Shown here: in pieces, positions 1 to 64,000 of the stretch | How positions within the stretch are numbered: position 1 is the stretch's first letter | Layout of the letters: the number at the start of each line of letters is the position of its first letter | NCBI RefSeq assembly: GCF_052425735.1 | Contig: NC_135760.1 | Coordinates: 10,726,001-10,790,000, forward strand | Length of the DNA: 64,000 bases | Reading direction: 5' to 3' | Source: Oculina patagonica | Lineage: Eukaryota | The notes under the pieces: generated by a model | The model's database searches: none | What the model saw: the letters and a program-made list of their open reading frames with translations, nothing else | Told to the model about the DNA's origin: nothing | Position numbers and translations under genes: made by a program

Positions 1-84
1 CATTTGTTTTCGATTATGACAATGAAGTTGAGACAATGAAAAATAAATTAAACTGGTTTGAAAAATTATAAACCAAAGATAAAT

Positions 85-360
85 CAGGGTTCGTACAGGC
101 CACGGAAAACCTGAAGAGTCATGGAATTTTAAAAATTTCATTTTCCAGGCGTAGAAAGTCATGGAATTTAAATGAGGGTCGTGGAAAGTCATGGTAAATG
201 GTATTGATTGTACAAAATAGATTAGGCAGGTTATTTTTTGTGAAAAAAAGGGTAAAAACGTAGCTGAAATCAAGAGAATGTTTGAAAATTTCCAAGAAAA
301 ATGTTCTGGGTGGAACTGAAAAGGTATGGAATTCAAAAGTCCAAAAGAGTACAAACCCTG
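85..360. mobile_element. MITE with CAGGG termini and 5-bp TSD (hAT5-like)
   Basis: cagggttcgtac...gtacaaaccctg flanked by taaat at 80-84 and 361-365; internal repeated aaagtcatggaa motifs. Confidence 0.75.
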
Positions 361-1732
361 TAAATTGAAACCACAACATATCTCTTGTGAGAGTCTTCTT
401 TAGGGCCTGTTAGCTCTCAGTATTAGCTTCCAGCTGTAAGCCCACCCAAAGCCCCTTAGGAAGTTGTATACGCCCAGGGTTTAACCATGATTTTACAGTA
501 GTTGAGCAAAACATATAGGTATTATTTTACTAATAGGTATCACTAATTTTAACCTCAGCCTCGACAATAATTGTGTCCAGACCAATTGACTGATTCATTG
601 ATTGGTCGTTGTTTGGTTTTGAATGGAATTTCGTGGACAAGTTCCACGGTATGAAACTTTTTCGTTAAACATCGGCGATCATTTAAGCAAATGATAAATT
701 GACCATACAGAGAAATAGACAGCAACAGGCTAGGCTAGGGTGAGGTAAGCTTTTTACGTTTTCCAGAATCTTTAAATTATAGAATTCTTATTTTTGCCCG
801 TAGGGCAATAATGATGATGTATAAAATTATATCAATTCAGTGGTGCATATGTACCTTTATTTATTTTTGTTATCAGTTAGAATTGTTTATCTTTAGGTTA
901 GAGGGTCACATGAAAATTATATTATTAACTTACGTATATGTAGTTGCTTATCATAGCGCGTTAAATGTCATTCTGATTGTTGTAGTGTTTACTTAAAATG
1001 TTGCAATATTTGCAGTCAATGCAAGGGGAAGATAAGGGTCTTTCATGTCTCAAGTATGACTTTTCATAACTTGTGCATGTGTCCAAAATAGACAATCTCT
1101 CCCTTGTGTGTGACTTTGGCAAACTTGTAAAAGTGTTGCTTTATGGGGAAAACTGTAGTGGAGATGGGGACAGAACGTAAATAAAATGCAAGTGTACATT
1201 GTATTGTGTTGCTCAATTGTGTAAGTAGTAGGGGCGCCCACTATCTCTGGGAATAAGACCTTTATTAACAGGCCACGACAATGCCTCTAGTCCTAGAAAA
1301 CAATAGAATAACGTAACTAAAACGTTATGGTTTTAATAATAATATAATAGAAATATTCTTCTAATATAAAAGCAATGCTATACAAGTTTTCCAATGCTAT
1401 ATTTTTCAAAATTATATTCACCTTCCATGTATTTTTTTTTAATTTTTAGATTTTCGTCTTTCAAAGAACAATTTCCACAATTAACAATAATGTCCGAGTA
1501 AATCAGTTATTAACTAAACTGACGTTTTCAGCGTTTGCCCTCTTCGTCGGAGCAAATTTCCCTTGTTGTTATCATTATATTTGGCCATTATAATTAACTC
1601 TATTGCCAGCACTGACATATTTATACACTTGGTCAACCGGAATAACAAGAATTCTCCCCTCTCCCCCCCCCCCCCCCCCCACCTCCTCCATGACCCATTC
1701 AACAAGGCCGTTATGAAAATGCGCGTGTAAAA

Positions 1733-4700
1733 CTACTCCGAGAACCAATCGAAACTTTGTTGAAACTTGGCATAATAATAATCACCAAATCTGAAGGGCA
1801 ATTTTAGCAGGAACTCAGGGGTGTAGTTCAGGTCCCTCGTCAGGTCGCTGTCCAATGGCTCGATGACGCACTTGGGATTGGGTCCGTAAAAGAATGGGGC
1901 TGAATATCTGTGCTTGTCTGGGGAGTTTCTGACACGATGGATACTTGCGCGGTAAAGGCCCTTGGTCCAGGCTTCCAATGGGTCCCCAACATTAACAACG
2001 AAGGTTCCTGTGAAAAGAAATAATGCGGCCTGTAAGACAATCATTGGTTTTAGAAGTTTTTATATCCTTCATAAATTATGATCTTTTCGATGTCACGTCC
2101 CTGATACAAGGAAAACTCGCCTTTTCCTCTCCTCCCCCCCCCCCCCCGGGTTCAAAATGAAGTTACCTGGAATGGGTGGTACATCGATCCATTCTCCTTC
2201 TGAGATCTGCACTTCCAATCCCCCGACATCATCCTGTAAGACCATTGTAAGCACTTCGTGGTCTGTATGTGGCCCCACCCCCCACGAGCTGTCTTTACTG
2301 GGGTGGGCAGGGTAAGACCACATGGCCATCCACGCACTTGGATTAGAAAACATGTCGTCAAAATGGTCTTTCTTTAGCTGTAGACCCATTGCTATAGCAC
2401 GCATCAAAGACAATCTGTAAATGAATGTTTTGCATTCAAAATAGTGTCTAGAGTTTTTCTAGTAGTAGGCGCCGCGGCCTTATGGTTAGGGCGCTGGACT
2501 CCGGATCGAGCGGTCTGAGCCCCAACCGGGGTCATTAAAACACTTATTAACTCTGGGGTACAAAAGGGTACCGGCTAATTAAACGCTGGAAAGTAGCTCT
2601 GCGATTAAAAAGCATCCCATCCAGAGGAAAGGAGAAATACTCCTAGTCGCTTAAGAAGAAATCGGCGTTATGTGCCAGCTGTTTCGGCCACAAAACTCGA
2701 ACGCGGACTTTACATTCCCACCAGATTCGAAATTTGTCTGATCCCAAAAGTAGTAACCTCCTCCTCCCCCAGGGGGTACTCACCCTCTCCTCCCTCCCCC
2801 TTCCTCCTTTATACACAATACTGGACAGGATATGGTTTTGAGGAGTTTACTCTGAAAAAGTGCGTTCAAATCTGTTCATTTGGCTCTCAAACAGGGCATC
2901 GTTTTTCGGGAATCGAATTGGGAGATAACGGTCTTAGTCTGGTATATAAGGAAAAGACTAACATCTTCGAACGAAATTTGCAGCAGATATAGTTTCAGCT
3001 CTCCTATCACTGGCTACATTAAAAGAAGAAAACTACAATATTTAAATCTTCTCGCCAAATGAAACGTAATTTTAATGGTCTCATGTTGCAGTTATTTTTT
3101 CATATAAAAAAAAAACAGTTATTATTATAAAACTTCCCTGCACTGGCGGCAATTAGCTGTCACAGTTCATTATGAACGCAAGGTTTCCTTTTTACTTTTC
3201 AATCAATAAAGGGCAAAACCAACTTTCCCGTCTTCACGCAGACATTCCCACACGAAAATTTTTTTTCAACTGTATGGCAACAACAAGTTCAAAATACAAG
3301 TACAGTCTTGGGAACAAGTGCAAGTTGATGGCGACATCACTAATTCTCTGACTGAGCCCGCGAATTTCGTCCCAGAAGTTGCTAAGCAACATGACGTATT
3401 TTTACGCGCGATTGCTTTCGGAGTACTCGTGAGCGCTCGCGCTAGTTTTTGATTGAATGAAATTATTCGGAAATTCTTCGAGTGCTTCAACGAAGATTTG
3501 CCAAAACTGGCACTTATTCCCCCGACTGAAGTATCTTGATAACAACACACCCAACAGTCTTCATCTGATCCCTGTATTGCTTTACAGCATTAGCAAAGTT
3601 TGGCAGGTCTCTCTCATCCGGGTATTGATTCGGACCAACCATTGGCGTACCAGAAATCACATCCGGGTCATCAGAACTGACATCTGGCCCAAAGTAGATA
3701 CCTTCCTTTACATCTACTTTGCCTGCCGTCTTCTCTGATCCTGTAGGCCAATTAAAAAAGGAAATCTTTTAGGACCTAGATATCTCTTTTAATTCTCTTT
3801 ACCCATGTAGCCTGATTATTTTTAAGTCCTTTATAAGGGAGTAACAAAAGTGTCAAATCTTGAAGTGGTTAGCGCAAAAAGGTAACAAGTAATACCTCGA
3901 GGTTTTAATCGTCTGTTAGTTAGCGATCGCAAGCGAAGCCCAAGTCAACTATCAAAATCAAAAGAAAATCGAAAGCTAGCAGTCTATCGATAAAACTGCT
4001 TTATTAACGTTTTTGTTAATTTATCTAGCCATATTGCACGGAAACGTACTCGCGCTCCGAAAGACTTCTATCGACCAATATTTGGTGCCTGTGTCTTCAT
4101 CATCATCATCATCACCGGTCCTTTTCGCGCCATCGGACGCATAAGGCCTCGTTATGACAAAATTGTGAGTTTGTCAATGCTCTCGGATAACAGTTAAAAT
4201 GAGATACGTGTAGAGGGATATTATTATGGCTTCCCGGCCATCCTCACTCTTCAGAATTACATTAAAATTGACTAGTGCCTCAGTAGTCTGCGCTGTGCAT
4301 CCGGCGAGAATGCTAACGTTTTCAAGTCACACACACTAGCGACGAAGCCACAGGCTTTTCAATTTCTCGCCTTCTCATCTTTCTCTACGCCCCCTTCACG
4401 CCGCCGTGTTTGCTCGCGAGCGACCGAGTACGAGGGAGGCTCGCGCGTGTGACTCAAACATGAACATGCTCGCAAGTTCCCGGAGGTAATTACAGTAGAG
4501 TTGCGCATTTTTAAATTTTTATTTTTTTTTTAACTTCCTGATCGCCTGCTTGGCAATCCATATAACCTAGAGTGAGAATTTAAGCTGTAACGTTTATTTG
4601 CTAAACAAACCTCTCTGTATATATCCTCTGTATGCTTTGCTATTCCTAATGCTTAGAGCAATTTTCTTCTCAAAAGGCATCTCAAAGAAGCGTCTTGCAG

Positions 4701-6005
4701 CCTCCATAACACCATCTGTTGTTTTCTGGGGCACACCGTGACCAGAAATGTAGAAGAATCCTACATCGCGACACGCTTCATGAATGCGCTTCACCACGTC
4801 ACTCAAGTATATCGACGAAGACTTTCCCTCTGCTGTTCAAAACATACAACATAAGCCATCGAGCCTCACCGCCGGCGAGATCTGGGCACTAGAAGCGAAA
4901 TGACTTTTCTCTTCTGATGCTTATGCCTCACCGACTGGTTCACTCGAGTGGCTCTGGGGACTAGAATGATGATTGTCGTCAAACTATCGTCAGTTACTCC
5001 AAATACTATAAACAGAGTCCCCTCGTTATCAGGATATCCGGTTATGAAAAATTACATTCAATTGTTAAAAACTATTTTGTAACAAGATTTGAAGTCATTT
5101 TTCGGACGTATAAAATTACTTTCAAATTGAGGGAAACCTCAAAAAATAGTTTTCATAGGTAGAAAAACACCAAAGAAGTGACAATAAACTGAAAATAAAC
5201 AAGGATGACAGACTTGAAAAAATTTAACCAATTTTTTTCAAGACGTGCCATTTGTGATAAAGCCTCTTGAAGATTACACGAGACATTAATGAGTTTACAA
5301 TCAGTCTCTAAAGATTTAAATGAATAAAGAAACTCAGCTGCTATCCTGGCACAAATAAAAAAAGTAGCAAGCAAGAAAATCCCTTGTTAATGTTAACCAA
5401 TATGGCAGCGAAGGCATCACATACAAACCAAGGTGCTCTCCATTGCGAAATCCGGATTGCGGACTTTCCAATAAAACACGAAATCCAAAAACACTGCATT
5501 TTGACTCACCAAAAATCTTCTCCGAGGTGGAATTCAATTAACAAATCCAAACCCGGATTTCATAGATTTGCTATTTTGCGTTTTGCTTGGGAAATCCGAG
5601 AAAGGATTGGCAAAAATGTTCTCGTGAGCAGCCGTCTGTTATCAGCTGATTGTGCGTACGCATTGGTGAGCGCTAAAACTCCGCTGTTCACGAGAAATGT
5701 CTGAAAAGAAGTTTTTAGATTTTAAAAAAGCGCAAAAATATTAATCCGTAAAATCAAGGAAAGATTTCGATTTGCTAAATCTGTTTTTGCATTTTCTATG
5801 TTATTGGGAATCAAAGGCATGTGGAATCCGAAAATCCGGATTTGAAAATCCAGTCCGGATTTCCCAACCGAAAGCGCAACAAGAATTTAAAAGGGGTAAT
5901 GGTTCCTTACTAACTATGTGAGCTTATTAAACTATCATATACTACCTTTTAGCAAAGGTGAAATGTCGATTAGGGGCACATGTTTTCCGATAGATCTTGA
6001 AAGAA
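1733..6005 (-). CDS. IPNS/PcbC-like Fe(II)/2-oxoglutarate dioxygenase, copy A (5' end unresolved)
   Basis: Exons 5946-6005, 4611-4832, 3551-3740, 2167-2414, 1733-2007; all GT-AG and in phase. Translation has VPLIDISPL...ACRDVGFFYISGHGV...RGY (DIOX_N-type N-terminus), KEGIYFGP, WGVGPHTDHEVLT..QDDVGGLEV, VNVGD, distal His (HRVRN) and RxS (RYS). No in-frame ATG in the 5946-6005 exon. Confidence 0.92.
2468..2714 (+). mobile_element. Degenerate tRNA-derived SINE
   Basis: tRNA-like head (ggccttatggttagggcgctggactcc); body (catcccatccag...aatactcctagtcgct) shared with copies at ~39360-39630 and ~54090-54730. Confidence 0.6.
5432..5879. mobile_element. Degenerate MITE in a dioxygenase A intron
   Basis: Imperfect inverted ends (gaaatccggattg / cagtccggatttc) and repeated aaatcc/ggattt motifs. 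Confidence 0.5.
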
Positions 6006-6719
6006 CTGTGAAAGAAATAATACTTTTTTTACTAATCTTATGGCACTATTTTAGCAGTACTTGGCTTTTGTGTCCAAGTTAGATGGATATCAACACTTTA
6101 AGAAGTTCCCCGAGGTGGACTGGTACACCTTCAAAGAAAAACCTTACTTGTAAGAAGCATGACTTTAATATTAACCTATAACGGACAAATGCGGAGAAAA
6201 AAAGTGTTTTACCGTCAAGCGTTATGATCAAGTTTTTAAGACTATTTTTGTTGAATGCAGTTAGTCATTGGTCGTTTAGATAGTCAGTCATTAAATTAGT
6301 CAGTCAGTTAGTCAGTCGGTCGGTCAACGGATGGTGGGTTGATTAGTAATTAAGGTACGCGTGGTAATCGTGATAAGGAACTTAAAGAAGTATGTTATTT
6401 GTACTGAAAAAACTAGAAATTATCAGTTATCTGAAAATTTTACAAACCTGACATCGTCGTTGATAATCAGGAAGAACTAACAAAAAATATAACCCTTTGG
6501 TGTTTCTTCAAACTGAAAACAATAAAAAAGAAAAAAAAGAAATTAAAATGTCTGTTGTGTAGAACTAAAATGCAGTGGCCTATCTGTGGAGTAGCGTACA
6601 TTATAACTGCCCAGTTATATCGTGGATTAGATCAAAAGTTTCCACTGTACTAGTACTACATCCAGGATAAAATACCGTTAGAAATGGTCCTGCGTTTTCC
6701 TCGACATTCTAGAAGGGAT

Positions 6720-6817
6720 TAGCCTGCGAACACAGACGTCTTTCCGGCTGTCGTTTCTCTTTGCCGAGAGAAACGACAGCCGGAAATCATTGGAAATAAG
6801 TCTGCGTTCGCAGGCTA
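6720..6817. mobile_element. Short palindromic MITE
   Basis: tagcctgcgaacacagac...gtctgcgttcgcaggcta; a related element lies at ~14268-14333. Confidence 0.65.
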
Positions 6818-7668
6818 CAAAGGAATCCATTTGAGAGGTAGGTCGACGGTTTTGAGAAATGCATGAAGTAACGATTTTTTCACCCCACAACAAAGTGGTG
6901 TTCTTCGGAGCTTATTTTCCTCCAAGTTTCGGTATATTTAACCTCAAGTTCCCCGACTGCATGCATACATACGAGAGCCCTATGTTTTTATCGTAACACT
7001 CGCCAACACAGCTGCAAGTTCCTCAGTGGTTAACTTAATTGATAAATAACTTATTTCACTCCTAAATATAGCTTTAAGTAAAGCATAAATAAAGCTATAG
7101 TTTTAACCAGAGCGATGGGGACACGGGGGGGGGGGGGGGGGGGGTTAACGCCGCAATACCGCAAAAAAAATTAAAATACGTCAAATACTGCAACACTGGG
7201 GAAAAAAATCGGAAAGTATCGTAATTTCATAGTTAGCTTACATAGCTGGCGGTAAAGGTAAATACAAACGACCGGACTGTGAAGACAATGACACAAATTT
7301 TAACTGGTTGTTAAAACAATCAAATGACTACTTACAATCATTTACAATCACGATACATTTTGACTCGTGAATATAAGGCTGCTCCAGATTTTTTTCCGAA
7401 ACGACCAGAAACTCGAAAATGGTCAGAAAAACGTGAAGGATAAGTTGTATATTTAAAAACGTGAAGGATAAGTTGTATATTTATAGTCACTATCGTCAAC
7501 CAAAACGCTGAGAAAACGCATTTCGCAGGTTTGAAAAATACCGCGATATTGCAATTCATTTGAAATAACCGCAATTCAATTAAAGTTACCGAAATACCGC
7601 ATGAAAATTGCCCAATATCCACTGAATATCGCAAACCGCAATGTCTTCCTCCAGAGCCTATGCTGGCG

Positions 7669-7949
7669 CAATCTCGTCCCCAGAGGCCGCGATCCTTCTG
7701 GTCTGCGCCAGGGATCGGGAACTCTGGGCTCAGGAGTCAGGCCTGCTCTGGGCTATTTTGAAAACCCGCCACAAAGGCGTCTGACTCTGATTGGCTGTTG
7801 AAAACTTGTTCGTTTCACTACAATCTCCGGCGCACGCGCACAATCAAACCGGAACCAGGATTTCCTGGTTCCGGTTGTGGATTCGTCCAGAGCCCTTGAG
7901 TTTCCCGACCCGCTGGTCAAGGGGAACGCAGGCTCTGAGGACGAGATTG
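7669..7949. mobile_element. MITE with 9-bp TSD
   Basis: TIR caatctcgtccccagag / ctctgaggacgagattg; perfect TSD atgctggcg at 7660-7668 and 7950-7958. Confidence 0.85.
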
Positions 7950-8045
7950 ATGCTGGCGTGAGGACTGCCGGCGCAACTTAAGTGGAGGTTTGATTGGTCG
8001 ATAGTGTGTCGTTACCTAGGAAACTATTACCCAATCACAGCTCAC

Positions 8046-8220
8046 CAGTGGTAGACGAATTCAAGAAGAAAAATACGAGGAACCGAATATAAGGAGACGA
8101 ATATAAGGAGCTAAAAATATACCAAAAAACAAATGCTGAAACTGATGTTAAATTGTTAGTCACATCCCAATTATTTGCCGTTTGCGTGCTTATCGTCAGA
8201 AATAAAGAAAACAAAATCAT
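8046..8220 (-). CDS. Candidate upstream coding exon of dioxygenase A (hydrophobic N-terminal extension)
   Basis: Strong donor G|GTGAG at 8046/8045 in the phase needed to join exon 6005. Open frame ...YIRFLVFFFLNSSTT. Begins either at ATG 8220 or at acceptor tttag|8110. Confidence 0.35.
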
Positions 8221-11200
8221 AACCGAATATTCGAATTGAACATCATAAGTCTGGCGATTGTAAAATAAATACTTACAATTATAATGACCACAATTAATAT
8301 TTTGCAAGGCGAATGATAAGCATGTGCTTATCTCAGACTTATTATCAAAACCCTGCTACTTCGGGGATGTAAGACCTAGCTAAAATAGTCCTTTTTAGGG
8401 CTATTTAGGGACGTCTTGCCACTTAAAAAACGTGCAGTTATTTTGAAAATTCTTGGATATTAGCCTAACTTCTGTAGAAGCCCGTCTTATTTTGGAAAAC
8501 ACATCCCACAATAACCAATGATCTTAACTAGTTTTAAGATTCTAAACTACAAGAAGGATAACCAAATAACAAGGCAAGTTCAAAATACAAATTTTGTCTG
8601 AAGTGCTACACTAGCATTTAAAATCGCAAACAGGATTTCCTAAGGTAACCTTGGAAAACAAGTTAAGAAGTACTCGAGATATTGTGCAGTATTTAAAGAA
8701 AGGTTGAGCTGGCTAATACAGCTTTCAACAACTATTTCGGCCACTTTTTAAGATATCCATATTTGTAGCCTAATTAGGGCGCCAGGCTGTCTTTGCATAT
8801 CTGCGGAATCAGGGACGGCGGAGCATTTTTCCAACTGGGGGGGGGGGGGGCTGACTAGTGACTTGGAGTGGGGGACTTAAAATACTCCTTTCTTATTAAC
8901 TCTTTATTTTTTCAGAAATTCTGGGGGGGCTAAAGCCCCCCCAGCCCCCCGGCTCCGCCGTCCATGGGAATTGTCTACTATGCAAAGGAATGTAGCTTTT
9001 ACTGCCCCAGTTATCGAGGGGATTAAAATCTCTTTGGCATAGCAGTAAACATACAAATAAATACGAAATCCCGTATTCCAATAGAAAAAGAATGCCATTC
9101 AGTAGTCAAGTCGACCAAAAAGACACAGTCCCAGCAAAATTGTCAGAACGCACTGGCAAAATTACCGTATATTTGATATTTTTATAGAATTATATTTTCG
9201 TATTTTGTATCAATTTTTATTTAGTTCTGTTTTCGTCACACAATAGCTTACCAAGATCGTCGCAAAACCGAATTTCCTCTATCTGGCAATGTTATGTTTT
9301 GGCCTACTTGTTCACGTCTGTAATTCACCGTACTTTTAACCTGGTTTGTTCTTAAAACTAATAAAACAACTTTCCTCTAGTAATTTATTCTTTGGTTCAT
9401 TCAAGCTTCAGTCTTCTTATCAATACATATCATCTTGAAAGGAAACTAATTAAAGGGAAAATGATTTTTGCAAGAGAATTACAAAGAAAACGAGAAAGCT
9501 AATGAGAAATTAAACAAAACAAATCTAAAAATTACGTAAGATACCTCAGTCAGCGATGTAAAAAATTACGTAATGTACACATCGTTATAAAAGCAAGAAT
9601 GCATTGCTGTTATGATAACAATACTTCAGTAAGAATGAAATAAAAAACAGAAGCGACAAAATAGAAATGAACTGTGCTTTATCCGATTTTGGAGTGAAAT
9701 TCCAATCTCTTGTTATAGCCATGTAGTTAAAGGGTGTTAATATTTAAAGCTGCGCCTACAAAGACGAGAAATTATTTTTGATGCGCTTGTATTGCTCCAG
9801 TTTTCGAAGAGTTGATAACTTCTTTAGCATTGAAGCAAACATGTAAGTCATACGAATTGCTCAGCGATGAAGGGAGAGACCATCGATAGCAAACTTAACC
9901 AGGTAGAAACAAACTTAACATTCACGAAAAAATCATTGTCAAAATTTACAAAACTATACTGATAATTATGTATTTTGTACTGTTTCGCTTTGGTTAAGTT
10001 TTCGTCACACGCAAAACGAAACCTCACAGAAATGAATCACGGAAGTAAAATAATGTATCATTAATCAATATTTTCTTTTTTTCCTATGGATTATCTTACA
10101 CAGAAATTTTTCACATCGCAATCAAGAGTTTCGACAACAATTTTTACTGTTTGTTTCCATGTTAGCAAAACGACGACACGAAACAGTCTCCGGAGAAACT
10201 AAACCTCGCGGAACTTAAGCGTGACCTACTGGGAAGTAAAAGCCCTTGTGTACAATTAAACTGAAATTTAGATGGGCTATTCTGAAAATATAAAATAATG
10301 AAGGAATGAAAAACTTGCCGATTGAAGTTGAAGGTTAACAGCAAAGAGGAAAGAGTTAATAATAGTACTTCGTTTTATAATACGCTATTTGTATACTCAC
10401 TGTGTGATTGGCCAGCGTACAGTCATGTGACCAAACGAGGCCTGAAGACCTAACCACTTTTAGATTTTTGCATGCTAAATAGGCCGATACCCCAGTCTGG
10501 TCGGAGTGGATTAATTTCCTATTTTCATCAACCACCGAGCTGCGGTTATCAACTTTTAAGCAAGAGAAAAGAGATGTTGATGTTACTTGTTTATAGAATC
10601 TATAAGCTTATGTTTCTTCTACTCCTTTAAGAAATTATGAGTAAGAATGTACCATTGACCTTTAAACGTGGCATTTTTTTTAATTCGCAGAAATAAAAAA
10701 AAAATAATTTTTTAAAAGTGTCAAGAAATAAATCTTTTATCACCGTGAAAAATGCTTTCCCATAATTTCGTTTTTATGGTGTGTAAAAAATGTACAGTCT
10801 AGATCCAATATTGTTCTTTTAAAGCAGATGTCAGAGGTAAACAAAAAGCTTTCACAAAAAGGTCAATTGGCAAATTAACTGACAAATACTGCAAGTTATC
10901 TGAAGTAGAAAAGAAATTATTTTGAAGAACGTAGAAAACCAAGCAACATTTGTAGAATAAATGACGTACGGAGGACCACGGTGGTGTTAATGAAGCATAA
11001 AAACCATTTTCACGCACTTTACGTCAGCACCCTATTTTAATTTATCAGTCGTCTTTTTTGCGATTTTCCGTATACGAATTATTTTTAATTTCATCCGCTA
11101 ATTACTCATTTGTGTTCATCTTTCATCCTTCGTCAAACACCTCTTTGATGTGTAAGCTAACTGACAGCACGGCAAGAAACAAAGAGAAAAGAAAATCATT

Positions 11201-11578
11201 GCAATGTAGTTGGTGCCGAAAGCCTAAGAAGTCAAAGGTTAGCATTGCTTTATATTTTTTTGGTTTAACTAGACTACCCGGCTTTAGACCGCTACAAGGC
11301 AAAAGATCTACAGATGAGTTATTTTAAGTTTTCTTGTAAAAAAAGGGGAGGAAGGGAGAATCGTCATTTATAGAGTTAAGATGCTTTGGTCCTTCTATCG
11401 CGAGGCAGATTTTTGAAGAATGACAACGGCCAAAGTCTTCGGTAAAACTCTGTTTATTCTCTGTATGTCACTAGTCACAAGCTGAGATCATAGCGTAGTT
11501 TAGAGCGTTTGAGAGTGTTTAATCAGTTACAGAACAGCTTACTTTTCGCAAGTTTCACGCCATTCATATGCGTACGTT

Positions 11579-11984
11579 AGGTGTTTTCAGATGCCGCAAG
11601 TTCGTAGAACAAAAACAATGCGAAAGGAGCTAAGTTTGTTTACTCGTGCAAAGATTTGCAAAAAGAAATATTTCTTAAGGATTGCATTCTTACCCAAAGA
11701 ATTAGTTCGCTCCTGTGAAAGCTAGTAACTCATTTTAGGTTCTGACGAAAGGAATTTAAGCTTAAGGTTGTAGAAATATATATAACTTAGCAAAACGCAG
11801 TCCAATTGAAAACAAAGGATTTTAAAGGTGACAACTCTTGCGAGCGAACTTTGTTTTTCAAAGGAGCAAGCGAGCCTAATCATTATGCGAGCTTGGACTA
11901 AACGTGCGAAAGATTCCGCAGCTTAATTAAATAGTTCGTTTCGGCAAAATTAGTTTTCTTGCAATTTCGCAGCTGAAAACACCT
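11579..11984. mobile_element. Probable MITE upstream of the transporter
   Basis: Inverted ends aggtgttttcag / ctgaaaacacct. Confidence 0.5.
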
Positions 11985-12774
11985 CTTACGGAAAGCAATA
12001 GGTAATTTAAACTGCAACGTGAGTTCTCACTTAGTTGTAACGCGAGTTCACACTTAGCTCATAAATGAAACCCTTGTTTTCCGCAGATGAATAAATAATC
12101 TGAAAACACGAGCAGGTACTAAGAAATCTGTTTTTAAAATAATCCCAAAATGTGCTTCTACACTTCAAAGGGTAAACGATGAGAAAACAGACGACTAAAC
12201 ATTAAAGGTAGGAGAGATTTTTTGAAGTAGTTCATAAAATTACCTTATTCTAAGAAGCGAATGTCAAGAAATGTAAGCATTTTTAAATCTTTAAAAAAGG
12301 GTCTGCGTTTATCAGTTTAAATTATGCTCTGACCAAACGTTTAAAGTGCGTTTACTCGGTAAGTGATGAAAGTGGTTTAAGCGGCCGATCTGTACGGGTT
12401 TGACAATATCAAGCAGAAAACGGACCAGGGAGTCCATATCGCCGTAGGACTTTTCAGTAGAGCCCTTATTCGTATTCCCCGAAGGCCCTGGAGCGAGGGC
12501 CTTCCGAACTGGGAATTTTGCTTGAAAATACAAAGATACGGTTGGGTTGCCTTAAAACCAGTAAAATGTGAAAAAGTGGTCGCTTAGGTAAAATCGTCGG
12601 TTACGAGTGGAGATCGCACGGGGTGGCTCGATGATTGTACGTTAAAAAAAAAGAATATGAATTAAGAATAACTGTACGCACAAGTTGATAAAGCTTACGA
12701 CATTTTCTATTAACTGTTTTTTTTTTCTTCGTCAGAATTAAAAATCCCAGCGAAATATTCAAGCTCCTCCAAAC

Positions 12775-14040
12775 ATGTTCAAAACTGAAGGTCAAGCTTC
12801 AACATGGAAAGCTGTTGCGAACATGACCAGTTTCGTCCAAGGCGTGGGCACGCTGGCTTTGCCATATGCGGTGTTAAAAGGAGGCATCGCAACAATCATC
12901 GCCTTTCCTTTGTTCGCTTTAGTTCACTGGTACACTGGCATGGTTATGGTAGATTGCATTTACGATAATGACGAGGAACACGAAGAAAACTCGGAATGTA
13001 AAACGCTTATGAGTGATAACAAAACGCAAACTGCAGTATCGACAAAATCACGAGTTCGTAACATTTACAGCGACCTTGGAAAAGTTCTTTGGCCGCAATA
13101 TGGCGGCGTGCTTCTGGATGCCGTGCAAAGCCTTGATCTGTTAATCCTTGCTGTGTCATACTTCATTTCATGTGGATCGCTCATGGCACATGCGCTCCCT
13201 AACGCAGGACTCACAGAAGCTTTGTGGGCCTCCATTGTTGCTGCCGCGGTTCTGCCATCCACCTTCATAGGAGACCTCGCGTGTGTGGCATGGCAAAGCT
13301 TGCTAAGTATATCATCCTTGTTCACCATGGTCAGCGTGTTAATATGGTATACAGTCTCTCACTCTTCTAACATAAACTTCGGAGACGTCCTCTTCTGGGA
13401 TCCTGAGGGGGCCCTTGTGGCATTCGGTTTGGTCATATCCAGTTATTGCGTCTACTCTATTTTGATTCCAGTTGAAGAAAGCATGGCAGATCGTTCCAAG
13501 TTCGGTTTAGCCTTAGGAATGTCATTGATGATGGCCGCCACATTTAAAGTTCTGTTCTCGCTCTGTGGTTTTCTATCCTTCACTCAAGACACTGAGGAAG
13601 TGATCGGAAACAATTTCCCGCTTGGCGCCCCTCGCACGATCGTCAGCGTCGTGTACGTCATGTATGTCCTTTTCTGCTATACACTAGTCGTCTTTCCCGT
13701 GTTTCAATCTCTTGATGATTCTCGATTGACCTCTGCTGTTACCTCCGTAATTCCTTCCTTCATATGGACTGCCACAACAAGATTTCTTGTTGTATTTGCT
13801 ACTCTTTTGGTGGCATTTGCAGTTCCACATTTCGCGCTTTTGACATCGTTTATCGGGAGTCTCGCTTTACCATTCCTTGAATATATTGTACCATGTTTAG
13901 TTCATTTAAAGTTAAAATGGTCCGAGTTAAAGCCTCATCAAGTGGCAGCAGATGGAACGATTATCGTAGTGGGAGTGTTAGCAACAGTATTTGGCGTTTA
14001 TTTCTCTGGTAAAGCCTTAGTGGTTGAAATGACAAAGTAA
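12775..14040 (+). CDS. Vesicular inhibitory amino acid transporter-like (SLC32/Aa_trans family), intronless CDS, 421 aa
   Basis: Single ORF with about 10-11 hydrophobic segments. WKAVANMTSFVQGVGTLALPYAVLKGG and VAFAVPHFALLTSFIGS resemble the VIAAT/VGAT motifs WNVTNAIQGMFVLGLPYA and VPHFALLMGLTGS. A polypyrimidine/AG at ~12715-12734 suggests a 5'UTR intron. Confidence 0.88.
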   Translation: MFKTEGQASTWKAVANMTSFVQGVGTLALPYAVLKGGIATIIAFPLFALVHWYTGMVMVDCIYDNDEEHEENSECKTLMSDNKTQTAVSTKSRVRNIYSDLGKVLWPQYGGVLLDAVQSLDLLILAVSYFISCGSLMAHALPNAGLTEALWASIVAAAVLPSTFIGDLACVAWQSLLSISSLFTMVSVLIWYTVSHSSNINFGDVLFWDPEGALVAFGLVISSYCVYSILIPVEESMADRSKFGLALGMSLMMAATFKVLFSLCGFLSFTQDTEEVIGNNFPLGAPRTIVSVVYVMYVLFCYTLVVFPVFQSLDDSRLTSAVTSVIPSFIWTATTRFLVVFATLLVAFAVPHFALLTSFIGSLALPFLEYIVPCLVHLKLKWSELKPHQVAADGTIIVVGVLATVFGVYFSGKALVVEMTK

Positions 14041-15601
14041 ATCCGCTTTATAATGTTGTTGGGAAATTTTGCGCATTTCATAGTGGCCTTAGTTAGTTTA
14101 CATGCATTGTGTAATACTCTGTCAGACTTTTCAGCGTTGACCAGCTGTGATCTAGATGGAAATGTGAATTTCTGTTCGAGATCGAACTCTGTATTGATTT
14201 AGTGGAACAGCAAGGGGAATTAAAAGAATTTTGACAAAATGCAAGTGTAATTCTTCTCTTAAACACCTTAGCCTGCGTTGCAGCCGGACATGTCACCGAA
14301 TCCTCGGGGTTTAGTCTGTCCGCAACGCAGGCTTAAGCACTTCAGACCGTGAGAACATGTTTTATCAAAAAATAATATAAATAAAACAGTTTAATAACTG
14401 TTTTTTAAGTGCCGAAAGTTGCTTTAGTTCGTAAGCGAGGCCTTACGGCTAAACAAGTAATTTTCTTGCATTTTAGAAAATTAGCCGAAAACCATGCATA
14501 AACGAATGTTGCTATCCTTCTCGTTTTTTTTTTTTTTCGCGTTTCAATGGCAACCCAGCTTTAAAAAGTTGTGTTTTCTCATTCTCAGAAAATTCAGTGA
14601 ATAGATTTGCGCGCAATTAACTCTTAAAAGGATTGTAATATTGTCAAGAGAGTAAATTTCAGATCGCGCGTTATAATTCATCTGCAAGCATTGCTAGAAG
14701 CAATGGCACGATCTTCATTTTATCTGTCAACTATCGCTTGTTCTCTCCCCCCCCCCTCCCCCCCCCGTTGTGCGTCCACTAACTCGCGCCAGCATTCAAA
14801 CGAAAAAAACGCGCATGAACGATGTTCACATGCAAACAGTGTAGCGGTGGTCTTAAATATTTTTTTCGAATTTCTTATAAGAAGTTTCACTAGGGAATGT
14901 CCAAATTACGTCCAATAAGAGAACAATAAAGAAATAACACAATAAAAAACAGCCTTTTTTGTGCGGCCGCCATTTTGAAAATATTTTTAATACGGTGTGT
15001 CAGCCCTGCGAGATCTTGAGCCGAGAACCCTTTGAAAATCGCTTGGAACTCTTTTCCTTTTATCGTTCTCGGGGCGTGGTCAGATATTCCGAGTTTCTCC
15101 GAATTTTCTCGGTTGCTCCAAAACCCCTGATTTTTAGTTTCAAACCTCGCAACAGCCAACCACATTGGACGCTGGTAAGATTTACTTTTATTTATCTTTA
15201 AATTGATGTTAAAGCCCCCTGTGGAAAGCAGAGGTTACATAGATAATGGTTTTGCAATTAGTATTTGTAGAGCAGAAACACAATCAAGTTGGCAACCGAA
15301 AAGTTGGGGATCTTTTTGCCTTCGGGGTGGGGTGGGGGCTGTCGCCAGATTAAACACACGATGATGATTTTCTAATTCTCCTCTCCTGTTTTCGTGGCAA
15401 TTTATTGACTGACGTAAAGAGAAATTAACGGTTGATCGCTAGCAGGAATTCAGACAGAAATTATAGTTAAGAGGGAGCTTATAAAACAATCAAAGAAATA
15501 GCAGAAGAGTCAAAGCAATTTGTTTCTTTTAGCTGGTGAATCAAACAGACATTTACTCCACACAGGAAATAAGATTTACAGAACTTCGCAAGAAACAACA
15601 A

Positions 15602-15657
15602 TTACGTCACCGATTTATTATGCAATGACGTCACCGACTTCTCATGCAATGACGTCA
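15602..15657 (+). promoter_or_regulatory. Three CRE/ATF-type bZIP motifs at 24-bp spacing upstream of dioxygenase B
   Basis: TTACGTCA 15602-15609, TGACGTCA 15626-15633, TGACGTCA 15650-15657, about 100-150 bp before ATG 15755. Confidence 0.55.
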
Positions 15658-15754
15658 GCGGTGTTCACAGAGATGCCGCAAACAACAAGAATTCCATCAT
15701 TCATTCCTGAGCGTTGAGAAAATCCACAACTCTGAGTTTTGCTGTCATTGGATC

Positions 15755-18133
15755 ATGGAAATTCCACTAATTGATATTTCACCTTTGGTTAACGGTATGT
15801 ATTTCACTGGTTATAATTATATCATCTCGCTTCGCTTTTTTTGTTGTTGTTTTAATTTGTAAAATTTGAAATTCAATTATATTTTAAGCGTTTAGTACCG
15901 ACAATGTAAAAGATCACGGAGTTCTGGTAATTAATGAGATAGTGGGGTCTAGTTTTCTTGAGCGTTTGCCTAAGGGATTGAAAAAAAGAGCTTAGTTAAA
16001 ATGTCGGTGAACAGAAGATAGCACTTTGTTAATCTCAGTATTCTAGTTAACCAAACGTTCGAAAGAAAACGCACTATAACCGGTCGAAAAGCTTGGACCT
16101 GCATTTTTCGTTCACAAAAGGATTTCGCATTAAAATAATGCGGGTTGACCGTAATTTAAAGTTGTCGAGGTTTTCTTTATTCAAAAATCAGAAATTCATG
16201 CCAATGGTCTTTTGCCATTACTTGCTTATTTGGTCGAGGTAGCAAAATGCCGCCCTTAAAGAAAAAATAATTCCTTTAAAGAAAAGGTTCGCATATTCTC
16301 GTATGCCTTTCGTTGTTGTTTATGAGGACATAACCTAAAATGCTTTTCTTTTCGTGCGGTAGTTAGTATTCGGGGAAAGCTATTGCTACAAAGCAGAGCG
16401 GTTATAATGAAGTTAACTAAAAAAAATTCGCAAGATCGCTTTCACAAAATAAAACTCTCTCAAAACGTTAGAGGGCAGTTCAATGAAAATGACGCTGACT
16501 TAGATGTCATTGTCATCCGAACCGTTCCTGAATCTCTTCCGGAACTAACTAATTGATAAAGTCAGTTAATTTCGAGAACCGCAACGGGAACCGGAAGGGG
16601 TATCAAATGGTCTTTGCGAGCATTTGCGAGCATGCGAGCACAGTGTTTTTCTTTGCGAGCACGACTGAGCATTGACAAAAATTAGCCTTGCGAGCAACGA
16701 GCACTTTTCAAAAACCTACCTCCACTAAAAACCGAGCATGCGAGCACTTGTAAAAATGTGCGAGCACGAGCAAACGAGCACCCACTGAAATTTTGCGAGC
16801 ATTGCGAGCACTGCGACATTTTGAGGGACCATTCATGACCCCTACCGGAGCTTGAGGCCATCGAAATTAAGAAAAAAATATTTCCTTCCCCCTCGATATT
16901 TAAAAAATGCTTGTGCGCTCTTTTTTCGGTGCTCTCAGACATGTTGGATTTTCGTGCCTTTATTCGTATTATTTTGGCAGATTTTAACAATTCGGCCTCA
17001 GATTGCTTTCAAGATACCATCCATAGTTTGGCCCTGTGTGTATTGCGTATACATTTTTTTTAAACTATGCTGTATACTGAAAAGTTTTAATATTGAACGA
17101 GTCTACTTTGAGATTAATCAGAGTACTCTCTCCTCGCTCTCTTCATTTCTTGGAATCTTTGTTACCCGCGATTATTTTATGGAAAGGAGAAGGAATTGTA
17201 CTGCTTTTAAATTAAAGTTACAGCATAGAGAAAGGCTAATAAAGGAAATGTACAAGAAAAAATAAAACACCGATGGCAAAGAGGTAACCAAAATTGTTAC
17301 CGTGAAGTGATGAAGAGGCCGGAGTTACACAAGCTAGAATTAACACCCAAATCTTGCAGGTCAGGCCGGCGGCTTCATGTGTGCAGGTGTGTATGGCTTT
17401 TAAAACTGCTCAACTCATAAATAAATATGTTGTCTAAACTGTAAACAGATGTTTCATTCCCTTGCCAGGCGGATTTGAAGAAGTACACGATGTTATCTCA
17501 CAAATGAAGCAGGCGTGTGAAGGAATGTCTTGTTTCTACATTACTGGTCACGGGATCAGCGAGTCCTTGATGGCGGATGTGATGAAATGCGGAAGAGATT
17601 TTTTCAACCTGCCAATGGACAAGAAAGTCAGCATAAGCCTAAAGAGGAGCACTGCATACCGTGGATACATCCAACAAGGTACTGGTATTGAATATTTCTC
17701 GCCACTTATTTAGGAACTGGAAATAAATGGGTGAGACAACAATCAATTGCGGCGGTGTGCCATTATTTATTGTGATCCTCGGGAGATCAGTTCTATAAAT
17801 AAATTAATACGAGATGAAGGCTCCGGGTTATGGGCTCCCGTCCTACGTCTGAGTTTTTTGTTAGGTTAGGCTCCTGGTTTGGGGTAGGACCTAGAAGGCC
17901 AGGGTATAAGGTGTCCCAGTAGTACTCATCGGCGGCATATCAGGCTCGTTTGATCTCGGCCATGGGTAATTTTGGCTCAATCGACTGCGTCTGCGATAAT
18001 AAACGAAACTCGGCTTTACCAGTACCTTTTTTATTGTTACTTATTTTCGCGGGAGCTTAATTTCGCGAAGATAAAAGAGGCAAATTTCGCTCAGACTTAA
18101 AATTATGTTTTTATACCGTGTTTAAATAAAGTC

Positions 18134-18198
<65 letters not shown>

Positions 18199-20317
18199 CA
18201 CTTGTCTATCGCTTCAGTACACTTGCATCGTGATTTTTAACAAAATTGCATGGACCACTATTCGTAATTTCCATACTGTCTTAAGGTTCTTTGAGTTTTT
18301 GAAGTGAAACTGGTGACAGTGTCCCTTTAACAGATCTAGACAAGTAGTTTTAAAAACAGCGCGACATATTTAAATTTTACAAATATATAATTACAATGAT
18401 ATTGAACAAGGCTATTAAAAAAACAGTTTGGCATGTTCGTATGCACAAATCACAACAATATACAACCATATGTATTCGAGTTGTCTCTGCTGTATGATTT
18501 GGAGAAAGATCTAGAAACCATGAACACGGTAGCTAAATGCAGGACGAGTACAAAGGACTCGTAATGGTATACTGACATCAAGTTATAGAAGGGCTTTATG
18601 AGCAAGGTATTAAATTTCCCGCTGATAATGTTTGAGAGAACTTTTTTTCGCGCAATCAAAAATTAAGTCCCGAGAAAATTAGTAACAATAAGGTAGGTAT
18701 AAAGAGTGTCTTGACCATTTTGCACCAGGTTTTTGTTTTCCTGGTAGCATTTGTTATGTACATGACATAAATGGCATACCTATCAAAACTGTCTTCATTT
18801 TAAGGTTCCGAAAAGACAGCAAGCAAAGTGGACGTTAAGGAAGGAATTTACTTTGGCCCAGAATCCAGGCCGGATAACCCGGATGTTGTTGCTTGCGATC
18901 CCATGATGGGTGCTAATCAATTCCCGGATGAAAAAGAGTTACCCGGATTTGCGGCAACCATAAGAACGTACATGGAAAAAATGTCATTGGTGGGGTGAGT
19001 AATATTTGACTTTAAAACCTGTTTCTTCCAGGTAATACATTGAAACGAACAAATGCGGTAATGTGTCAGGTTATTCTAACATATATCGAAGCTAGTACCC
19101 AATTATAAACTGAGGAATTTAAAAAGCAGAGACCGATACAACGTAAATGACTAAATTTTGTGTACTATATTGTCGTCCACGGTTGCTTGCTTGAACATTT
19201 AGAGCAGTTTTCAATTGAGTGTCGTAAAACCAAAACCAAAACCAAAAGCAAAGTAATTACTCTAGCCAATCACAAAAAACACAGACAATTCAGTGAACCA
19301 ATCAAAACTCAAAGCAAATACATGTAGCCGGCACGAAGCGCGGGAAATCGTGCGCGCGCGAGTCACGATTGGTTTTGGTTTTACTTCTGATTGGCTGAGA
19401 AAGTGGCGCGAGAGTTTTAAGCCAATCACTAAGCGTAGCAATGCAAAACCAAAGCAAACGCAATTAACTTTCGACACTCAAGGGAAAACTGCTCTAATAC
19501 TAATTTATAAATCCGGGACCGGGTTGTTCAAAGGCTGAAGAACACTTTTTACCGGATAACTAAAAAAGAGACCACGTTTTTCTATGGTCTACACTCTAAA
19601 AGACATTAGTAGAAACTCAGCCGTGTTCTATTGGAAATCCGCGAATCTGATTGGTTCTCCCACTGATTTCTATTTTAACAATAGAGTATTTCTGTCGAGG
19701 AACTATCGGCTGATAGTTGCCCCGCGGAAATTTGATGTTCTTAAAACAAATATTAGCCCGAGAAGCGAAGCTTCGAGGGCTAATATGCTAGTTTTAAGAA
19801 CATCAAATTTCCAAGGGGCAACTATCAGACCGATAGTCCCGAGACAGAAACACTCTATTGTCTTTATTGTTCACCACTAAATTTTCTTCCGCGCGCACAT
19901 ACAAAAACAAGCATCGTGAATTATTTTTACTTTTGAGGATAAAAAACTCAATTGAAAGCCGAAATTTAACAAACGAAACAAAACCAGACGAGAAACCAAC
20001 TAAATGCAGTGAATTTGGTTGGGTTTTTTTGTCTGCAGGCAGCTTGTTTACAAAAAACAGTCACGGGCGGGCACTATCGATCCGGGCATTTTTCACGGGA
20101 GGGCACTATGGGCTGATAGTGCCCTCCGGCGGACGGGCACTATCGCGTCACGTGTTCAATTTAAACCAATCAGAATCGGAGAAAATTTAGTGGTGAACTA
20201 TAATCGCCGATAGAAAACAGTCGCGCGCGCGTAGCTAATTAAGCGGTGAATTTTCTTGATTTTTGTCTTCAAAGTGCACAATATTGTAGGTTTTGGACTG
20301 CAATCCTGTAGAGTTTC

Positions 20318-20353
<36 letters not shown>

Positions 20354-20354
20354 T

Positions 20355-20390
<36 letters not shown>

Positions 20391-20397
20391 TTGCTCA

Positions 20398-20429
<32 letters not shown>

Positions 20430-23012
20430 ATAGAAATCAGGGCCGGGTTGTTCGAAAGCTGATTAACACTAACCCAGGATTAAAAGTTGATCGAGGGTTC
20501 AATTTCTCGTGTGTAAAAGTGTTTTTATTGCTTATGATTTGTGGAGTTTGAGATTAGTCGACTTCAAATTAAACTGGACGACAGAGAATATTAACAGAAA
20601 AACCTCACTGAACGTTGAAAAACTGATATCAAAATGCACGCTAATCCTGGATTAGCTTAATCGTGGTTTGAACAACCCGGCCCAGGGCCGTTACCAGACC
20701 TTTGCATTGGCATAGACGAGGCAAAATCCTCCTAGGAGGTTCTGGGGCATGCCCTCCAGGAAATTAAATTTGGAGAACTAGAAGCTCTGATACTCTTTTT
20801 TAACATTTTTTATAAGGTAATTCTTGAAAAAAAATCAATCTTGTTTAACTGGTATTGTTTTTCTTCTCAACTAAACATATTTCGTTTTAAATTTTCCCTT
20901 TAGTTAAAATCAAGACGAGGCAAGTGCCTCGTCAAACTCGAGCCGTTAGGCGAGTGGTTTCACTACAGTGTTAAGGACATTTTGTGGCGTCATTTTTATG
21001 TCTTAAAATAGTGTAGACCATGGAAAAGTTCCGTCAAATTGTTCTCATGCAATAACGCGGAAAATTGGCTGGTGAATAAGATAGAAAATGTGTGCGAAAT
21101 CGCGCGCATTTATGACAGCTCGTAAGATCGCATATTTTTCACCTGAAGCCGACGAATGTATTGGAAATTTCGCCCTAAATCTTCACGCAGACTTTTTACA
21201 TCTCGCCAAATTTTAGATTTTAGAAAAGTCTTAAGTTTTCTATAGTACGATTGTAGCTCATGACCTTGAAAATTTGTTTAGAGACAAGGCATCAGTATAC
21301 CTTTTCAACATTTTGCAGCTAAACTGACGTGAGCTTTGTTCTGTCGTTATTTAGGCATGCAATGATGAAAGGTCTAGCTCTTGGCCTACAATTGAACGAC
21401 GATTACTTCCAGGACAAATTCAACCCACCCTTCCCCTTGTTGGCTTTGTGGCACTACCCACCAGTCCCTGCAGAGTCAGACTCTTGGGGGGTGGGACCTC
21501 ACACGGATTATGGTGTGCTGACGCTACTAATGCAGGATGACGTGGGAGGACTGCAGGTCGAGACAAGCACTGGGGACTGGATCGACGTTCCGCCCATTCC
21601 AGGTAGAAACCTGAGTGGATTTCTTTATCGTGAAATCTCTTCTTATTCAACTCAGTCCGTAATTACATTTATATTTACATTTACTTGACTTCTGTTCTAA
21701 CAGGAGATAACGTTTTTAATGTCCCAGGAAATGCAAACACACTTGAGCCTTTTAACGAGGATGGAAGGTCCTTCCAAATATCGATTGCCGTGACAGAAAT
21801 TGATTGTTTTCCTCCATTAGGACCCATTAGTTTGTACTCTAGCAGTTTTTAGAGAAGATATCTAAACTTCGAGCCAGGATCCGAGCCAGGATTCGAGCCA
21901 GGATCCGAGCGTTGTAGGATCAGAGCCAGGATTCAGGTTAGGATTAGGGTTAGGGTTAGGATTAAGATCCTAGCTCGAATCCTTGCTCGGATCCTGGCTT
22001 TATTATTAGTTTATCTCGTTTTTAGTGATTCCGTATATATCTTGTGTTATATCTATGCATTTTCCTAGCACATTGTAACATATTTACAAATACTTTTGGC
22101 AGGAGGTCTTAATTCCATTAAATGTAAGGCCTAACAAATTTAGCAAAGGTTCGGCACTCTCCATTTCTTTACCAAATATTTCAGCAAAAAGTATCAATCT
22201 AACAATATGCCTTTTATACTTGGACATTTTTATGTCTTGTAAACACTGTCTCAAGCTAAAATACTATACTGATTATAATAGTAGTAGTAGTTAAGTTTAT
22301 TTCAACACGGTAAAATCATCAGGACTTAACCTGATTGAACTTAAGTTGTTGAATGGAAAGGTAATGCCTTAATTTCTATGTGAGACAAACGAGAAAAAAC
22401 GAGTTGTAATAGAAATACTCCTAGTCTCTTCGTGCTGATGGATTGCTAGGCTCGAAAATAGACTTTACCTACCTTACCTACACTACACTAGTCACGTTAC
22501 CTGCACTGGTCACGCGACAAGCGTCACTGTAAGCTTAAAAGTTTCATCCTGGCTCAAATCCTAGCATAACTGACTCTCTCAAATATTAAAAATATGAAAT
22601 CACTGTCTTGGGCGTGTCCGTACGTTTCAATAGATGTTTTTAATTGAGTAATTAACTGTTAAGACCGAAGAGGTTCAACTAATGACTTGTAGATACTATT
22701 AGTCAAATGCTTTTTTTCCCTTCGTCCTGCCTAGGTACTTTTGTGGTAAACATTGGTGACGTGGTGGAGGCCTGGACCGAGGGTCAGTTCCGTGCCACAA
22801 TGCATCGAGTTAAAAACTCAACATCAAAGCATCGAATCTCGGCACCATTCTTTTTCCAGCCAGGACTTGATTGCGTCATCAAGCCCCTTGATGACGTCAT
22901 AGCCACTGAGACCACTGGTAAAACTTCAAGCACAAGGCTGGCGCTTCATAAGCCTTTTAAGTTTGGAGAATATGTGTTGAATAAGTTTGAAAAATCGTAT
23001 GGTAAGAGTTAG
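15755..23012 (+). CDS. IPNS/PcbC-like Fe(II)/2-oxoglutarate dioxygenase, copy B, 321 aa
   Basis: Exons 15755-15794, 17469-17678, 18805-18994, 21355-21602, 22735-23012 (966 nt). MEIPLIDISPLVN..., WGVGPHTDYGVLTLLMQDDVGGLQV, HRVKN, RIS. The 190- and 248-nt exons match copy A in length. Confidence 0.95.
16596..16843. mobile_element. MITE with 6-bp TSD and internal GCGAGCA repeats
   Basis: aggggtatcaaatggtc / gaccattcatgacccct; TSD accgga at 16590-16595 and 16844-16849. Confidence 0.75.
18023..18695. mobile_element. TA-flanked MITE carrying an internal LINE-tail insertion
   Basis: Ends ttattgttacttattttcgcggga / tcccgagaaaattagtaacaataaggta; same family as 25871-26085. Confidence 0.65.
18134..18197 (+). 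repeat. (GATT)n microsatellite, probable LINE 3' tail
   Basis: About 16 perfect units directly after aataaagtc. Confidence 0.85.
19200..19496. mobile_element. MITE
   Basis: tagagcagttttcaattgagtgtcg / cgacactcaagggaaaactgctcta. Confidence 0.8.
20324..20427. repeat. ~104-bp near-perfect hairpin of a dispersed repeat family
   Basis: aacaattagactac...caactcggctgcgcctcgttg...gtagtctaattgtt; relatives at 24011-24070 and 47978-48093. Confidence 0.8.
20438..20685. mobile_element. MITE
   Basis: gggccgggttgttcgaaag...ccaggatta / taatcctgg...tttgaacaacccggccc. Confidence 0.75.
21852..22017. mobile_element. Small inverted-repeat element with a telomere-like (TTAGGG) core
   Basis: 12-bp gagccaggatcc units on the left, their reverse complements on the right, centre ggttaggattagggttagggttaggatt; flanked by direct repeat gttttta(g). 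Confidence 0.7.
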
Positions 23013-25870
23013 GTAGTTAATAAGATAAGCCTGGCCTGAGAGAGGGCAAAATTACTGAATTCTAGCTAGTTCATACAAAAGGAATTTATTGCTAAAATCG
23101 TCTTGTTTGTTTTGTTTTCACCTTGGCATGGAATGGCATGGCGATTCTTTCCTTGGAATGACGATATTCTTGATTCTAGAAGCATGTGCAATTCATTGCT
23201 GTCCATAAAATACAGCATTTGGTCATTTCGTTTTGCAAAGTTCGACTAAGAAATGCACCAAGTTTTTTAACGCTCATAAAGATCCATTTTACTGCTCAAT
23301 TAAACCTTTTGTTTGACCAAGTTCTTACTGCTATCGCCCAGACGCCGCTTATCATAAGATTCTGCCAAGCGTGCGCTACCTTAATTAAATTTACTATAAC
23401 GGCTAGCTACGCGAGCGGGCAAGGTGAACTAAATCCTGTGCTGTAATTGGCTACCTGAGCGGGCAAGACGGGACTACCTTGCCCGCTCGGGATTGCCCGC
23501 TGTGTCCCGCAATAAAAATAGTGTTCTTAATGCCATATAATGAATCCTCCTTTGACCAAACGTGTTCGTTCAAGGTGGCTGGATATTCACCTTGTTCTTT
23601 TTATTTTTGCGAGTTTATGGACCTTGCCTGCGTTCAAAAAAGAACTAGGCCAACAGCCAGCCATTTTGACCTCACGCTTGGTCGATAACCCATGACATCC
23701 ACAAACATACTCGATACTTAATAGTGTTCGATAGTGGTTTACGCTATATATTTTTAACTTAAATTTTTGTCAGCTGTATTAGTAGTTAATGAATAAACGA
23801 CGCTTGATAATGGCTAAACAGTTGTCGTTGCATCCTGCAAGCTTTGACCAACTTAACGCATTGTAAAATAGCTGGGATCCTCGCGACTTTGTTCGATCTT
23901 TCTCATATAGAAAAAGCTATCCTTCATCAGAGCTTACAGAATATGTTCAAGAAATTGCGCACGCTACGATTGGTCAGTTCAAGTAGAAAATAGTTTGCCA
24001 TTTTCAATTCAACAATTACACTACGAGCCTGAGTTTTCTATGAGCGTATAGTCAACGATGCGCAGCCGAGCGGACTGTTCTACCTTCACTAATTTGTGAC
24101 TACCTTTCATCAATGTCTTCTGGCACCGCTAAGAGCCGGAGAGCTTCTCCGGTATCCGCTTGAGGGAGCTATAATCTGCTGCGTCTATCTGATGTGTCCG
24201 TTTACAAGAGGTCTCCGTTAGCAGATGTTTGGCTTTAAATGGAGAGCCAGAGGAAAGTAGGGGAGGGGGGGGGGGGGGGTTCAGCTCAGGCAGTCAAAAT
24301 ACCAGATGAAGACAAAAGTGGAGAGTTTTTGCAAACCAAGAAGTGAAAAGTAACTTAATGTACTAGATTCTCTTAGTCAATGATAGAAGCTAGAGACATT
24401 GAATACACACCAACTGCTACAAGTTGTATGTCCGACCGTCTTTTGTCCAAATTTTTCATCTCCTGTTTTATTAGTTTTATCTCAGTCCGCAAGCAGAATG
24501 GAAGCGAATACGAGCGGCTTTCAGGGAATTGAAGCTTTCTTGTTTGGCCATAAACTAGCCACCTCGGAGAAGATTTTTCCAAGTAGCACATAGACCTCCC
24601 GCTCGGTTTATAATAAAAAGAACTAAAGATACAACAGAGATAGAGAGATCCGGATATCAGGTCTGTACAGATTTCACGTAAATGCCGCACGCATTAAGTT
24701 TGAGAACACATTCTTTAATTAAATTAAAGTTCCTTGAAAAAAAGGACGAACCCCCAGGACAAACAGAAGGATTTCCGCCTGAAAAATCCGTCTCCATCTC
24801 AGAAGCACAGGACCGCCTCTACTGTCTATCGTGATAGCCACGTGACTCCTGCACCATTTTAATCCACCTCGCTCTCACTACCTTAAGGCCAAACATCGAA
24901 CTTTTTGTGGGCCAAACTTATGTCAACGAGCAAAATCTATTTGTTTGCTCATTTGTATTAGGTTCGACTCCTGGAAAGTACGGTGTTTAACCCAAGCGTT
25001 AGTCTACTCTTTGTTTCGCCCCTGTTTTCTTGAGTCTTTCCTCTGCAACTGATTCATACACACAAGCGAATTTAAATAGCTCCCTACTATTTATCGCTTC
25101 TTTCGCGAGAAAAAGAGGACAAACGAAAAAATCCCACAGACACAAATTTTATATATTACCTCTGCCATTTTATTTGTTATACTTCGCTTTGTGACCTCTT
25201 TTTACTCATTTCTTTATATATTTACAGCAGTATAATCCCTTTTTTTAAAACAGTCCTCAATTTGTTTTCATTTTATATCATTGCTAATGATGTTATAGCC
25301 CATGAATGCAGCTTTGCACCACTATGCACCTTGCACCTCCTCTAAGGTAAAGCGAGGTGACAAGTCTGCTAGCTAATGGTCGTACCACCGGCTTAACGAT
25401 TACACAATTTTATCTTTCATTATGTTGAATCAAACAATCAAACTTTTCTTTTAAAGGGCCAATGTCCCGGCTGATATATATCGTATTTTTTATTTTTATA
25501 AGTAGGACCTGTAGAAGGTGCAAACTTCCTTTAGTATCCAGAAAGAAAAAAAAACACCAACAGTAGTGAAAGCAAAGACGCATCCGACTAAAAAGAAAAA
25601 AATGTAATGATTAAAAGATTCAACATTTCACCAGAATGGCAATTCTGATTCATTGACAAAATCAAATTTGATGAGCTATAATCAGTCCCCTTTTATCCTT
25701 GCAATCTTTTACCACAAAATACTTGTTCTTTTTTGCCCTGTAGAATTTTTTTATTCAATCGATTTGTGTATCAAGTGGCATTTGGCAATACAATATGGAA
25801 ATTAGGAAACAGCACCGTTTCGATAATCAGCCAGTACGCTGTTCCTTTAAGGCAAAAAATTGGATAAAAG

Positions 25871-26085
25871 TACTTATTGTTACTTATTTTCGCGGGACTT
25901 AATTTTCGCGATTTTCAAAAAGTCGCGGAATTAAAGACCCGCGAAAATAAATTTTAAACGATTTCTATTGTATTTTTTATGCTATTTACGTATTTTTGGC
26001 CAATTGCGAAAATTAAGTCTCGCGAAATATTCCCGTTCCATTTTCGCGAAATTAAGTTCCCGCGAAAATAAGTAACAATAAGGTA
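25871..26085. mobile_element. TA-flanked MITE
   Basis: cttattgttacttattttcgcggga / tcccgcgaaaataagtaacaataag. Confidence 0.8.
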
Positions 26086-26245
26086 CTTGAACTAGGGGCG
26101 GCTCCAACAAGACGTTGGATGAAAATGTTAATTTGTTTAGCGGGGGCTTTGAGTTTTACAAGTTTTTAATGGTTACGTTTTTTCAAGATCCTTTGCCAAA
26201 AAGGACAAGGCCAACTCAGGGTTTAAACAAGAATAAGATCACTAA

Positions 26246-26598
26246 AGGTCGGCACATACTAGGGGACTAGTCGCAGGGACTTGTCGCAGGGACTTGCTTC
26301 GGGGACCAGTCCCCTTGTGTGTACTCGTATTTTGCATCGCCGGACATTCTAGTTGCAGGGACTACATTTTTGGTCCCTGCGACTAGTCCCACGAATTAAA
26401 CTGGTTTGATTTCTGGGACTAGTCGCTGGGACCAATAGTCCCACAAAATGGTCAATTTTTCACCAGTACACACTAAGGGATAAGTCCCTGCGACTTATCC
26501 CTGCGACTAGTCCCCTAGTCTGTGCCTAGCTTAAACCAAGGCAGGGATAAGTCGCAGGGACTTATCCCTGCGACTAGTCCCCTAGTCTGTGCCTAGCT
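26246..26598. mobile_element. PIF/Harbinger-like MITE (TAA TSD) with duplicated right end, inserted at the WD40 stop codon
   Basis: ~34-bp TIR aggtcggcacatactaggggactagtcgcaggga; TAA at 26243-26245, 26532-26534 and 26599-26601. Confidence 0.8.
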
Positions 26599-29500
26599 TA
26601 AACCAAACTAGGCTCCCAAACACAAGCAACTCCATTGACATCAGCTGTAATCAAATTTCTTTTAGCAAAGCAACAAGTCAAGATTTCACCCTCGTGTTCA
26701 CGATCATCAGATCTGCAAAGAAAACACATAAATCACTACAGTTGAACCTCTCTAATACGGACACCGAAGGGACAGAGCAAGATGTCCGTATTAATCTGGG
26801 GGGAGGGGGGGGGAAGAGAGTATTTTCCTTCCCCTCCCCCCCCCCTCACTGTACATTCAGCCTCACGCTACTTCCTGGGACGCGTTTTCTCCTCTCCCCA
26901 ATCCTCTCCCGAGTACGAATCCAAGATGGCGCTCGCTCGAAAAAATGCATATTAGAGTGGTGTCATCACTATGACGTCACGTTTGTGACACTGACAGCTT
27001 GAAGTGTTCAGTAACAAAAATGAGGCCTACACTTAACTGTATCTAAATTGAGTAACATGCAATTGAGTGTTATGCAGCAATGGCATCAGTAGAGTACTGT
27101 ATACGAGTCCCTGTTTCAAAAGAAATGACCTACAACGCAATGCTGCATGTAAAAAGGTAATATTAAGCACAATTCTAAAAACGTCTAAGGAGAATAAATT
27201 GTTGATGTTGTCAGTTGGAATTGTATCACAGACACAAACTATCATCGCCTAATCACCCGAGTGTCCGTAGTTTATATTAATTTACTCCCTGGAGCAGAGA
27301 TTTAGTGTTAGAGAGGGTCCGTATTGTAGAGCTGTTTTCTAAATATAATATGTGAGAAATTTTTCGGGACATCAGAGATTGTCCGTTACAGAGAGGTGTC
27401 GCAAGGAGAGGTTCGACTGTAATTACGAAAACAATGGAACTTCGTCTTGCTAGGTTCTAATTCAGAATAACAATTAAGGTTCCGGTTGTTCTGATTCTTC
27501 AGAATGACACCCTAGGGCTTAAACAAGAATTAGGGCCTGTTTATATGGAAGAGAGTTGTCCCAGGTAGGAGGGTTACCCTATCCCCCAGCCATCTTTTAA
27601 CGAGCGTTTATATGAGAAAGTTGTCCCTGTTGACCGAGCCAAAACTTGGCCCTCTCGGTTCAAAAGACTGGCGAGAGTTGTTTCGAAACATCTATTATGG
27701 CTGCTTTTTTCTAAGATCAGGAACGCTGAATCGTCGACCAAAACCATATTTTGGACTAATTTTCCACCGACTTCGATTTCAATTTATCTGCAATTTTGTT
27801 TTTGCTGATTTTAATGTTTGCGCATGCTCCGTATGTGTCAACTTGTTCCTGGAAGGCGAGGCAAAAATAACCAAACTGTTTATATGGAAAAAAGTTAGCT
27901 CGCTCCCCAGGGTCACCCTACCTTCAAAGCGAGTGACCCTCCACCCAGGGTCACCCTGCCCCCGAGTCAACTTTGCAATTTCTCATATAAACAGTTCGCA
28001 GCTATTTATAAAGAAACGTATGAAAAGCTCTCTCGCCCGGGGTGGCTCGGTGTGGAGGGTAACCCTCCTACCAGGGACAACTCTCCTCCATATAAACAGG
28101 CCCTAAGATCACTGAACCAAGCAGAAATGTACCTGGTATTACTCCAAGTGTCTTTGCCTTCGTTTTGTTCTGTGGAGTCCCAAATGTTGATCGTCGCGTC
28201 AGATGCCACACCCACAATGTACCTTCCATCCGGAATAAAGGAAATGGCCTGTATTGAGGACAAAAACGCGCGCGTCAGCAACAAGAAACCACAACTAGCG
28301 TTTATTGCTCAAAAGTAGTAATTCCTTCGTTCTGGGTTCGCACCTGCTATACTGCATACCATAAAAGCACTACGGTATTTAGTCTGAGGGGTTATTTCTT
28401 TTTTCTAATACTTCTTTTTTGGGGGAGGTTGGGGGGTAGAGAGGGAGACTTATTAGAGATGAGGGCTCATTTAAAATCATATATCAGTTGGTATATATAT
28501 AAAAAATGTTTTAGAGCTTTCTGGTAACACATTGCTACAAAATAGCAACAATAATAAGTTATTGTGGTGAAGAAATACCTTTAAGGTTGTTGTCAAACGA
28601 GGAAACAATGTTGCGGACACAATAATGCGGACACAAATGTTTTCCCTGTTTGCCCGCACGAGAACATTTGTCGCGGACACAAAATGTGTATCCGAGACAA
28701 AAAAATGTTTCTGATTTTTGTCAAAAACATTTTGTGTTCGCAACATTGAAATGTTTCCCCGTTTGCGCAGCATAGAAACAAAACATTTGTTTTGTGTCCT
28801 GCTCGTTTGCCCACCCAAGAAAAATCATGAGTAGCAATGTGTTCCTTGTTCATAAATTGTCATGATATACCATCTGAGGAGGCGGGGGCTTATTAAAAAA
28901 TTGAACTTTCAGACGAGGGGCTTATTAAAGATTGTGGCTTAAATGGAAGGGCTGGCTTAATAGAGCTTTTACGTAACTAGTTGAAGGACATTGTTGCAGG
29001 TTGCAACCAACCAGCGCAAACATGCTTTTTTTCAACCAATCAGGAGGAAAATCAAAACAACTCCTGATTTGGCTTTGCGCGCACCGTTTCCACTTTTTCC
29101 CGCGCTTTCTTACGGTTGCTCTATGGTATCACTGAATTCACAAAACTAACATAAGAGAAATGTTAAGCACGATATTTTAGAAATGTTGGACTCCCAGAGG
29201 TTTTAGGTTTAATTATTTCAAGGGAACGAGGGATATTTAATGGATTATTTCGAGGAAACAAAGGATATATACCTCTACTATTTACGGGAACTTCGACGAA
29301 AAAGGTTAGTGAACATTTGAATTTATTAATGGGGAACAAGGGAGAAAATGCGAATTTTTTAAGAGATCCAGACTTATCCCTGTGTGAGGACTGAACTATA
29401 AAAAGACTCAATTCGAACCTTCAATTGCTTAGTGCTTCTGATATCCACATCATTCTCTTTCATAGTATTTCCGTGCACTGTCCGCCAAACTGTGACCCTG

Positions 29501-32459
29501 TTCCCAGCTAAAGACGCGAACACCGGATCCACCGGCGAAAATATCACGCTCTTTACCGGTGCGGTAAATCCCGACAGCGTAGTCCCGCATTTCCAGTCGT
29601 TATCCTGTCTCCATACACGGATAGTCCGGTCGTCTGAGCCCGTGAGAGCCACGGCAGAAGCTTTGGAGGAATCATCAGCTGGTGCGGCTCTTATTTGAAT
29701 ACAATTCACTGCAGCGGTGTGCCCGACCAGTTGTGTAACATCCCCCCCGGGGACAAATTCCCCCGCCCCGGGTCGTATCTTGTACACACGCGCGGTCTTA
29801 TCGCGTGAAGCCGAGGCGAGGAATTTGCCATCTTTGGAGAAGGCGCAATGAAGAACAGCATCTGAATGGAGTTCTGTAAAAAGAGTGTTGGAATGGCCGT
29901 TTTCACACTAGAAGACGGACAAATCGTCTAGATGGACGAATCGTCTGACGAGTTGTTCGTCTAGTGTGAATTTAGGATGGCTTTTCGACGACTTGTCCGT
30001 CTAGACGACCAAGTCGTCCTCGAAAAATTGCCTTTCTAGACGGCCAAATCGACGGACAAATCGACGGACAGATTCAGACGACTTGTGCGTCCAAAATCGT
30101 GCTCGTCCCGTTTTCACACTAAGACGATTTATCCGTCTAGACGACAAATTTGTCCTTCTCTAGAGTGAAAACGACCAATGTTATTTGATGTATTGTAGGA
30201 AGCACCGAAACCTTAGCTTAGCTGACTTAGCGCGTGCTCTCACGTTAAGTGAAGCATATCTTATGTCGGAATTTTCGTAGCTCAGTCAACTTCAGGGTCA
30301 TCTCAACGTTTAAATTCAATCACCGGTTTCAATATGGCGGTCGAAAGATCGCGCAGGGATGTCATGTAGGCTGTCATAATGTGTCACGACGTGTTTCTGG
30401 CCAAGAAGTTACAATACAAAATACGAGTGTTACATCAATAATTATTGGTTATTGTTACAGAAAACCAAATAAAAATCGTGCATCATTCATTATTTTTTTA
30501 TGATTTCTGGACAAAATAACCACTTGGGATGTTTGACAAACAGTAAAAAGCTTGTTATATCACGCCATGCCGCTCACGGTCTGTTATCACTAAATTTCGA
30601 TTCATGTAAATTGAAAAGATAGCATAGAGATGATCACGGTAGCGAAAATTGTTTTTCGAAGCACTCAGAATAATGATAACAAATATGCTTAATGCGTAAT
30701 AACTAAACACAAACTTAATAAAAATACTTAATTAGTATAAACTTAGTTTTCTATTTCATTCAGGTTTTACTCTGCAATGCAGGCGTTTTTTATGGGCGAG
30801 CGTTGGATAATTTTGTTCGCGTATTTGGCTTTGGAGTCGAAAAGCCTCACCCGAGTTCGAATCCAAGATGGCGCGCGCCCGATCAAGATACACTCGTGGC
30901 GCTAAAATACACGTGCATTGCAGGCTATCCAGCTTTAATAGAAAAAATCCTTTGTTTTTTTACTCAGACAAATCAGTTGTCTGTCAGAGTACTTGCTGGT
31001 GAAAGTCGTCAAATCCCATTTCTGTAATCACGCCAAGCAATTCAAGGAAATTATCAAGAATGCTTCAGCCAATCCCATTCCCTTTTAGAATCCGATTTCT
31101 GAGACATATTTGTACTTGCGATTTCCGGCCGAAACAGGATTCTTTCCCTTCAATTTATATTCTCTATATTTTCCGCCTTTCTTCGAATTTTCAATTAAAA
31201 AGTCTTAAAACAGAGCGTCGTGGCGATCAATAATTCGTTCTGTGGATTTTTTTAAAAGCACATTGTAACACCACTTTATCTAACGGGAAATGTTCCCTGT
31301 TTTCGTTTGAGCGGCAGTTTTCAGTTGAAAACACAATTTTTTTTATCGAGGGACAAAAACGATGAAACAAGGTCTATGTCTTGGCATACAAACAAAGAGT
31401 TTACTGGCATCAATTCTGCTTCTCTCAATTTTTTGAAAAAAAAAAACCATTAAAAAAGTAAATAAACACTAAATCATTTGCTAGTTTTCTTCGTATGCAA
31501 ATTTATCCCACTTCCGACTAGTCGCTTGTGTGATTAATATTTTATTCTAAGCTAAGTTTGAACAGGTGCAACGCATAGCTTGAAATTTTGCATCCATTTA
31601 AATGCAACCGACATCGCAAACCGTCAAGCATTATATATTTAGTTTCGGCGAATGAAATTACATTTAATCCCACCCATTCTTTTGACTTCAATGCTTTCAG
31701 TAGCAAACACATGCAAATGAAGAAAAAAAAATGCTCCAAATCAAGCTACAAAATTACACCGAGTGGTGCAAGGGTTACACTGCCGCTTCGGCGAGTAAAG
31801 TTTTGACATGTGCGTTGTCAACGCTGTTTTTTCGGCGGTAAAAACAACTTTCGCTTTTTCGAATTTTTCACTGTTAGAAAAAGCACGTTATCGCTAAAAA
31901 AGAAGCTTCAATACAGTATTCAATTTAATCTATCAAGTATACTTATGCCAAGTAAGGTTTATGAACTAAACCTGAGTGTTTACAATTGAATGGAAATAAA
32001 TTCACTTTCCGTCAAATAATACTAGAAGGTATCGTTGCGGTTAATTGGTTTACATAAAACTGTTTTCTGCCTTTCAACGCAAAGTATCCATGTTGAAGAA
32101 TACAATTTAGGTAAAAAAGATACAGCTGAGTTCTTACCTAGACGAGAAGCACGCTTTCCCTTCCTCTCTTTGATATTATACTGCCACAAAATCACTTTTT
32201 TGTCTCGTGAAGATGAAGCTAAGATGGGTCCAATCGAGCAGAAAGCACAAGATGTCACTTCCCCCGTATGCACGCCTTTAAGAGTTATCAAATTCTCTCC
32301 GGTCGCTATTGACCAAAGAATAATCCTTCCATCGACAGAGCAGGTAGCGAGGGTCTCTTCCTTTGGATCGACAGCGCAGTAAAGAACAGCTCCCTCGTGG
32401 CCTTCAAGGCGGTGAACCAAACGCCTTTCGAACGAAGAGCCGCTGTTTCTCGCAGACAT
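26598..32459 (-). CDS. WD40-repeat protein, 335 aa (about 7 blades)
   Basis: Exons 32138-32459, 29419-29873, 28133-28248, 26598-26712 (1008 nt). Repeats include GHEGAVLYC..DGRIILW, HTGEVTSCAF..DKKVILW, HSDAVLHCAF..DKTARVY, GHTAAVNCI..DDRTIRVW, DATINIWD, HEGEILTCCF..VACVWE. Confidence 0.9.
26739..27419. mobile_element. Tc1/mariner-like MITE with internal insertions
   Basis: TA-cagttgaacctctc...gagaggttcgactg-TA. Confidence 0.7.
27533..28103. mobile_element. MITE with ~48-bp TIR
   Basis: gggcctgtttatatggaagagagttgtcccaggtaggagggttaccct matches the reverse complement of the right end with few mismatches; TA on both sides. Confidence 0.85.
29895..30176. mobile_element. MITE with 3-bp TSD
   Basis: ggccgttttcacactag / ctagagtgaaaacgacc; aat at 29892-29894 and 30177-30179; internal tcgtctagacg repeats. 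Confidence 0.8.
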
Positions 32460-35400
32460 GGCTACCAACTTTGCACTTTCCCCTGAAAAAGAGGAAAAAC
32501 CACAAACTGTTTTCCCGTAAAATTCAGTATGGAATGGACGATTTAAATTAGAACTTTCGTCAAATCTAAATTTTACAGTAAGGCGTTCCAAGCTGCCAAT
32601 GTTTTTGTCATCTGGCTGTTCGCAATTGGCACCTTTACAATTCTATGCAAATTTAATATCGGAAGTAAGGCTTGTCAGCCAGTATTATTGTTTTCACAGA
32701 CACATCCATTTGATGGCTAGCAACATGTGCTTATAAAACAAAGCAAACAGAAAACTCTTGCGTCACGTCACGACAATAGATACACTTCGTGACAACACAA
32801 AAGAATATCATGAATTTAGATCTAAAAGGAAAAAGATCAAACATTGGGCATATTTTGAGGCCAGCGTGCCAAAAAATCTTTCTTTTCCAAATGTAAGCGA
32901 TTTCTATCTTTGCCTACGACAGCTGTTTGAGTTAAATTCTAATTTTTGTGGTTCAAAATGCTTTTCTTTTTGTCAGAAATCCATAATGAATCAGTTGCTT
33001 GTCCTTTCAAGCTCATTCGCAATTAATAATCGCTTTCTTTATGTTTATTGTGTGTACGAAAATGAAACAACTTTCAAAACCGTAAAACGAAAGATCTGCA
33101 CTTTTAATCCCCTGCAGAGAGGGGTAAACGCCAACAGACACGGCTGAGGCAAACGTTTGAGCTTATTGCAACCGATCTATAAAGCCTGCATCAAATTCGC
33201 GTATCTGCATTTAGCTATTTGAATTGAAATAACATTTTAGTTTTATTATTTATGTAAAAAAAACCTTGCAAGTTAAATAATTCAGTGTTAAATAAGATCG
33301 AGAATCGGAACTTACCTATAAAATTAAAAGCAGAAAGGAAGAATTAACTCCAGCACAGCGAGTCGACTCCAAGTTGTGTCTAAACGACTTGTCGCGCGCA
33401 ATTGACTGCAATTAACTCATGCGCAAATATTTTTATTTGACATGAATGACATTTCGTTCGTTTTGCTTCATATACACGTCAATCAATCAACCACTTAATG
33501 CTTTCTATGATGTTTTGATAAAACTACGGTCAATACTTGAAGTTACGCACAAATATCATCCTGAAGTCACAATATTAGATCTAAACTGTAGACCATAATA
33601 CAGAAGTTGTGTATGTGTTTATGGGGCGGCAGACAAGAAAATCCCCGCGCCAAAGTTTTTATCCAAAATCGTATTTCAAAAACATGCTTTATCTTTTAAA
33701 ACCTTTTCCAAATATTTTATCATGTTTAGCCAGTTTATTCAACGTGGAGTTAGATAAACTAAAAATGTTTGGTCGTTTGTTCACCACAATTTTATTATCC
33801 TTTTAATATACTCAACAAGAATTTTTTTTCTTTTACCGGAAAACACCACCAGTTCTGTATTGCTTTGGATATTGTCATATTGTACTGTTTTTCTCTCTAG
33901 GAAACTGATGCAAAAGATATAAGGGGATTGTAGAAAAAAAAACATTTTAACATGGTGCAGCACAGCAACTGACTGTGACTACATAATTCATGACGAAACA
34001 CTGCACGGACTCCACTCGCGCGTAAAGCCAACAACAGCAAGTGTCTGCAATTCTTGTCCTGATCTTTTTAAAGGCCGGGACACTGTCCCCAATTTCGCTT
34101 CAAAAACGCAAGAGCCTAAAGCTAAAGACACATGGACACTACGAATTATGGTCCAATTTTTTTAAAAATCACCATGCAAGTGTACTGAATCTATAAACAA
34201 GTGATATTATTGTGATGCCATCAGGAACCTTAGAACTCAACTTGTAAAAGTCAGGCTGAGTTTTTTCAAGTTTTGTCCTAGTGGACTAGAAAACACCTAC
34301 AATTAAAAATTATTTTTGTTCCTTCAACAACAATTTGCTTTATATCTTCATCATGATGTACTTGGCGCATTTCATGTACGGGACAACTTCTTCCAACAAT
34401 ATTTTTTTGCGCACCGTGTAACATGGTACCGGGGACGATTTTTCGCGCAATTTTTGACTCGGCAACACGTTGCGAAGCTTTGGACCCAAGTAAAAAAAAA
34501 ACTCGCAACGTGTTGCCGACATTGTTGCGCGAAAAATTGTTTATTGTTGTTACAAGTTTTCCCGTGTAACAAAGCCTTAATGGAAACGGAAAAGGACGAT
34601 ATGCAACTGTCTCATAATGTTGCGACTATTTTCGGATACAACAAGCGCTATGGACAGGATAATAGTGTTAACAAGAGGCATGTTCCTTTTCAATTTTGAG
34701 TGAGAAATATGGAAATATTTTTAGGGAAGAGAGAGAAGGGATGTCAGAATTTTAAATTTGTTAGGAACAAACTTCCCCCAAAACAAGTGTTGCTAGCCAG
34801 TAACCGAACGTAAACTGAGTGGATCCTTTACTTGGAAAATGTCATTATTTCGTTATTTGTTGCATATTTTAGGGTTTTACTTGAGAAAAATATCCTAATT
34901 ATCCTAATAAGGCATGCCCAAACCAGGTTGAACGAATTCATTTCAGCACCCGAAAAATCTCCGATTTTGCCCGACTACTCAGCGAGCACACGCCGAACGT
35001 CGCTTAGTATGTCACGATTTTGACATCTTCATCAGTCACGACTATTGACATTGCTAACATTCCCAAGTCACCTCGGCAAGAACATACTGTCAAATACTTA
35101 AGAGTCCGCGAAATACCTTGAGAATCAGCTGAAAAGTGACTGTAAATGTACCCAACCCTAAGATGACCTCCAACGACCTGTTTGTTTTGCTATTCATGGC
35201 TGCTGTTAGGCAATTTACAATTAAATTGATATTCGTGAATTGTCATTCTCGTTGTTAATCGCTGTTTCTGCGCGTACAATATCATGGCACTTAACATTTT
35301 AAATTAGGTAGCATTTGTTAAATCTTGCTATAAACACCTTCCAGTGAAAGCTTGCAGAGACTCTCAATTTTCAATACATAACCTGTTATCACAGTTTCTC

Positions 35401-37431
35401 GCTGATAACCTTTGTAAGCTTTTGGTGTTATTCATTTCTGGTCTTTTAACTTACATTTAAATCGTGCACATTTAAATCATTTGCGCAACTTTGCGAATCA
35501 ATCGTGCATTTCAAAAGACCTGATTGATTGCTGCATGGTAATATGGTATGGTATAAATTTGCGTTAAGTTTTAAGTTGTTTCGTCCCGTAAATTGCTCAG
35601 TTTTGCTATCAGAGGCATATGTACTGAAGGGCCTTATATTTCACTTAATTAAGGGTATTTTTATTGTCATTTTCCAGCGAAGAATGAGCGACTTTAAAGC
35701 TTTATAAAATGTCATAAATTGCTCATAAATAAAATCTATAAAATGTGGTTGTCATATGCCAACGGATCAGCACTGTTTAACAGATAACCTTCGTGACCTT
35801 TCAGTAAAGTGTTTTATTTTCGGATTAAAGTATTTCAAACCTTTTTCGCTACGATTTAAACACTTGTAGACCACACGTTTCACTGATTTAAAACTGACAT
35901 TTTTGGAACCAGGCCTGTTTGATAGTTTTTGCAATTCCTCGTTGTAAACTTGCGTGATCCAGCGGCAGTTAAAACCCGGGGTAAAGTTTAGCAATCTTGT
36001 GCATTCCACAGACGTGAAGACCATAAAATCGAGAAATCAACACGAGACACGAAAACGACATCACAAGAAAATTCGTATTTGTATATTTAACTATGATGGT
36101 ATTAAAGGCGAAATAGCGCGAGACGTACAAGTCGTACACGCTTTTAATTTCCTTATTAACAAATTTCGCCTCACAAGTTTGCCAAGCTTTCTTCAGTTAG
36201 TAGTGTCGAACAGTATGTCACGATTATTAAAATTGTCAGTTCAATACATTGTTGCATTTAGTTCATAATTTGAAAACTAGGCAATAATGTGCTAGTGTTG
36301 AAAGAAAATGGTAACATTACACGAGAATAGACGACAAGCAAACTAACAGCAAAACTAATTACTGTGTACTCACTATTAGAGCCACTTCTTTCCGGAGTCA
36401 AGCTCCGTCGCTTCGGCCAACAGAATGTCATGGCAGCTTTTGTACAAACTGTTGCCCACTGGCCGCCAAAATCTGAGAACTGTATCTTTCGGAAACTCTC
36501 GTAACTCAGAAAGAAAACGGAATAAACATCTCCCTGTAAATGATTATAGAATAAAGTTCTCTGCAATTCTTCGAGCTTTCCAGAAGGGCTTAAAATTTTG
36601 ATATGGCATCAACGTTATATCGCGAGCGTGTCTGAACTGCTCGAAGACAAATATTTCATTGACAGCTCATTGCTGAGTGGGTGTTTTTTCTGTCACGCCG
36701 TATTTGTTGATAAACACTTCAAAGCTCAGTCAGTAGAAGCCTTCGACTCTTTGGGAGGAGAGGGTGGATTTTACATTGAGCGAATTCGCAGGTTTCGAAA
36801 AAACAGCGGAGCGCAGATAAGTTGCGAATCTTGACCGGATTTCGGACTAGTTCGGATCGTAGATACCGTCAGTCTTCGTCGGTATGTTAATGTTGGCGAA
36901 GTTGTCGTAAAACAAGCAATGTAACAAAACTTCGTAAAACATTGGTATAAAAACTACATCTACCGTCCGTTGAAGTGAAACTATACCACACAAAGTTTTC
37001 AAGTAAATATGCGGATTTGAATTTGAACGATAATGGAGGATTGACTGATTTTGGCAAAAGTAGCACCCCTCTTCCCACCTCCTTTGGCGAAGGGAGTTCA
37101 CGGCAGTTAATCAAGTATCATGTTTCAGTACAGTTATATACAGTGAGTAAGAAGACTTGCCTCATTATTGTAACTAAAACAAAATAATCCTGTCTTGTAA
37201 TAGAGTGGCAAGCTGTCTTTGCTCAGTACTTTTTCCTGTGCTAAAGTTTACCAAAACTACCTTATGGTTTTGTCAAATTTCAGGCTTAATTTTAATTATT
37301 ATCACACTCAAAGTTTAACAATTTGAAAAAAATACAACTCGACAAAGTAACTGCTTTTAAAGAAAGGTTTATTGTCAAAAAAATATTACATTAGAAAAAG
37401 AACTAAAATACTAATAACACAGTTAAATAAC

Positions 37432-37532
37432 CAACCTCATTCCCAGGGTCTCTCTCCCCTCAGAGTGTCTCTCCATGCTGCTTCTCTCGCTCTGGGAGGC
37501 AGGGAGAGAGAGAGACCTTGGGAACGAGGTTG
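37432..37532. mobile_element. MITE with 9-bp TSD
   Basis: caacctcattcccagggtc / gaccttgggaacgaggttg; TSD ttaaataac at 37423-37431 and 37533-37541. Confidence 0.85.
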
Positions 37533-38389
37533 TTAAATAACTAATTATTACATTGTAACCTCTTTATAAGCTGAAACAAAGAAAATTTCTCAACGCAAAT
37601 TACAAGTTGTATGTTAGTCGTATGTTATACGTTACATATAATAAAGGCATGAAAATGCGCCCGGCCCTTTGCAATTGGTCCTTGCAGTCATGAATACCTA
37701 TCCACGAATAAAGACATAGACATAGACATAGTTTATTTACAAACGAAGAGTTCAGAACTCGTATCTCGTTAAAACGCTCTCGTGAAAAAAAAAGTTTAAA
37801 ATTACACAATTTTAAACCTTTTTAAAGGTTAAAACCGTTAAAACCTTTCTTTTTTAAACCATTTTTAAACAAAAAAGGTTTAAAGTGTATATACGTACAA
37901 AATTTGATTATCATATGAATAAAAAGAAATGTATGAAATGTATTCTGAATATGAATAATTATACTGAATAAAGTCAATTCGTTGAGTGCGAAGGCGGGGT
38001 CCAGGAACCCAAACCCCGCCTCAAACCAAACCAAACTTTAATTTGCCACTTTATCATTATATGGGACTGCAGATTACGGACATATTTTAAAAAATTACAA
38101 AATATCTATTTATCCCTTAAAACCGCATCCTATAATTGGAATATAACACAAACCCATATTGTAATCGTAAATGTAAACAATTTTTTACTGAACCAAATTG
38201 TTTCTAACACTCCTTTAAGACTAAATCTAAATCATTGCGATTATTTCCCGACTATTAACAAAAGACAATAACCCACACAGTTAATAAAAACATGTATTTC
38301 CCTTTGGTCAACGGTAACTCGCGCGACCTTAGTAAGCACCTGCAGTGCTTTCTGGTAAATACGTTATTAGTCCGGCTTGTTCAGTTGAT

Positions 38390-41300
38390 CTAAAGAAACG
38401 ACTCCAGTTTATTATAAGTTTCATTTGCTGCTTGATTATTATGACTGTTCACCACTGCTTCATCGCTCAACTCGTCCCTGGGGTTCCTGTGGCGTTTACA
38501 GCAGTATATCTTGTAGTCCTCTTTCCAGAGCTCTGCTTCCTCCACGGTCTGGGGCATGGGACTGTAAAGCGTCTCTGGCAACCAGAGAGCCATGACGCCC
38601 GCGATAATTCCCGCAATGCCAAAAATGACAAGCGGCATTGTTTTGCTCATGCTCGGAAGATCAGCCTGGAAAGAAAAACAAACTGTGTTTAAAGGAGCTA
38701 CGTCATGGACAACCCATCTTGAAAAAACTTGCCAGTTTTTTCAAGTTTGAAAAGCCCTGAGAACGAGGTTGTCATAATCCGTCTTTAATTTCCGTCTGTC
38801 GAAACCACCCTTGGTTATTTTCGCGTTATTATTACTCATGTTGTTCTTAGGGAAACTGCCATATACTATACATCAATAGAAAGGTTTTGAACTGTAAAAT
38901 TCGAAAAAATATATTTGCTGCTTTGGTTGTGCCTGTCTTGAGAGGAAGGAAGTCAGTAGACTGAAAACAACCGAGTGTCATTCCACAGGGTTAATCGGGT
39001 ATTAAACGCAGCCAGGATCAGGGCGGTGCAGTCACTAAATTACTTTCACAAAATAACAGTTTTCCAAGGTGCTAAAACACCAAAAAAGTAATAACCAACC
39101 CAAAGAAAACGAGAATGGTTACTACTCAAGAAGATTTACACAGATAACGAAAGACAGCCTTCAACAAAACTGGCCATTTTTTTCGCCATAGCTAGCCCCT
39201 TTTAATGTCCCTGCTGAGAACTGAAATGATACCAACCAGTATCACAATGTATGGCGTTATAATGCTGCCAAAACGAGCCATCATAGAGCACACACCAATC
39301 CCGGTGTTCCTGTAACCAAAAAATAAACAAAGTCAAAGTTGTTAATAATTTTGTAAAAAATGGTAAAGTCTGTTTCCGAGCCAAGTGGCCCATGCAGCCG
39401 GAGCTTATCCCGGTTTCCGAAGCATTAAGCGACTGAGAGTATTGCTACTCCCCCCTGGATGAGATGCCAGTCCATCGCAGGAATTACTCCCCAGCAGTAA
39501 ATTCGCCGGTACCCATTTATACACCTGGGTGGAGAGAGGCACTGTGAGAGTAAAGTGTCTTTCCCAAGAACACAACGCAGCGCCCCGGCCAGGACTCGAA
39601 CCCGGGCCGTTCGACTCGCGCCTCCACAATTTTGAAAAAGCAAGAGTACAAATAAAGTTGTTGTTGTTGTTATCGTGCGTTTTAATACCTGTCATAAATT
39701 GTAAGAAATACAATCGCGATTTTTTAGCAACACAGCTATCGGGAATTGAAGTAACAAGTTTTTGCAACTTGTAAATACTCGACTGAGTTGTCGTTAACTG
39801 TAACAACGCATTGACAAAAAAAATAATAAGCGCCGCGGCGCTTTTGCGAGTAAATAAGGTGCTGTTAATTCTCTAGTGCAGTACTTATCTTCACCTGATA
39901 ACAGTAGGGTATAGTTCAACGGTGAAACAGTAAATTCCCAGGAAGGTTGCAAAGATGCAGGCTTTACCAATAACAGCAAGTATTGTAATGATGAAACGAT
40001 ATTCTACGAGACAACAAAAGTGTGTTAGTACAGCATTTGCGATAAAAAGTCTTTTCTTCTTAATCATCATCATCATTATTATTATTATTATCCTCATCAT
40101 CATTGTCATCTGTACTTTTCGCGCCACGGTGTCGCATGACGCGCGAACTAATGTCTTCTAGTGTGGCAAGTGGCTACTGACTGCACCTTACTTCAAGTCT
40201 TCCAACCGAAATCGTCCTTTTCCTTTTCTATCATTTTCCTCCACGTGTCCTCTTTTTTTTTTACTTTTATTTTATAATTAAAAAAGACGGTTCACTCTCA
40301 GTTTCTATCAGCTGACAGTAGGCGACGGACGAAGCCCCGAACCAAGTAACAAGCCGTTAGAAACAGATCGAGCAGCCGTCTAATTGTTTTATCATAACCC
40401 AGGGACAGCCAGGGACCGATCAAAAAAAGTTCAGTGAAAGTGGGATTTTTATAGTTTTGGTGTGTGTTTTCTCCAATTTTACTTCCGCGAAATTTATCTA
40501 TCTATCTATCGAAATTAAGACCACCGTTGCGTAGCCAATCAGATTGCGATTAAAGACGCAGGACTACAGGAATCGACATGATCGGGTATTCAGGGCCACA
40601 ATGAAAACTACTGGGACACCAGTAATTGTGTTACCCTTCAAAAAGTCGGTTTTTTTTAAGCTTGATGCTACAGCCACTGGCAAACTAGCTGGAAAATTCC
40701 CCCAGAATTTCACTTTCCTTTTACAAACATCGCTTTATTGAAAAAACAAATGTATAACTGCCTTTCCAACCTCAAGTTGTTGCTTACAGGTTTAAATGTT
40801 TTCAAGTGAAATAATTGTAAATTTATCGTACAAATAAACCATCGGTTGTTGTCATCGTCATCGTTGTTGTTTATGTTTTTGCAATATTATCCCAAATTCA
40901 AATTCAGACAGCATTTATACGGGGAAAAGGAGGAAACGTATTTCACCTTTTTTTGCACATGACTGTAGAAACATCGAAATGTTTCGTCCGTTAGCTTTTG
41001 TATTTGTTATTATTAAAGTAAAGATAAAAGTGAATTTTTTTACAACAAATGCCAAGCTTTTCCTGACCTTCACCAGCGGGAACAGCGAGTACCAACATTC
41101 CAGCCACCCCTCCAGTAATCATGTAACAAGCATAGGGAATACGGCGGCCGAACCTAATTACCAAGAACACAGTTAATATAACGATGAGTTCAATTAAGAT
41201 AAAACGATGTTTACATCGTTTGTTGATGCTAAAAATTCTCAACAATAGACAAATATATACTTGTAATTTCAATTCACCTGAAAATCAAAGTAGCATGTAA

Positions 41301-44300
41301 TGGCCCAGGGGAAGGCCCCCATACGAAAGATACTTGCTGATTTAAGGAATACCCACGGGGTGAGCTTCCCCTTATATAGGCCACATAGCTATGTGTGGCA
41401 AAGGAGATTTTTACCATTTTGACTTGAAAAATGGTATGGTTTGTGCGCTCTGGTAAGTCTGCTCAGCAAATTTTGGAATAAACTATTTCCATAGTTGTTT
41501 TTATGCACTCCTTGAGAAGTGCAATTTAAAAATGTTGGGAATTTGAGACCCTTAACAGATTGCTAAGCAAACTGAAGCAGGTCCTTTGTTCAAGCTTAGT
41601 TCCTTGCCCCCGGGTGGTGGATAGGGCCAGAAATTAATGTTTTCCCTTTGTCTCTGTTCTTGGTCACAGCTGCTGCTGCGGCCCATGATGTTAGTCCCAT
41701 CTCAGCGCGTTCCCTTTCTACTGTTCTCCCCATGTTTCCCTCGACCGTCCTCGTTTTCTCTCCCCGCTTGGTGCCCAGTTTCTGGGTTTCGGTTTGGTGC
41801 CATACGCAGAACATGACCTACCCACGTCCATCGCCTGCGTCGTACTTGTGTCCTTTGCACAATCTCGTCGATGTTTGGGCCAGGTCTAAAATTGGGTGGG
41901 GGAAATCGCATATTCTGGTTTGAAATTGGGTAAGGGTTTCTTGCGGCGTGCCGCACACCCCCACCCAAATTTTTCGAGAGTAGCCCCCCCCCCCCCCCCC
42001 CGTCGGAGGAAATACCTTGTCATGAGGAACCAGAGAAACACAGCTCCTGGCACTTCCACAATAGACAGGAAAAAGAAGTTAAGATACATGTTGCCAGCCA
42101 AGTTTCCAACGTTCAAGCTAATTCCAAAATAAACCAAGCCATTTACAAACCTGCGAGAAAAAACGTAATTAAGAAAAGATCAGCTTTCAGTACAGAACTT
42201 CAGTGGTTCATCAGTGACCTTGACTGTAGAATATTGCATTAGCTAAGTGTATTGTATTGCGTTACACAGCGTTACTATTGTAAGGACATTTCCCATTACT
42301 CAATCGTATATTGTAAAATCACTTTCCTTAGTAAGAGTAAAATAACTAATCACGACTGAGATCATGAAGAGAATATACAGTGGAACTCTGGTAACTCGAA
42401 CTCTAAAGGGAAAAGAAAAACTGTTCGAGTTAGCGGGGTTCTACTGTTGGTTACTGAATAAAGCTCAGTTGAGTTAGAGCACCACGCTCCATTTCGATAC
42501 ATTGACTTATACACCCGTTCCTCTTCCCTCCGCAGAGGCCTCTTTCGTGTTCCGTATGGGCTGAGAAATGGGGAGAGGTGAAAGGTAAGCGCGCGGAGCC
42601 TGGAGAGAATCGAAACGAAAGTGCGCGTGGGACACTGGGAAGGGAAAAGGAAAGGCTTCGCTCTTCCCGTCGTTCCCCGCGCTCCCCCTATTTTTCATTT
42701 TTCGTGTTTTTCGCCTTCCTCCCCCCCCCCCCCCCCCCCCCGCGTATTTCACCTTCCCCCACTAAAGGAGTCTCTGCGGAGGAGAGAGCACCTGTTCTGT
42801 TTCTCAAAGCCAATCCCGTTTCCCTTTTTGGTCGCGTCCGTGTTCGCTTAGCTGTCTTTTTGTCCATAAAAAATAAAAACTCCACGCAACCGTGAGGCAA
42901 GTTCTGCAAGATGCTCATGAAAGAGAAGAAGGTTGTTCGCAATTCAGCCGAAAACTGAGCGAGAAATGCAACTCGTGTCGAGTAATAACTAAGGCTTACC
43001 ACAAGATGCTCGGCAACGTTTCTGCAACTTTTCATATTTCGAGCAACCTTTTTTCCTTTCGAGCAACTTGTTGCATTTTGGCAATTTCTAGACCGAAGAT
43101 CTCCGAAGATTGTGCGAGTGTTGCTCGATTTTCGCTTTCTTTATCCTTAAATAGGGTCAGGGTTTAGGAACCTTCGCGGCACACCCCTATCAGAAATTTA
43201 TGGGAGTACCGCTCCCGGGGGGTTCACCGCGCCTCCCCTCTAGTAATTGTACTTACCAGTTAAATCCACAAATGATAGTTCTTTTCCTGAGCTTGGGAGT
43301 TTTTACCATGTCTAGGATTCCAGCAGAGTTATTCTTCTTCTCATTCCGGTTTCTAACCTCTTCCTTTTTGAACTCCTGTATTGCGTGTTTGAGCTGCGAC
43401 GATTCAATGGCCACGCCGTTATTTTTGGCGAACTTCATGAGTAACTCATGAGCCTCGTCAAGACGATCTTTAGCAATCAACCAGCGTGGAGACTCTGGTA
43501 TCAACCTTGCAGACAAAACACTCATGTCCAAGATTGAAGGCAACTACGAAATTTACGAAGGAAAATTTCGATTTTTCGCTGTGGTCTTACGAAATCTGCG
43601 AAAATGACAAAAATAACGAAATTTCGTAATTTTCGTAAGCCCACAGCAAAAAAATTGTAATTTTCGTAAATTTAGCAGTTGCGTTCAATCCTGGACATAT
43701 CTCAGACAAAAATAAATTGTCTTGTTAAAGGTTTAAATGCCTTTTCTCTGTTAGCCGAAAGCCTGTTCGCAGACTATTCCTTTGTTGTTTTTCTAAGTAA
43801 CGTAGTTTAAAAAATGGTTGGCAAAGGCAACCCTCTTTTAGGACTTTTAGCAATGAAAAATATAAAGCCCCAGGGGCGGAAAAAATTATTTTTCTCCCCT
43901 CCGTAACTCCCTTCATTCACTTCAGACTTATTCCATTCCCGCTACTTCCTGGATGGTTGGCTCGCTGGCAAAACACAGGCATGGCAACGGCAAGGCAAAC
44001 AACAGTAGCTCGACTTCTAGCTCGTCTCTCCCGCGGCTGTACTAAAAGAATATCGCGCTCGGTCACTATTGCTTCGCTCGGGCCGTACGTAAAAACGGGA
44101 CGACCTCGCAGGCGATATTTCTCCAGCACGGCCCTCGCGCTCCTTTAAAATAAGAAGTAAATACAACACAGACAAGAAAGTTATCAGATTTTCTTACCAC
44201 CAACAGAGAAGTAATGGTGTCCCAGGCAAAGACACAGCCAACATCAGATATCTCCAGTCGCGAATTAAATAAGCCAAAAGAGAGAGTATAGAAAAACCAA

Positions 44301-47163
44301 CACTGACAAAGATGTTGTTGATGAACCCTCCAGCTGTCCGGTTGGTAAGATGCACGATTTCCAGGCAGAAAACAAATCGAGAAAGAAGGCAGCCGGCCGT
44401 GGCTATACCCGCTACAAAACGGAACAGAGTGAACAGAGAGAGGCAATCTGCCACACCAGAGACTGTTCCAAAAGCTGCCTGAAAAATAACACACAGGTAA
44501 GCCTTATTAGCATTCAATATATTTTTTCTTCCTTTCATTGGCTGAGAGCACATCACGTGATCTGCAGCTAACTGCCTACACTGGAAATAACAAAAATATA
44601 CGGAATTTGGCTTTCGCAGAAAGTTCGAATTCGAGCAATAAGTGCAAAAATTAATTACCAAAAGCTACCATTTAAAACATCTCACTGTGATCCATTTCTC
44701 TGAGTGACCCCGCTATTAAATTCAAAAGTATTCCCGAGAAAGTTAATGTCAAACCTCGTAAAAAAAGCTAAAAAAAAAGCGTGTTATTTTGTTTTGAACT
44801 GACATGAAACGTCGGTTTTAACTAAAATATGGATAACTTTAAATTCGTTTTTCTCTGGCAGGGTCTGCTTGAAAGCTCTGCTAAAGTTTCGACAAGTTCT
44901 TCTCAAGACTGTAACAATGCTATGAGCTTTTTTAGGTAACTTTATTTTTGCCTTTATTCCTCGAATGATTAGCGAAAACCGTCTTTAGTTTGCTTTGACT
45001 GATAAAGCTACTGAGGAAAATTTTGATTTCTACATCAACAAATGCAACTTTGAAGCCAACACGCTAAGCGTGCGAAGCCGCACGTGACTAAATCACTTGG
45101 GGGGTGGGCGCGAGTTTTTTTTTGTTGCCAATACCAGAGCGTAGTAAAGCAATCCAGAATTGCTTTCGACACTCAACTAAAATTCGCTCTGTGACATTAA
45201 AGGGACTGTGTCCCGGCTGAGTTAAAGTTCATTTTAATGACAAAACCATAGCTTCATTGCAACCAAATGTGTTTCCCAGGCGTTATAAGTTTAAGAATTT
45301 TCAAGCAAACGAAAATAACTTTGAAAACGTTTAGCACAACAATATTTCAAAACCCATAACGCAATCCGTTTCAATCTTCGTCACTTTTGGCCATCCGTAC
45401 CTTCTTTTAAATCAGTTTGCTGTGTTGTTGAGATGTTCCTTTACTGTTTTAAGAGATATTTTTATATTTCACAGATTTTTTTTGGCCATTTCCAAAGACT
45501 AAATTTGGCTAAAATCCGTGACACAGTCCCTTTAAATAAGTACTCACCAACAAAAAGATGCTAAGAAAAACAATGATTTTGCGACCAAAGTGATCGGACA
45601 GGGCACCGGCAGCAGCAGATCCTATCAGCAGACCCGCCATGTAAACTGACTGTGTCATGGCCTTCAGAGAACTTCTATCGCATACCAGTCCCCACTGAAA
45701 TAAAAATAACAAGGAGAAACGCAAGAAACAAAGACATCGTCAGGGGGCGAAGACAGCTTTTTGAAGAGCTGTAGGACTGGGCAACTGGCCCACTGGTAGG
45801 ACTGTTAGAGCCGCTTCGGGGCGGTGCGCGGCGGGGGGGGGGGGGGGGGTTGAGTCCGAGGAATATGCTTCCCCGGGAAATATTTCAGTTAAAGACCCTA
45901 AAAATGATTTCTTCTTTGCTTCACTGGTCATTTTGTGAGTATTTCGACCACACCTAAATCCTGACATTACATAACAGAGAATTGTAAAATAAAAACTAGC
46001 GAAATCCGTAGCCAATGTTTCGCCGTGCTCATTAAACAAAATTGTAGGTATAAAACTTGAGCGCTATGCTCTACGTAAAAAGTTCTGTACGAATGGAGTC
46101 GCCGAGAACCAAACTTTTAGGGATGATAGACTATGCTTGTTTGCCAGATTTGTAGATGCAACGCAAGTTAAGGTGAAACTCACTTTCCCTTTTAATTTTA
46201 AATGATGGTGCCAGGTCAAGTGTAAAATCGCCCTAAAAAATGCGATATATTCTAGAATACCCAGCCACTTCATTTACATGTGTCGTAACGCTTCAAAGAA
46301 CGAAGCATAACACAATTGGCACTTTTGTTATTCAATGAGATGCAAAAACAATGGCTGGGTATTCAAGAATGTAGCCCAATATTCGATGTTTTCGAGGCTT
46401 CAACTTCACAATATTTATATCTTTGTTTGAGGTACGGAAAGCCGTGCAGTATATCAATTAACTGCACACATAAAAAAGACGGTTATTTGCAAATCTTGTA
46501 TAAAAGCAAAACATAGTGGCCTGTGTGTTAAGTCTCGAAAAGCCGCCCTTTGTCTCGTTAGCTGTTTTGCAGTCTAGTTTAATGTAGTATATAAAACACT
46601 GGAGAATTATTTCATTACATTTCCAAACTCTAAGAAGAGAGTTGACAATATGAAAATGTGCTCAAACACTCTCTCGTGTGTTTGATATGTGTCCTCAATC
46701 GAAACTAAAACTACGGAGAAAACGGAGAAATAAAATCGTAAAAATCTGATAAGTCACAGATATTTAAACTACGGTCACGGTGCTGGGTTCCTTTGTTTTA
46801 ACTAGATGAATTATTATGAGTTTGCAAAGAATATTTTGAAGTGGAGCCTTTTAACCTCACCTCAGTTACCGCGCTTGTGAGCGGGCCATCGTTGAATTCG
46901 TATTTGGTGCAGCCGTCACAGCATCCTGAACAAGTGTCGTTGCTGAGTGATGAAAAAGAGACACAGGAAAACTTCGGAGTGGCACCGTAGAATACTTGAA
47001 CAAGTTGCTGCAAGCCGATCGGTATTGACATCAAGCACATGAAGGCGTACAGGCCAACAGTATACCGACCAAATCCACCAACCATGATCAAAATATCGTC
47101 AAATTCGTACGATTTCTTTGAGGTCTGTCTCTCGGCTTCTGGGGTTTCTTGTGAACTCGACAT
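38390..47163 (-). CDS. SLC22-family organic cation/ion transporter (MFS), 552 aa
   Basis: Nine exons: 46861-47163, 45548-45694, 44198-44478, 43257-43505, 42016-42150, 41068-41153, 39895-40003, 39237-39309, 38390-38665 (1659 nt). Motifs FDDIL..VGGFGRY, VTEWGLVCD, LSDHFGRK, PESPRWL, RFGRR, ELYPTVIRNTG, LPET. Confidence 0.95.
39362..39627 (-). mobile_element. tRNA-derived SINE in an SLC22 intron
   Basis: Minus strand has a B-box-like ggttcgagtcc followed by the body shared with the other in-window copies. Confidence 0.7.
41596..41878 (-). mobile_element. RTE-clade LINE 3' fragment
   Basis: Frameshifted translation includes VRRRRWTWVGHVLRM, typical of the RTE ORF C-terminus. Shorter RTE-like tails with (GAT)n at ~4097-4150 and ~40060-40190. 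Confidence 0.7.
45199..45533. mobile_element. MITE with TTAA/TAAA-flanked AAAGGGAC termini
   Basis: aaagggactgtgtc / gacacagtcccttt; relatives at ~25453-25849 and ~59168-59567. Confidence 0.7.
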
Positions 47164-47261
47164 GATGGTTTTCGTTCAACAGGGAGTAACTGTCCTGGAT
47201 CACTTGCTCAGAATGAAGTTGTGAAGTTATTGAATTTCTAGCTTCTATTGGTCTTTTTTTC

Positions 47262-47269
47262 TGACGTCA
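47262..47269. promoter_or_regulatory. Palindromic CRE (TGACGTCA) about 100 bp upstream of the SLC22 start
   Basis: ctgacgtcat at 47261-47270; SLC22 ATG at 47163 on the minus strand. Confidence 0.4.
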
Positions 47270-47379
47270 TAAAAACCGCCCTTCTTTTCAAATACCGAAT
47301 TTTTTTCAATTGAACGCCTGGTTTACAATTACTTTATGGTCAGGCAACATATAATCATCCTACCAAAAAATGCTATATT

Positions 47380-47430
47380 CGAATTCAAAGAACAAGAAGA
47401 TTGACAGATGACGAAAAACAGATTATGACA

Positions 47431-47467
<37 letters not shown>

Positions 47468-47687
47468 TAAAATAAAATAATAATTTACATATAACAAAAT
47501 ACCTCTGACTAATTAGACTCTGGTAATTAGGGATTTGAGACCTGCCCTAAATGACAATGTTTTCAGCGAAAAACTTAATCTTTATTAGTTTGCACTTTGT
47601 TAATGCAAATTTTTATTTTAATTTTCAATCTTTTTTTGTCATAATATTTTTACGTCATCTGTCAATCTTATTGTTCTTCGAATTAAA
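47380..47687. repeat. ~55-bp inverted repeat pair enclosing an (AAT)n tract, upstream of SLC22
   Basis: aagaacaagaagattgacagatgacg...attatgacaaa versus tttgtcataat...cgtcatctgtcaatcttattgttctt. Confidence 0.75.
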
Positions 47688-47977
47688 ATTAAGTCCTTAC
47701 TTCCATTTCAACGGTCACTTCTGAAAATGCATGTTGAAACATACAAAACATCAAGAAAAAAGGTTTTATTTTTTTTTCAGCAATGCGTTTGTCCGTAATG
47801 TTTATCACCGAAGTTTGCGTCTTACCCTTTTCTACACCATGCCATAGAAAATACGGCCAATCAGAATACAGGAAAGTCGTATATTCGACGGTATTCAACC
47901 CAACTTTACCATCGTGCGCTAGGATCTTATTCTCGACGAAATCGTATTTTCTATGGCATGGTATAAAATAGTTACAC

Positions 47978-48019
47978 AACAATTATTCCACGAGTGCGAG
48001 TTGGATATGAGATGGTAGG

Positions 48020-48051
<32 letters not shown>

Positions 48052-48057
48052 ATAACG

Positions 48058-48091
<34 letters not shown>

Positions 48092-48093
48092 TT
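47978..48093. repeat. ~116-bp hairpin, same core as 20324-20427
   Basis: aacaattattccac...ccaactcggcgctacgcgcctcgttgg...gtggaataattgtt. Confidence 0.8.
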
Positions 48094-49739
48094 TTATTAA
48101 AAACTCCCAAAGAATTGAAATATTTGAGCTCCCCAGCTGATTTTGTTGACGCGTATCGGCTACTATATTTGTGGTGAATGGTATATGAGCTCATATACCA
48201 TTAACTGTTAACCAATCAAAACTCAGGAATTGCAATATACCATTGCTACTTTTTAATAATCCACAGTATACCACGAGAAAGTTTTGCATAACTAGTATAT
48301 ACTCCATTTTTGACAGAAAAGGTGACTCTTTCGTATACCTCAGGTAGAAAATGCCTACAGAAGGTATACTGCATCTTTTTTTTAATTTTCACTTCAGAAC
48401 TGACCCCTTAAAATACCGAAATTAATCGACTTTTCGGGGGGTCTGTTCTGTTGTGAAGGGCCCTTTTATTAAAACACCTGTCGATATAAAATGGACAGTC
48501 CCTATTTCGTTACTGTATTAGTTTATACTTGTCACAAAAATACCCTGACATGCAAATTGTAACACCACAAGTGGTTAAATGACTGCTCCTCCAAATGCAG
48601 GCAAAAGGCGACTTTGGCAACGAAAGAGTTAATCAATGGCCGCCATATTGGAGCCCCCCCCCCCCCCCCCCAAAAAAAAAAAAACAACAAAAAAAACAAA
48701 ACAAAAACAAAAACAAAAAAAAAACATGGCGACTATACACTGACTGATAGCTCAACCTGTCTTATTGTACCATTTGGTTGTTATTGTTCTCTGTTATTCT
48801 CTTGACAGAAAATGTTCAAAACTAGTCGTAATCGAGCATAGACTTGTAAAATGGTATTGATTTTTTTGAGAGGGAGGGGTGGGCTTTTCTTCAAATCACT
48901 TGGGGGAAATCCGCGTCCGTAGGGTACGGTTTTTTTTCACGTGCAAGTGCATTTTTTTTGTTCTGTTTGTTCCACGTTTTCTCAAAATAGCAACCATTAT
49001 AGTAAATGTGATTTTGGAATAACTTTAAAAACTTAAAGGTGCCTTGTTTCAGACGACTTTCAGACTCGTTCCCAGTCGCTCCCGGGGCAGTTTTGATAAG
49101 AACGCACTGCATCAAGGGAAGGCCTTTCCCAGCCTGCTCCGCAAACTCTATATCCTTCTCCCCAGTCTTTCATCACCTTTGAGAACGAATAAGTAGGGAC
49201 TGGGAACGAGCCCGGCCTTGTTTCCTCATTCACAAACTGTCATGATTTATAATCCTGAGAAGGACGTGGGGATGGTGGCTTCCAGAGAAGAGGCTTATGC
49301 AGAGAGGGGCACAAAAAATAGGAACATTGAGTTTCAAAAATTAGAGGCCTTAAGATTAAGGATTGGCCGATATTCGATACCAGCTATTCGAAAAGAATCG
49401 TATCGATATCGTATCGTTTAGAAAAACTCGTATCGGCCCACCCTTTAAGTTTAGAGTACGAGAACGAGATTAAATACTGGAACAACTATTTGAACCTATT
49501 ATTTATGCTGCCATTATAACGTTTCACACAATTCCCGTTTTACGCTAATCTCGCACGATTATCTCCAACTCGAGTGGTCAGAAACATAGGCTCGATTTCC
49601 AGCCGCTTTTCGGGAAAATGAGCCCGCCATCCTCCTCTGGGGAGGAACAAAGACCGGCCTCGAGAAGGCGGCGGAAATCGAAACAGCGAGGAATAAGTGA
49701 CGTAACTAGGTCGAAAATCCAGACTTTCCTTCAAAGACC

Positions 49740-49975
49740 TGCCCTGGCCACTAGCTGGATTTGTTTCTCGGTTGTCCCGAGTTCAAATCCTCGACCACGC
49801 TTTGAATATAGCCAACTGGTCTGCCTCCTGCCAGTTGGGATTTTTAACCTTGTTATGTTCATTTAAAAATATTTGTTTCCTCTGTTTCAGTGGCATGCCT
49901 GTAAACTAGCTATCTCGTAGAGATATGAAGCTTAGTGCATGACCACTATAAACACCATTTATTTTTATTTTTACA
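49740..49975 (+). mobile_element. SINE-like fragment (second family)
   Basis: B-box-like gagttcaaatcc and an AT-rich simple-repeat tail. Confidence 0.45.
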
Positions 49976-51649
49976 ATATTCATCAAGAAAATACATGGGA
50001 CATTAATGTTTAATGAGTGTCTTTATATCTGATAAAGACGCAGCTTAATTTTATGTCAAATTTCTTAGTCAATATCCAAAATCTAAACATCAGTGCAAGA
50101 ATGAAAAGATCTACATCAGAGGAGTTGAAGCCGTTCAATAAACTCGCAGTTCGTGCTTTATCAAGTCTAAAACACTCGACTGCACCTCCTGTTTTAAACT
50201 TGATAGAGCACTCCTGCGCTTGTTTATTAATAATTAATGAAGTCTTTCGAGCTCGCTTAACTCGCTTGAGTACTTGAGAGGTCGACTTGTCGCAAGTCTG
50301 GATATTCCAAAGTCGTACTTGCACGGCGATCAAAAGGTCCTTAATTTATTTCCGTTTTTTAAAAAGGAACTTCTGCAAAAGCGGAAAATTAGAAAGGGCT
50401 TAAAAAGGTGACAAAGAAAACACAAGGCACAACAAATAAAATTGACGTTTAATCGTTGATTTTAGCGCATTATTGTACAATCCATTCGATTGAACAGTAA
50501 AGACGGCTATCGGTTGGCCGTCACATATCTGTGCAGACTGCGACCTTCTGCACAGCAAAGCTTCTTCTGAAAGCACATATATGTATATATATAAATATTA
50601 AATTCGCTTTAGAAAATAAATAAATCGTAAAAAAAAAGGAAATATTCAAATTGCCTCCCCTGCACCGTTTCATGGTTTGCCTCACTACCGGTACATTCTT
50701 TCCGACTTCGCAACTTTTTTGCAAAATATTTATGCCTACCCTTTTCACCCCGAGAGCTAACCTAAAACATGCCTTTCTTAATGTACTTTTACGCCTCTAA
50801 ATAAAACCCTGGTGTGTCGCCATTCAAATGAAAGCATTTGAGCGGTACTTTCATGTGGTGCTGCTTGTTTTGCAAAATTTTGCAGCACAAAGATTGAAAT
50901 TTTGTATAATCTTAATTCTGAACTAGGCATATTTTTGGGAATGAAACGCCTAAAGGCATTCCATTTAAAACGAGGCAATGGTACAACAAAGGACAGTAAG
51001 AGAGAGAAAAAAACTTCTAGCTGGTCTCTCTAATTGAAAAAAAGAAATATAATTTTGTTGAAGTCCCCATGGTGATAAATGTAACTTAGAAAACAGCTAT
51101 TGAGTGGAGTAGCTCCCAAGGTAGAATTTTACCTCCATAAACCCAAAAAAAAAAACATTAACTGACCATTTCTGTCCATGGGGAAAAAATGTTACAGAAA
51201 CTGACTGTTCAGAAATGCTTACCGTAAACAGATTCTGATGAAGTATAAAAAATTGACAAATATAAAAAAACTAAATTAATAAAGAACATTAACCTCAGTA
51301 AACTGTAACTTATCACAGACATTTAACGTCTCAACAAGGCTAAGCATACAAGAAATCTTTAAAAAGACTTACATGTAAAACATGAGAAACCGGTGACATA
51401 AAAACCCATTATTTCAATTTTAAAAAAATGTACCTTTGCTTACACTTGAAATATTGGGGTTTTATGTCAAGAAACATTGAATTATTAAAGGGCAACTACA
51501 CACTACACTATGTTTCTCAAAGGCCCAACATCCACCAAGGGCATATTGTTATAAAATTGCTACAAATTTAGGTCAGAAAATTAACCGTCAGATGCCTATG
51601 TCTGCGAGACACAGTTATACAACAATAAAGCCAACTAACCAAGGGTGAC

Positions 51650-51867
51650 CAACCCTCCAAGTTGAGACCATTTTAGTTGCCACGGCGACTTAAATTTTGG
51701 AGCTGGCAACTAAACTGGAACTTAAGTCGCCAGACTGGCAACCAAAATTGAGAAGAAGGATTGACAGCCTGAATTTAATTTAGCGACTAAAATTTTTCAC
51801 TGGCGACCAAACTTGAGCAGTCGGTGGCCAAATGGCCAGTAACGAAAAAAACAAACTTGGAGGATTG
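51650..51867. mobile_element. MITE related to the 55332-57119 element
   Basis: caaccctccaag / cttggaggattg; flanks gtgac / gtgag; internal tggcgac/gtcgcca motifs. Confidence 0.6.
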
Positions 51868-52264
51868 GTGAGGCTTCTGATAAAAGAAGCAATGTCATGG
51901 TCAATTCATTTTCCAAGTTTGTCATTTTGTATTAAGTCTCGATTATAACAATTCTTGTATTTTTTATGAACTCAATAGTTTTAACTTTGTATGTCAAAGA
52001 AGTTTCCGTACTCAATATATTTTGTACCATGACAAAGCTCCTTTAATATGTTGTGCAAAAAGTATCAAAACGTTGTGATTGGATGCATGTAAAGTAAGTG
52101 TTTCAAGTGTTAATTAAATTTGTTATTTCAATATTTGGTTTTACAGAAAGTCATGGTAAATTCTCACAAAAATTTCAGTTTTTGGAAGAATATTTTAAGG
52201 AGTTAAAAAAACTTCTTTTTAAATCAATTCATTACTGTTTTGTCGATGTTATGTTGCACTGATC

Positions 52265-52492
52265 TTCAGTGAAGAGAACTGTTCATTGGACTGATCAGTG
52301 CAAACATAACTATGCCAGAAAAAGAACTCTTAATCCAAGAAAGACATCTATGAGCTTGAATCAAAAGCTACCATACTGATACACAGAGTTGATTGTTTTG
52401 TACCGGCAACCAGAATTCTAAGTCCAAGCTTGATTTCTATCTAAATAGTTTGAGCCCAGCTGTTTAAAGGGGTTGACGAGACACTATCCACT
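52265..52492 (+). repeat. ~230-bp segment duplicated at 55211-55296 plus 57588-57745
   Basis: tcagtgaagaga...aagacatctatgagcttgaa|tcaa.agctacc...gggttgacgagacactatccact is present in both copies. Confidence 0.9.
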
Positions 52493-53442
52493 ACATTAAC
52501 TACCAGATCCAGTGGATAAGTGTTGGCAAAACCAACAACGCTATCCACTGGATAGTGATTTATCCAGTGGATAGCGTTATGCTCCCTTTAAACTGCCAGT
52601 CTGGTGCTACTGGGCAAGTGCATCTCTTACTATGTCATTGGAAGTTAACCTCAACCTTGTGCAAAAAAAAAAACTATTCAAAATTCTCCAACTTAAAAAA
52701 TATTAACTTGCGAGCTGGTAGCTATTTACAGCTATAATAATGTACAACAATTTCTTTACAGCAATTCAGCCAATTTTTGGGTATTTGATTAAAGGTTATT
52801 CGCAGAACATAACTGCATGAAATACTGACTTTCACAACAGTTTTCCAAGAGCATTATAACAAACTCTCCTAAGTGATCTCCATACATTTTTTATAGAACT
52901 AGTTGACTGAATATTATTGTTCATATCTCTAGCTTTGTTTTTCTATTGTTTCAAACCATTTTAGTGGTCCCGGTGGATTCAAGACCAGCTCTAATCTTAA
53001 CAGAATCACTTAAAATAGCAGAACATAACTTCTATAAAAGATATCACATGGTGTTTGCAAACAAAATCTGCTTAAACCTAGAGACGTGATACTAAAATTC
53101 ACTGAGTTGAAAAGACATACAGTTATACGTATAAGTTCAATGACATTACTTGACTGACTTATCCATAATTTCATGAGTTTATTCTCACCGCTAAACAAAT
53201 ATGTTGTAAAAACTGCTTACAACATTGCATTTGCTACTATTCTTAAAAATTATTACCTAATGAAATAAAGTGAATGAAACTAAAATTGGCTTCTTCCAAA
53301 AGGGTCCTCACCAATCTGTTTTCCCTATAAAACTTCATCCCATCAGCAATTAGGGCGAAAATCCGCTCCTCTCACAAGTGGAAAGTTTGAGTGTAAAATA
53401 TTCATAGATTGTTGATATTAAAAATAAGGACGACCAGCTCTA

Positions 53443-61120
<7,678 letters not shown>

Positions 61121-61189
61121 CTGTTGAGAAATAAGTCAAGGAAATGCAACAACAGAGCTGGACCTAAAACGCAACATATTATACAGTAA

Positions 61190-61565
61190 TAATCATAATA
61201 ATAAATAAAATTTTTATAGCACCTATCCAGGCCTGCTCTAGGCACTTTACAAATATGTTAAAAAATTAAGAAAAACATCACTAAAATCACAATTATTATA
61301 ATAAAATAGATAAAAATTCGTTAAAATTAGCTGTATAAATCTTAACAATTAAAAATGTGCATTAAAAGTAATAAAGTAAAAATCACTTAGAATAATAAGT
61401 TTTTTAAAAAATATTTTAAGTTTTAAATTTAGATTTAAAAGAACTTAAATTGTCACACGAGCGAATAAAAACAGGCAGACTGTTCCAGAGTTCAGGCGAG
61501 GAAACAGCAAAAGCTTGAGACCCATACGACTTGAGGTGGAATTTGACAGGGTTTAGACGTGAAGA
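61190..61565 (-). mobile_element. L2-clade LINE 3' fragment
   Basis: LKSYGSQAFAVSSPELWNSLP...FKSKFKT matches the typical L2 ORF2 end; followed by a UTR and an ATT-rich tail. Confidence 0.7.
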
Positions 61566-64000
61566 GTACAAAAAACTTAAAGTTTTGTCAATGATTTTCA
61601 ACCACTTTTAAACTTGACATTTTTTAAAAAAACTTTATTTTAGTGACAGTTGCTAATGGCAAATACAAAAGCCCCCTGTTTCTATATATTCTTATTTATT
61701 ATTATCTGTTTCTATATATTCTTTCAACTGCACAGGTTTAAGTGTCAAACGTATTTTGCCTGATCTCTTATTCATGAGCAACAGGTTGTAAACAGCTGTT
61801 TTTACACCTTAGACTAATGCTAGGAATATTAATTTCCATCACTGAATTCCACAGATTTATTCTAGTGTTACAGTGTAGTTCTGAAAATTTATTGTTACAT
61901 GAAGAACATGTCCTCTAGTTCGCATTCTTTATTCTTATCACTTCTTTGCTTGGCAAAGCATTAATTTTGAAGGAGAAGCTAGACTCTCATAACTTTTGGA
62001 AATTCAAGGGTTGACATGGTACATGTATTCAGAAATTCAGATTTCTCCTCTGGTCGCTTACTCTACTCGACAGCAAGGATTCAGAAAAGATGTCTGAAAT
62101 TCTAGAAAAAGATTTATAAGCCACATAAATCATCCTGAATTGGTGATTAATGTGGGAAACCACATTTACAATCTCAAAATACCAAATCGTAGTATTTAGT
62201 CTAAAGAAACACTTGTTCCAAGGCTTTATTCCTGATTGGATATAAATACTCCAAGACAATTATCATTGGATAAAATGAGAATCCTATTCCAAAAACCTGA
62301 AAACGCATGAATAGTAAATCCCCTTTTTACACAAAAGTATAGATCAGAAATGGACCGTGCTATCAAGAAATTGAAAGGGCCCGTGTGCATATAAGTTGTA
62401 GGAAAAAACTACAGAAAAAGCTTTTGTTGGTACTTAGTAACTACAATATATTTGGCAGGAATTTGTGTTTTCATTAACAAGAAAAGCATGGCAGTTATTG
62501 TTAACAATGTTAAATATGTGTATGGTTACTCGTATTTGAAAAGCTACTTCGTTATCACTAGCTCGCTCTTTCTTTCAACTTTTACTGTGTGAGTTTTATG
62601 ACAAAACTACCACAAGATATCAAAGTGTTATTAAAATTGCTGAGTTATGCAAGTTGGTAAGTATAGAACTTTAGTGTCACATTACAGTTTCATTAAAAGT
62701 GAAAGATCTCACTGGCATATCCTTTAGCACAAAAAAACTTTCAGTTATATAATGTGATTCAAAAGCTGTATTTTGTGGAGTACAATAAAATTTTGCCAAA
62801 CACAAAGAAAACAATACTTTTGTTCTAAGGAAGAAAGAATTAGGATTTTTCAACAACTGATACCATGGCAACTGTGACAGCCCCCCTTTTAGCTGCCAAC
62901 TTATCTTTTATGTCATTCAAAATGATAATTATTGCCACAATGAAAAAAAGAAACTTTTTCTCTATATATAATACACAGGAAGCTTACTCGTGCTTTACAT
63001 TTGGTAAAGTTAAAACTTTTGGTTTAGTATAATACATGTAAATTCCCGACACCAATAAATTGCGATATTCAACGAATATACTGGCTTGCCTTGGACAGCT
63101 ATTTAAGTCTTCAACCACTAATCCTTATAAGCAGAATATTGAAGAGGTCAGGTAGGCAAGGAATCTTGGTTTGAATATTCTATAAAGCTTTGAACACAAA
63201 AATCTAGAACACATGCCACAAATACCATACACAGGCTAGAAATACGAATAATAAATCGATAAACTACATCAAAAGTACTGATCCAAGAAGTCCGATCCTT
63301 TCGGTTCCTAAGAAAAGAAAAGACATCACATAAAGGAAGTTGCCCATTGTTGTCATGGCTCGAAATACAGGATCGCTTATTCCACAGACCGGAAACTCGA
63401 CATTGAGCACAAAAGAAAGCCGAAATTTCCTACGCAAGCTACCGACAAGGGCGGCCGTCGACTTGTTAAAAACACTAAAGAAGAGGAAAATGATTTGAGA
63501 GGCTTCACACACAAAATACATCAATATGTTATAATACCACTAATAACTCGCATGAAATTATGTCGGCGTCTTAACACAAAGCGAAATTGGCAAGCAACAG
63601 GTGGGAGCGATCGGAAAGCGCTTTTCAAAAAGCCCATACTCCTACAAAGAGAAAAGTTCAAAATTTATGCCATACCAAAAACCACAAATATTCGTCTTTT
63701 CACTGTGAACGAAAACAGCCTTGCACAATCTCTATGGGAGGCCGAGCCTTTCTTCAATTTATTTCTTTATAAGCTATGGATTGATATTTGTAGCGAAGCT
63801 TTGAAATTTATTTATCAAACGAAAGCGAACTTCAAGATTTCGATTTGTCTTACCAAACGCAACTTTTCATCCCCAGAGCTTTGCGAAGTGATAAATTCAA
63901 ACAACAGAGATTCGAGGGATAGCTGGCCCCTCCTTGGACCAAACCTCTCTCTAAAACTGATGTCGAATCATTGTTTTACATTTTACTTTGTCACGCTACA

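Follow-up and report, generated by a model that had tools for sequence, protein, structure and literature searches.

The window, a 64,000-nucleotide stretch of the scleractinian coral Oculina patagonica (contig NC_135760.1, positions 10,726,001 to 10,790,000), contains two oxygenase genes, here called A and B, with a transporter gene, T, between them. Pfam searches and splice-aware models confirmed to the base the element positions and strands proposed by the first-pass annotation, and the exact limits of the region that it had singled out, 1733 and 23012, are the stop codons of A and B. The features considered below are:

1733 to 5979, minus strand: gene A, Fe(II)/2OG oxygenase, five coding exons (Pfam, exon junctions, translation, RNA-type contigs)
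5979-5946, 4832-4611 (alternative acceptor 4829), 3740-3551, 2414-2167 and 2007-1733, minus strand: exons of A (splice-aware models)
5977 to 5981, minus strand: start-codon position of A (alignment, ORF inspection, RNA contigs)
5980 to 12774, no strand: A-T intergenic region, 6.8 kb (blastn, own-genome DNA searches)
12775 to 14040, plus strand: gene T, intronless Aa_trans (AAAP family) transporter, 421 aa (Pfam, homologues, N-terminal alignment)
15755 to 23012, plus strand: gene B, Fe(II)/2OG oxygenase, five coding exons (Pfam, splice-aware models, orthologues)
15755-15794, 17469-17678, 18805-18994, 21355-21602 and 22735-23012, plus strand: exons of B (splice-aware models)
28000 to 33600, minus strand: WD40-repeat gene downstream of B (Pfam, blastn colinearity, neighbour tables)

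The distance of 1.7 kb that had been given between T and B holds, the ATG of B lying 1,715 bp past the stop codon of T. Likewise, A is divergent from T and the two share an upstream region, but this region measures 6.8 kb from the first coding exon of A to the ATG of T and is thus a shared intergenic region and not a compact bidirectional promoter. It contains unique blocks that align with the orthologous locus of the closest relative examined, L003 (6258-6561, 8320-8728, 8967-9422, 9785-10433 and 10731-11038; blastn), and own-genome DNA searches revealed a single short interspersed repeat at ~8810-8967. Beyond A, T and B, the next genes recognized by Pfam are the WD40-repeat gene and an MFS carrier (Sugar_tr), the latter 20 kb off. 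Only two gene families are present at the locus, the oxygenase twice and the transporter once; no third pathway gene was seen, and the juxtaposition of several non-homologous pathway genes by which a cluster is recognized does not occur at A-T-B. Rfam, searched over the whole window at gathering thresholds, gave zero matches, as did NCBIfam for T and the exons of A.

DIOX_N or 2OG-FeII_Oxy domains are found on the minus-strand ORFs 4594-4806, 2093-2413 and 1733-2044 and on the plus-strand ORFs 17462-17713, 21329-21688 and 22707-23012, and for both domains exons of A as well as B score above the Pfam gathering score. Two-domain architecture, a length of ~320 aa (322 codons in A; 321 aa, with an ATG start, in B) and the catalytic residues place both genes in the family defined by DIOX_N (PF14226) and 2OG-FeII_Oxy (PF03171). 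The HxD...H iron triad and the RxS motif for the 2OG C5-carboxylate are intact, being represented by HTD, IHRV and RYS in A and by HTD, MHRV and RIS in B, all aligned with homologues. A and B share 52% identity, five coding exons and identical exon phases, and a sister relation of the two was not resolved in the tree. To judge from their sequences, they are anciently diverged paralogues of a cytosolic Fe(II)/2-oxoglutarate oxygenase family, of which the genome has nine copies; six of these stand in tandem on C1, and a further one is on C5.

In databases, the family goes by 'isopenicillin N synthase family' and also by 'iron/ascorbate oxidoreductase'. The label IPNS-like, which A and B had received initially, is appropriate for the DIOX_N/2OG-FeII_Oxy group as a whole but not in the sense of IPNS proper, which cyclises ACV without 2OG: no IPNS chain occurs among the solved structures matched by exons 3 and 4 (43 and 31, respectively, at E<=1e-3), and those listed include the ethylene-forming enzyme (EFE), ACC oxidase and H6H. 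The nearest solved relatives are instead of the EFE and PaIPNS type, the best matches for exons 3 and 4 being the reconstructed EFE ancestor (PDB 9OVH, E 4.5e-20 and 2e-11; PMC12329707) and also P. aeruginosa PaIPNS (PDB 6JYV). Among other sequences, the Nematostella 'probable iron/ascorbate oxidoreductase DDB_G0283291' is 41-44% identical to A/B, and bacterial members reach just 32-41%. EFE and Din11/AtHA6H act on arginine or homoarginine (PMC12329707); since these are the nearest characterised relatives, an amino-acid substrate for A and B is plausible by analogy. The most likely reaction of both enzymes would be the hydroxylation of a small molecule, with 2OG turned into succinate and CO2 in the same step. 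None of the papers found in the literature on coral and IPNS, VIAAT and cnidarians, or DDB_G0283291 covers this gene pair, and we know of no animal member of this oxygenase family with a known substrate.

The ORF of T matches Aa_trans with an E-value of 1.2e-48 over positions 2-407 of the 410 in the profile, and is one of ~28 intronless Aa_trans paralogues in the genome (29-46% identity), members of a cnidarian expansion of intronless AAAP carriers. Given this many paralogues, T is probably no one-to-one counterpart of vertebrate VIAAT. Its description as VIAAT-like is upheld at family level. SLC32/VIAAT is the nearest vertebrate subfamily (best match found cod VIAAT, 28% identity, E 3.4e-35), SLC36 PAT1 (PDB 9V3T) matches more weakly (E 4e-6), and a Montipora relative, 73% identical and from a sister paralog clade, carries the NCBI name 'vesicular inhibitory amino acid transporter-like'. 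T has no long cytosolic N-terminal domain, whereas cod VIAAT has ~120 extra N-terminal residues; it starts ~10 residues ahead of the Aa_trans domain, and the ~40-residue N-terminal tail of the MGxxxS/T type that all relatives possess is missing. The sister-clade transporter copy of other assemblies is missing from the genome as well. T would most probably be a proton-coupled carrier that takes amino acids or closely derived compounds through a membrane.

Purifying selection acts on A, T and B alike, with dN/dS values against L003 of 0.13 for T, 0.20 for A and 0.31 for B; against further relatives, B gives 0.10-0.15. A is transcribed, and all four of its introns are spliced as modelled in RNA-type contigs from four runs and three organisms. 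One of the runs, X15, contains spliced A contigs and, of the words sampled from the T stretch, about one in four. Two exact matches to T (L001 and L002) are colinear with the genome and hence carry no splicing or expression signal. At the start of A, the ATG of the L003 orthologue corresponds to GTG in the window; an overlapping out-of-frame ATG at 5981-5979 opens a 3-codon ORF ending in TAA, and from the upstream stop at 6048 down to 5979 there is no in-frame ATG. Initiation at GUG is possible, if inefficient. RNA contigs extending to this position have no difference from the window listed there.

The altered start of A, the shortened N-terminus of T and the missing sister-clade copy would be expected if the locus were decaying in this species, A being transcribed but on its way to a pseudogene, T being truncated, and a former relationship between them no longer functional. 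We give this account only a slim chance: apart from its start, A is open over 322 codons with every catalytic motif kept, it is correctly spliced in RNA contigs from three organisms, dN/dS is low, and T keeps its whole Aa_trans domain. Moreover, the GTG may serve as a low-efficiency start or may be an assembly error.

By blastn, A, T and B are colinear in L003, at a dS of 0.3-0.4. For more distant comparisons, the WD40-repeat gene served as synteny anchor by which orthologues of B were recognized in L008, L011 and L012, which all share it as downstream neighbour (neighbour tables). In L011/L014 (dS 0.75), anchors to window positions 10279-10435 and 10915-11166 and B exon 0 are colinear, yet T is absent between these conserved anchors, and A was not found in a further 9.2 kb examined. 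The other two loci provide weak evidence for the absence of T, since in L008 B is preceded by transposon sequence, and in L012 the available sequence ends ~1 kb before B exon 0. Absence of the linkage from related genera, which the first-pass annotation had named as evidence against its own proposal, was thus found in part: T is missing in L011/L014 and kept in L003. As such, the A-T-B arrangement is common to the genome studied and the closest relative examined only, and is lineage-restricted. T may have been gained between the oxygenase genes, or lost there in the relative that lacks it.

Throughout the 4.6 kb between the anchors, the window is unalignable with L014, so that the boundaries of a T insertion, a poly(A) remnant or a target-site duplication are undefinable; nothing at this site shows T to be a retrocopy or to have been deleted. 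It is conceivable that A and B go back to a simple local duplication in inverted orientation and that T arrived between them later as a retrocopy, as the identical exon phases of A and B, the intronless T and its absence in L014 would suggest. We regard this as very improbable. With only 52% identity and no resolved sister relation, a local duplication, if there was one, would date far back; the lack of introns in all ~28 family members makes intron loss in T uninformative; and the unalignable interval yields none of the marks of insertion.

No oxygenase lies within 10 kb of the four T-like copies L004-L007 of other assemblies. We also tried to place L004 in the genome through its flanks, but nearly all matches are repeats, apart from one of 2.2 kb to C4 at 60.36 Mb and a second contig, and thus are too uninformative. 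Conversely, the seven other oxygenase copies of the genome (the C1 array of six and the C5 copy) have no adjoining transporter, and no T-like match was found in the surrounding sequence examined, 60 kb on C1 and 20 kb on C5. In a distant coral, an A-type exon 3 (P0273) and a T-like gene (P0041) occur on one contig of 1,498,666 bp. By our own estimate this sharing is unlikely to arise by chance (~0.3-0.6%), and it hints at an older A-T linkage. A and T could then have been linked since ancient times in stony corals, as a minimal animal unit that oxidises and transports a metabolite derived from an amino acid, B being a later recruit; we consider this quite unlikely, although, if true, it would add a new type of metabolic cluster, built from two families, to those of animals.

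A true two-family mini-cluster would require that an amino acid or a derivative (e.g. arginine-like) is oxidised by A, B or both, that T exports the product or fills a vesicle or the symbiosome with it, and that selection for co-inheritance or co-regulation keeps the genes linked. Several observations point in this direction and run against three merely neighbouring genes: the adjacency is kept over a dS of ~0.4 with all three genes constrained, A-type and T-like genes share the 1.5-Mb contig of the distant coral, the nearest solved relatives are the EFE ancestor and PaIPNS-type enzymes, the nearest characterised ones act on arginine or homoarginine, and X15 combines T words with spliced A. 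On the other hand, the corresponding site in L011/L014 lacks T, oxygenases do not adjoin the T-like copies elsewhere, the larger oxygenase array has no transporter, only two families are involved with no third pathway gene seen, and the 6.8 kb spacer between A and T leaves no compact shared promoter. In addition, A has no canonical ATG and T no N-terminal tail in this genome. Altogether, we find such a cluster unlikely. We also calculated a chance of ~1% for an Aa_trans gene to lie beside an oxygenase locus but discounted it as support; this figure is not meaningful, as the pairing was chosen post hoc among many possible enzyme-transporter adjacencies.

We therefore favour, with a probability of roughly 0.68, an ordinary coral gene neighbourhood, in which A, T and B each function independently, over an operon-like module. 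This reading is supported, among other observations, by the intact motifs of A and B, the constraint on all three genes, the splicing of A, the unresolved relation of A to B, the absence of T in L011/L014, the T-like copies L004-L007 without an oxygenase and the other oxygenase copies without a T-like match. The first-pass annotation had read the genes correctly, but the functional coupling of A and B with T is unsupported, and nothing we found requires that a product of the enzymes be the cargo of T. Indeed, its idea of a module that modifies and packages a metabolite has no support beyond adjacency, given the missing T, the T-like copies apart from oxygenases and the C1 array lacking a transporter, and the label 'metabolic gene cluster' for A-T-B is a guess. 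The main lesson is that the neighbouring position of these genes is by itself weak evidence. Their arrangement is restricted to one lineage, and the two families are both mobile and present in many copies. If an enzyme-transporter unit were proven, it would give a direct handle on a coral metabolite, possibly one of signalling or host-symbiont exchange.

Biosynthetic gene clusters have reportedly been described in anthozoans, namely the octocoral terpene clusters and the gene set for mycosporine-like amino acids. Such clusters comprise several non-homologous enzyme genes from a single demonstrated pathway and recur in different genera. A-T-B differs from them in its two families only, its patchy conservation and its predicted enzymes without known product. 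What it has in common with them is that enzyme and transporter genes of different families adjoin in a cnidarian genome.

The first-pass annotation had placed two oxygenases around an amino-acid transporter, and all three genes are present where claimed, with matching Pfam domains, in the window (G000:C3:10,726,001-10,790,000 of a 529-Mb coral assembly). The features of the two Fe(II)/2-oxoglutarate oxygenase genes (A and B) and of the transporter gene between them (T) are as follows.

12775-14040, plus strand: T, an ORF with a full-length Pfam Aa_trans domain (E 1.2e-48)
Between 1733 and 4806, minus strand: ORFs with the domain pieces of A (Pfam DIOX_N, 2OG-FeII_Oxy)
Between 17462 and 23012, plus strand: ORFs with the domain pieces of B (Pfam DIOX_N, 2OG-FeII_Oxy)
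5979-5946, 4832-4611, 3740-3551, 2414-2167, 2007-1733, minus strand: coding exons of A (322 codons)
15755-15794, 17469-17678, 18805-18994, 21355-21602, 22735-23012, plus strand: coding exons of B (321 aa)

Comparing the A and B loci by tblastx gave a fourth common exon, the short first coding exon of each gene was placed with P0061, a full-length homologue from coral, and P0084 from Nematostella, and enumeration of frame-keeping GT/AG pairs left a single consistent model per gene. Exon phases are identical in A and B, and the HTD...H and R-x-S motifs are intact in both. A, T and B are real genes, correctly identified. About 20 kb downstream of B, past a WD40-repeat gene at 28-33 kb, lies a multi-exon MFS carrier gene that looks SLC22-like (window 41000-47200, minus strand; Pfam Sugar_tr, PF00083, E 1.9e-07 in ORF 43253-43543).

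Since RNA-type Logan contigs (four runs, three organisms) have all A introns removed at exactly the modelled junctions (2006/2166, 2414/3551, 3739/4610, 4832/5946), A is transcribed and correctly spliced. A tandem NAGNAG acceptor at exon 1 (window 4829-4832, minus strand) makes a difference of a single alanine codon; in the RNA contigs, two organisms splice at 4832 and one (one run) at 4829. In intron 2, beside exon 2, RNA-contig depth is thousands-fold with many loose ends (window 3304-3631), most likely from a highly expressed interspersed repeat that does not belong to A. Two features are peculiar to this genome, one in A and one in T. At the canonical start of A (window 5977-5981, minus strand) this assembly reads GTG, in place of the ATG (MPLIDISPLLKG) that opens the gene in L003, the locus of the nearest relative examined. 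No in-frame ATG occurs 5' of this start as far as the stop at 6048, and an out-of-frame ATG two bases 5' of the GTG opens an overlapping 3-codon ORF (MCP, then stop). For RNA contigs reaching the start no difference from the window is listed, a missing row not being proof.

T starts ~10 residues ahead of its transporter domain, whereas in the N-terminal alignment every T relative carries a further acidic tail of ~40 residues. The tail starts MG-x-x-x-S/T, which we take to resemble an N-myristoylation signal. Compared with L003, T has lost ~190 bp coding for this tail (window 12757-12790 vs L003 9898-10121), and a new ATG stands at 12775, just 5' of the domain. Measured against the L003 orthologues, T has a dN/dS of 0.13 (dS 0.42), A one of 0.20 and B one of 0.31; for B the values against more distant orthologues are 0.10-0.15. 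That the neighbourhood is decaying locally in this species appears quite improbable.

The window and the 1.3-Mb contig of L003 (dS 0.3-0.4) are colinear between A exon 2 and B exon 3, with T (90% amino-acid identity) and several unique intergenic blocks included; the A-T-B arrangement predates the split from the L003 species. Further B orthologues, recognised by the common downstream WD40 gene, were found in L008, L011 and L012 (dS 0.94, 0.75 and 2.4). L011, extended upstream by L014, has three unique anchors (window 10279-10435, 10915-10948, 10983-11166) and B exon 0 (15748-15802) in colinear order with the window, and there is no trace of T in the 3.3 kb between anchors and exon, nor of A in the next 9.2 kb. 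T is likewise absent from the 5.8 kb 5' of B exon 0 in L008, a stretch with transposon sequence; L012 covers only 1 kb 5' of B. No oxygenase lies within 10 kb of the four transporter copies examined (L004-L007) from the T-clade (T, P0002, P0003, P0004, P0007) and its sister clade of 28 members. Linkage is kept in L003 but patchy overall; T either arrived at this site or disappeared from it in the lineage of L011.

Calling A and B "IPNS-like" is right as a family label only: bacterial relatives are named "isopenicillin N synthase family oxygenase" and the Nematostella one "probable iron/ascorbate oxidoreductase DDB_G0283291", yet true IPNS is absent from the solved relatives found for A exons 3 and 4. 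9OVH and 6JYV rank first among these, ahead of 2OG oxygenases from plants and fungi, EFE and ACC oxidase. 6JYV is deposited as "probable iron/ascorbate oxidoreductase" and is, we assume, a P. aeruginosa "IPNS-family" protein. 9OVH is a reconstructed ancestor of ethylene-forming enzyme (PMC12329707). Our coral genome holds nine copies: A, B, one on C5 with only two coding exons (C5:16,068,474-16,070,172), and six in a tandem array of 60 kb on C1 (G000:C1:22,965,000-23,017,000; L015-L017, L019-L021; one minus, five plus strand), each with the same multi-exon layout. Around the C1 and C5 copies, over 60 kb and 20 kb respectively, no T-like match occurs. In the tree, an unresolved polytomy joins the clades of A, B and the C1 array with the C5 copy and the Nematostella gene; with this and a mutual identity of 52%, A and B are old lineages, and a recent local duplication was rejected.

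The B ATG lies 1,715 bp downstream of T's stop, and 6.8 kb separate the first coding exon of A from the T ATG, a spacer with no compact common promoter. Within it, a ~160-bp short interspersed repeat (window 8810-8967; 858 first-look candidates genome-wide, 39 scored at 84-92% identity) is flanked by unique blocks. Given patchy linkage, a set of just two gene families (both multi-copy), a larger C1 array with no transporter and the lack of a compact promoter, we favour an ordinary neighbourhood of independently functioning genes (probability roughly two in three). These same observations make a genuine unit that oxidises and transports a metabolite, as the first-pass annotation had envisaged, unlikely, even though a contig with a length of exactly 1,498,666 bp is on record for both P0273, an A-type exon-3 ORF (identity 64% with A and 53% with B), and P0041, a T-like ORF outside both clades, a hint of linkage, and the nearest characterised relatives of A and B act on arginine and homoarginine (PMC12329707).

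Our genome contains ~28 further intronless T relatives (29-46% identity), and in two assemblies the tree places one copy in each of the T-clade and its sister clade. Three distinct sequences of the P0004 cluster in the T-clade (>=90% identity) are each recorded on a contig of 975,340 bp, the length of the L004 contig, which suggests a lineage-specific local amplification in that coral. A Montipora relative in the sister paralog clade, 73% identical to T, bears the database name VIAAT-like. T itself belongs to a cnidarian expansion and is probably no one-to-one VIAAT orthologue. Its best vertebrate match is VIAAT of cod (E 3.4e-35 at 28% identity); PAT1 is the only solved match.
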